Part shown: positions 1 to 64,000 of the stretch, one piece after another | Position numbering within the stretch: position 1 is the stretch's first letter | How the letters are laid out: each line of letters begins with the position of its first letter | NCBI RefSeq assembly: GCF_004010195.1 | Contig: NC_057748.1 | Coordinates: 4,849,374 to 4,913,373 of the forward strand | DNA length: 64,000 nucleotides | Origin: Chiloscyllium plagiosum | Taxonomy: Eukaryota | Direction: 5' to 3' | The notes under the pieces: model-generated | Database searches by the model: none | Seen by the model: the letters and a program-made list of their open reading frames with translations, nothing else | What the model was told of the DNA's origin: nothing | Position numbers and translations under genes: made by a program

Positions 1-279
1 AGCCAGGGAGAGAGATTTTAAAATCTAAAGGGGCTATTTTGTTTTAAAATCAAAATGTGTTTCATGTGTGGAGTGAACTTCCAGAGGAAGGGTAGGATGA
101 AGGCAGAAGGATACAGGCTAAGCACAAGCAGGTGGGACTCACTTTAGAACATGTTGAAAGTGGACTGATTGGACTGCTAGATGGGGTGGAGAGACTGGAA
201 AAAGATTACAGCTACATGTTGGAGTATAGATGAAGTGCATTTTAATTAATCAAGACAGACAGTTTCAACACTTAAACTT

Positions 280-285
280 TTTATT
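280..285 (-). terminator. Polyadenylation signal of ferritin A
   Basis: AATAAA on the minus strand about 250 nt downstream of the stop codon. Confidence 0.7.
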
Positions 286-533
286 TACTTAAATCAGCAG
301 CTGTGCCATATAGCTTCACAATTTGTGCACTTGATAGAAGGTTTCACTGAAGTTGACCCAAAAGCATGTTTACTTTCACCTTTCCCTTACTCAAATTCAG
401 AGTTAATACCCATGAAAAAAGGTAGTACCAAAAACCTGACTCCATTCAAAAAAGGTAGACAAAAAAACACTTGTTAAAAAGAACATTTTGTAGGTGGTTT
501 TAGAGGCACACTGATTTCAAAGTGGTGGATCTT

Positions 534-2860
<2,327 letters not shown>

Positions 2861-2912
2861 TTAAAAAAAATTTCTTGAAAAGGTTAGACTAGTGAGGAAG
2901 AAACTAGGGTTC

Positions 2913-2944
2913 TATTCCGTCCAAACACTGTTGAAGCAAGAATA
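2913..2944 (-). promoter_or_regulatory. Canonical ferritin-type iron-responsive element in the 5' UTR of ferritin A
   Basis: Minus strand TATTCTTGCTTCAACAGTGTTTGGACGGAATA: CAGUGU loop, 5-bp upper stem UUCAA/UUGGA, UGC/C bulge, lower stem UAUUCU/GGAAUA. Confidence 0.96.
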
Positions 2945-2965
2945 CAACCCGAATTCTGAGCTACA

Positions 2966-3042
2966 GCCGCCCCCGAGCCTCTTATTTATCGCGCTACACG
3001 CCGCCCACAATCTTGTTACCGCCTCTCTGCGATGATTCAGCA
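2966..3042 (-). promoter_or_regulatory. Ferritin A core promoter: TATA-like GATAAATAA, GC boxes and an ARE
   Basis: GATAAATAAG (2990-2981), GGGCGG boxes near 2967-2973 and 3001-3006, ATGATTCAGCA (3032-3042, RTGAYnnnGCA); locally CpG-rich. Confidence 0.7.
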
Positions 3043-3169
3043 GAAAATGGTTAACCCCTCCAGTACTGGGCTCCTTACCGTCAACTCCTTAACCACGTTG
3101 AATTAACAAAGGAATCTGTTCATGTTGTAACTTGAGGCATTGATAGCCAGTTTGAGGGGTGATAGACAT

Positions 3170-3495
3170 TGTGATAGAATTCCTGCAGTGCATAAGGGGG
3201 CCATTCAGCCCATTGAGTCTGAGCATCCCACCCAGACTCCTCCCCTATATCCTCATTACCTGACATTTCCCATGGCTAATCCACCTACATCCCTGGACAT
3301 AAAGGGCAATTTCCCATGGCCAATCCATCCGAACCTGCACATCTTTGGACTGTGGGAGGAAACCGGAACACCCAGAGGAAATCCTCCAGACACAGGGAGA
3401 ATGTGTAAACTCCATACTGTCACCTGAGGATGGAATCGAATCTGATCCCTGGTGCTATGCGCCAATAGTGCTAACCAGTGAGCCACCATGCAGCC
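3170..3495 (-). mobile_element. HE1-like V-SINE (diverged)
   Basis: Reverse complement of the tRNA-like head TGGCTCACTGGTTAGCACT and of the V-domain GGTTTCCTCCCACAGTCCAAAGATGTG. Confidence 0.8.
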
Positions 3496-3520
3496 CCAAG
3501 GTGTGCACTTGCAATACCGT

Positions 3521-3843
3521 GGGTGGCACGGTGGCACAGTGGTTAGCACTGTTGCCTCACAGCGCCAGAGACCCGGGTTCAATTCCCGCCTCAGGTGACT
3601 GACTGTGTGGAGTTTGCACGTTCTCCCCGTGTCTGCGTGGGTTTCCTCCGGGTGCTCCGGTTTCCTCCCACAGTCCAAAGATGTGCGGGTCAGGTGAATT
3701 GGCCATGCTAGATTGCCTGTAGTGTTAGGTATAGGGGTAAATGTAGGGGTATGGGTGAGTTGCGCTTCGGCAGGTCGGTGTGGACTTGTTGGGCTGAAGG
3801 GCCTGTTTCCACACTGTAATGTAATCTAATCAAATCTAATCAA
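3521..3843 (+). mobile_element. HE1-like V-SINE (full length)
   Basis: A box GGTGGCACAGTGGTTAGC, B box GGGTTCAATTCCC, V-domain, LINE-like tail GGGCCTGTTTCCACACTGTA and (AATCT)n. Other copies at about 820-1100(-), 5627-5935(+), 7895-8212(-), 14044-14371(+), 17963-18236(-), 19958-20297(+), 32544-32843(-), 43693-44108(+), 44977-45260(-), 47665-47970(+), 48095-48485(+), 57830-58108(-), 61837-62125(-). Confidence 0.9.
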
Positions 3844-5399
3844 AGCATACAGGACTATGGGCCAAGTGCTGGAAAATGGGATTACCCAGTGTGGCATTCA
3901 GGAACCTTGGCAAGACTGGAGTCAACAAGAATTGGGGTAAGTTTTCCATTGTTTGGAGTCAAACCTGGCATATAAAAACATTATCCATTATCCAAACAAT
4001 CGGTTATCCTAACAATCATTTATCCGGACAAAATGCTCCCCATCCGTCTTGTTCAGATAATCGAGGTTCTTCTATATATGGAGGTAATTCTGAAAACTTG
4101 CCCAACAGTTTTATGAATATTTTGAATTCATTCTTTCATAGGATGTGGGTATTGCTGGCAAGACCACCATATGCAGTTCACACTGTTAGGAAACAACCAC
4201 ATTGCTGTGGGTATGGAGTCACATGTTGGCCAGGCCAGATCATAGATTTCCTTCCTTAAAAGGACCAGATGTTGCTTTTCTGACTATCAATGATACTGTA
4301 ATGCTCACCATTTATTGGCAATGGCTTTCAACTCCAGATTTATCAATAAAATTCAAATTCTACCGGTTGCCATGGTGGGGATTTGAACTCATGCTCCTAG
4401 GACCTTAGCCTAAGACACATCTCTGCTCTGGGCCAAGCCAGTCAGCAGGCCTCCCAATGCTCAGTGGGCACGAGGGACCATCCCTGACCCACATGGGGTG
4501 GATGGGCCTGCTCACTACCCAGTGTCTCAACAAGTAAGGTTGAGCTTGCAGTCAGCACCAACGGATGGGCAAGTGTAACAAAACACTTTGGAGTTGATCG
4601 TACCTGTTCTCGAATACCTGCGCTCTGTAGTCACATTAGCGAGAAGCTCTTAACAAAAATGACTCTGTAAGCCTGCTTCATTCACAATGTTAGAGAATCA
4701 GAAATTACTGGCGAAAGTCAGCATCTGTGTGTACCTCACACTCATTTGAGCTTGGAAATGTTGCCGGCCACCTATGACGAGACAACTCTTAAGAGCAAGC
4801 AGCTGACACTGTAGTGTAAGGGGTTAAGTCAGATCGTGAGCAATTCTAATGAGACAGTGTGCATCATCAGAAGAACTGATACAATGTCACATGATCCTGC
4901 GCTCTCTTGCAGCATCGCATTGTAACCACAATAAGATGTTTTTTAAGTTAAATGATTTCCTGAACTCAGCAGCCTCTGTAAATGTTCCTCAACCATCCAA
5001 TGGGTCCAGGATTAGTATAAGTCCCACCTCCTTGTTGTCAATCTGGACTGTTCCTTCAGTACCAACCTAAATTCCAAATGAATGAGGATTCAGGCACTCT
5101 GTGAATGTTTACATGTCAGAATATTATTTCATGGCTTTCGACAAAAAAATGCATTATTTCTATCTGGGCTCTTGGGTGAAATGCTTTCTCATGAGTTTAT
5201 AAATGCTAAGTGGAAATGGTTTATCCCCTTGAGTTAAGAAATTCATTACCTTTCTATTTAATTGAAAAGTATGTGCAGAGACAGTGGTCGCACCTCTGGA
5301 TCATTCATAGTACAATGTAGGGCCATCGATTATCACAGAAAGTGAAGCATCAGGACACATGCAGACTGACTCACTGCATTTGTATTGGCTGTGACTTCA

Positions 5400-6500
5400 G
5401 TGGCTGGCACTTTCTTCTGGTTAGAGGTTGTGGTATCAAAGCCCACACCAGAGACTCAGTGACATTGACAGTGACAGTGCAGCATTGAGGGAGCGCCGTG
5501 TTGTTCAAGTCGTTCAGGTCGAGGCCATGCCTGAGTTCTCACTTGGGTGCAATGTAAACAATCCCACGGACACTGTTTGGTCCCTGTCCAATATTCACCC
5601 CAAATTGGCTGGTCTGACTCCAATGCTGGGCGGCACAGTGGCACAGTGGTTAGCACTGCTGCCTCACAGCGCCAGAGACCCGGGTTCAATTCCTGCCTCA
5701 GGTAACTGTCTGTGTGGAGTTTGGACATTCTCCCAGTGTCTGAGTGGGTTTGCTCCAGTTTCCTCCCACAATCCAAAAATGTGCAGGTCAGGTGAATTGG
5801 CCTGGCTAAATTGCCTGTAGTGTTAGGTGAAGGGGTAAATTAGGGGAATGGGTCTGGGTGGGTTGCACTTTGGCAGGTCGGTGTGGACTTGTTGGGCCAA
5901 AGGGCCTGTTTCCACACTGTAAGTAACTAATCTAAGATATCTTTTTCTAAACACTGTCCATGGGATCGTGTACATTGCACCCATGCCATATTTTTATTTA
6001 TTCATTCATGGGATGAGGGCACCTCTCACTAGGCCAGCATTTATTGCCCATCTCTAATTGCCCAGAGGGCAGTTAAGAGTTAACTACATCGCTGTGGGTC
6101 TGGAGACACATGTAGGTCAGACCGGATAAGTATAGCAAATTTCTTTCCCGAAAGGGCATTAGTGTGCGAGATGGGTTTTTCCTGACAATTAGCAATGGAT
6201 TTATGATCATCATTAGATTCTTAATTCCAGATTTTTATTGGATTCATATGCCACCATCTGCCATAGTGGGATTCAAACCCAGGTCCCCAGAACATTACCT
6301 TGGTCTCCAGATTAACAGGCCAGCAATAATACCACTAGGTCACTGCCTCGTTGTTGTGGGATCTTGCTGTGCACACCTTGGCTGCCATTTTTTTCCTGCA
6401 TTGGAAGAGTAATGACACATCAAAAGCTCCTTAGCTGGAAAGTGCATTATGATGTCCTGAGGTTGTGAAAGGCACAAATTAAATGCCAATCCTTTTACTT
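5400..6500 (+). mobile_element. Old DeuSINE-like (SacSINE1-like) element split by two younger SINE insertions
   Basis: 5' part 5400-5625 (tRNA-like head, TCCCTGTCCAATATTCACCCC) and 3' part 6340-6500 (GTGGGATCTTGCTGTGCACA...GTCCTGAGGTTGTGAAAGGC) are separated by an HE1-like SINE (5627-5935) and a second SINE family (5995-6340, minus). Family named from memory. Confidence 0.5.
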
Positions 6501-8997
6501 CAATAAGATTTGATGGAAAATTCAGTAGCAAGTTGGTGGCTTAGTGTAATGTCACTGCACCATGAATCCAGAAACCCCAGGTTAAAGCTCTTCAGATACT
6601 GGTTCATAAGACAGCTAATGGAATTTGATGGAATTTGACTGAATGAGTAAAAGCTGGAATTGAAATCCAGTCTCAGTAATGGTGACCAGGACGACATTCA
6701 TTTATTGTTGTTAAAAACCCATCTGTCCCTTCAGAGAAGGAAATCTGACCTACCCATGACTCCAGACTCACTGTGGTTGACTGTTAACTGCCCTCTGAAA
6801 TGGTCGAGCCAGCAACCTATTTCAAGGGGCAATTAGGGATTGGCAACAAACACTGGCTCATCCAATGAGAGAATAAAGAAACCTGAAATTTGAAATCGGT
6901 AGGATGGCAGGGTGTGTAAAATTGATACAAGCACAGAGATTGCTGGATTAATTCAGCATCTCTGGCAGTACCTGTGGCGAGAGAAACAGAGTCAATGTTT
7001 CCAGCCCTGTTACCCATCTCATGTAAAACTGACTGTGTGGAGATTTCAAACAAACAAGAGAAGATTTCCCACTTTTGTGTTTCCCTCTAGCATCTTCATC
7101 ATTAAATTATTTGTCTTATTTCTTGAGGCTTTGACTTACCTACACAACAGGAAGCATGACAAAGTAATTAGACGAGTGCAAGGCAATTGGACTTGGCTTA
7201 AGAATGACAAATGGATGCATCAGCAGCAAACACAAAATTTGCAGAGTGCAAAGCCAATTAATGAGTTGTAAATATTAACTCCAGATATGGAATGTGATTG
7301 GAATCATGTTTAGCGCCCAGGTGGTTCTCAACACGTCTCACACCGACCTCATAATGTCTCTCTTCAGTTCAATCTATCATTGTCAGATTTTAAGATTAAT
7401 GATGTCATTTATTGTAATACTGCTGACCAGCTAGCATTGAGCAATAAGGAGCAATTAGCAATTCAGTATGGTAATGAACTTACTGTAGACTCGTGAGATG
7501 ATGAGTCACTTGAGGGCAACTTTAAGAATTTAATCATGTGATAAGGGCAAGGCCAGCATTTATTGCTCATCCCTAAATTGCCCTTGACATAAGGGTCATT
7601 CCAGAGGGCACATAAGAGTCACATTGCTGTTGGTCTGGATTCACACATAGGTCAGACCAAGTAAGGACAGCAGATTTCCTTCCCAGATGGGTTTTTTTTT
7701 AACTATACATTCACAGGATGTGGATGTCACTGTCTTGGCCAGCATTTATTGCCCATCACTAATTGCCCAGCGGGCAGTTAAGAGTCAACCACATTGTTCT
7801 GGGTCTGGAGTCACATGTAGGCCAGACTACTTTCCTTCCCTCAGGGCCATTGGTGAAACCACAGAGTTAGCCATTAGACTATCTCTTCCCCCCTAGAATT
7901 CCTACATTGTGGAAACAGGCCATTTGGCCCATCAGGTCCACACCAATCCTCCGAAGATCATCCCATCCAGACCCACCCTATTCCTGTAACCCTGCGTTTT
8001 CCATGGCTAACCCACCTAACCTGCACATCCCTGGATACTACAGAGTAATTTCCCATGGCCAATCTGCCCTAACCTGCACATCTTTGGACTGCAGGAGAAA
8101 ACCACACAGACACAGGGAGAATGTGCAAACTCTAGTCGTCCAAGGGTGGATTTGAACCTGGGCCCCTGGTGCAGTGAGAGGCAGTGCTAACCACTGAGCC
8201 ACTGTGCTGCCAAATTGCAGATTTTTTAAATGCATATCTCCATAATATTAGAATACGATTCTGGAGTACTGGTCTAATGACAGTACCACTACATGACTGT
8301 CATCTGCAATATAAGCACATGCTCTCAGCCTTTAAACCAGTGTAGGTCTGAAGAAGTACTGTACAGTACTGTCAGAAGTGTTGATCCAGTAGCAATGTCT
8401 GCATCTTATGTAAAATATCCCCAGAACACCATACAAAGAAAAAGTGCAAAATTATTCCAATGTCCGGTCCAAAATGTTGTTAATCTGAGGCCCAACAGTT
8501 CTAATTATGTAGGGAGAAATAGATACTGCAGATGCTGGAGATTAGAGCCAAGATTAGAGTATTGCTGGAAAAGCACAGCAGGTCAGGCAGCATCCGAGGA
8601 GCAGGAAAATCGACATTTCGGGCAAAAGCCCTTCATCAGGAAAGTTGTAATTATGTTACATTCTGTGCATATAAAACAGACAGGCAGGCAGGCAGAAAAT
8701 GCAGAAGCTTAAACATATGCACTAACAGATTCAAGAACAGCTTCTTTCCCGCTGTAATCAGATTGCTGAATGGACCTCACTCACTTCAAACCTAATGTTG
8801 TTGCCGTAACTTTGTATACCTTTCTCTGTCTAAGCACTCTGTGATCTGTATGTCCTTGTTTGCTATATGATCTGCGTGTGCTGCTCGCAAAACAAAACTT
8901 TTCACTGTACTCAGGTACATGTGACAGCAATAAATCAAATCAAATTAAAGATGTTATGTTCAGTCTCTGTCAAATTTATCATCACAAAATTAAAGAG

Positions 8998-9498
8998 NNN
9001 NNNNNNNNNNNNNNNNNNNNNNNNNNNNNNNNNNNNNNNNNNNNNNNNNNNNNNNNNNNNNNNNNNNNNNNNNNNNNNNNNNNNNNNNNNNNNNNNNNNN
9101 NNNNNNNNNNNNNNNNNNNNNNNNNNNNNNNNNNNNNNNNNNNNNNNNNNNNNNNNNNNNNNNNNNNNNNNNNNNNNNNNNNNNNNNNNNNNNNNNNNNN
9201 NNNNNNNNNNNNNNNNNNNNNNNNNNNNNNNNNNNNNNNNNNNNNNNNNNNNNNNNNNNNNNNNNNNNNNNNNNNNNNNNNNNNNNNNNNNNNNNNNNNN
9301 NNNNNNNNNNNNNNNNNNNNNNNNNNNNNNNNNNNNNNNNNNNNNNNNNNNNNNNNNNNNNNNNNNNNNNNNNNNNNNNNNNNNNNNNNNNNNNNNNNNN
9401 NNNNNNNNNNNNNNNNNNNNNNNNNNNNNNNNNNNNNNNNNNNNNNNNNNNNNNNNNNNNNNNNNNNNNNNNNNNNNNNNNNNNNNNNNNNNNNNNNA
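8998..9498. other. Assembly gap
   Basis: Run of N. Confidence 1.
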
Positions 9499-9939
9499 AT
9501 GACTCCAAACACTATAAAGGCCAATAAAGAGCCCATTATACATGTGCAGATACAGTTCCAGAATGCATCCACACTTGCTGATATCACCAAATTCCATGCA
9601 CAATGATACCAAAGCATGCACAAATAGCTCCACCTTGATTTCATGGTCAAGGTTAGAGTGGTGCTGGAAAAGCACAGCAGGACAGGAGCATCTGAGGAGC
9701 AGGAAAATCAACATTTCGGGCAAAAGCCCTTCATCAGGAATTTCATGGCAGCTAGCTTTTCGAAAGGTGATCCTGAGGGGTCTTGACTTGTTGGAGGGGA
9801 AGAATGTTTGTAAGTGAATCTAGGACCAGGGGTCACTGTTTAAAAATAAAGGGGTGCTCATTTAAACCAGAGCCGAGGCAACTTTTTTCTCCCTCAGAGG
9901 GTTGTGAGTCTTTGTAATTCCCTTCCTCAGACAGATGGA

Positions 9940-10735
9940 ATTCAGTAAAATGCGAGGTGCTGCATTTTGGGAAAGCAAATCTTAGCAGGATTATACACTT
10001 AACGGTAAGGTCCCAGGGAGTGTTGCTGAACAAAGAGACCGTGGAGTGCAGCTTCATAGCTCTTTGAAAGTGGAGTCACAGGTAGATGGGATAGTGAAGA
10101 AGGCATTTGGTATGCTTTCCTTTATTGGTCAGAGTATTGAGTACAGAGGTTGGGAGGTCATGTTGCGGCTGTACAGGACATTGGTTAGGCCACTGTTGGA
10201 ATATTGCGTGCAATTCTGGTCTCCTTCCTATCGGAAAGATGTTGTGAAATTTGAAAGGGTTCAGAAAAGATTTACAAGGATGTTGCCACGGTTGGAGGAT
10301 TTGAGCTATAGGGAGAGGCTGAACAGGCTGGGGCTGTTTTCCCTGGAGCGTTGGAGGTTGAGGGGTGACCTTATAGAGGTTTATAAAATTATGAGGGGCA
10401 TGGATAGGGTAAATAGGCAAAGTATTTTCCCTGGGGTTGGGGAATCCAGAACTAGAGGGCATAGGTTTAGGGTGAGAGGGGAGAGATATAAAATAGACCA
10501 AAGGGGCAACGTTTTCATGCAGAGGGTGGTTCGTGTATGGAATGAGCTGCCAGAGGAAGTGGTGAGGCTGGTACAATTGCAACATTTAAGAGGCATTTGG
10601 ATGAATGGGAAGGGTTTGGAGGGATATAGGCCGGGCGCTGGCAGGTGGAACTAGATTGGGTTGGGATATCTGGTCGGCATGGACAGGTTGGACCAAAGGG
10701 TCTGTTTCCATGCTGTACATCTCTATGACTCTATA
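9940..10735 (+). mobile_element. CR1-clade LINE (HER-like) 3' fragment
   Basis: ORF2 C-terminus LYRTLVRPLLEYCVQFWSP...RLRGDLIEVYKIM...WNELP, then a 3' tail ending in (TCTATGA)-type repeats. Confidence 0.92.
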
Positions 10736-10944
10736 TGGCAGCAGATGCAAAATCTTTAAATATTTTTAAAGCAAAGCTAGATAGATTCTTGATGACCCAG
10801 GGGATATGCAGGATGTAGAGTTGAGGTTAGAATCAGATTAGCTTTGCTCTTATTGAATGTGAGGGCAGGCTTGAAAGGCAGGGGGACCCAGTCTTGTTCC
10901 TTGTTAGTGTGTGGCAGTCAAAGGCGAGACAGTAAATGAGCCAT

Positions 10945-11410
10945 CTCCTTCTATTCCCTTCCTATTCATATTCGGTATTCAGCCAGGTGTTTCATGAATG
11001 CTGCTATTGTGTCTGTTACCACCACCTCCTCTGGTAGCGCGTTCCAGACACTCACCACCTTTTGTGTGAAAAACCTGCCTCACACATCTCTTTTAAACTT
11101 CCCTCCCCCACATCTTGAACCTGTGTCCCTTAGTAATTGACCCCTTCAATCTGGGAAAAAGCCTCACACTTTCCACTCTATCCACGCCATTCACAATGTT
11201 ATAAACTTCTACCAGGTCACCTGCATTCCTGAGAAAACAAACCCAGTCTATCCAAGATTTCTTCATAGCTGGAATCCCCCAGACCAGGCAACATCCTGGT
11301 AAATCTGCTCTAGGTCCTCTCCAAAACATCCATATCCTTCTGATAGTGTGGTGACCAGAACTGTAAGCAATACACCAAGTGTGGCCCAACTGAAGTTCTA
11401 TCAAGCTGCT
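10945..11410 (-). mobile_element. CR1 LINE 3' fragment
   Basis: Degenerate GDLVEVYNIV...TKGHRFK ORF2 tail on the minus strand. Confidence 0.8.
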
Positions 11411-11711
11411 TCTATAATTTAATATAATTCAATAACTTCTTTAAAACAAATGTTATCAGGGACAGATGAGAATGTGGAATTCAGCATGATCATATTAAAC
11501 AGCAGAGCAGGTTGAAAGGGCTGAATGGCCTTCTGCTGCTCCTATTTCATACATTCAGAATGTTTCCACTATTACTTTAGGTTTGTGGCCTCTGAATAAT
11601 GATGTCCTTACTGATCAAAGTCAGTCCTTCCTATCTAGTCAATGATGCGTCCTCATGTGCCTCAATTAAATTTTATTTAAACCTCATCTGATTGAAAGAA
11701 AATGACCTCAG

Positions 11712-11900
11712 CCAACCCAACCTTCCCACAGGCAATCCAAATTTCCAAACCAATCCAACCTTCCTATGCCAAGCCAAACTTCCAAAGCCAATCCAACCTT
11801 CCCACAGCCAATCCAAATTTCCAAACCAATCCAACCTTCCCATGCCAAGCCAAACTTCCAAAGCCAATCCAACCTACCCATGCCAATCTAACCTTCCTAC
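11712..11900 (+). repeat. C/A-rich minisatellite, ~76-bp unit built from ~19-bp subunits, ~2.5 copies
   Basis: CAATCCAAATTTCCAAAC recurs at 11733 and 11809. Confidence 0.8.
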
Positions 11901-12767
11901 AGAGCTAAGAATCTCACAAATCCCCACCAAAGCCTTTTGGTTACCACTGTATTCGCCCCACCCTGTAAAACATGGCCACTGCACAGAAGTGTAACTAACC
12001 TAACTTGGAGTCCACATTAGTGCAAACATATACATATGAGATGTACAGGGCAGTACTGGAGGTGATTGGTCACCTTTAATTGACCTGCATTGAACACGTG
12101 CTCGGAACCGACTCTGAAACAAACAGCATGACCTGGAGTGCTAGATCTACAGGCATGTTTGCTGGAACAGTTTATTCTGAACTCGAGCAGGGGCTGAGAC
12201 AAAAGTTGCACAGTCAGTGTTGCCAGTAACTGACAGGCTCCAGTGACTCACACCGATGTGGTTTGTAAAAAATCTGTCTGCCCTGATGGGGTTTGGGAAA
12301 TAGCAGAAACCTGTTTTGTAAGTCTGGAACATTTCAGTTGTGCCTTTTTGTTGTATAACCCCAGCTCCCATACTCGACGCAGTTTTTGAGGTACATGTTA
12401 TATTGCCAAACACCAATGATGACAGAAGAACATGGACTGCGCAGTGAGGAGAACTGGAGACTTGATCCTGTTTGTCAGACATTTTGAGGGAATGTCAATA
12501 TCAGACCAAACACTGTTGTAATGACCTCCCTTGGGTTCCAATTGTGCAATTTTAATTCAAACTTTCCGACTGGGACAGATTGTTTACTGAGTGTTTCCCA
12601 CATCGTGAAGGCAACATGAAAGGTGTCCACTGTGTGACATCTAGAAAAATTGCTAAGTCACTTTAAAGCAATTGGACTGATGATGTTTCCAGAATTGCCA
12701 AATCTTTCAAAGTATGCTTGGTTTGTTAACATTGTAACATTACAACTCCAATGACGTGTTACTGAGA

Positions 12768-12778
12768 GTGAGTCAGCA
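12768..12778 (+). promoter_or_regulatory. Candidate ARE/MARE (NRF2/BACH1-sMaf site)
   Basis: GTGAGTCAGCA in apparently non-repetitive DNA, next to TGACGTG (12752-12758). Confidence 0.45.
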
Positions 12779-13630
12779 ATGTGAGGGAACTGAAAGAGTA
12801 AAACTGAAGATAATATCAGTAACATGGAGTCCCGGCTGGGAACAGGGAACAACCAGGCAAGATTTATTCTGTGTAACATACGTCTCATGAGCAATGTTTC
12901 CCCTTTTGGAAATTGAGGCCCCATAAAAACTGAATTTTCCTGTAGAGTGTGAGATTTCATTTAACAGCAGAAATTAACTTCCTTAAATTCTAGCATAGGA
13001 AAACAAAAGGGAAACATTACGAGAAACACAGAGGTCACGATGTACATTGAACTGGTGCCAAACGTATCCTATTATCAGTTCAAAAATAGGAATGTTTGTC
13101 CATAGAAGGAATAAAAACTAACCTTCAAATGGAGATGGACAAAAGGGCAATGACCATTGAACATCCTGAGTATTTGTTCTATGGTCTAAAGGCTAAAGGG
13201 TTCAGGGTAAATTTCCTGCCCCTGGAAATACGATACAACCATTAGTGCCAGGGACAGAGGGGAGTTCTCAGAGGGCAGTCCTCAGGGAGCTGTCTTCCTC
13301 AGGTAGAAGATGGACCAGAAGAAGAGGAGGAAGACCCAGGGAAGAATTTCCAAACTCCTCGGCTGCAGAGCAGGATGCTGCTGCACCACTTTAACACGAC
13401 CGAGCCATTCCAGGCCAACAGGCTGTGTGCCCTCTGGCATCAGTGAGCCGTGCCCAGCTGTCAGGGATGTACACTTTCCTTAACCCACTCACTAACGTAC
13501 CTCACCTAAACAGCTGCTTCTTAACAAACTCAATAAACCGCCAGAAAATCGATTACAAATTGTCGATTTTAGGTAAGTCAGATGTCACACGACATCAGGT
13601 TATAGTCCAACAGGTTTATTTAAAATCACA

Positions 13631-13853
13631 GAGGAGAAAGTGAGGTCTGCAGATGCTGGAGATCAGAGCTGAAAATGTGTTGCTGGAAAAGCGCAGCAGG
13701 TCAGGCAGCATCCAAGGAACAGGAGAATCGACGTTTCGGGCATAAGCCCTTCTTCAGGATTCCTGAAGAAGGGCTTATGCCCGAAACGTCGATTCTCCTG
13801 TTCCTTGGATGCTGCCTGACCTGCTGCGCTTTTCCAGCAACACATTTTCAGCT
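13631..13853. mobile_element. Penelope-like terminal-repeat insertion forming a perfect palindrome, with a minimal hammerhead core on each strand
   Basis: 93-bp arms 13667-13759 and 13761-13853 with a 1-nt spacer; flanking duplication ATTTAAAATCACA (13618-13630, 13854-13866); core CTGAAGA-AGGGCTTATGCCC-GAAACGTC. Confidence 0.85.
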
Positions 13854-15439
13854 ATTTAAAATCACAAGCTTTCGGAGAGCTGACCCTTCGTCAGTGAAGC
13901 ACTTCTGACTTTGTCCACCCCAGTCTAACACCGGCATCTCCACATCATGGCTACATTAGGCCCACTGTAACCAGTCCGACATGGGGCAGAGGGGAGTTCT
14001 CAGAGGACAGTCCTCAGGGTGGAAGATGGAAGGGGACACTGTGGGGGCGGCACAATAGCTCAATGGTTAGCACTGCTGCCTCAGCGCCAGGGACCCTGGG
14101 TTCAATTCTCAGGTGACTGTCTGTGTGGAGTTTGCACATTCTCCCCGTGTCTGCGTGGGTTTCCTCTGGGTGCTCTGGTTTCCTCCCACAGTCCAAAAGA
14201 TGTACAGGTCAAGTGAATTGGTCGTGCTAAATTGCCCATAGTATTAGGTGCATTAGCCAGGGGTAATTACAGGGTAGGGGAATTGGTCTGGGTGGGTTAC
14301 TCTTCGGAGGGTCAGTGTAAACTTGTTGGGCCGAAGAGCCTGTTCCATACTGTGGGGAATCTAATCTAATCAGGAAACCCCGAAAATCAACAGCCCTAAC
14401 ATTTCTTCATGGGGTTACAAACTTCCCTGAGGGCTCCGTTCATATTCATGTTGGACTAACATTTTAAACCTCTCTGAACAGTCACAAAGATGTGAGTGGG
14501 CAGTTTGTTTTCCAACATACAGAACCTTCTTGATCACTGTACCACCCTCCAAATGGGCATTACATGCGTTCCCCGCTGTCACATGCCCTCTTAGTCAGAC
14601 ATCCCTCACGATTCCCCATGTGCCCCACAAACTTTGCTGTAACTGATGTACGCTCCTGTAGCCCTACTAGAAATACAAATGGTATGAACAACATGGTCTG
14701 CTTTTTACCCTGTAATCCAAGTGTTGCCTACTCAATTTCAAAAAGAGCTCGTCTAACTATTTTACAGCTAATAATCATCAGTGGCGCAGTGGGTAGTGTC
14801 CCTGTCTCTGTGGTAGAAGCTTTGCAATTGAGTTCCACTACAGCCAACAAAGGTGTGTTTAGAATGTGGTCAAACCAGCTGATTCTCTGTAATGCACACG
14901 GTAGGCAGTGACAGTGAGAGGGGGAGGTCTGGTCAGCCGTGTGATAGAAAGGATGTTGAAGCCTCTGTCCACAGCTCCAGACAGCAACATGCAGGTAAAA
15001 GTGTATGTTGCCACAGAAACCCAGTGGGGAAGGAAGGCAGGTTGGTCCAATTCTCTGGATTACTGATGTGTGGTCAGATTGGAACTGACAGCGAGCAATT
15101 CAATCCTCATTTCAGCTGGGATAGATCTGTCTACTTATGAGATCACAGTGCTGTTGGATGAAGAAGAATTGTAGTTCCTTTGGAATTCTGCATACTCTCA
15201 TCCCTGGTAGCCCTGCCTGGGGTTTCTCATCACCTTGCTCTTGTCCCACTTCTGCCTGAATGCTGCTCTCCTTAGCTCTTTTCTCTCTGTTATTACCCCT
15301 CAACCCTCTCTCACTGCCTCTGTCTCACACACACATGTGCACTTTCTCTGTCTCTCTCTCTTACAGCCTGGTCTTGTTTAACTACATGGGAGTACATCTT
15401 TCCTGCTTCAGAAACCTGAAGCACAAAGGGACTTGGGCA

Positions 15440-16150
15440 TCCCAGATCAGGATTCTTTTAAGGTTAACATGTAGTTAGGAAGTTGGCAGTTAGGAAGGTA
15501 AGTGCTATGTTAACATTCGTTCCAAGAAGGCTAGAATACAAGAGCAGAGATGTACTGCTGAGGCTGTATAAGGCTGTGGTCAGACTGCAGTTAGAATATT
15601 GTGAGCAATTTTGAGCCCCATATTTAAAGAAGGATGTGCTGGTGTTGGAGGCGGGTAGGGGGGTCCAGGGAAGGTTTACAAGAATAATCCTGGGGATGAA
15701 GGGCTTGTCATATGAGGTGAAGTTGAGGAGTCTAGGATTGTACTCAGTGGAGTTTAGAAGGATGAGGGGAGAGCTGATTGAAACTTATAAAACACTGAGA
15801 GGTCTGGGTAGAGTGAATATGGAGAAAACGTTTCCACTCATAGGAGAGACTAGGACCTGAGGGCACAGCCTCAGAGAGAAGGGATGACCCTTTAGAACTG
15901 CAATGAGAAGGAATTTCTTCAGCCAGAGGATGGGGAATCTGTGGAACTCATTGCAGCAGAGGTCTCTGGAGGCCAAGTGATTGAGTGCATTTAAGACAGA
16001 GATAGATCAGTTCTTGATGGGTGAGGGGATCAAGGGTAACAGATAGAAGGCAGGAGGATGGGGTTGAGAGACATGTCAGCCTTGATCGAATGGTAGAGCA
16101 GACATGATGGGCCGAATGGCTTAATTCTGCTTCTATATCTTATGGTCCAA
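15440..16150 (+). mobile_element. CR1 LINE 3' fragment
   Basis: RFTRIILGMKGLSYE...RRMRGELIETYK...TRT and 3' UTR. Confidence 0.88.
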
Positions 16151-16309
16151 GGTCTTAGGGTTGATATGGTGGCTATCAGAACTGTCAAAGTACTTGAGCT
16201 TTTGTCGAACTAGTGTTGTATATTATTCTACAACTTGCCTGCTCTTATATGTTAAGCCTGGGACAATAAAGGAAAGCATGCCATATACCCTACTTTATTG
16301 TAGGTTAGG

Positions 16310-16630
16310 TGATGACTAATGCTATTATCACTGGATTGTCAATCCAGAGAAAGAAGACATTTTCAGGGGACTTGGGTTCAAATCCCACCATGGCAGATGA
16401 TGAAATTAAACTCAATAAAAATCTCGAATTAAAAGTCTATTAATAGCCATGAATCTGTTGCCAATTGTGCGGAAAACCCCGTCTGCTTCACTAATATCCT
16501 TTAGGGAAGGGAAAACTGCCATCCATACTTGATCTGGCCTACATGTGACTCCAGACCCATAGCAATGTGGTTGACTCTTAACTGCCCTCTGGGCAATTAG
16601 GGAGGGGCAAACAACTAGTGAATGAATTTT
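16310..16630 (+). mobile_element. Second tRNA-derived SINE family
   Basis: B box GGGTTCAAATCCC; core CTACATGTGACTCCAGACCCA(C/T)AGCAATGTGGTTGACTCTTAACTGCCCTCTG; tail GGGCAATTAGGGA. Copies at about 4130-4410(-), 5995-6340(-), 6535-6870(+), 7540-7830(-), 32030-32310(-), 32990-33290(-), 40780-41100(+). Confidence 0.75.
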
Positions 16631-18664
16631 AAAAATCTTTCTTGCTAGCTTTGAGGATATATGGATATTTCTCGACAGTCTCCCTGTTTCTCCACATTAC
16701 TAAGTCATCTCCCAGTTATTGTGGGCCCTTGTGGCATTTTTCAAATCGCGTTAATTGTGTTCCTCTGGTTTGAGCTTTACTTTCCACTCTTCTGCCCAAT
16801 TGACCAGACCATCTCCCCGCAGTCTGACGTTCTCTTACTCACTGCCAACCAGTATCGGTCTGAATTTGTTAACTTCTTTATCCCGCCTCTGATATCATCA
16901 ACAAAAATACAATTTAATAAACACCAGCCGCTGAATCCTTTTCACAGTTTCCTTCCACAAGATAGAATGTGGATTATAGGACTAAAGGGATCAAAGCGTA
17001 TGGGGAGAATGTGGTAACAAGACACTTATTTATAGAGTGATCCAGCACAGAAACAGATCATTTGGTCCATCTAGTCCACGTTGACCATTATCCCAAACTA
17101 AACTAGTCCCACCTGCCTGCTCCTGGTCCATATTCCTCCAAACCTTTTAAATATTGTGACTGTACTCATATCCACCACTTTCTCTGGAAGCTCATTCCAC
17201 ACACCAACCACCCTCTGTCTAAAACGATTGCACTTTGTGTCTTTTTTTAAATCTTTCTCCTCTCACCTTAAAAAATGAGTCTAAAATTGTTCCTGTATAC
17301 ACGTGTGTCTGGGTGCATATATATGGACATGCAACTGTACACAAACATATGAGTTCACGCAGACACATATACATGGACATGCACTGACATAGAGAACAGT
17401 GAACACACTCATATCCCCTTTTTAATGACTGCATTTTCTGATGGTTAATCAGTTAGTATCTGAGATAAGGCGTGAGTGCTGAATTAGTTGATGGTGTGGT
17501 AACTTGGTTTGGTAATAGAGATGCCATTATAAATTAAAGTACAAATCATTCACTGATTAGATTAACCTTTGGAATTCTACCTTTGAAGTTTCATTTGTTG
17601 TCATTCATTTTAACTTTATTTATTGCAAGCCACTGCTCTGAACCTTTATCTCACAGCGAACCCCATTGTTAGACCTTGAAAGATTTCCACTGTCTGGTTG
17701 TTGTGGACAGACTGATCGGTGGGGCAGGGAGAGCAGGCTGGAGAAACTCTGTAAGAGCAGGCAGCAGGGGAGGGGGGAGCCCATGACAGCCAAAGTGAGG
17801 GGGCCTCAAGTTCAACAGTGGCCATTAATCTGTCATAGTTCACGACCCAAAACCTTCAACCCATGACCCCACCTCCCCAACTATCCACCCACTCCCTCTC
17901 CTGACATGGTTTTCTGGCTCCCATGTGAGCATTTTAAATTAATCCTTACTTTCTCAAGTTTTGATTAGATTAGATTCCCTACAGTGTGGAAACAGGCCCT
18001 TTGGCCCAACAAGTCCACACTGACCCTCCGAAGAGTAACCCACCCACACCCATTTCCTCTCTGACTAGTGCACCTAACACTATGGGCAATTTAGCATGGC
18101 CAATTCACCTGGACTGTGGGAGGAAACCGGGGAGAATGTGCAAACTCCACACAAACAGTCGCCCGAGGCTGGAATCGAACCTGGGACCCTAGTACCGTGA
18201 GGCAACTGTGCTAACCACTGAGCCACCGTGCCACCCATATTTGTTTCTGCAAAGTTCAACTGGAAAAGGGGTTACTTGTTGTTATTGTGAACTGTTACTG
18301 TTGGATGACCCTTGCAAGTTCATCTGGCCAGTGCCTGTGGCGCCATCTCAGTAGATAAGAGCTCAAGCATATACTTTCTATCAGGGTTACTAACTCATAT
18401 CTAATGTTTACAAAACAACGTTCTAAATATGGGCAGAACTCACTGCCACTTCTCTGTCCCAGAATACAGAAACATCATAGGCTGGAGTAGGCCATTCGGC
18501 CCTTCGAGTTTGCTCTGCTGTGCAATATGATCACGGCTGATCGTCCGACTCATTATGTGTCCTCGGTGATCTTGCTAGAACTGGAACCAAAAAATGCTGG
18601 AGATTATCCATGGAGAGAGCGCAAGTTACCGTTTTGAGTCGAGATGACGCTTCAACTTGCCAAC

Positions 18665-19425
18665 TGGATACAAAATTAGCAGGAGACAGAGCGTGATGGT
18701 GGAGGATTGTTTTTCGGACTGGAGGCCTGTGACCAGCAGTGTTTCACAGGGATTGGTGCTGGGTCCACTTTTCTTTGAGATTTATATCAATGATTTAGAT
18801 GAGAAAGCATCATTAGTTTGGGGATGACACCAAAATTAGTGGTAAAGTGGATAGTCATCTAAGGTCATCTAAGATTACAAAGAGATCCAGATCAATTGGG
18901 CTGAGGAGTGGCAGATGGAGTTTAATTTGGATAAATGGGAGGTATTGCATTTTGGTAAAACTAACAAGGGCAGGACTTATACAATTAAAAGTAAGGCCCT
19001 GGGTGGTGTTGTAGAACAGAGAGACCTAGGGGGTGCAGGTACATAATTCTTTGAAATTTGCGTCACGTAGACAGGGTGGTTAGGAAGGTGTTTGGCACAC
19101 TTGCCTGCATTGCTCAGAGCCTTGAGTGCAGGAGGTGGGACGTCATGCTGAGGTTGTACAAGACATTGGTGAGGCCTCTTCTGGAGTAGTGTCTCTACTT
19201 CTAATCGCACTGATATAGGAAGGACAATATGAAGCTGGAGTGGGTTCAGAAGAGATTTACCAGGATGTTGACAGGAATGGAGTGTATGAGCTATAAGGAG
19301 AGGCTGGAAAAGACTGGTATTTTTTTCATTGGACCAGAGGAGAATGAGGGGTGACCTTATAAAGGTTTATAAAAGTCATGAGGAGTATGGATACGGTGTA
19401 TTTTCCCTAGAGTGGGGGATTTCAA
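18665..19425 (+). mobile_element. CR1 LINE ORF2 fragment (degenerate RT)
   Basis: Decayed VxQGxVLGP and xxDDTK motifs followed by the LYKTLVRPLLE region. Confidence 0.85.
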
Positions 19426-20985
19426 GACCCTTCTTCAGAAATCGACCCAAAACATTAACTCTGATTTCTCTCCACAGATGCTGCCAGACCTGCTGAGCTT
19501 TTCCAGCAATTCTGCTGTTGTTTCTTGGATTTGCAGCACCCACAGTTTTTGTTTTTTAGTTTTCACAGGTATATATGGTACATCTCTGGTGGTTTTCATG
19601 CTGTATGCTCAGGTATATGCACTAATTCACCTCTTTTATAAGGCCAGGTTTGGCAGTGATTCCTCTTTGCTCCTCCTTTAACATAGTGACAGATAATCAT
19701 TGAACTGTACAGATAGTGAGAGTCATTCTCACGGCGTTCTGGGCCATGAGACAAAGTTTCTCCAACGATCGGGGACAGTGTTACCAGTGGCAGCGGACTC
19801 TTCAAGATGGCGGCCCTGGCATAGCAACATCTGCAGCTGACTCAGGGCCACACCCCACCTGGCCTGGCAACGGAGCCAGAGACTCCTGGTCACGGGGCGA
19901 GTGTGGGTTCAGTGGCATCAGTGAAGTGGACCCAGCAGTGAAGAAATGGTCCCTAAATGGCAGCGTGGTGGCTCAGTGGTTAGCACTGCTGCCTCACAGC
20001 ACCAGAGACCTGGGTTCAATTCCCACCTCAGGCAACTGTCTGTGTGGAGTTTGCACGTTCTCCCCGTGTCTGCGTGGGTTTCCTCCGGGTGCTCCGGTTT
20101 TCTCCCACAGTCCAAAGATGTGTAGGTTAGGGTGGATTGGCCATGGGAAATTGCACCATAGTGTCCAGGGATGTATAGGTTAGGTGGGTTAGCCAGGAGA
20201 TATGCAGGGTTATAGGGATAGGGTAGGAAGCTGTGTCTGGGTGGGATGCTGTTTGGTTGGGCTGAATGGCCTGTTTCCATACTGTGGGGATTCTATACTG
20301 CATGTGAATGTGGGTTAAAGTGTTCATAGAACGTAGAACAGCATAGTACTGGAACAGGCCCTTTGGCCCCCAGTATTGTGCCAGACACGATGCCAAATTA
20401 AACTGATCCCTTCTGCCTGCCCCTTGGTCCATATCCCGCCATTTCTTGCATATTCATGTGCTTATCTAAAAGCCCATTAAATGTTCCGCAGACCCCATTT
20501 AGCTTCTGCCCGATGGCCAAGAATGTGTTGTTTTATTACCTGTCACAGCACTCATTGTTGGCTTATTTCAGAGGTCCAGGCCTGTTACAAAGTCCGATCG
20601 CATTATCTTGTTGGTGCGTTGTGAACCTTGTTACCTACCTGTTACCAGTTGATTGTGTAAGGCTGGCTAAGTAAAGCCACGATGCAGACATCAGATTTCC
20701 CACCACACATCTGTCGCTGGGAGATTTGTTTGAATTTTATTCATTTTGGCAGCAATAGCCTCTCACTGGAGTGGGGGAGGGGGAGGGTCTGAGTCTTTGG
20801 GCCCAAGAATTACTCAGAGGTGATAGGGTCCAGTTTACCACTGGCCCACCAATATCTGGTGTTTTGGCTATTTCTCTGCTCCCAGCATCTGTTGGTTTGG
20901 GGGAGGGAGGTGGTGAAATGAGTCAATCCTGAAGGGGGAGGGTGGTCTGGGGGGGAAAGAGGTGGTATGAGTCTACGTTATTAAT

Positions 20986-23900
20986 ATGGTGACGGTGGGG
21001 TGAGGGGAGTGGGTCCAGTGCAGCCTCATGGTGACGGTGGGGTGAGGGGAGTGGGTCCAGTGCAGCCTCATGGTGACGGTGGGGTGAGGGGAGTGGGTCC
21101 AGTGCAGCCTCATGGTGACGGTGGGGTGAGGGGAGTGGGTCCAGTGCAGCCTCATGGTGACGGTGGGGTGAGGGGAGTGGGTCCAGTGCAGCCTCATGGT
21201 GACGGTGGGGTGAGGGGAGTGGGTCCAGTGCAGCCTCATGGTGACGGTGGGGTGAGGGGAGTGGGTCCAGTGCAGCCTCATGGTGACGGTGGGGTGAGGG
21301 GAGTGGGTCCAGTGCAGCCTCATGGTGACGGTGGGGTGAGGGGAGTGGGTCCAGTGCAGCCTCATGGTGACGGTGGGGTGAGGGGAGTGGGTCCAGTGCA
21401 GCCTCATGGTGACGGTGGGGTGAGGGGAGTGGGTCCAGTGCAGCCTCATGGTGACGGTGGGGTGAGGGGAGTGGGTCCAGTGCAGCCTCATGGTGACGGT
21501 GGGGTGAGGGGAGTGGGTCCAGTGCAGCCTCATGGTGACGGTGGGGTGAGGGGAGTGGGTCCAGTGCAGCCTCATGGTGACGGTGGGGTGAGGGGAGTGG
21601 GTCCAGTGCAGCCTCATGGTGACGGTGGGGTGAGGGGAGTGGGTCCAGTGCAGCCTCATGGTGACGGTGGGGTGAGGGGAGTGGGTCCAGTGCAGCCTCA
21701 TGGTGACGGTGGGGTGAGGGGAGTGGGTCCAGTGCAGCCTCATGGTGACGGTGGGGTGAGGGGAGTGGGTCCAGTGCAGCCTCATGGTGACGGTGGGGTG
21801 AGGGGAGTGGGTCCAGTGCAGCCTCATGGTGACGGTGGGGTGAGGGGAGTGGGTCCAGTGCAGCCTCATGGTGACGGTGGGGTGAGGGGAGTGGGTCCAG
21901 TGCAGCCTCATGGTGACGGTGGGGTGAGGGGAGTGGGTCCAGTGCAGCCTCATGGTGACGGTGGGGTGAGGGGAGTGGGTCCAGTGCAGCCTCATGGTGA
22001 CGGTGGGGTGAGGGGAGTGGGTCCAGTGCAGCCTCATGGTGACGGTGGGGTGAGGGGAGTGGGTCCAGTGCAGCCTCATGGTGACGGTGGGGTGAGGGGA
22101 GTGGGTCCAGTGCAGCCTCATGGTGACGGTGGGGTGAGGGGAGTGGGTCCAGTGCAGCCTCATGGTGACGGTGGGGTGAGGGGAGTGGGTCCAGTGCAGC
22201 CTCATGGTGACGGTGGGGTGAGGGGAGTGGGTCCAGTGCAGCCTCATGGTGACGGTGGGGTGAGGGGAGTGGGTCCAGTGCAGCCTCATGGTGACGGTGG
22301 GGTGAGGGGAGTGGGTCCAGTGCAGCCTCATGGTGACGGTGGGGTGAGGGGAGTGGGTCCAGTGCAGCCTCATGGTGACGGTGGGGTGAGGGGAGTGGGT
22401 CCAGTGCAGCCTCATGGTGACGGTGGGGTGAGGGGAGTGGGTCCAGTGCAGCCTCATGGTGACGGTGGGGTGAGGGGAGTGGGTCCAGTGCAGCCTCATG
22501 GTGACGGTGGGGTGAGGGGAGTGGGTCCAGTGCAGCCTCATGGTGACGGTGGGGTGAGGGGAGTGGGTCCAGTGCAGCCTCATGGTGACGGTGGGGTGAG
22601 GGGAGTGGGTCCAGTGCAGCCTCATGGTGACGGTGGGGTGAGGGGAGTGGGTCCAGTGCAGCCTCATGGTGACGGTGGGGTGAGGGGAGTGGGTCCAGTG
22701 CAGCCTCATGGTGACGGTGGGGTGAGGGGAGTGGGTCCAGTGCAGCCTCATGGTGACGGTGGGGTGAGGGGAGTGGGTCCAGTGCAGCCTCATGGTGACG
22801 GTGGGGTGAGGGGAGTGGGTCCAGTGCAGCCTCATGGTGACGGTGGGGTGAGGGGAGTGGGTCCAGTGCAGCCTCATGGTGACGGTGGGGTGAGGGGAGT
22901 GGGTCCAGTGCAGCCTCATGGTGACGGTGGGGTGAGGGGAGTGGGTCCAGTGCAGCCTCATGGTGACGGTGGGGTGAGGGGAGTGGGTCCAGTGCAGCCT
23001 CATGGTGACGGTGGGGTGAGGGGAGTGGGTCCAGTGCAGCCTCATGGTGACGGTGGGGTGAGGGGAGTGGGTCCAGTGCAGCCTCATGGTGACGGTGGGG
23101 TGAGGGGAGTGGGTCCAGTGCAGCCTCATGGTGACGGTGGGGTGAGGGGAGTGGGTCCAGTGCAGCCTCATGGTGACGGTGGGGTGAGGGGAGTGGGTCC
23201 AGTGCAGCCTCATGGTGACGGTGGGGTGAGGGGAGTGGGTCCAGTGCAGCCTCATGGTGACGGTGGGGTGAGGGGAGTGGGTCCAGTGCAGCCTCATGGT
23301 GACGGTGGGGTGAGGGGAGTGGGTCCAGTGCAGCCTCATGGTGACGGTGGGGTGAGGGGAGTGGGTCCAGTGCAGCCTCATGGTGACGGTGGGGTGAGGG
23401 GAGTGGGTCCAGTGCAGCCTCATGGTGACGGTGGGGTGAGGGGAGTGGGTCCAGTGCAGCCTCATGGTGACGGTGGGGTGAGGGGAGTGGGTCCAGTGCA
23501 GCCTCATGGTGACGGTGGGGTGAGGGGAGTGGGTCCAGTGCAGCCTCATGGTGACGGTGGGGTGAGGGGAGTGGGTCCAGTGCAGCCTCATGGTGACGGT
23601 GGGGTGAGGGGAGTGGGTCCAGTGCAGCCTCATGGTGACGGTGGGGTGAGGGGAGTGGGTCCAGTGCAGCCTCATGGTGACGGTGGGGTGAGGGGAGTGG
23701 GTCCAGTGCAGCCTCATGGTGACGGTGGGGTGAGGGGAGTGGGTCCAGTGCAGCCTCATGGTGACGGTGGGGTGAGGGGAGTGGGTCCAGTGCAGCCTCA
23801 TGGTGACGGTGGGGTGAGGGGAGTGGGTCCAGTGCAGCCTCATGGTGACGGTGGGGTGAGGGGAGTGGGTCCAGTGCAGCCTCATGGTGACGGTGGGGTG

Positions 23901-26900
23901 AGGGGAGTGGGTCCAGTGCAGCCTCATGGTGACGGTGGGGTGAGGGGAGTGGGTCCAGTGCAGCCTCATGGTGACGGTGGGGTGAGGGGAGTGGGTCCAG
24001 TGCAGCCTCATGGTGACGGTGGGGTGAGGGGAGTGGGTCCAGTGCAGCCTCATGGTGACGGTGGGGTGAGGGGAGTGGGTCCAGTGCAGCCTCATGGTGA
24101 CGGTGGGGTGAGGGGAGTGGGTCCAGTGCAGCCTCATGGTGACGGTGGGGTGAGGGGAGTGGGTCCAGTGCAGCCTCATGGTGACGGTGGGGTGAGGGGA
24201 GTGGGTCCAGTGCAGCCTCATGGTGACGGTGGGGTGAGGGGAGTGGGTCCAGTGCAGCCTCATGGTGACGGTGGGGTGAGGGGAGTGGGTCCAGTGCAGC
24301 CTCATGGTGACGGTGGGGTGAGGGGAGTGGGTCCAGTGCAGCCTCATGGTGACGGTGGGGTGAGGGGAGTGGGTCCAGTGCAGCCTCATGGTGACGGTGG
24401 GGTGAGGGGAGTGGGTCCAGTGCAGCCTCATGGTGACGGTGGGGTGAGGGGAGTGGGTCCAGTGCAGCCTCATGGTGACGGTGGGGTGAGGGGAGTGGGT
24501 CCAGTGCAGCCTCATGGTGACGGTGGGGTGAGGGGAGTGGGTCCAGTGCAGCCTCATGGTGACGGTGGGGTGAGGGGAGTGGGTCCAGTGCAGCCTCATG
24601 GTGACGGTGGGGTGAGGGGAGTGGGTCCAGTGCAGCCTCATGGTGACGGTGGGGTGAGGGGAGTGGGTCCAGTGCAGCCTCATGGTGACGGTGGGGTGAG
24701 GGGAGTGGGTCCAGTGCAGCCTCATGGTGACGGTGGGGTGAGGGGAGTGGGTCCAGTGCAGCCTCATGGTGACGGTGGGGTGAGGGGAGTGGGTCCAGTG
24801 CAGCCTCATGGTGACGGTGGGGTGAGGGGAGTGGGTCCAGTGCAGCCTCATGGTGACGGTGGGGTGAGGGGAGTGGGTCCAGTGCAGCCTCATGGTGACG
24901 GTGGGGTGAGGGGAGTGGGTCCAGTGCAGCCTCATGGTGACGGTGGGGTGAGGGGAGTGGGTCCAGTGCAGCCTCATGGTGACGGTGGGGTGAGGGGAGT
25001 GGGTCCAGTGCAGCCTCATGGTGACGGTGGGGTGAGGGGAGTGGGTCCAGTGCAGCCTCATGGTGACGGTGGGGTGAGGGGAGTGGGTCCAGTGCAGCCT
25101 CATGGTGACGGTGGGGTGAGGGGAGTGGGTCCAGTGCAGCCTCATGGTGACGGTGGGGTGAGGGGAGTGGGTCCAGTGCAGCCTCATGGTGACGGTGGGG
25201 TGAGGGGAGTGGGTCCAGTGCAGCCTCATGGTGACGGTGGGGTGAGGGGAGTGGGTCCAGTGCAGCCTCATGGTGACGGTGGGGTGAGGGGAGTGGGTCC
25301 AGTGCAGCCTCATGGTGACGGTGGGGTGAGGGGAGTGGGTCCAGTGCAGCCTCATGGTGACGGTGGGGTGAGGGGAGTGGGTCCAGTGCAGCCTCATGGT
25401 GACGGTGGGGTGAGGGGAGTGGGTCCAGTGCAGCCTCATGGTGACGGTGGGGTGAGGGGAGTGGGTCCAGTGCAGCCTCATGGTGACGGTGGGGTGAGGG
25501 GAGTGGGTCCAGTGCAGCCTCATGGTGACGGTGGGGTGAGGGGAGTGGGTCCAGTGCAGCCTCATGGTGACGGTGGGGTGAGGGGAGTGGGTCCAGTGCA
25601 GCCTCATGGTGACGGTGGGGTGAGGGGAGTGGGTCCAGTGCAGCCTCATGGTGACGGTGGGGTGAGGGGAGTGGGTCCAGTGCAGCCTCATGGTGACGGT
25701 GGGGTGAGGGGAGTGGGTCCAGTGCAGCCTCATGGTGACGGTGGGGTGAGGGGAGTGGGTCCAGTGCAGCCTCATGGTGACGGTGGGGTGAGGGGAGTGG
25801 GTCCAGTGCAGCCTCATGGTGACGGTGGGGTGAGGGGAGTGGGTCCAGTGCAGCCTCATGGTGACGGTGGGGTGAGGGGAGTGGGTCCAGTGCAGCCTCA
25901 TGGTGACGGTGGGGTGAGGGGAGTGGGTCCAGTGCAGCCTCATGGTGACGGTGGGGTGAGGGGAGTGGGTCCAGTGCAGCCTCATGGTGACGGTGGGGTG
26001 AGGGGAGTGGGTCCAGTGCAGCCTCATGGTGACGGTGGGGTGAGGGGAGTGGGTCCAGTGCAGCCTCATGGTGACGGTGGGGTGAGGGGAGTGGGTCCAG
26101 TGCAGCCTCATGGTGACGGTGGGGTGAGGGGAGTGGGTCCAGTGCAGCCTCATGGTGACGGTGGGGTGAGGGGAGTGGGTCCAGTGCAGCCTCATGGTGA
26201 CGGTGGGGTGAGGGGAGTGGGTCCAGTGCAGCCTCATGGTGACGGTGGGGTGAGGGGAGTGGGTCCAGTGCAGCCTCATGGTGACGGTGGGGTGAGGGGA
26301 GTGGGTCCAGTGCAGCCTCATGGTGACGGTGGGGTGAGGGGAGTGGGTCCAGTGCAGCCTCATGGTGACGGTGGGGTGAGGGGAGTGGGTCCAGTGCAGC
26401 CTCATGGTGACGGTGGGGTGAGGGGAGTGGGTCCAGTGCAGCCTCATGGTGACGGTGGGGTGAGGGGAGTGGGTCCAGTGCAGCCTCATGGTGACGGTGG
26501 GGTGAGGGGAGTGGGTCCAGTGCAGCCTCATGGTGACGGTGGGGTGAGGGGAGTGGGTCCAGTGCAGCCTCATGGTGACGGTGGGGTGAGGGGAGTGGGT
26601 CCAGTGCAGCCTCATGGTGACGGTGGGGTGAGGGGAGTGGGTCCAGTGCAGCCTCATGGTGACGGTGGGGTGAGGGGAGTGGGTCCAGTGCAGCCTCATG
26701 GTGACGGTGGGGTGAGGGGAGTGGGTCCAGTGCAGCCTCATGGTGACGGTGGGGTGAGGGGAGTGGGTCCAGTGCAGCCTCATGGTGACGGTGGGGTGAG
26801 GGGAGTGGGTCCAGTGCAGCCTCATGGTGACGGTGGGGTGAGGGGAGTGGGTCCAGTGCAGCCTCATGGTGACGGTGGGGTGAGGGGAGTGGGTCCAGTG

Positions 26901-27655
26901 CAGCCTCATGGTGACGGTGGGGTGAGGGGAGTGGGTCCAGTGCAGCCTCATGGTGACGGTGGGGTGAGGGGAGTGGGTCCAGTGCAGCCTCATGGTGACG
27001 GTGGGGTGAGGGGAGTGGGTCCAGTGCAGCCTCATGGTGACGGTGGGGTGAGGGGAGTGGGTCCAGTGCAGCCTCATGGTGACGGTGGGGTGAGGGGAGT
27101 GGGTCCAGTGCAGCCTCATGGTGACGGTGGGGTGAGGGGAGTGGGTCCAGTGCAGCCTCATGGTGACGGTGGGGTGAGGGGAGTGGGTCCAGTGCAGCCT
27201 CATGGTGACGGTGGGGTGAGGGGAGTGGGTCCAGTGCAGCCTCATGGTGACGGTGGGGTGAGGGGAGTGGGTCCAGTGCAGCCTCATGGTGACGGTGGGG
27301 TGAGGGGAGTGGGTCCAGTGCAGCCTCATGGTGACGGTGGGGTGAGGGGAGTGGGTCCAGTGCAGCCTCATGGTGACGGTGGGGTGAGGGGAGTGGGTCC
27401 AGTGCAGCCTCATGGTGACGGTGGGGTGAGGGGAGTGGGCCCAGCGCGGCCTCATGGTGATGGTGTGGGGAGGGGAGTGGGACCAGCGCAGCCTCATGGT
27501 GACGGTGGGGGAGTGGAGTTTAGGCCCAGTACAGCCTCATGGTGACGGTGGGGTGAGGGGAGTGGGCCCAGCGCGGCCTCATGGTGATGGTGTGGGGAGT
27601 GGAGTTTAGGCCCAGTACAGCCTCATGGTGACAGTGGGGGAGGTGGGTTTGGGCC
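20986..27655. repeat. 42-bp G-rich tandem array, ~154 identical units plus a few diverged units at the right end
   Basis: Unit ATGGTGACGGTGGGGTGAGGGGAGTGGGTCCAGTGCAGCCTC is invariant from 20986 to 27439 and degenerate to about 27655. Confidence 0.99.
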
Positions 27656-28384
27656 TGGCCGGAGACCCTACGGCATTGTCAGCAGAAGCCTTGGCGAGGT
27701 GCACGCGAAACAGCCGCTTGGCAGCAGCAGAGTCAGGTTTGGGCCATCTCAGCGAGATGGAGGTGAGGACTCGGTGGCGAGAGCATCAGTGGAGGTGTGA
27801 TGGCACCGAAGAGTGGGCAACTTTCATTCCAGCCTCAGCCCAGTGAAGGGGACTCGTGCCTGGTCACCAGGCCTGTGGTGGGCACTTAACAAGAAAAACT
27901 GTTAAAGTCGGACACGCTTTCCTCATTTCGTTCCTGTTCAGCTGAGTATCCCATCAGCAGTAGCCTGGCCCCTGAAGTTTTGCAGCTCCCTTTCCCACAA
28001 CATCTCTTCCCTCTCCTCCATCTCTAGTGAGGCAGTCCTTAGAACCAACACCCTCAGGGTAATATCTCCTCAAGCTGCTAAGATTTCGTTTGGTGACACC
28101 CCTGAGGTTTTCAGTCTCTGAGGCGCTACTTAAATGCAGGTCATTGTTGTTCCTTCACTGTCACAGAATCCTGGGATTCCCTCCCTCCTGGGGGTGAACC
28201 GTCAGCCAGTGACCTGCAGTGGCTAAGATGGTGACTACAACCTTCCTAAAGCTGACCCAGCCTCTGACACTCACTAATTGCAGAATAACTCTCCGAACAG
28301 CTTCCCTGCTCCCACCAGTGGGTGGTTAACATCACAATAGACACATGGAGACCACAAACAAAACTTGTTCCAGAGTGAATCTTA

Positions 28385-28755
28385 AACTGATTTGAATTTA
28401 TTGTCACGTGTACCGAGGCACAGTGAAAAGCTTTGTCTTGCAAGCAATACAGGCAGATCACAGAGTTAAGTAGCATAGATAGTAAATAATAGGTAATCAG
28501 TGGCAAAAGCAAAAACTCAGGTACAGGCGAATGTTAAGACTTTGTGAGTCCATTCAGTATTCTAACAACAAGAGGGTAGAAACTGTTTTGAAACCGGCTG
28601 GTGCGTGTGTTCAGACTTCTGTACCTTCTCTCTGATGGTAGATGTTGTGGAAAGCATCGCCAGGGTGGGATGGATCTTTGAAAATGCTGGCGGCCTTTCC
28701 TTGACAGCGGGCCTGGTAGATGGATCCTATAGATGGGAGGTTGGCCTTTGTGATG
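28385..28755 (-). mobile_element. Rex1/Babar-like LINE 3' fragment
   Basis: LPSxRRYRSLNTRTSRFQNSFYP..RILN and an AATAAATTCAAATCA tail. Same family at 8690-8945(+), 35150-35660(-; [16 protein letters not shown]) and 42545-42960(-). Confidence 0.7.
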
Positions 28756-29697
28756 GTAAAAACAATGACTGCAGATGCTGGAAACCAGATTCTGGATTAG
28801 TGGTGCTGGAAGAGCACAGCAATTCAGGCAGCATCCGAGGACAGGCAAAATCGACGTTTCGGGCAAAAGCCCTTCATCAGGAATAAAGGCAGAGAGCCTG
28901 AAGCGTGGAGAGATAAGCTAGAGGAGGGTGGGGGTAGGGATAGAGTAGCATAGAGTACAATAGGTCAGTGGGGAAGGAGATGAAGGTGATAGGTCAGGGA
29001 GGAGAGGGTGGAGTGGATAGGTGGAAAAGGAGCTGGGCAGGAGGTGAGGGAGGTGGTGTGGGCACAGGTTTTACAGTTCCTGCGGTGGCAGGGGAAAGTG
29101 CCAGGATGGGGGGGTGGGTCGTAGGGGGGCGTGGACCTGACCAGGTAGTCACGGAGGGAGCGGTCTTTGCGGAAGGCGGAGAGGGGTGGGGAGGGAAATA
29201 TATCCCTGGTGGTGGGGTCTGTTTGGAGGCGGAGAGGGGTGGGGAGGGAAATATATCCCTGGTGGTGGGGTCTGTTTGGAGGCGGAGAGGGGTGGGGAGG
29301 GAAATATATCCCTGGTGGTGGGGTCTGTTTGGAGGCGGAGAGGGGTGGGGAGGGAAATATATCCCTGGTGGTGGGGTCTGTTTGGAGGCGGAGAGGGGTG
29401 GGGAGGGAAATATATCCCTGGTGGTGGGGTCTGTTTGGAGGCGGAGAGGGGTGGGGAGGGAAATATATCCCTGGTGGTGGGGTCTGTTTGGGGGTGGGGG
29501 GAATGTCGGCGGATGATTTGGTTTATGCGGAGGTTGGTAGGGTGGAAGGTGGGCACCAGGGGCGTTCTGTCCTTGTTGCGGTTGGGGGGGTTGGGTCTGA
29601 GGGCGGAGGTGCGGGATGTGGATGAGATGCGTTGGAGGGCATCTTTAACCACGTGGGAAGGGAAATTGCGGTCTCTAAAGAAGGAGGCCATCTGGTG
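28756..29697 (-). mobile_element. Penelope-like element fragment with terminal hammerhead motif, inserted into the Rex/Babar-like LINE
   Basis: Minus-strand QMASFFRDRNFPSHVV...RTPLVPTFHPTN...TRDIFPSPPLSAFRKDRSLRDYLVRS (RT-to-endonuclease linker). The 3' end carries CTGATGA-AGGGCTTTTGCCC-GAAACGTC (28880-28853). The host LINE GGCCTTTGTGAT resumes at about 29698. Confidence 0.8.
29174..29491. repeat. 53-bp tandem repeat, 6 copies, inside the Penelope-like fragment
   Basis: AAATATATCCCTGG recurs at 29196, 29249, 29302, 29355, 29408 and 29461. Confidence 0.95.
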
Positions 29698-29949
29698 GGC
29701 CTTTGTGATTGCCAGGGCTGAGTTCACCACTCTCTGTAACCATCTCTGATCTTGAATGGTACAATTGCCATAGCAGGTAGTGATCAGTGTAAAATAGGTA
29801 CATGAATAGGAAAGGTTTGGAGGGATATGGGCCAGGAGCAGGCAGGTGGGACTAGTTTAGTTTGGGATTATGTTCGGCATGGACTGGTTGGACCGAAGGG
29901 ACTGTTTCCATGCTGTGCTAGGACTCTCTATGTTGGTTTATACCGTGTA

Positions 29950-30425
29950 TTGACTGATTTAGTGCAGCTCCAATAACATGTAAGAAGGCCGATGGACTTG
30001 GTCAGAGTACAGCATTCCATTTGATTGGCACCACATCCACCGCCCTCATCGCCACTCCCTCCACCACTGACGCTCAGTAGCAGCAGTGTGGACCATCTAC
30101 AAGATGCTCTGCAGAAACTCACCAAAGATCCTCAGACAGCACCTTCCAAACCCACGACCACTTCCACTTAGAAGGACGAGGGCAGCAGATACATGGGAAC
30201 ACCACCTTCAAGATGCCCACCTTCCCCAAGTCCCTCACTATCCAGTCTTGGAAATACATCGCCATTCCTTCAGTGTCTCAGGGTCAAAATCCTGGAATTC
30301 CCTCCCTAAGGGCATTGTGGGTCTACCTACAGCACATGGACTGCCAAGAAGGCAGCTCACCCCCACCTTCTCAAGGGGCAACTAGAGACAGGAAATAAAT
30401 GCTGGGCCCAGTCAGTGACATCACA
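29950..30425 (+). mobile_element. LINE 3' fragment (CR1/L2 group) whose tail matches the second SINE family
   Basis: Ends GGGCAACTAGAGACAGGAAATAAATGCTGGGCC. A longer copy lies at 58870-60070(-) with SAGVPQSSVLG; another fragment at 52905-53070. Confidence 0.7.
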
Positions 30426-30599
30426 TGGGCTGAGAATTAATTGTAAAGCAATCAAACTCGTCTCCATAAAATTTAAAACAGTCTGTTTTTTCTCAAAAAG
30501 AAAGCTGCAAATCTCCACTTCTGAGCAACTGAGGAACTTGTGACAATCAGGGACCTCCGGTGGTAGAAATGGGTTATTGCAGGAGAGCCAGCCTTTAGT

Positions 30600-30912
30600 A
30601 AGTTAAAAATCACACAATGCCAGGTCATAGTCCAACAGGTTTATTTGGAAGCATTAGCTTTCGGAGCGTCGCTCCTTCAGACCTGATGAAGGAGCAGCAC
30701 TCCGAAAGATGGTGCTCCCAAATAAATCTTTTGGACTATAGGCAAAAGTGAGGACCGCAGATGCTGGAAACCAGAGTTTAGATTAGATGGTGCTGGAAAA
30801 GCACAGCAGGTCAGGCAGCATCCGAGGAGCAGGAAAATCGAAGTTTCGGATAACTTGGTGTGTGATTTTTAACTTTGTACACTCCAGCCCAACACCGGCA
30901 CCTCCAAATCAA
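30600..30912. mobile_element. Second Penelope-like terminal-repeat family (inverted arms, hammerhead-like core) with a nested family-A insertion
   Basis: Arms AGTTAAAAATCACAC...TTTCGGAGCGTCGCTCCTTCAG / CTGATGAAGGAGCAGCACTCCGAAAG...GTGTGATTTTTAACT; family A occupies 30741-30849. Confidence 0.7.
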
Positions 30913-31039
30913 GCCTTTAGTAAATTCACCAAAAAACCATTCTGTAACTAGACACATAAACAACTGATGAATAGTCATCTGTTTTTTCACTTTTATTCAA
31001 GATAAGAGATGTCAGTGTTGACTCTTTTTGCTATAGGTT

Positions 31040-31430
31040 TGATATCAAACACTCCCAGGACAGGAACAGCACAGGGCTAGATACAGAGTAAAGCTCTATT
31101 TACACTGTCCCCCCATCAAACACTCACAGGGACAGGGACAGCACAGGGTTGGATACAAAGTAAAGCTCTGTCTACACTGTCCCCCATCAAATACTCCCAG
31201 AGGAGGGACAACACAGGGTTAGATACAGAGTAAAGCTCTCTCTACACTGTCCTCCATCCAATATTCCCTGGACAAGTACAGCATAATGTTAGATACAGAG
31301 TATAGCTTCCTCTTGTCTTTTAAATTGAAAGTAAAGCTACCTTGATACTTTTAAGCTTAAATAAAAGTTCCCTTGACACTGTCCCATCAAACACTCCCAG
31401 GACTAAAACAGTATGGGGTTAGACAGGAGA
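31040..31430 (+). repeat. ~70-bp minisatellite (ATCAAACACTCCCAGGACAGG...GGGTTAGATACAGAGTAAAGCTC...TACACTGTCCCC)
   Basis: About 5 diverged units; the same family occurs in reverse orientation at 36610-36985. Confidence 0.85.
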
Positions 31431-31589
31431 AGTGTTTTTTTAATGTTCGCATTGTTTCACAATTTGTTATCTTTGCATAGCATTTGCAACGGCTCCAAAC
31501 AGAAAGGTGGTGTGCCACAGGAGATAGAGCCCCACCCTGCAAGGAGGTGCTATCTCTCCATTAGGGCGCAGCCTCTTTAACCTTGATCA

Positions 31590-31600
31590 TGCTGAGTCAC
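31590..31600 (-). promoter_or_regulatory. Consensus ARE ~3.15 kb upstream of ferritin B
   Basis: TGCTGAGTCAC, i.e. GTGACTCAGCA on the minus strand. Confidence 0.5.
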
Positions 31601-33639
31601 ACGCTGCTCTTACTGTCCCAACAGGAATGATCCAAAACGATCACTTCATCAGTTTTATGAGCGTTTATTTATGTTTAGTTTAACATCTGGGCCTGTCCTT
31701 GGGAACCATATGGAGACATTGGCAGGAGGAATGCCTTCACCCAGAGGGCAGGGAGTCTGTGGAATTCTCTGCCACAGACAGTGGTTGAGGCAAAAACATT
31801 GAATGATTTTAAGAAGGTGTTAGATATAGTTTTTAGGGCTAAAGGGATCAAAAGGTATGGGGGAGAAAGCAGGAACGGGGGATTAAGTTGGGTGATCAAC
31901 CATGATCACATTGAAGGGGGTGTGCAGGTCCGAAGGGCTGAATGGCCTACTCCCATTCCCATTTTTTATGTTTCCGTCAGGACAAGTCAGGAATGTCAGC
32001 CAGATTATTCATCCACAAGATGAAGGCATCTCTGGCTAGGCATTTATTGCCCATTGCTAATTGCCCAGAGGGCAGTTAAGAGTGAACCCCATTGCTGTGG
32101 GTCTGGAGTCACATGTCGGCCAGTTTCCTTCCATCAAGGGTATTCGTGAACCAGAATGTTTCCAACCATTGGTAATGGATTCCAAATTTTTAGAAAAAAT
32201 TGAATTGAGTTCAAGTTCTACTTTGGTTGGGTTTTGAACCCGGGTCCCCACAGCATTATCTGGGTCTCTGGATTAAAAGTCCAGTGATACTACCACTAGG
32301 CTACCACCTACCCTCAAAGATTGTAGTCTGCATTTTCCTGTATGCAAGAGAAAGTGAGGTCTGCAGATGCTGGAGATCAGAGCTGAAAATGTGTTGCTGG
32401 AAAAGCGCAGCAGGTCAGGCAGCATCCAAGGAGCAGGAGAATCGACGTTTCGGGCATAAGCCCTTCTCCTGTACGCCCCCTGTACCCTCTGACTTTATCC
32501 ACTTCGTCCTTGACTGTGTTGAAAGCTTCCATAGTTCATCATCATAGAATCCCTACTGTGTGGAAGCAGGCCCTATGGCCCAACACTGACTGTCTGAAAT
32601 GTATCCCACACAGACCCATTCACCGACATTTAGCTCTGACTAGTGGTCCTCACCTACTCTTCCCTGGACACTATTGGCAATTTAGCATTCACCTGACCTG
32701 CATATCTTTGGACTGTGGAAGGAAACCTGCATAGTGCGGGGACAATGTGCAAACTCCACACAGATAGTCTGCCTGAGGCTGGAGTCGAACCCAGGCCCCT
32801 GGTGCTGTGAGGCAGCAGTGCTAACCACTGAGCCACTGTGCCTTCGCAACAGAAGAGAATTTCACAGACTGCCGAGTGTCTGAATGAAGAGCATTTCTCC
32901 TCTGTCTCCATCTGAGAGAGGAATGTCAGTTGTAATTGAACTACAGCTCACCAAAATTAAATGGGTAATTTTAAGAAAGGATTCTGTGACTGACAAGGCC
33001 AAAGTTTGTTGCTCATGAGCTGATTGGGGTTCTCTAGGCCATTTCTGAGAGCATTTAAGAATCAACTACACCGCTGTGGGTCTGGAGTCATGTGTAGGCC
33101 ACACCAGGTAAGGATGCCAGATTTCTTCCCAAAAGGCCTTTAGTGAACCAGATGGGTTTTCTCCAAACAGTGGATTTATTGACATCAGTAGATTCTAAAT
33201 TCTGTAGTAGTAGGACTTGAACCTGCGTCCTCAGAGCATTACCTGGGTTTCTGGATCAATAGCCCAATAATAATATCACTAGGCCATCAGATTGAATTTA
33301 TATGGTGCCTGTAATAGAGGAACGCATTCCAAGGTCCTTCAAAGAAGCATTACCAAACAACATGTGACAGGAGGAGGTGGGTGTTCAGACAGATCACTGC
33401 ACGATTGGTGTTAAAGGGTGTCTTAAATCGGGAAGTTGAGATGGAGGGAAAGGTTGAGGCTGTGGGGGGGGGTGGGGGGCGCGGGTGGGATCGAGGTTGC
33501 AGAGATGCACTGAAGGGATTCTAAAATATCAGTTTCAAAATGGAGGTGTTGCTCAACTGGGAGTTGGTGTAAGCTGTTGGACATGGTATTGGTTATTTGA
33601 AAAGGTACAACATATTGGCAAAAGTGAGAGTGCCACTCT

Positions 33640-33895
33640 GGGTTACACCAGCCCACGCCATGGCATTGCCAGGGGCCCATTCCGGGTTACACCAGCCCAC
33701 ACCATGGCATTGCCAGGGGCCCATTCCAAGCAGCACCAGCCTGCGCCATGGCATTGCCAGGGGCCCATTCCGGGTTACACCAGCCCACACCATGGCATTG
33801 CCAGGGGCCCACTCCGGGTTACACCAGCCCACACCATGGCATTGTCAGTGGCCCATTCCGAGCTGCACCAGCCTGCGCCATGGCATTGCCAGGGC
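33640..33895. repeat. 44-bp GC-rich VNTR, ~6 copies
   Basis: CCATGGCATTG(C/T)CAG recurs every 44 bp from 33658; two unit variants. Confidence 0.9.
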
Positions 33896-34632
33896 GGAAG
33901 CAAAACTCCTGCTCCAGGCTTCATAGGTCACCCGACCGTCTCTGTAGCCATGTTGCCCCGAAATGCCTCGATGCTGAAGAGCTCTCTTCATCAGGTACTT
34001 TGGAGTAAAGAAGGGGAAAGAGAATGGAAGGAAGAAAAGCTGACAAAGAGGATGAGCCCAGGCACTGGGGGCCTGCACACCTCCAACCCCGCCGCTGCCA
34101 ACTTGAAAGATAAACAGGAACGTATCCTCTACCTCCAAAAAGAACACCTTTAATTATTTGGGGTGGGGGTGGGGACAGTGAGATCTTGGCAGCTATTTCT
34201 CCAGGGCAACGCATCGGCCAATCAGAGCCAACTTTCTGAATAATCAGCTTTCTTTCATCCTGCAGTATAAATTGTGGTGATGGTTTGAAATTTGGCATTC
34301 TTGCATGTGTGTCCTGATGACAGCCATCATGTGAACTGGGATGGACAAACTCATAAGTCACATGACAGCAGGTCATAGTTCAACAGGGGTTTATTAGAAA
34401 TCACAAGCTTTTGGAGCGACGGTCTGAAAACCTGCGTTTTCAAATAAACCCGTTGGACTGTGACCTGGCGTTGTGTGACTTCTGAGTTTGTCCTGATGAA
34501 ACCACCTGTGGCCTGTCTGCTTTGTCAGGAAGGGCTTTACGTGAGTGTAACAGTCCGTGTCTGCAGCCAGCCAGCCAGCTGGGTTGGTTTCTGAATCAAT
34601 CGTCCAGCAGACCTCCTGCACCCTCCCCCTTG

Positions 34633-34690
34633 TGGGGCGTGGGCGGTGCCTGATAACCCAAGTGTGTCTCTGAGCTCCCCGCCCCCGTCA
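34633..34690 (+). promoter_or_regulatory. Putative ferritin B proximal promoter (GC boxes, GATAA)
   Basis: GGGGCGTGGGCGG, TGATAA (34651-34656) and CCCCGCCCC just upstream of exon 1. Confidence 0.55.
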
Positions 34691-34701
34691 TTGAGCCAGG
34701 C

Positions 34702-34728
34702 TTCCTGCAACGACTGCTTGGAGTGAAC
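34702..34728 (+). promoter_or_regulatory. Degenerate, probably non-functional IRE relic in the ferritin B leader
   Basis: TTCCTGC---AACGACTGCTTGGAGTGAAC aligns with the vertebrate H-ferritin IRE TTCCTGCTTCAAC-AGTGCTTGGACGGAAC but has no CAGUG loop and a deleted upper stem. Confidence 0.6.
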
Positions 34729-34751
34729 AGGCAGAGCCCATGGTCTGAGCA

Positions 34752-34853
34752 ATGCAGGCTCAGGTGAGAGAGAACTTCCACCCAGACAGCGAGACTGCCA
34801 TCAACAAACTCATCAGCATCAACTACTACACCTCTTACGTCTACCTAGCCATG
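34752..34853 (+). CDS. Ferritin B coding exon 1
   Basis: ATG at 34752; 34 codons collinear with gene A exon 1; donor ATG|GTAAAA. Confidence 0.92.
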
Positions 34854-37800
34854 GTAAAATCCTGCCTTTTTATCAACATCGTACATGATACAGTGGGAAC
34901 TAAATTGGCCTTTTAAAATGCTACACCCTTGCAAAGAATTTCTTGTGTCTGAAAAAGATACCTTTTTTAACCTCTCGGTGATTATATTGTGTCAAATATT
35001 GCGTGTTGTTTTGCCCTCTGGGATCAGATGGCACCATCTCAGAATCAGGGGTCACCTATAAGATGAGGAATAGTTTCCTCTCTCTGTGGGGAGTGAAACT
35101 GTGGAACGCTTTCCCACAGAGGGCTCTTGAGGCTGGGATGTTAAGTACATTTGATTTGATTTGATTTGATTTATTGTGGTCACATGTACCTAAGTACAGT
35201 GAAAAGGTTTTGTTTTGCGAGCAGTACAGGGATCATAGCAAACAAGGACATGCAGATCACAGGGTTCTTAGACAGAGTGAGGTGCTTAGACACAGGAGAC
35301 GCACAAAGCAAGATCAACATTAGATTTGAAATTTGAGAGCTCCATCTTAATTCTAATACCGGGGGGGTAGAAGCTGTTCTTGAACCTGTCTGTGCATGTG
35401 TTCAAAGTTCTGTACATTCTGCCTGACGGAAGGGGGTGGAAGAGGCTATCACCCGGGGTGGGAGGGGTCTTCGATGATGGTGGCGGCCTTTCCGAGGCAG
35501 TGAGCAGACTGTCCGTAATGAAAGGTTGCCTGCCGTGATGGTTTGGGCTGGGCACCCCACCTTCTGTAGTTTCTTACGGTCCTGAGCAGAGCAGTTGCTG
35601 TTCCAGGCCGTCATGCACCCGGACAGTTTGCTGTCAATGGTCCATCTGTAAAAGCTGGTGATGTTTAATCAGTAAAGGGATCGAGGGTATTGGGGAAAAG
35701 GCAGGAAAGTGAGGTTGAGAGTTAGCAGATCACCCCTGATCCTCTTGAAAGGAGGAGCAGACTGGATGGGTTTCTGCTCCTATATAGGCAAAAGTGAGGA
35801 CTAGGTAAAAACAATGACTGCAGATGCTGGAAACCAGATTCTGGATTAGAGTGGTGCTGGAGAAGCACAGCAGGTCAGGCAGCATCCGAGGAGCAGGAGA
35901 ATCAACGTTTTGAGCAAAAGTCCTTCACCAGCTGATGAAGAGCTTTTGCTCGAAACGTCGATTCTCCTGCTCCTTGATTGCTACCTGACCTGCTGTGCTT
36001 TTCCAGCACCACACTCCAGACTTCAGCTCCTATATACTGTGGTCTTTCAGGAGAATATCGCTTTCTTTATGCAGTGTTCTCAAGGTAAGCAGGGATGAGG
36101 CCAAGAAAGAACTTGCATTTTCATTGCGCTTTCCATTATTGCAGGTTGTTGCAAAGTGCTGCACAGCCAGGAGTAGTATTTAAGAGGCACAATGTGGTTG
36201 GAATTGATTCATGTGTTCCAAAGTCAAACAAAGTCGGAAATTTGTCTTAACGCACGGTGTATTGAAGTGGGTGAACTTAACTCCAGGACTCAGTAAACAG
36301 ACCAGTCGAGATGTCAGCCATGGCAAAGATGGGAATCAGACTTTTAACCATGAGGACATCACAAGCCCATTTGATCCAAACATCAGCCAATCTCACAGCA
36401 GACAGGCACCACCTCACTATTTTGACCAGACCCTTGCCTCCCAATCCATCCATGAGGGGTCCCTATATCCACCTGTTGCTTCTGCGGCCAAGGTCAATGA
36501 ATTGATTGAGTGTTCCCCCCTTCATTCCCACTGAGTGTTTGACAGCACCGCCTACTTGGTACACACCCGCATCATACCCATCAGGGCAGCCCGCCATAGA
36601 CCTCGACAAAACCTAACCCCATGCTGGAAGTGTTGGATGGGAATATTATAGAGGGAGCTTCACTCTGTATCTAATCTTGAGCTGGGAGGGTTTGACGGGG
36701 ACAGTATAGAGGGAGCTTGACTTGGTATCTAACCCCATGCTGTCCCTGTCCTGGGAGTATTGGCTGTGGACAGTGTAGAGGGAGCTTTACTCTGTATCTA
36801 ATCTTGTGCTGTCCCTGTCCATGTTGTGTTGGATGTGGACAGTGTAGAGGGATCTTTAGTCTGTATCTACCCCCATGATGTCCCTGTCCTGGGAGTGTTG
36901 GATGGGGACAGTGCAGAGGGAGCCTTACTCTGTTTTTAACCCTGTGTTGCCCCTGTTCTGGGAGTGTTTGATGGGGACAGTGTAGTGTGAGGATGTGTAT
37001 GTTTATTAAGTGTGCGATGGTGTGTTTCCACACGCGTGACTGTATGTGAGTGTGAGTACAGTTTATGAATAGGAACCAGGCTTGATCTTGCCCAGTTAGC
37101 TTCCGGTCAAACTGCCTGCCACATGATCCCAGCTCGAGAAGGGACAGGCTCTCGAAATCTCACTTTCTCTCAGGGATTATGGCAGTCCAGAACCCAGAGC
37201 AGAGTTCTGCAAACCATTCGGATTTGTAAAAGACATTGTAAAATGATTTATTCCTCCAACCAACCCTCCTCAAACGTTGGGAAACATTAAAAGAGTGGAG
37301 AATTAGCCACAAATGCATGCAGCAAATTGTTTTAAAAATGGAAATTGCTGGAAAAGCTCTGCCGGTCTGGCAGTAATTGCAGAGAGAAATCAAGACCTAA
37401 TGTCTCAGGTCTTTCCTGAAAACTGAGGTTATTGAGTCACAGAGTCATACAGCACAGAAATATACCCTATGGTCCAACTCATTCAGACCGACCACATTTC
37501 CCAAAACAAACTAATCCCACTTGTCTGCGTTTGGCCTATATCCCTCTAAACCTTTCCTATCCATGTATCTATCCAAACGTCTTTTAACTATTGTAACTGG
37601 ACCTGCACCTTCCACCTCCTCTGGCAGTTCATTCCACCTACGGGTCACTGGACCCGAAACATTAATTCTGATTACTCTCCACAGATGCTGCCAGACCTGT
37701 TGAGCTATTCCAGCAGTTTTTGTTTCTGATTTACAACCTCCTCAGTTTTTATTCAGCAATTGATTTTTGTTATCTAACGTCTGGCCCAGGGGATTGTCAC

Positions 37801-40800
37801 TTGACAGATGCAGATACAGCTCAGCAAAGAGTGGACCATGATTAATTAAACTCATTTTGATGGCAAATAGTGCATTTCTTTCAACCTCTGCTTCTGAGAA
37901 AGTGAAAGACAAATTAGCCATAACCTGCTGTCTTATTAGAGAGCCACAACTCAGAGCAATTTTAACCTGAGGCAATGGGAGAGGTTGAGAAGGACGGCCT
38001 TTCATAGTAACCTCAGCCAATGTGTCACTCACCAGCCATCCAGCCAACTGAACTAACCAACCAGATTTAAGAAAGCACCATTCACTTAAGAGCATAGAGT
38101 CATGGAGATGTACAGCATGGAAACAGACCCTTCGGTCCAACTTGTCCATGCCGACCAGATATCCCAACCCAATCTAGTCCCACCTGCCAGCACCCAGCCC
38201 ATATTCCTCTAAACCCTTGTTATTCATATACCCATCCAAATGCCTCTTAAATGTTGCAATTGTACCAGACTCCACCACATCCTCTGGCAGCTCATTCCAT
38301 ACACGTACTACCCTCTGTGTGAAAAAGAAGCCCCTTAGGTCTCTTTCATATCTTTCCCCTCTCACCCTAAACCCATGCCCTTTAATTCTGGACTCCACGA
38401 CCCCAGGGAAAAGACTTTGCCGATTTACCCTATCCATGTTTGCGCAAAAAAACCCTTTAAAATCTTCTGGAAATGGTGTGTTTTTCTTTGTGATTAACCT
38501 TGTTCAGCATTGCAGCTCTTCGGGTACTTTGAACTAAGCGGCTTTTCAAGTTTGCTGATCCCCTCCCCTCCCCCACCACCATCAATTTGTTGAAAGCATT
38601 AAACTGTGTGCTTTTCTCTTCCAAAAAAGTCTTTCTATTTCGAACGGGACGACGTTGCACTGGAGAACTTTGCAAAGTACTTCCACAAACTATCGGAACT
38701 GCTGCGTGAAAACGCCGAGGAGCTGACCAACTACCAGAAGCTAAGGGGAGGTCGTATCCGGCTGGAGGAGATCGAGGTGAGCTGGATGCTTCTGATCACT
38801 GTCATTTCTTTCCCCAGTGAGTGTGAAGTGCTTCCTGTAAGCTCTTGCCCAGTGTACATTCATGTAAGAAGTACGTTTAAGAAATATTTCGATGTGCACT
38901 TGTGACGCCATAGCCCAAGTGCTGGAAAATGGGATTCTATGATTCTAACCCCCTTTATTTCCTTTTAGTCCTCTACCCTTTCATGCCTGAAGGTGTTGTG
39001 TGACAATGTGAGGGAGCTGGATTAACATCAATGGAGATAGCATCATTAACACAGGGAGCTGAGTGGGAGGGTTTTACTGAGTGACAGTGTGAGGGAGCTG
39101 GATTATTATCACTAATATCACTAATTTGGAAGCACCTGTTGGATGTAATCTGGTGTTGTGTGATTTTTAACTTTGTCCATCCCTGTGCAACACCATCATC
39201 TCCACACCATGACTACATTACCAGCGACTGCATTTGGAAAAGAAATCCGCCAATTTACCTGGCCTGGTTAATCTGTGACTCCAGTCCCACAGCCTAGAGA
39301 GCCATTGAGTTCAAGGGCAATTAGGGATAGGTATCAAATACCAGCCTTGCCAGCAGCACCCACAATCCCCATGTGGGATTTCCTTGGGCGCTGCAGTTCA
39401 CATTGTCTACCACTAGATAGCAGTAGACTGTTGATTTTTGCAATGTTATCCTTCCCAAAGCTGCAGCCGGACCAGGGTTCTTGTGATGCAGTGGTAGTGC
39501 CCCTACCTCTGAGACAGGTGGCCTGGCTTCAAGTCTCACTTCCTCTTGAGGACTGGTTATAACATTGCTGAACAGGTTGATTAGAAAACTTTAAGACAAA
39601 TACACTTGAGAGCTATTGAAGGTTATGAAGCTATTGAAGAGTGGGTACTATGGCAGTGTAGCAGAGACAGTGGTACATTTTCTGCACAGCAAGATCCCAT
39701 CAGGTGCAATGAGCCAACCAGCAGATCATCTGTGTGAGGTGTTGCTAGAGCGATAAGCAGCAACAGAAACCTCTTTGCATTTGCATAATGCCCTTCACAA
39801 CCCAAACTCGTAAAGTGGTTTCTGGAAGTGTAGTCAGTTGCTGTTGTGTGGAAAAAGTTGCAGTAACCAACTTGTTGACAGTCAGTTCCCACAAGCAGCA
39901 ACGTGGTAATGACTAGGTAAACATGAGATCATCCAACTCGTCCGTGCCCTAACTTACACCATGTTCTGAACACCCATCGCCCCTGTGCACGCTGACCTAG
40001 TTCACAATCCCTGTAGTTTCAAAATTCTCAAGCTTTGTTTTCAAAGCCCTCCCCATCTCCGTAATCTGCTCCAGCCTCACAACTTTCCAAGATGGCTGCC
40101 TCCCCTCATTCTGACAATCTTGAGCATCCCTGTTGTGAATCACTGACAAATCCTGGTGGCTATGTCGTTAGCTCTAACCTGCAGAATTCCCTTCCTGAAC
40201 CTCTCCACCACTTTATCTCAATTCCCACCTTGAAACTGCTCCTTAAAGCCTATCTCGGTGACCAAACCTGAACCAATATCTCCTGAAGAGGCTGAGTATC
40301 ATGTATTGTTTTACAACGCTTCTGTGAATCCTCTTGGGAGATTTGTTACATGAACAACGCTGTATAAATACAACTTGCAGTTATAATCTGTTACAAACAT
40401 AGAAACAAGGAACAGGAGTAGGCCATTCAGTCCCTCAATCCTGCTGTGCCATTCAGTACAGTCGTGGCTGATCATCCAACTTAATCCCCTGTTCCTGCTT
40501 TCTCCCCCATACCCTTTGATCCCTTTATCCCGAAGAACTATATCTAATGCCTTCTTGAAAATATTCAATGTTTTGGCCTCAACCACTGTCTGTGGCAGAG
40601 AATTCCCCAGGCTCCCCACTCTCTGGGTGAAGACATTTCTCCTAATCTCAGTCTGAAATGACCCACTCCATATCCTTAGACCATGAACCCCCCCTTGGTT
40701 CTGGACTCTCCTGGTCATCACAAACATCCTTCTTGTTTACCCTGTCTAGTTCTGTTAGACTGTTACAGGTTTTGGGGGAGGCAATAGCCTAGTGGTGTTA

Positions 40801-43800
40801 TCGCTGGACTGTTAATCCAAAAACCTGATAATGTTCCAGGGACTTGGGTTCGAATCTCACCACAGCGGATGCCGGAAGTTGAATTCAATAAACATTCTGG
40901 AATAAAGACTCTAATGATGACCATGAATCCATTGTCAAGGAAAACCTCATCTGGTTTAGTAATGTCCTTGAGGGAAGGAAATGGCTATCCTTACCTAGTC
41001 TGGTCTACGTGTTACTCCAGACCCACCACAATGGTGGCTTACACTAACTGCCCTCTGGGCAAGTAGGGATGGACATTCCATCAGCCTGCATCTTGTGATG
41101 AATATTAACAAAATCTGACATGGTGGGTTACTCAGGTAGTTGCACTGACACCTTCTAATGGCTTGACCAAGCTGCCTCGATTCTAAAATTCTTGCTCTTG
41201 TTGCGCTCCCCACTCTCCAATCCCACCTCCCATCCTCTTTCTTCTTCAGCCCTGGGAGATCATCCTAATGAATGGTAGAGCAGGTTTGAGGGACCAAATG
41301 GCCCATTCCTGCCCCTATTACTTACGGCCTTTTGGCTGTAACCCGCCAAATGTAACCTCATTCCCCATCAGACGTTTAGCCTTTTACACATTCCCGCTTT
41401 CCATCGCTTTCCCTCTGGTGAATCGCTCCTACAGCTGCCTGAGGACCTAAACTCTGGAATTCCCTCCTTAACCCCCACCAGCCCCCTTTCTCTCTCTGTC
41501 TCCCTTCACCTTAGAGACACTTCTTAAAACCTACAGCTTTGACTAAGCTTCTGATCATCTGCCCTAATACCACTCCATATGTGTTGAGTGATGTCTGGAG
41601 CCTACTCCAGTGATGCACCATGGGAAATTTAATGACAACAACAGGCCCTACACCATCGCACGTCACTGTCACTGCCAGTGTTCACTGCATCTGGAAGGCT
41701 GGAAGGTGTCACAATGTTGATCTATTTACAAGGTTACTATGCCCTTTTCCAGGGAGGGGGTAACTGGCCAGGCTCCAACTTGGCTGGGTTTGAAAGGTTT
41801 ATTGAGGCCCTTTTTGTTTACCCCTAACAGATAATGCCTCCAGCCTAGCGCTTTTAAGCCTTAAAAATAACCAGTCTAATCAAAGGGGAGTGGCCAGCTT
41901 GCTGTGCAGCTAGCCTTCATTTCGATTTGAGTTTTTGATTCAGTTCAGCAGCAGCGTGTATGAAGAAAGGCTGCAGGGGCAAGTCCAGCCGGTTCCGCAC
42001 TCTCTCTAACTTCAAGCCTGTAAGCCCTGGTTGGTTTCATTTTTACTCTTTGTGCTAAGGGGTCTCTTTATGGAGATTGTTGCAAGTATTTTCGGAACAG
42101 CATCATTAAGTCGGGATAGTCTGTCAGGTTTTTGGACAGGAAACGTTATCCGGTATTCTATTTTCTGTTCTTTGTATTTTATTCTGTAATTTTGGAAATA
42201 AGTTCTGTTTGTTTAAAACTTGGTTGTCTGACCAGCTAATTCACTCCAGGAATATCCACTGTACGCTAACCTAAAACAAATAGTGAATTTATGGTCTGGG
42301 CTACCTGCTTAAAAATGATTTGAGGGGTTGGGCCTGGTCCATAACAAAGGGAAGAGTTAATCCCCAAATTTGATTCTGCCCCCTGTGCAAATTATGGAGT
42401 TGGTGTGAAATTGCAAGGCGTCAAAGGAATTTCCATCCAGCGTGTGTGAAATGGACAGAATTCACAGCTTCCTCTCCACCATCCCCACTTTACTTACTGA
42501 GAGAGTCACACCGACAAGAGATTAGAGTTTTGCTGCTGATTTGATATATTGTTGCCACGTGCACTGAGATGTAGTGAAAGGTGTTACTGCGCATGCTACC
42601 ACAGTAGATCATGCCGTACGGAGTGTATCAGGATCGCAGAACAGAGTGCAGTATATAATGTTACAGCCACAGAGAAGGGGCACAGAGAGAAATCCGAATT
42701 AACATTTGAGAAGTCGATTCAAAAGTCTGATAACAGTGAGGGAGAAGCTGCTCTTGAAAAGGTTTGTACATGTATTTAAACTTTTAGATCTCTTGCCCAA
42801 GGGAGAGGATGGAAGGGAGTATAACCGGGGTGGGAGTGGTCTTTGATGATGTTGGTTATTTTCCCGAGGCAGCGGGAGGTGTAGATGGAGTCAATGGATG
42901 GAAGGCTGGTTTGCGTGATGGACTGGGCTATGTTCACAACTCTCTGTCATGTCTTGTGGTCATGGAGTCACACAGATGTACAGCACAGAAATACACATTT
43001 CAATCCAACCTCTCCATTGCCCACCAGATGTCCTCAATTAATCTAGTCCCATTTGCCAGCATTTGGCCCATGTCCCTCTAAACCCTTCCTATCCGTATAC
43101 CCATCCAGATGCCTTCTAAATGCTGTGATTGTACCAGCCTCTACCACTTCCTCTGCCAGTTCATTCCATACACGTACCAACCTCTGTGAAAAAATAGTTG
43201 CCCCTTAGGTCCATTTTAAATCTTTCTCCTCTCACCCTAAACCTATGCCCTCCAGTTCTGGACTTCCCCCACCCCAGGGAAAAGATGTTGTCTATTTATC
43301 CTATCCATGTCCCTCATGATTTTGTAAACATCTATAAGGTCACCCCTCAGCCTCTGATGCTCCAGGGAAAACAGCCCCAGCCTATTCACCCTCGGGAAGG
43401 GCAGTTGCCAAACCACACGGTGGTGCCTCCAGGCTTCTGTAGAGAGAGACAGTGAGAGAGAGAGAGATCTCATTTTGACTCTTTTCCTGGCACAGAAACC
43501 AGACAGGCAAGAATGGACCAATGGGTTGGAGGCGATTCAGTGTGCACTTGATCTGCAGAAAACTATCAACAAATCTCTCTTGGAACTGCATCGCCTGGCT
43601 TCCGATAAACATGACCCTCAGGTAGCTCGCGTTTTGTTCCTTATGGGCTGTTGCCCCCGCCACCGGGCACATTGTTATTGATGTATAGAACAGGGGTGGC
43701 ACGATGGTTCAGTGGTTAGCACTGTTGCTTCACAGCACCAGGGACCCGGGTTCAATTCCACCCTTGGGTGACTGTGTGGAGTTTGCACATTCTCCCCATA

Positions 43801-44746
43801 TCTGCATGGGCTTCCTCCCACAATCCAAAGATATATCAGTTAGATGGTCATTGGATAAACATATGGGTGAAAATTGAACAGCGTAGGTTAAATAGGCTTC
43901 AGACTGGTTCCACAGGTCGTGCAACATCAAGGGCCAAAGGGCTGCATTGTCCTATGGATTGGCCATGTTAAATTGCCCCATAAGTGGGTTAGCCATGGAA
44001 GATGCAGGGTAATAGGGATAGGGTAGGTGGCGTGGTTCTGAGTGGGATTCTCTCTGGAGGATGGGCATGGACTCAATGGCCTCCTTCCACACTTTTGAAT
44101 TATTCTAACTGCCCTCATCACCCAGTGAATGTGGGGTTTATGGGCACGTCCATCTCATGACACCCTTTGTCATGAACAGCAATATTTCACTTGCTTCCCT
44201 GGTGCCAAATGGATTCCATTCCTGATTGACTCTGAACTCCTTGAGTGCACTTTAGCTCTTTCTTGAGAAACTGCGCGTGCTGTAAATCAGAAACAAAAAC
44301 AGAAATTGCTGGAAAAGCTCAGCAGGTCGAGCAGCATCCATGGAGAGAAATCAGAATTAACGTTTCAGGGTCAAGTGACCCTCAGAACAGAATTCTTAAC
44401 TCTTTCTCGCTCTCTCTCCAGGGATGCTACCAGACTTGCTGAGTTCCTCCAGCACATGACATTTCTGTTTCAGGTTTCCAACATCACAGATCTTCGGTTC
44501 TGTGACTGGTAGTGACCGATCTCATGTCATCAGGTATAATAACTGACCGGAGTCACTGAGTTATTTCACATTTGGTTTATTTTATTGTTCTTTCAGATGT
44601 GCAATTACCTCGAGTCCAATTTCTTGAACAGCAGCGTAGAAACGCTGAAGACGTTGGGAGATCACATCACAAGTCTCAAGAAGTTGACCGTGGGCAAGCT
44701 GAGTGGAATGGGCGAATACCTCTTCAACAAGCACACTCTTGGATAG
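34752..44746 (+). CDS. Ferritin gene B, lower/light (L)-type subunit lacking a ferroxidase centre, 174 aa, 4 coding exons
   Basis: Exons 34752-34853, 38630-38776, 43496-43621, 44597-44746; GT-AG, phase 0; exons 1-3 are the same length as in gene A. Translation: [174 protein letters not shown]. No stops or frameshifts. LQK, [18 protein letters not shown] and YLFNKHTLG* match my recollection of the frog lower subunit. Confidence 0.93.
35787..36025. mobile_element. Palindromic Penelope-like family-A insertion in ferritin B intron 1
   Basis: Flanking duplication GCTCCTATATA (35776-35786, 36026-36036); core CTGATGA-AGAGCTTTTGCTC-GAAACGTC at 35932-35959. Confidence 0.8.
38093..38437 (-). mobile_element. 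CR1/HER-like LINE 3' end in ferritin B intron 1
   Basis: [11 protein letters not shown]...[14 protein letters not shown] plus tail. Similar fragments at 40395-40770(-) and 42960-43390(-) in intron 2. Confidence 0.88.
38630..38776 (+). CDS. Ferritin B exon 2
   Basis: Acceptor cttttctcttccaaaaaAG; FERDDVAL...RGGRI; donor GAG|GTGAGC. Confidence 0.93.
41760..42346. mobile_element. Possible solo LTR or other interspersed repeat in ferritin B intron 2
   Basis: ~590-bp block with imperfect inverted ends GTAACTGGCCAGG ... CCTGGTCCATAACA; no clear target-site duplication. Confidence 0.3.
43496..43621 (+). CDS. Ferritin B exon 3
   Basis: Acceptor ttttcctggcacAG; KPDRQEW...DKHDPQ; donor CAG|GTAGCT. 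Confidence 0.94.
44597..44746 (+). CDS. Ferritin B exon 4
   Basis: Acceptor ttgttctttcAG; LGDHITSL...[10 protein letters not shown]; TAG at 44744-44746. Confidence 0.94.
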   Translation: MCNYLESNFLNSSVETLKTLGDHITSLKKLTVGKLSGMGEYLFNKHTLG

Positions 44747-44894
44747 AAGGACCTGACTGTGGGAACCTCAAGTCTCTCTCTTTATAACCTCCACCTGCGC
44801 CATGTTGAAATCCAAAGTATTTTAGGCTGGTTGGTGAAGGAATGAGAATTGGAAGGAAATATTTGTCTGTGGAGTGGCCGTGGCAATATTATGT

Positions 44895-44900
44895 AATAAA
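44895..44900 (+). terminator. Polyadenylation signal of ferritin B
   Basis: AATAAA about 150 nt after the stop, followed by a GT/T-rich tract. Confidence 0.7.
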
Positions 44901-46300
44901 TAACTTTAATTGAAAAGTATTATGGATTTCATGGGTGTTTCTCTTTTAAAGCTGTAGCCCTTCTCTCACAGCTCCAGACTACAGTGTGCAACCAGGCCAT
45001 TTGGCCCATTAAGTCCACACTAACCCACTGTAGAGCATCCCACCCAGAACCACCCCATCCCTATAAACCTGCATTTCCCATGGCCATTTCATCTAACCTG
45101 AACATCTTTGGACTGTGGGAGGAAACCGGAGCACCCGGAGTACCCACACAGACACAAGGAGAACGTGCAAACTCCACACAGACAGTGGTCCTGAGAGTGG
45201 AATTGAAGCAAGGTCCCTGGCACCATGAGGCAGAGTGCTGACCACCGAGCCACTCCCGTGCTCTGATTTTATTCCTCAGAAGACTAACGAGTCGAATTTC
45301 TATAACCATTTCTTTCTCTAGGGAGCAAGTACTCGGTCAGAATAATACTTACACCACAGGTTCGATTCTCTATCCTGACAGGGGTGAATTTGGAGCTGTC
45401 TCATCGCACTGTCCCTGAAAGTGGAAGGTGAAAACTATGAAGGAAATAGCTCAGAGTGAGGCACTGGGTGACAAGGTCCTGCCTTCAGGCAGGGTGCACA
45501 TTGTAAATAGATACTGTCAAACTGATGAAGGGCTTTTGCCCGAAACGTCGATTTTCCTGCTCCTCTGATGCTGCCTGACCTGCTGTGCTTTTCCAGCACC
45601 ACTCTAACCTCCAGCATCTGCAGTACCCACTTTCACCTAGTTGATGTTAATTTATTATAAGGGAATTGAATACAAAGGTAGGGAGGTTCTGCCTCAGTGC
45701 TACAGGACACCAGTACTCCCTGTAGGTCCCACATGTATAACAGCTCCCATGTTCACTGCAGAATAGTCAAGGGAACGCTACAGGATACTGGGGAGGCCAC
45801 ATCTGGAGGATTGAGTACAGTATTGGGTTCCTTACTGAAGGAAGGGTGTCAATGTATAGAAAGTAGTTCAGAGATCTTCTCCCAGACCGGTAAAAGCAAA
45901 ACACTGCGTAAGCATTGCTCGCTCTGAGCTTTGCTTGTTTCTGGTTCCCTGGCCACATGGACATTTTTCTTGGTGGTGGAAATATTGAACAAAATGATCT
46001 CGCACACGGTGTTTAACCAACTCCTGCCCTTACACTCACCACACAGAGGAAGAAAAATAAATAAGATAAGAAATCTGAGGCAGAGAACAGGTGGTAAAGC
46101 TCAGCAGGCCTGGCAGCTTCTGTGGCGAGAGAGAGCTGACTAGTTTTTGGAATGAGTAGGTTGTCTTATGAGGAAGGGTTGGACTGACGGGACTTGTATT
46201 CACTGGGGTTTAAACAGGAAGTGGCAACTTGATTGAAACAGAGAAGACCATGCGGGGTCTTGACGGGCTGGATGTGCTGGGGTGGGAGTGAGAGAGAGTG

Positions 46301-46925
46301 NNNNNNNNNNNNNNNNNNNNNNNNNNNNNNNNNNNNNNNNNNNNNNNNNNNNNNNNNNNNNNNNNNNNNNNNNNNNNNNNNNNNNNNNNNNNNNNNNNNN
46401 NNNNNNNNNNNNNNNNNNNNNNNNNNNNNNNNNNNNNNNNNNNNNNNNNNNNNNNNNNNNNNNNNNNNNNNNNNNNNNNNNNNNNNNNNNNNNNNNNNNN
46501 NNNNNNNNNNNNNNNNNNNNNNNNNNNNNNNNNNNNNNNNNNNNNNNNNNNNNNNNNNNNNNNNNNNNNNNNNNNNNNNNNNNNNNNNNNNNNNNNNNNN
46601 NNNNNNNNNNNNNNNNNNNNNNNNNNNNNNNNNNNNNNNNNNNNNNNNNNNNNNNNNNNNNNNNNNNNNNNNNNNNNNNNNNNNNNNNNNNNNNNNNNNN
46701 NNNNNNNNNNNNNNNNNNNNNNNNNNNNNNNNNNNNNNNNNNNNNNNNNNNNNNNNNNNNNNNNNNNNNNNNNNNNNNNNNNNNNNNNNNNNNNNNNNNN
46801 NNNNNNNNNNNNNNNNNNNNNNNNNNNNNNNNNNNNNNNNNNNNNNNNNNNNNNNNNNNNNNNNNNNNNNNNNNNNNNNNNNNNNNNNNNNNNNNNNNNN
46901 NNNNNNNNNNNNNNNNNNNNNNNNN
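46301..46925. other. Assembly gap
   Basis: Run of N. Confidence 1.
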
Positions 46926-47340
46926 GGTGTGAGTGTACTCAGTTTGGGGTATTCAGGGGGTCAGAGGGTCATGGGGTAAGGGTAGGGTCAAGGAGACTAT
47001 GGAGGGGTCAATGTACGCAGGTCAGGGAGGGTCACAGAGGTCAGGATGGGGTCAAGTGTGTCAGGGGTGTGGGTGTACTCAGGTTGGGAAGTTCAGAGGG
47101 TTCAGGTGGGATTGGGGTCAGGGAGACAGTGTACTCAGGTTCGGGTTTTCAGGGAGTCAGAGGGTCATGGGCGTAAGGATAGGGTCAAGGGGACCATGGA
47201 GGGGTCAGTGAACTCAGGTCGAGGGTGGTCAAGGGGTCTTGGTGCACTCAGGTTGGGCAGGTTGAGGGTATGATTGTATGCGGATCAGGGAATTTGAGGG
47301 GTCCGGGAGATCACAAGGCATCGGAGTGGGTGGGGGGGTA
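46926..47340. repeat. Degenerate G-rich tandem repeat (GTGTACTCAGGT...GGGGTCA motifs)
   Basis: Recurrent GTACTCAG and GGGGTCA(A/G)GG blocks abutting the gap. Confidence 0.65.
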
Positions 47341-49904
47341 TAACGTTGTACTCAGTCAGGAGTAGCCCTGGGGTCTGTGACCTCTGTCTTGTCCCTCAGT
47401 GGAAGTAATGTCATTGAAGAATGCAAGTGGGGAAGGGGTAGGGGGGGATGAAAGATGATCTTGAGTAGACGTGAATGTGGAGCAATCCTATCAGCTGTGA
47501 CCTTACTGCATGGAGGACCAGGCGTGAGGGACAGAGTCATCATTTCTTGCTGTTAACTCCTACTTTTGTATGTTGCTGGAAATAAATTGCACAGGGATTT
47601 GAAGTCTTAAACAGGAATGAAGTTCAGTATGAGCAAGGAGAGTTAAATTTTAAACCTTCCTCCTCACGATGGCTCAATGGTTAGCACTGCTGCCTCACAG
47701 TACCAGGGTCCAAGGTTTGATTCCAGCCTCAGGTGACTGTCTGTGTGGAGTTTGCACATTCTCCCCGTGTCTGCGTGGCTTTGCTCCGGTTTCCTCCCAC
47801 AATCCAGGTTAGGGTGAATTGGCCCTTAATGTTTAAGGATGTGTAGGTTAGATGCAGGGGTAAATATAGGATAGTAGGGGAATGGGTGTGGGTGGTTTGC
47901 TCTTCAGGGGGTTAGTGTGGACTCGTTGGGCCGAAGGGCCTGTTTTCACACTGTAGGGATTCTATACTATGTGGAGTGAGTGTGTTCCCAGTCAGGGGCA
48001 CACTTACCTGGGTGTCCCCACATTCCCCCTTCCTTTTTAGCTGCCACTCTCCACCCAACTGTGGACAGACAGCTTACAGGAAGCATCAGCAGTGAGGTGG
48101 TCTGGTGGCTCAGTGGTTAGCACTGCTGCCTCACAGCACCAGGGACCCAGGTTCGATTCCAGCCTCAGCTACTGTCTGTGTGGAGTTTGCATGTTATCAA
48201 TGTGTCTGTGTGGGTTATCTCTGGGTGCTCTGGTTTCCTCCCACAGTCCAAAGATGTGCAGGCAAAAGTGAGGACTGCAGATGCTGGAAACCAGAGTTTA
48301 GATTAGAGTGGTGCTGGAAAAGCATAGCAGGTCAGGCAGCATCTGAGGAGCAGAAAAATTGACATTTCGGGCAAAAGCCGGTGGATTGACCATGGGATAT
48401 GCAGGGTTATAGGGTAGGGGGTGAGTCTGAATGGGTTGCTCTCGGAGAATTAGCGTGGACTCAATGGCTCCCACTATAGGGATGCTGCTGTGCTCTTTAT
48501 TACTGTCTGACCTGACGCAGGCATTTACCCAATGGGCTGAAGGGCCTGTGCTTCTACTTGTAGATCGCTATGATTCATGATTGCCAAGGGTGATCTGGAA
48601 CAGAATCCTGGAGGTTCTTCCTTGGGAGAGTAAGACTGTGGTCTGAGTGGAGCTGGGATGGGAAATGCTCCTAGTGTGGAACAAAGAAAATCCAAACTCC
48701 TCGAGGCACAGTAAACCGCTCCAGGAAACGATTGTGTCCATCTCCATAAAACATGAAATCTATCATTGCTCGATGATTATTCAGTGGCAGAGCTGGGCGT
48801 TGGTTTTAATTTTTTTCTCATATTCTATCTGAACAGGAAACAGATTCTCAAGGATTGCTCCACCAACACCTTCCATTCATTGGAAACTAATTCCTAGACC
48901 ATGGTTGAACATTAAACACAGTGTAACCCACTGACAATTCTATAATCCTGCACTGATGCTGCTAAAACTGTCTCACCCAAAGCTAAACATCTTGTGCAGA
49001 GATTCCTGTTAAACAATAACTAGTTCCCAAAGATGAAGAACCTATGATGTGGTCCTCTTTCGCAAAAGGTGGTGTGGACTTGATGGGCTGAATGGCCTGC
49101 TTCCCCACTGTAGGGATTCTATGATTCAAAAGAATCAAGGAACCCAACAGCCCAGCCCTGCTCCTATTTCATACATTCCTTAGTCTTTCTCTCAGAAGGT
49201 CATTAGTCTGAGAAATGTTGTTCCTCACCGTGGGAGGAGAGTTACTGAAGATTGTTAAGGCCGAATTAGATTAATTCCAGATTGACAGGACAATTATGAG
49301 GGTACAGGAGGGAGGCAGGGGTTGTAAAGTTGAGACTACAGTCAGATCAACTGCGATCTTATTGAATGGCAGGGTAGGTTTGTCGGGTCAAATAGCTTCA
49401 ACATTACATCCCTCTTGTCGATCTAGAATCAAACTCAGTCTTAAAAATATTCAGTAATGTACCTTCCACAACGAGGAGCAAGATTACACACAAGAATGAC
49501 CTTTGGAGAGAGAAAATAAGGAACATGCAAGATAGGAGCAGGGCTCGGCCATTGAACCCTTCGATTCTAGTCCACCATTTGCTCAGGTGTCACTTAAATA
49601 GTTTCCTCATCCGTGGGAGTTAACTATTGTTCACAGGGTTCTTTGCATAATTGGTATCTCAATGGACAGTAATTTACCTCTGGGTTAGAGTCATAGAGTA
49701 TTACAGCAAGAAAAGAGACCCTTCAGCCCATCAGTCTGCCCTGGTTGTGGATTCGAGCCTTAACTCCAGAGACTTAAATACAGGCTGATATTCCCAGTGC
49801 TGCACTGCTGGAAAACCAAGAAATTATTGACCAGCAATGTGTTAACGGGAAATGACTGCAGTCCTTAATGAGGTGAAAGGTACAGTTACCGAGGGAAGAC
49901 ATTT

Positions 49905-52080
49905 AATTGGGGAAAAGGAAATTATGATGCTATCAGACAGGAGCTGGGAAGTACAGACTGGGAGCAATTGTTCCACAGAAAGGGCACAGCAGACATGTGG
50001 AAACTATTTAAGGAGCAGTCGTTGCGAGTGATGCACAAATTTGTTCCTCTGAGACAAGTAAGAAGGTGTAAGGTTAAGGAACCTTGGATGATGAGAATAG
50101 AGGAACTTCTCGTCAAAAGGAAGAAGGCATTTTATGTAAGGTGGAGGAAGCAAGGTTCTAGCACAGCTTTAGAGGATTACAGGCTTGCTGGAAAGGAGCT
50201 CAGAAATGGACTGAGGTGAGCCAGGAGGGGGCCCGATAAAGGCTTGGCAGGAAGGATTAAGGAGAACCCAAAGGCATTTTACTCATACGTGAGGAATACA
50301 AGAATGATCAGGGAGAAGGTAGGGCCAGTCAGGGATAGCGGAGGGAACTTGTGCGTGGAGTCTGAGCAGATAGGGGAAGCCCTAAATGAGTTTTTGCTTC
50401 GGTTTTCACCAAGGAAAGGGAACTTGTTGTAAATGAAAACTTAGAGGAGCTGGGATACAGTCTTGACCAGATCAAGATTGATGAAGATGATGTGCTGGAA
50501 ATTTTGGAAAACATTAAGATTGATAAGTCCCCAGGGCCAGACCAGATTTATCCTAAGCTACTCTGGGAAGCGAGAAAGGAGGTTGCTAAGCCGCTGGCGA
50601 GGATATTTGCCTCCTCACTCTCCACGGGAGTCGTACCGGAGGATTGGAAGGAGGTGAATGTTGTTCCACTTTTCAAGAAGGGGAATAGGGAAATCCCTGG
50701 CAATTACAGACCAGTTAGTCTCACGTCTGTGGTCAGCAAGGTTGTGGAAAGAATTCTGAGGGATAGGATTTATGACTATTTGGCAAAGCATAGTGTGATT
50801 AAAGGCAGTCAGCATGGCTTTGTGAGGGGCAGGTCATGCCTCACAAATCTTATTGAGTTCTTTGAGGAGGTGACAAGACAGGTCAACAATGGCCGAGCAG
50901 TGGATGTGGTGTTTATGGATTTCAGAAAGGCATTTGATAGGGTTCCCCATGGTAGCTCATTCATAAAGTCAGGAAGTATGGGATACAGGGAGATTTGGCT
51001 ATCTGGATTCAGGATTGGCTGGCTGACAGAAGGCAGAGAGTGGTTGTAGATGGAAAGTATTCTGCCTGGAGGACAGTGTTGATTGGGGTCCCGCAGGGCT
51101 CTGTTCTTGGGCCTCTGCTCTTTGTAGTTTTCATAAATTACTTGGATGAGGAGGTTGAGGGGTGGGTTAATAAATTTGCAGATGACACAAAGGTTGGAGG
51201 TGTCGTTGATAGTATTGAGGGTCTGCTGCAGGCTGCAGCACGACATAGACAGGATGCAGAGCTGGGCTGAGAAATAGCAGATGGAGTTAAATCTGGATAA
51301 ATATGAAGTGATGCATGTTGGAAGATCGAACTCAAATGCTGAATGTAGGATTAAAGACAGGATTCTTGGCAGTGTGGAGGAACACAGGGATCTGGGTGTG
51401 CAAGTACATAGATCCCTCAAAGTTGCCACACAAGTGAATAGGGTTTTAAGAAAACATATGGTGTTTTGGCTTTCATTAACAAGGGGGATCGAGTTTAAGA
51501 GCCGCGAGGTTTTGTTGCAGCTCTACAAGTCCCTGGTGAGAATATTGTGTCCAATTCTGGTCGCCCTACTATAGGAAAGATACAGAGGCTTTGGAGAGGG
51601 TGCAAAGAAGGTTTACCAGGATGCTGCCTGGACTGGAGGGCTTGCCTTATGAAGAAAGGTTGAATAAGCTCGAACTTTTCTATCTGGAGAGAAGAAGGAA
51701 TAGAGGAGACCTGATCAAGGTATACAAGATAATGAGAGGAATAGATAGAGTCAATAGCCAGAGACTTTTCCCCACGGCAGGATTGACTGGTACGAGGGGT
51801 CATAGTTTGAAGATATTAGGAGGAAAGTATAAAGGAGACATCAGAGGTAGGTTCGTTACGCAGAGAGTTGTGAATGTATGGAATGCGTTGCCAGCTGTGG
51901 TGGTGGAAGCGAAGTCATTAGGGACATTTAAGCAACTGCTGGACATGCACATGGATAGCAGTGAGTTGAGGGGTGCGTAGGTTAAGTGGCTATATTTTAC
52001 ATTAGGATTAAGTCTTGGCACAACATCGTGGGCCAAAGGGCCTGTTCTGTGCTGTACTTTTCTATGTTCTACATTCTACG
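49905..52080 (+). mobile_element. CR1 LINE, 5'-truncated, frameshifted ORF2 (reverse transcriptase)
   Basis: KSPGPDQI, PGNYRPVSLTS, QHGFVRGRSCLTNL, DFRKAFD, GVPQGSVLGPLLF and FADDTK motifs spread over several frames; (TTCTATG)n tail. Confidence 0.95.
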
Positions 52081-52082
52081 TT

Positions 52083-52420
52083 GTGGGCGGCATGGTGGCA
52101 CAGTGGTTAGCACTGCTGCCTCACAGCGCCAGAGACCCGGGTTCAATTCCCGCCTCAGGCGACTGACTGTGTGGAGTTTGCACGTTCTCCCCGTGTCTGC
52201 GTGGGTTTCCTCCGGGTGCTCCAGTTTCCTTCCTCAATCCAAAAATGTGCAGGTCAGGTGAATTGGCCATGTTAAATTGCCCGTAGTGTTAGGTAAGGGG
52301 TAAATGTAGGGGTATGGGTGGGTTGCGCTTCGGCGGGGCGGTGTGGACTTGTTGGGCCGAAGGGCCTGTTTCCACACTGCAAGTAATCTAATCTAATCTA
52401 ATCTAATCTAATCTAATCTA
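52083..52420 (+). mobile_element. Young HE1-like V-SINE
   Basis: CpG-rich near-consensus copy with an (AATCT)7 tail. Confidence 0.9.
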
Positions 52421-53724
52421 TTAAAACATTTCAGTCATTCAGAGAGGCCGGATTTTTGGATCACTCTCGATGAAGTCTGATGTTGATTGAAGGATAAATG
52501 TTGGTTTGGTCACTCATGTTGGGATGTTGGCTACAGAAGGACCTCAGCTTGACTTCTCATCTGAAATCTGACACCTCCAACAAAGCACTATGGGAAGCGG
52601 CCATTTCATCCTTAAATCTGTTCCAAGGAACTACGTGATAATCAGTGACCTATCTCCATTGATCCACCAGAACACCATATACCTTATTATCTTTGATTAA
52701 TCTCACTTGTAGGATCAAATGATCCAGCACCAATTGCCATTTGCAGAAGATAGTTCCAAACTTCTACCACTCTTTGTACAAATATTTGCTAATCTGACAC
52801 TCAAAGGATCTGAATTTAAACTTCCAACTTTATCTTCTTGTCCTAGACTCCCCAACCAGCTTAAACCAGTCTGATTGACTTATCGGCAATCCCCTTAATA
52901 TCTTGACAGCACCTTCTAAACCCACAACCATTTCCATCCAGAAGGACAGGGGCAGCAGAATAATGGGAACACCACCACCCACAAGTTCCCCTCTGAGCCA
53001 CACCCCACCCTGAATTGGAAATATATTGCCGTTCCTTCAGTGTCGCTGGGTCAAAATCCTGGAATTCCCTCTCGCAGTAATTAACGTGGCTAAACCAGGT
53101 CTTTGAATATCTGAATATCTACCCCTTTGTATGCCAACTCTCTGGTTATAGCAGCCAGAATTCCATCAGCCTTTCAAGTATTATTCCTGTTCATGATATT
53201 TTAATAATCTATATACCTGGAGCCCAGACCTCACTGGTTCCCCCCTCCAGTGTTGTTCATTTTTTATCACTCGTCAGCATTCACTTATCAAGATTAGATT
53301 TGAAGCATTGTAATAAAGCAAAGAATTCAATTGAGTATTTCAATGGCACTATCATGTACTTAGGAAGTTCAAAACTATTTTACATCAGCTATTTTAAACA
53401 CAAACTTCACTGAGAGAGAAAGCCTACACAGGTAGTTTACTTATCAGTCAGTAAATTAGCATTTAATTTGGTTAAGGGACAAGATTAATGCAGGATTAAA
53501 TACATCCCAGCTATTAGTCAAATAACAGAATGATACCTTTTCCGAGTATCAGTTGTCACAGTAGCTGTGTTAAACAAGTAAACATTTGAGGTTTGTAACA
53601 AGGTCAACCAGGTGAACCTCAGAATGTGCGCTCCCTGTTTACCTGGTCCGATCAGGGAGCCGTGCTTGACAGATATAAACAGGAGTGACTCACTCAGCAT
53701 AGCCCTTTGTCAAGAAGAGCTTGT

Positions 53725-54985
53725 CACTGGCCACTCTGGTGGCAATGATCTTTTCGTCTTCACTGTCAACAGGGGTGGTACCAGGGGACTGGAGAGTGGC
53801 GAATGTTGTGCCCCTGTTCAAAAAAGGGAACAGGGATAACCCCGGGAATTACAGGCCAGTTAGTCTTACTTCGGTGGTAGGCAAAGTAATGGAAAGGGTA
53901 CTGAGGGATAGGATTTATGAGTATCTGGAAAGACACTGCTTGATTAGGGACAGCCAGCACGGATTTGTGAAGGGTAGGTCTTGCCTTACAAGTCTTATTN
54001 NNNNNNNNNNNNNNNNNNNNNNNNNNNNNNNNNNNNNNNNNNNNNNNNNNNNNNNNNNNNNNNNNNNNNNNNNNNNNNNNNNNNNNNNNNNNNNNNNNNN
54101 NNNNNNNNNNNNNNNNNNNNNNNNNNNNNNNNNNNNNNNNNNNNNNNNNNNNNNNNNNNNNNNNNNNNNNNNNNNNNNNNNNNNNNNNNNNNNNNNNNNN
54201 NNNNNNNNNNNNNNNNNNNNNNNNNNNNNNNNNNNNNNNNNNNNNNNNNNNNNNNNNNNNNNNNNNNNNNNNNNNNNNNNNNNNNNNNNNNNNNNNNNNN
54301 NNNNNNNNNNNNNNNNNNNNNNNNNNNNNNNNNNNNNNNNNNNNNNNNNNNNNNNNNNNNNNNNNNNNNNNNNNNNNNNNNNNNNNNNNNNNNNNNNNNN
54401 NNNNNNNNNNNNNNNNNNNNNNNNNNNNNNNNNNNNNNNNNNNNNNNNNNNNNNNNNNNNNNNNNNNNNNNNNNNNNNNNNNNNNNNNNNNNNNNNNNNN
54501 NNNNNNNNNNNNNNNNNNNNNNNNNNNNNNNNNNNNNNNNNNNNNNNNNNNNNNNNNNNNNNNNNNNNNNNNNNNNNNNNNNNNNNNNNNNNNNNNNNNN
54601 NNNNNNNNNNNNNNNNNNNNNNNNNNNNNNNNNNNNNNNNNNNNNNNNNNNNNNNNNNNNNNNNNNNNNNNNNNNNNNNNNNNNNNNNNNNNNNNNNNNN
54701 NNNNNNNNNNNNNNGTACAATAGAGTGTTACAAGGGGACATAAATTTAAGGTGAAGGGTGGAAGGTATAGGGGAGATGTCAGGGGTAGGTTCTTTACCCA
54801 GAGAGTGGTGGGGGCATGGAATGCGCTGCCTGTGGGAGTGGCAGAGTCAGAATCATTGGCGAACTTTAAGTGGCAATTGGATAGGTACGTGGATAGGTGC
54901 TTAAGCTAGGACAAATGTTCGGCACAACATCGTGGGCCGAAGGGCTTGTTCTGTGCTGTATTGTTCTATGTTCTATGTTCTATGG
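53725..54985 (+). mobile_element. CR1 LINE fragment spanning an assembly gap
   Basis: DWRVANVVPLFKKG...GNYRPVSLTS...QHGF before the gap; FFTQRVVGAWNALP and (TTCTATG)n after it. Confidence 0.9.
54000..54714. other. Assembly gap
   Basis: Run of N. Confidence 1.
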
Positions 54986-55159
54986 CGTTTCCTTTCTTCC
55001 TGGTGGTGAAATATAAAAAAAGATTTACACACTTGTTTTTCCTCACTGTGTCCTACACTTGCACACACCATCATGCGTGTTGAGGAAAAATAAGCCCCAC
55101 CGCTGTTAGGCAGTAGTGTTGGGGGAAAAGAAATAAAAAGGAGTGTCAGGGGCTCTATT

Positions 55160-57240
55160 CACTGTGAGAGTTGGCTTTGAGGGAGCTGGAGCAGTGTCAA
55201 GGACTCTCTATGTTTTAATAAAGGGTGACTTGATGATGGGATACCGGCCTCTGTGGAGTTATTTCAGTGGCAACGAGAGAAAAACATGTTCCTGAAGAAA
55301 TTCACTCATAACAGTGGTCTTCGAGTTGGGGTTATCATATCTGGCATCAGACCACTATTTGGGAAGCTTGACTTGTTTGATCTGCCATTTAAGTTTGGGC
55401 CCAGTATATGTAAAGAGTCCAGGCAAATGAATTGGGGCAGATTGAAAAGTAATGAGTAATTCTCTTGACAGCTTGTGGACCCACAACGTTTTTGGTTATT
55501 AGGAGCCTAACTTTCCCTGAGGCACCAGATACTAAAACCTTTCAATAGTTGATGGATTTAGTTAAGGAATATTACAACTCAAGACTCCTCTGAGATGTGA
55601 TTGGTTTTACTCTGCAATTCAAGAACTAGAGAAATTGTATCGGGGTTTTTGACTAGATTAAGATGACTGGCAGAGACTTCAGTTTAACACATAATGACGT
55701 GCTAAGAGATGGTTTGGCATGTGGGGTTAATAATGCAACCATGCAGAAGTGCCTACGAGCTGAAGCCCAACTGGACTTCACACAGACACTACAACTGGCT
55801 TTATCATTGCAAAATGCAGCAAGTGGAGCTTATGAGTTGCAGGTATTCCAGTAGAAGTGGACACCCTCACCAGGCCAACTGAGTTTGGGAAACACCACTT
55901 GAGTGAAGGCAATTACATAGCCTCACACAGGACATATCCCGAAGAGAGGGACTCTAGGTCAGCCCACAGCACAACCCCAAAACAAAGCCAAGCTTCGATC
56001 AAACGGTGAAAATTTCCTTCAGGATCTGGGCTGGATATCTATTGCAGTTGTTGCTGGTCAAAACAGCAGAATTGTCCCATTAGACCTAAATGGAGTAAGA
56101 GAACTCATTGGCCGGTATCCAGGAAAGTGCACATCCTGGAAAGCCCATCTACAGCTGGCTTCGAACAGGTAAATTGCTTAGCAACATCCAAGTCAGAAGC
56201 AATCCAAATAAACACCTGGTTGAATGGTCACCCAGTTCTAATGGAGGTCAATACTGGCAAGACCGTTTCAGTGATTGCAGAACCTGTCTTGAACAAATTT
56301 TGCTCTGAACTCTAGCCTTAAAGTTAGTGCAAGACCTTAGCTAGACTGACAACCTATATCTGGGACCTTTTACAACTTCGGTTCCAGTCTCTTAGGAGAA
56401 GCGGCTAGTTCAGTTCCCACTGCTTGTCGCAAAAGGCTTGGGCCCTGGCTTGATGGGGTGAAATTGGTTGAGAAAAATACACCCAGAGGGGCTCAGCATT
56501 TTTCAGTTAGAAAATGGCTGCCTGAGTGAAGTCCTAATTAAATACCTGGAAGGTCGAGGGACGATCAGAGGAGCCAAGGCTGCCTTGCATGGTGACCAGG
56601 AAGCAGTTCCTCAATTGTGTAAGGCCCATCCAGTACCATTTGCCTTATGGGTAAAGTTAGAGGCAGAATCAAGAGGCTGGAAAGGGAAGGAATCATCAAA
56701 CCAGTCCAGGTTGTGGAATGGACAGCATGAAGCCCAATGGGTCGGGTCAAATTTGTAGGGATTTTAAACCAACGGTAAACTGCTTTTCCCAACTGGAAAA
56801 TTACCCAGTCCCTCGCATAGAGGATTCATAAGCAAAGCTGTACATGAGACATACGCTCTTGCAATTGTGTTGAGATGAGGACTCCCTGAAGTATGCCACA
56901 ATTAATACCCACAAGGGTTAGTACCAATATACGAGATTGCCATGTGGGGTATTGTCAGCCTGTGCCATTTTACAGCAGATGATGGAGAACGTTTACAAGG
57001 TCTACCCCAGATCGCCATTTATCTTGTCTCTATGACTCTATGACATGCTAATAACAGGGAAGAACAATAAGGAGAATTTAGAGAACTTGGACATAGTCCT
57101 TATGAGTTTCTCCCAGTGAAAAATGTGTGTTTCCAGGCTCCCCAACTGACCAACTTAGGCTACAGAGTCGTCAAGACTGGGTTACATCCCTTGGAATAGA
57201 AAATGAAAATGATCAAAAGTGCCCCACCTCCCATGTCTGT
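55160..57240 (+). mobile_element. Decayed Gypsy (Mag-like) LTR retrotransposon: LTR end, PBS, gag, protease and RT remnants
   Basis: LTR end ...TTATTTCA then PBS-like GTGGCAACGAG (55268); gag-like PLFGKLDLFD and ILLTACGP...PDTKTF; protease-like NGHPVLMEVNTG; RT-like YPVPRIED and YATINTHKG.YQYTRLPCGV; many stops and frameshifts. Confidence 0.8.
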
Positions 57241-58294
57241 ACCTCCTCCCAAAATCCAAAACATCACAATTTTCCATATTATATTCCAATGGCCAAGGTT
57301 TTGCCCATTGTCTTAATCTGCTTCTTGTCCTCTGCAGACTGTGTTTTTATTTTGTCTCCTTTCCTTTTTAAATAAAGATCTTCTGTTGGCAGTTTTCCAA
57401 ATGCTCTCCAGAATCTAAAGATTCTTGGAAGATTACGACCATTGTGTCCATTATCTCTGTTGCTAATTACTTTAATATCCTGGGATGCATCCCAACAGTT
57501 GCAAGGGACTTATCAGTCTTTAGCCTTATTTGTTTCCCTAGCACTTTTTCTGTAGTGATAATTTTATGTTTATTTCCTCTCTTCCTTTTGCCCCCAGCCC
57601 ATTCAGTAATTTTGGCATGGTATTAGTGTCTTGTACCGTGAAAACTGAAGCAATGTATTTATTCAACTCCCCTGCAATGTTTGGTTCTTCTATTATTATT
57701 CCCCAGCCTCAATCTCCAAAGGGCTTATGGCTTCTCGCTTCCTTTTAGATATTTAAAGAAGCTCTTACCATCCATCTTGACAATACCTACAACTTCACCC
57801 TCAAAGTTTATTTTCTCCCTCTTTATTATGATTAGATTATTTACAGTGTGGAAACAGGCCCTTCGACCCAACAAGTTCACACTGACCCTCTGAAGAGAAA
57901 CCCACCCAGACCCATTCCCCTACATTTACCCCTTCACTTAACACTACGGGCAATTTAGCATGGCCAATTCACCTAACCCCTGCACATCTTTGGACTGTGG
58001 GAGGAAACTGGAGCAAACCCACGCAGACAGTTGCCCGAGGCAGGAATTGAACCCAGGTCCCTGGCACTGTGAGGCAGCAGTGCTAACCGCTGTGCCATCG
58101 TGCCACCCATTATTCTTTGGTTGTCCTCTGTTGGCTATTCAAAACTTTCCTTAATTCTATGGTTTACCACTAATCTTTATCACATTGCATGATTTTTTTT
58201 TCCTTTCAATCTGATGTTATCCTTGACTTCTCTGGTCAACTATGATTTATTTATCCACTCCCAAGAATCTTCTTCCTCACTGGAATGTGAAGCA

Positions 58295-58705
58295 TGAGCG
58301 ACATCGGACAATCTAGCAGGAAACTTGCCACCAGGTTACATGAACACCAACTGGCCACCAAAAGACATGACTCACTATCACTAGTTTCTATACAGACAGA
58401 CAAAGAAGGACACCACTTTGACTGGGACAACATGCACATCCTAGGACAGGCAAAACAAAGACACTAATAAGAATTCTTAGAGGCATGGCATTCTAACCAG
58501 AACTCCATCAATAAACACATTGATTTAGACCCTATCTACCTTCCCTTGAAACAAAGAACCAGAAATGGCATCACCCAACTTAAGAAACCAAGACCTATAA
58601 ATAGAGAGGCTGGACATACCGCCAGCGCTTCACTGGAGACTCTCACTGATGATGTTACCTCGTGTGGTAACGAAAAGTCTGAAAACAAATCTTCAAGCTC
58701 AGCTG
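58295..58705 (+). mobile_element. Penelope-like element 3' end: GIY-YIG endonuclease remnant plus hammerhead motif
   Basis: IGQSSRKLATRLHEHQLA...HHFDWDNMHILGQ...**EFLEAWHS...SIN, then TCA-CTGATGA-TGTTACC..GGTAAC-GAAAAGTC-TGA at 58643-58682. Confidence 0.85.
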
Positions 58706-59959
58706 TTTCTGACCCAAGTTCCTCACTCTCAAAAGGAATGCTAAATTCTACCATGTTATGATCACTACTTCCTAGGGGATCTTCTACACAGGCATCACTT
58801 ATTAAACCTGCCTCATTACACATCACTGGATCCAAAATAGCCTGTTCCTGGTTGGAGTTAAAAAAAAAAATTATGTGGGATGTGAGTGTCACTGGCTGGG
58901 CCAGCATTTATTGCCCGTCCCTAGTTGCCCCCTGAGAAGGTGGGGGTGAGCTGCCTTCTTGAATTGCTGCAGTCCATCTGCTGTAGGTAGACCCACAATG
59001 CCCTTAGGGAGGGAGTTCCAGGACTTTGACCCAGCAATGCTGAAGGAACAACAATATGTTTCCAAGTCAGGACGGTGAGGGGCTTGGAGGGGAACTTGCA
59101 GGGGGTGGTGTTCCCATGGATCTGCTGCCCTTGTCCTTCTAGGTGGAAGTGGTCATGGGTTTGGAAGGTGCTGTCTGAGGATCTTTGGTGAATTTCTGCA
59201 GTGCGTCTTGTAGATGGTACAACGAGCTGCTACTGAGTGTCAGTGGTGTGGGGAGTGGTTTGTAAATGTTCTGTCAATCAAGTCATAGACAGTGTCAAGT
59301 TTTCTGAATGTAGTTGGAGCTGCACTCATCCAGGCAAGTGGGGAGTATTCCATCACACTCCTGACTCGTGACTTTTAGGTGAGCTTTGGGGAGTCAGGAG
59401 GTGAGTTACTTGCTGCAGTATGCCTAGTCTCTGATCTGCTCTTGTAGCCATTATATTTATGTCCAGTTGAGCTTCTGGTCAATGGTAATCTCCCAGGATG
59501 TTGATAGTGGGGAATTCAGTGGTGGTAATACCACTGAATGTCGAGGGGTAGTGATTAGATTGTCTCTTATTGGAGATGGTCATTGCCTGGCATTTGTGTG
59601 GTGTGAATGTTACTTGATACTTTTCAGCCTAAGCCTGGATATTGTCCAGATCTTGTTGCATCTGGACAGGGACTGCTTCAGTATCTGAGGAGTCACAAAT
59701 GGCACTGACTTTGTGCAACCATCAGCAAATATCCCCATTTCTGACCTTTATGATGGAGGGAAAGTAATTGATGAAGATAGCTGAGCCTAGGACACTACTC
59801 TGAGGAACTCCTGCAGAAATCTCTTGGACCTGAGATGACTGACCTCCAATAGTCACCACCATCTTCCTCTGTGCCAGATATGACTCTAACCAGTGGAGAG
59901 TTTGCCCCCGATACCCATTGATTCCAGCTTCGCAAGGTCTCCTTGATCTCCTTGATGTC

Positions 59960-60048
59960 CTGAAGAAGGGCCTGTGCCCGAAACGTCGAATCTCCTGTTC
60001 CCTGGATGCTGCCTGACCTGCTGTGCTGTTCCAGCAATAAAGTTTCAA
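59960..60048 (+). mobile_element. Short Penelope-like family-A insertion with a 12-bp flanking duplication
   Basis: CTCCTTGATGTC at 59948-59959 and 60049-60060; insert starts at CTGAAGA-AGGGCCTGTGCCC-GAAACGTC. Confidence 0.8.
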
Positions 60049-63000
60049 CTCCTTGATGTCACACTCGATTAAATGTTGCCTTGATGTCAACAACTGTAAC
60101 TCTCACTCACAACATACAGGTCATTCTGCTTTAATGTGCGTTTTGTCAACACAAATTCACTGTCATGCAATTGATGAATTGGGGACTGTTTTTACAGCGC
60201 AAACTTTTAAAACGTGTATAAGCTGTAACGTGGGTACATCACCAATACTTTAAGCTGTTTTTAAGCGTGATTTTTCTATAACACAGGGTTTCACAAGAAC
60301 GCGACCATTGCATTATAGAAAACTACCTGTATTGTTCTTCAAAATCAATTTGACTACAATCTATTGCTGTTTGGGACAATTGCTGTTTGGGGGTTTATAG
60401 GCTATTCCTGCCAGTTTCTTCTTCCCCTTTTTATTACTTATCTTCACCCATACTGATTCCACGTCTTCTGATTAAGATCATTTCTTGCTATTGGACTTAT
60501 TCCATCCTATACCAACAATGTACCTCACCACCCTATCCTTCTGAAAATTCATATATTCCTGAATTTTTAGTTCCCAGCTTAGATCCCCTTGTAATCATGT
60601 CTCCATAAAGACTATAGGATTGTACCCATTTATGTGCACTTGTGCAATGAATTCACTTACTTTGTTTCAAATGCTGTGCTCATTCAATTAAAGAGGCATT
60701 AATTTTGCCTTTTTAAAATCATTTTTCCTCCTTGATCCTTATTCTGCTTTTCTTGTTCCTTTCTGCCATAATCTGACTATTGTTATTCAAATACCTGTGC
60801 TGTACTGCTGTCATATTGCCTTGTTTCATAGCCTACGTTTCCCTTTTCCCCCTGTCTCCCACTCTAATTAGCTGATTCATATGGGAACAGTTCACATACA
60901 TTGGAACACATCTGCATACATCTATTCCAGGTGTGATCTCACCAAGACCCTGTACAAATACAGTAAGACTTTCCTATTTCCAAGTTCACCTCCCTGCAAT
61001 AAAGGCCAATATACCATATCCCTTCCCAAGTGCTTACAGCACCTGCCTGTTTACTCCCATTGGGTGGGTTACAAGGAGACCCAGAACCCTTTGTACACCC
61101 ACAATTCCCATGGAACACTGGAGATGGTGTTGTGGAAGTTGAGGAAGTGTTTAAAGGGTGCAGTTTTCCACAGGATTGTGGTTTGTTTTGGTGGTGAGTG
61201 TAGAAGCCTCAATATTTACATCTTAGCTTTTGATCTGTAATTCTGAGGGCCACACTGAATGCTGTGAACCAGTGACTCGGAAAAGAGTCAGAGAGACATT
61301 GAGTTTTCACAATGCAGAATGAGGCCAATCAGCCCATCTTACCCATGCTGATCATCAAACATTCAAAAGATCTAAGAACAGCATTAGGGCCATTCAGCCT
61401 ATTCAATCTGCTTCACCATTCTATCACGGCTGACATGTTTCTCAACCCCATTCTCCTGCCTTCTCCCTGTAATCTCTGATCCCCCTTACTAGTCAAACTA
61501 TCTATCCCTGTCTTAAATTACTTGTCCTCCACAGAATGAGTTCCACAGAATCACTACCCTCTGGCAGAAGAAATTCCTCCCCATCTCAGTTCTAAAGGGT
61601 TGTCCCCTCAGTCTGAGGTCGTGCCCTCACACTGTTGGAAACATCTTCTCCACATCCACTTAATCCAGTCCTCTTGGTATTCTGTAAGTTTCAAAGCAAT
61701 TCAATTCCAATTTCCAGCGCTTGGCTTTGCATGTTATCGCCCTTCAAGGACACATATTATTACTTCCTAAATGTCTTGAGGGTTCTTGCCTCTAATACCC
61801 TTTTAAGTAGGTTGTTCCAGATTCCTACCACCTTCTGGAATCCTTACAGTGTGGAAACAGGCCATTTGGCCTATTGAGTCCACACTGACCCTCCAAAGAG
61901 CTCCCACCCACATATCCTATCCCTGTAACCCTGCATTTCCCATGGCTAATCCACCCAGCCTGCACATCCCCAGACACAATGGGACATCTTTGGACTGTGG
62001 GAGGGAATTGGAGCACTTGGAGGGGACATGAGGACACAGGGAGAATACGTGCAAGCCCCACACAGGCTGAGGGTGGAATTGAATCAACTCTGGTGCTGTG
62101 AGGCAGCTGTGCTAACCACTGAGCCAGCTTCCGGGCTGGAAAACAATCCTCAACTCTCCTCTAAACCTCCTGCTCTTTACCTTATAATGGGAAGCGGTGT
62201 TTGGAAGGGTTAACCCCTGTGCAGGGTATTGGTAAAACTGCAAGGCAGAGGGGACACCTCTTCCAGGTGAGAAGCGTGAGATTTTCAATGGGAAGACGTG
62301 AGGCAAAAGGATGGTACCTCTCGCACCGCCAGTGTCTGGAGTGTGTAGGAGAGATGAAGCGTAATCTGATAGGATATGTGGATGGGATCAACATTAGAGT
62401 GGTGCTGGAAATACACAGCAGGTCAGGCAGCATCCAGGAAAATCGACGTTTCAGGCAGAAGCCCTTCATCAGGAATGGTGAAGAGCTCCTGCCTGAAACA
62501 TTGATTTTTCTGCTGTACATTTCCAGCACCGCTCTAATCTTGACTCTAATCTCCAGCAACTGCAGTCCTCACTTTCGCCTATGTTCTTCGGAGGGTTGGT
62601 GTGAACTCGATGGGCCGAATGGCCTGTTTCCCCACTGTAGGGATTCTTGAAGGTGCTGGGAAACTGGAACAACCGACCTAAGAGGGTGGTAGAGGCAAGA
62701 ACCATCAAGACATTTAGGGAGTAACTATATGTGCCCTTGAAGGGTGATGGCACCTGTATTTGAGTTTCAATAAAAGCCCTAACGACAGGCAAAGCAGCAC
62801 CTTGAAAGCCTGTGTGTGTGTGTGTGTGTGTGACTTGATAGAAACTTGTTCCCATCTGAATCAGTTGGGGGGGGGGGGTTGGGGTGTAAATCTGTGTGGA
62901 ACAGATTCAGCAAGAACTGACAGTCAAACACACACATACACAAGAGGATGTGAAATGAAATTCACTGCGCGATTCACTGGGGAGCAAGTGTCTATACAGC

Positions 63001-63272
63001 CCTCGCTAATGCCCTGGGGCAGTAAATGTAAAACAGGGCACATTGGTCCCAGGCGCGTTTACAAAAACCAAACAGCAATCTCTCACTTCCTCATTTGCTC
63101 ACAGCGATTGCTAACGAGCGAAGTCCAGGACCAGGATTTGTTCAGTTCCTGTAACCTCCCCCCCCCCCCCTCCTCCTGCTCTAGCTGGGGTTTCAGGGAG
63201 AATGAAGCGAGTGTCCAGGCGCTGTCAGAGGGTCCCCATCCGCAGGGAGTGAGTCCTGACCCCCGGGCTGCC

Positions 63273-63329
63273 ATGGCTCACTCTCACCAGGGACTGCTCC
63301 TCTTGCTGGCTCTGCTCTTCCCCAGCTGG
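63273..63329 (+). CDS. Probable first coding exon (signal peptide) of an unidentified secreted or membrane protein; gene continues beyond the window
   Basis: Kozak GCTGCCATGG; MAHSHQGLLLLLALLFPSW (hydrophobic leader); consensus donor TGG|GTAAGT; upstream region is non-repetitive with scattered CpGs. Confidence 0.6.
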
Positions 63330-63457
63330 GTAAGTAAAGATCTCTCTCACACACCTCACAGCCTCGCGGTTTTAACACGGACTGAAATGCTTTCAGGGCG
63401 AGATGGGTCTGGTGGAGTTTGTAGATTTTGCAAAGCACTGCTCTGGGGCGGGGGGGG

Positions 63458-64000
63458 AGAGTGACAGAAAGAAAGAATGTGACAGAAAGAGGGAGAGTGT
63501 GTTAGAGAGAGGGAGAGAGACAGAGAGAGGGAATGTGACAGAGAAAGAAAGTATGTTACAGGGACAGAGTGACAGAAAGAGAGAGAGTATGACAGAGACA
63601 GAGGGAGAGTGTGACAGACAGAGGGAGTGTGTGATAGAGAGAGAGGGACAGATAGAGAGCAAGGGAGAGTGCGACAGAGAGATGGAGAGTGTGACAGAGA
63701 GAGAGGGAGTGTGTGACAGAGAGGGAGTGTGTGACAGAGAGGGAGGGAGAGTGTGACAGCGAGGGAGTGTGTGACAGAGAGAGGGAGAGTGTGACAGAGA
63801 GGGAGTGTGTGACAGAGAGGGAGGGAGAGTGTGACAGAGTGTGAGTGTGTGACAGAGAGGGAGTGTGTGACAGAGAGGGAGGGAGAGTGTGACAGAGTGT
63901 GAGTGTGTGACAGAGAGGGAGTGTGTGACAGAGAGGGAGGGAGAGTGTGACAGAGTGTGAGTGTGTGACAGAGAGGGAGTGTGTGACAGAGAGGGAGGGA
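63458..64000. repeat. GA/GT-rich low-complexity tandem repeat (GAGGGAGAGTGTGACAGA-like)
   Basis: Repeated GTGTGACAGAGAGGGA units up to the window edge. Confidence 0.95.

What the first reader, a model, noticed from the sequence alone, without database searches (positions are those of the whole stretch)
34702..34728. Fossil IRE: ferritin B appears to have escaped IRP/iron translational control
Seen: 23 nt upstream of the ATG is TTCCTGCAACGACTGCTTGGAGTGAAC. It keeps the blocks TTCCTGC, AAC, TGCTTGGA and GAAC of a ferritin IRE but lacks the TTC of the upper stem, and the CAGUG loop has become CGACUG. It lies 50 nt downstream of a GATAA motif; in gene A the intact IRE starts 46 nt downstream of GATAA, so the positions correspond. 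Known: IRP1/2 binding needs the CAGUGN loop, the 5-bp upper stem and the bulged C. Inference: the two linked subunits are uncoupled, with A iron-gated and B not, so cage composition would shift with iron status.
Basis: partly seen in the sequence, partly recalled or inferred. Interest (0 to 1): 0.75.

Follow-up and report, generated by a model that had tools for sequence, protein, structure and literature searches.

The report
Shark ferritin subunit lacking iron switch
A bamboo-shark gene for an ancient, catalytically dead ferritin subunit has only a decayed trace of the RNA hairpin that normally lets iron switch ferritin synthesis on, and the matching ray gene also seems to lack it, so this subunit is probably made regardless of iron while its neighbouring partner gene stays iron-controlled.

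Summary
The motif is present as described (34702-34728) and lies in the spliced mRNA of gene B. It is not a working iron-responsive element (IRE): no Rfam IRE hit even at E<=10, 1.6 bits against 46.3 for gene A, no IRE geometry with any loop. That it is an IRE remnant is likely but modestly supported: top 2-5 of 2154 window tiles against A's IRE, while the reverse-complement control also scores 10-27 of 2154. Gene B is the shark member of the ferritin 'lower subunit' clade (rays, chimaera, coelacanth, amphibian L; 100/99), separate from mammalian-FTL-like rows; it has lost five of six ferroxidase ligands. A manta-ray orthologue's annotated N-terminal extension is its translated promoter and leader, colinear with B's, and cannot encode a canonical IRE there, so the loss probably predates the shark-ray split. 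IRE-less ferritins are known (FTMT). Iron-dependent cage composition is untested. Amphibian and coelacanth leaders could not be checked.

The parts
34702..34728 (+). Degenerate IRE-like motif at the 5' end of the gene B mRNA; no IRE loop or stem geometry
34701..34751 (+). Transcribed 5' leader of gene B (at least 51 nt); colinear without gaps with the ray orthologue's leader
   Evidence: spliced contigs begin at 34701, 34706, 34712; fixed-register match 18 minimal differences of 51, equalled by 7 of 17704 positions
34630..34656 (+). GC-box and GATAA promoter block, resembling the block before gene A's IRE and kept in the ray orthologue
   Evidence: A versus B promoter alignment equalled by 93 of 5000 tiles; ray peptide alignment; promoter function inferred
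34714..34734 (+). Alternative 7-bp hairpin with a 7-nt loop formed from the 3' half of the motif and downstream bases; no C bulge
   Evidence: z -2.4 on 29 nt; not formed in the 34701-34760 fold
34740..34748 (+). Two-codon upstream ORF (Met-Val-stop), in frame, ending 3 nt before the main ATG; not kept in the ray
34752..34853 (+). Gene B coding exon 1
   Evidence: spliced to exon 2 in 3 of 3 contigs laid
38630..38776 (+). Gene B exon 2
43496..43621 (+). Gene B exon 3
44597..44746 (+). Gene B coding exon 4 with stop; AATAAA at 44895
   Evidence: four exons give P0001 exactly
2912..2947 (-). Intact canonical IRE of gene A
   Evidence: Rfam IRE_I 42 bits; canonical core
534..2824 (-). Gene A, four exons (2824-2723, 2361-2215, 2068-1943, 692-534), 177 aa, all ferroxidase ligands present; head-to-head with B, about 31.7 kb apart

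Best explanation
Gene B is the shark orthologue of the amphibian ferritin lower (L) subunit, an old duplicate of an IRE-bearing ferritin gene that has stayed linked to a catalytic partner (gene A). Its cap-proximal leader holds the decayed remains of the ancestral IRE. Without the loop and upper stem, IRP1/2 cannot bind, so B mRNA is translated regardless of cytosolic iron and B output is set by transcription (perhaps damped by the two-codon upstream frame), while A is iron-gated. The loss is old, before sharks and rays split, and went along with loss of the ferroxidase site; the remnant is drifting, not conserved. Shown: sequence, transcription, absence of IRE geometry, clade, ligand loss. 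Inferred: homology of the motif, no IRP binding, age of loss.
For: No IRE by Rfam, by a local covariance model (1.6 bits, E=1.8 in 111 nt) or by a loop-agnostic scan using the SIREs pairing rules of PMC2896125 (two cores in 34650-34853, both overlapping the start codon or coding exon, neither canonical). No canonical core in 27600-34760. 3 of 4 runs laid gave a spliced contig starting at 34701-34712 with no upstream exon attached. Similarity to IREs at the expected place. Clade of 17 rows 100/99; best solved-structure match is frog L ferritin 1rci. Ligands E24, E58, E59, H62, E104, Q138 of A read N, L, L, N, Q, S in B. Mobula birostris extension aligns to 34598-34736 at 38 bits (0 of 300 tiles, 0 of 150 shuffles) and allows no canonical IRE in residues 28-61, whereas 12 of 15 other extensions tested show the translated IRE.
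Against: Homology statistics are modest: not in the whole-window list of the sequence model; reverse-complement control 10-27 of 2154; local promoter-plus-leader alignment equalled by 222 of 5000 tiles. The ray peptide shows no IRE trace. The age rests on one annotated ray isoform read through a back-translation; the sawshark extension P0007 did not align (27 of 300 tiles). The three contigs carry no differences from the window, so they give no comparative signal; the cap site itself is not mapped. The covariance model was trained on A and two identical fish IREs, so A's 46.3 bits is partly by construction.
Confidence: 0.68

Rival explanations
1. B lacks an IRE, but the motif is not a fossil: the original leader was lost or replaced early in the lower-subunit lineage and the resemblance is chance plus the reader's choice of gaps. 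The functional outcome (no IRP control) is the same.
For: Better chance matches elsewhere in the window; reverse-complement control scores high; ray leader has no IRE likeness; the duplication predates the split of cartilaginous and bony fishes, a long time for a dead element to stay readable.
Against: Position was fixed beforehand (cap-proximal leader of a ferritin paralogue, 50 versus 48 nt from GATAA); 2-5 of 2154 tiles and 2-8 of 3000 shuffles; E=0.025; the neighbouring promoter block also resembles A's (93 of 5000).
Confidence: 0.17
2. The leader keeps weak, non-canonical IRP binding, for example through the 7-bp hairpin at 34714-34734 whose loop differs from the canonical loop at its first base, giving damped rather than absent iron control.
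For: The hairpin is the minimum-energy fold of 34695-34735, 34685-34755 and 34710-34738; PMC2896125 states that IRP-binding motifs are more variable than the canon.
Against: Loop is 7 nt, no C bulge, fails the SIREs geometry with any loop; not formed when the leader starts at 34701; leader differs from the ray's at no fewer than 10 of 30 motif positions.
Confidence: 0.07
3. B transcripts in other tissues start from another first exon or promoter that carries an IRE, or mostly start downstream of the motif, making the motif irrelevant.
For: A possible AG acceptor lies at 34698-34699 after a pyrimidine-rich stretch; two of three contigs start inside the motif; the one raw-read run laid gave nothing.
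Against: No IRE anywhere else in the window at gathering score and no canonical core in the 7 kb upstream; the deepest contig (depth 209) ends at 34701 in library adapter, not in exon sequence; promoter block conserved in the ray.
Confidence: 0.08

Closest known systems
Ferritin 5' IRE (Rfam RF00037 IRE_I) with IRP1/IRP2
   Same: Cap-proximal place in a ferritin leader; about 20 of 28 bases shared with gene A's IRE.
   Different: No CAGWGH loop, no five-pair upper stem under a C bulge; below every threshold tested.
Amphibian ferritin lower (L) subunit (bullfrog L, PDB 1rci/1rcd)
   Same: Same clade (100/99), 59% identity, shared loss of ferroxidase ligands at positions 24, 104 and 138; relatives share contigs with catalytic ferritins.
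   Different: B has also lost the acidic residues at 54, 58, 59 that frog L keeps. The IRE state of amphibian L mRNA was not found in the papers searched and could not be tested.
Mitochondrial ferritin FTMT
   Same: A vertebrate ferritin without IRE, outside IRP control (PMC13010531, PMC7760355, passages).
   Different: FTMT is an intronless, H-derived, ferroxidase-active mitochondrial protein; B is an intron-containing, ferroxidase-dead subunit with no targeting peptide.
Mammalian FTL and hyperferritinaemia-cataract IRE mutations
   Same: Ferroxidase-dead subunit; IRE damage gives iron-independent L synthesis in patients (PMC11719527, passages), which is what B's leader would do as a fixed state.
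   Different: FTL has an intact IRE and FTL-like rows group with tetrapod M-type proteins, not with B (PMC4117605 reports teleost M as orthologous to mammalian L).

Membership tests
Functional IRE (RF00037 / SIREs) | Six-base apical loop CAGWGH | tested here: not met
   No canonical core in B's promoter, leader or exon 1; A and L004 controls found
Functional IRE (RF00037 / SIREs) | Five-pair upper stem under an unpaired C (one mismatch or one 3' bulge allowed), any loop | tested here: not met
   Two loop-agnostic cores at 34744 and 34763 only, none over the motif; the 16 SELEX loops were not listed in the text read, hence the loop-agnostic scan
Functional IRE (RF00037 / SIREs) | Covariance-model score at or near the gathering score of 34 bits | tested here: not met
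   No IRE_I match at E<=10 in 1501 or 101 bases; 1.6 bits with local model R1
Functional IRE (RF00037 / SIREs) | Located in the 5' UTR near the cap | tested here: met
   Spliced contig from 34701 covers the motif; cap site itself not mapped
Functional IRE (RF00037 / SIREs) | Binds IRP1/2 and confers iron-dependent translation | not testable with these tools
   Needs gel shift and reporter
IRE-derived remnant (homology) | Sequence likeness to ferritin IREs beyond chance at the homologous place | tested here: met
   2-5 of 2154 tiles, 2-8 of 3000 shuffles, E=0.025; weakened by reverse-complement control
IRE-derived remnant (homology) | Orthologues show the same remnant or an intact IRE at that place | tested here: inconclusive
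   One ray leader is colinear but shows no IRE trace; no orthologous DNA obtained (one search returned no lower-subunit locus among 4)
Ferritin lower (L) subunit of amphibian type | One clade with amphibian L | tested here: met
   100/99 without the long lungfish row; 54/99 with it; 100/97
Ferritin lower (L) subunit of amphibian type | Ferroxidase ligands lost | tested here: met
   N24, L58, L59, N62, Q104, S138 in gene A numbering; Y31 kept
Ferritin lower (L) subunit of amphibian type | Four-exon ferritin gene with ferritin domain | tested here: met
   PF00210 101.9 bits
Ferritin lower (L) subunit of amphibian type | Acidic cavity (nucleation) residues | tested here: not met
   K54, L58, L59 in B against E, E, E in bullfrog L; E61 kept
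Ferritin lower (L) subunit of amphibian type | Assembles into 24-mer cages, alone or with a catalytic subunit | not tested
   No complex prediction run; a pass would reflect likeness to solved ferritins
Mammalian FTL orthologue | Groups with FTL | tested here: not met
   Three unnamed FTL-like rows (recognised by a recalled motif) group with reptile/bird and amphibian M-type rows (95/86), outside B's clade; long branches

The most novel reading that the evidence does not exclude
A whole gnathostome ferritin lineage (the lower subunit of sharks, rays, chimaeras, coelacanth, amphibians and probably some bony fish), distinct from mammalian FTL, escaped IRP control long ago and is kept next to an iron-gated catalytic partner, so that iron sets cage stoichiometry by translating only one of two linked genes, or the lower subunit serves an iron-independent role. 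The classical frog L subunit would then not be iron-regulated at translation either.
Probability: 0.2. Interest if true: 0.62.

Novelty: new variant of a known kind. Interest (0 to 1): 0.4.

Why it matters
Cytosolic vertebrate ferritin mRNAs are generally taken to carry an IRE, with H and L induced together. A conserved, expressed, intron-containing subunit gene whose IRE has decayed gives a natural, fixed counterpart of the human IRE mutations that cause constitutive L-ferritin, and a simple paired test (A leader versus B leader from one locus). It also points to an under-described ferritin clade, usually mislabelled 'heavy chain-like', whose function in cartilaginous fish is open. It does not change the IRE/IRP mechanism itself, and IRE-less ferritins are already known.

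Tried and rejected
No whole genome was held, so other ferritin copies and IRP genes of this genome were not examined. The single-cell raw-read run X19 laid 0 reads from about 2% of the run: no test of start site or strand. No listed holder was on record as RNA; RNA status of X1, X3, X8 rests on their exon1-exon2 joints. Only 4 of 24 listed runs were laid. A degenerate exon-1 pattern in metagenome contigs gave 4 loci, none of the lower-subunit clade; two carried fish-type H-chain IREs (53.3 bits) and served as controls. MAFFT alignment of the two whole leaders was uninformative. The sawshark extension P0007 did not align to B's leader. A profile search of 50%-identity representatives gave no further lower-subunit protein with a leader-derived extension among 147 new rows. 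4 of 21 extended proteins (P0067, P0118, P0126, P0157) were left out of the peptide-IRE test. miRNA-family matches at 34344-34494 are far below gathering scores and reflect an inverted repeat. The motif at 17811 is a chance 10-mer (8 matches, 7.35 expected). The upstream ATG as a conserved regulator was rejected because the ray has Val and Cys at the Met and stop positions. Nine paper searches listed nothing on the IRE state of shark or amphibian lower-subunit genes; Piccinelli and Samuelsson 2007 (PMC1894933, cited in PMC4117605) is not held and might cover it. Supplements of bioRxiv 10.1101/2020.05.01.071498 (zebrafish IRE gene lists) could not be seen and may bear on the bony-fish member; those of PMC7992352 did not help. 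Earlier scan findings held nothing relevant.

Full report
Setting. The window holds two four-exon ferritin genes head to head. Gene A is on the minus strand (2824-534) and gene B on the plus strand (34752-44746). [quoted passage not shown] A and B share 94 of 173 aligned residues.

Observation. The string is at 34702-34728, 23 nt before the ATG and 50 nt after a GATAA. Gene A's IRE is the only Rfam match at gathering score in the 64 kb (42 bits); its comparable spacing from GATAA is 48 nt. Three of four runs laid on 34500-34900 gave one contig each, beginning at 34701 (depth 209, followed by library adapter), 34706 and 34712, all joined from 34853 to the first bases of exon 2 and none joined to an upstream exon. 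So B is expressed and spliced and the motif lies at the 5' end of its mRNA, where a repressing IRE would sit (recalled knowledge). The fourth run laid no reads. The cap site is not mapped.

Is it a working IRE? No by every sequence test. Rfam IRE_I does not appear at E<=10 in 1501 or 101 bases around the motif. A covariance model built from A's IRE and two identical fish H-chain IREs (L002, L004) gives 1.6 bits against 46.3 for A, which was in the training set. A scan written from the SIREs rules (PMC2896125, first of three parts read), accepting any loop, finds the canonical core in A and L004, two non-canonical cores at 34744 and 34763, and nothing over the motif; no canonical core lies in 27600-34760. 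The leader folds no better than shuffles (z between -1.3 and 0.3 for five stretches); a short 7-bp hairpin at 34714-34734 (z -2.4 on 29 nt) has a 7-nt loop and no C bulge.

Is it a fossil IRE? Probably. Against A's 28-nt core the 51-nt leader is equalled by 2-5 of 2154 window tiles and 2-8 of 3000 shuffles over four scoring schemes, against the fish IRE by 0-17 of 2154. A sequence-only model puts its single match in the 111-nt promoter-leader stretch on the motif (3.0 bits, E=0.025). The promoter block before it also resembles A's (93 of 5000 tiles). Against this: the motif is absent from that model's 8 whole-window matches, stronger chance matches exist, the reverse complement of the IRE also matches well (10-27 of 2154), and a local alignment of promoter plus leader is equalled by 222 of 5000 tiles. 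The exact lesion is ambiguous: the leader is two bases shorter across the hairpin, and the gap can be put in the stem or the loop.

What gene B is. In a 41-row tree B falls in a 17-row clade with shark and ray lower subunits, a Callorhinchus protein, coelacanth L and frog and salamander L (100/99; the long lungfish row was left out, with it support was 54/99). Two unnamed proteins join this clade and three FTL-like rows do not; that P0179 is a bony-fish protein and that the three rows are mammalian FTL is my recall, not a call result. The best solved-structure match is frog L ferritin. At the six ferroxidase positions named in PMC4117605 (passages) plus Y31, A is intact, while B reads N24, L58, L59, N62, Q104, S138; that is all six named ligands changed if Gln for Glu104 is counted, five without a carboxylate, histidine or amide equivalent. 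B also lacks the acidic residue at 54.

How old is the loss? No orthologous DNA could be fetched, but an annotated Mobula birostris isoform (P0011) has a 61-residue N-terminal extension that is a translation of its promoter and leader. Back-translated, it aligns to 34598-34736 at 38 bits (0 of 300 tiles, 0 of 150 shuffled peptides), and its last 17 codons match 34701-34751 without a gap in the register fixed by the ATG (18 minimal differences of 51; 7 of 17704 positions as good). No choice of codons gives a canonical IRE in residues 28-61; the one permissive hit lies at residue 20, upstream of the GATAA. The same test recovers the translated IRE in 12 of 15 other extensions tested. So the ray leader has the same length as B's across the motif and no IRE: the loss most simply predates the shark-ray split. 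The ray leader differs at 10 or more of 30 motif positions and shows no IRE likeness of its own, so the remnant is not conserved. This rests on one automated gene model.

Mechanism. Most likely (0.68): B arose by duplication of an IRE-bearing ferritin gene, lost its ferroxidase site, and its IRE decayed; IRPs do not bind, so B is translated independent of iron while A is repressed when iron is low. A two-codon upstream frame at 34740 may lower B's output but is not kept in the ray. Rivals: chance resemblance with an earlier loss (0.17), another start or first exon (0.08), weak non-canonical binding (0.07).

Comparison with what is known. IRE-less vertebrate ferritin is known: FTMT (PMC13010531 and PMC7760355, passages). 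IRE damage causing constitutive L-ferritin is known from patients (PMC11719527, passages). All five salmon H and M isoforms carry IREs (PMC4117605). Nine searches (listings only, apart from the papers named) showed nothing on shark or amphibian lower-subunit leaders; the library lacks most subscription papers, including the main survey of IRE evolution and the original bullfrog papers, so absence from print is not established.

Verdict. Observation confirmed; escape from IRP control well supported by sequence, fossil origin moderately supported, cage consequence untested. A new variant of a known kind; interest 0.4.

Noticed in passing
window 34343-34493: Imperfect inverted repeat (77% over 153 nt) about 200 nt upstream of gene B's promoter, with partial copies at 30621-30674 and 39135-39186; looks like a small inverted-repeat transposon and draws sub-threshold miRNA-family matches.
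   Followed up: partly
window 20986-27643: Tandem array of a 42-bp unit, 158.5 copies, 99% matches, between the two ferritin genes; gives stop-free frames of about 2200 codons. Near-perfect homogeneity may be real or an assembly effect.
   Followed up: no
window 63274-63330 (+): Short ATG-initiated exon encoding a signal-peptide-like stretch followed by a GT donor; probably the first exon of the next gene.
   Followed up: no
window 38630-38776 (gene B exon 2): Bamboo and whale shark B have Leu-Leu at the positions of the two B-helix ferroxidase glutamates, more extreme than in other sharks or frog L; the helix varies widely among cartilaginous fish.
   Followed up: partly
proteins P0179, P0255: Two unnamed proteins fall in the lower-subunit clade with long branches, suggesting the lineage extends beyond cartilaginous fish, coelacanth and amphibians.
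   Followed up: partly
window 50390-51980 and 53703-53999: Reverse-transcriptase fragments of a LINE-type element (PF00078 for 50390-51046).
   Followed up: no
L001 and L003, upstream of position 501: Two invertebrate-type ferritin genes with a TATA box close upstream and no Rfam IRE match at gathering score.
   Followed up: no
proteins P0075-P0079, P0086, P0092, P0123: Sharks carry a further expanded, catalytic ferritin group (clusters of up to 54 members in Chiloscyllium punctatum), often annotated as fused tandem models.
   Followed up: no
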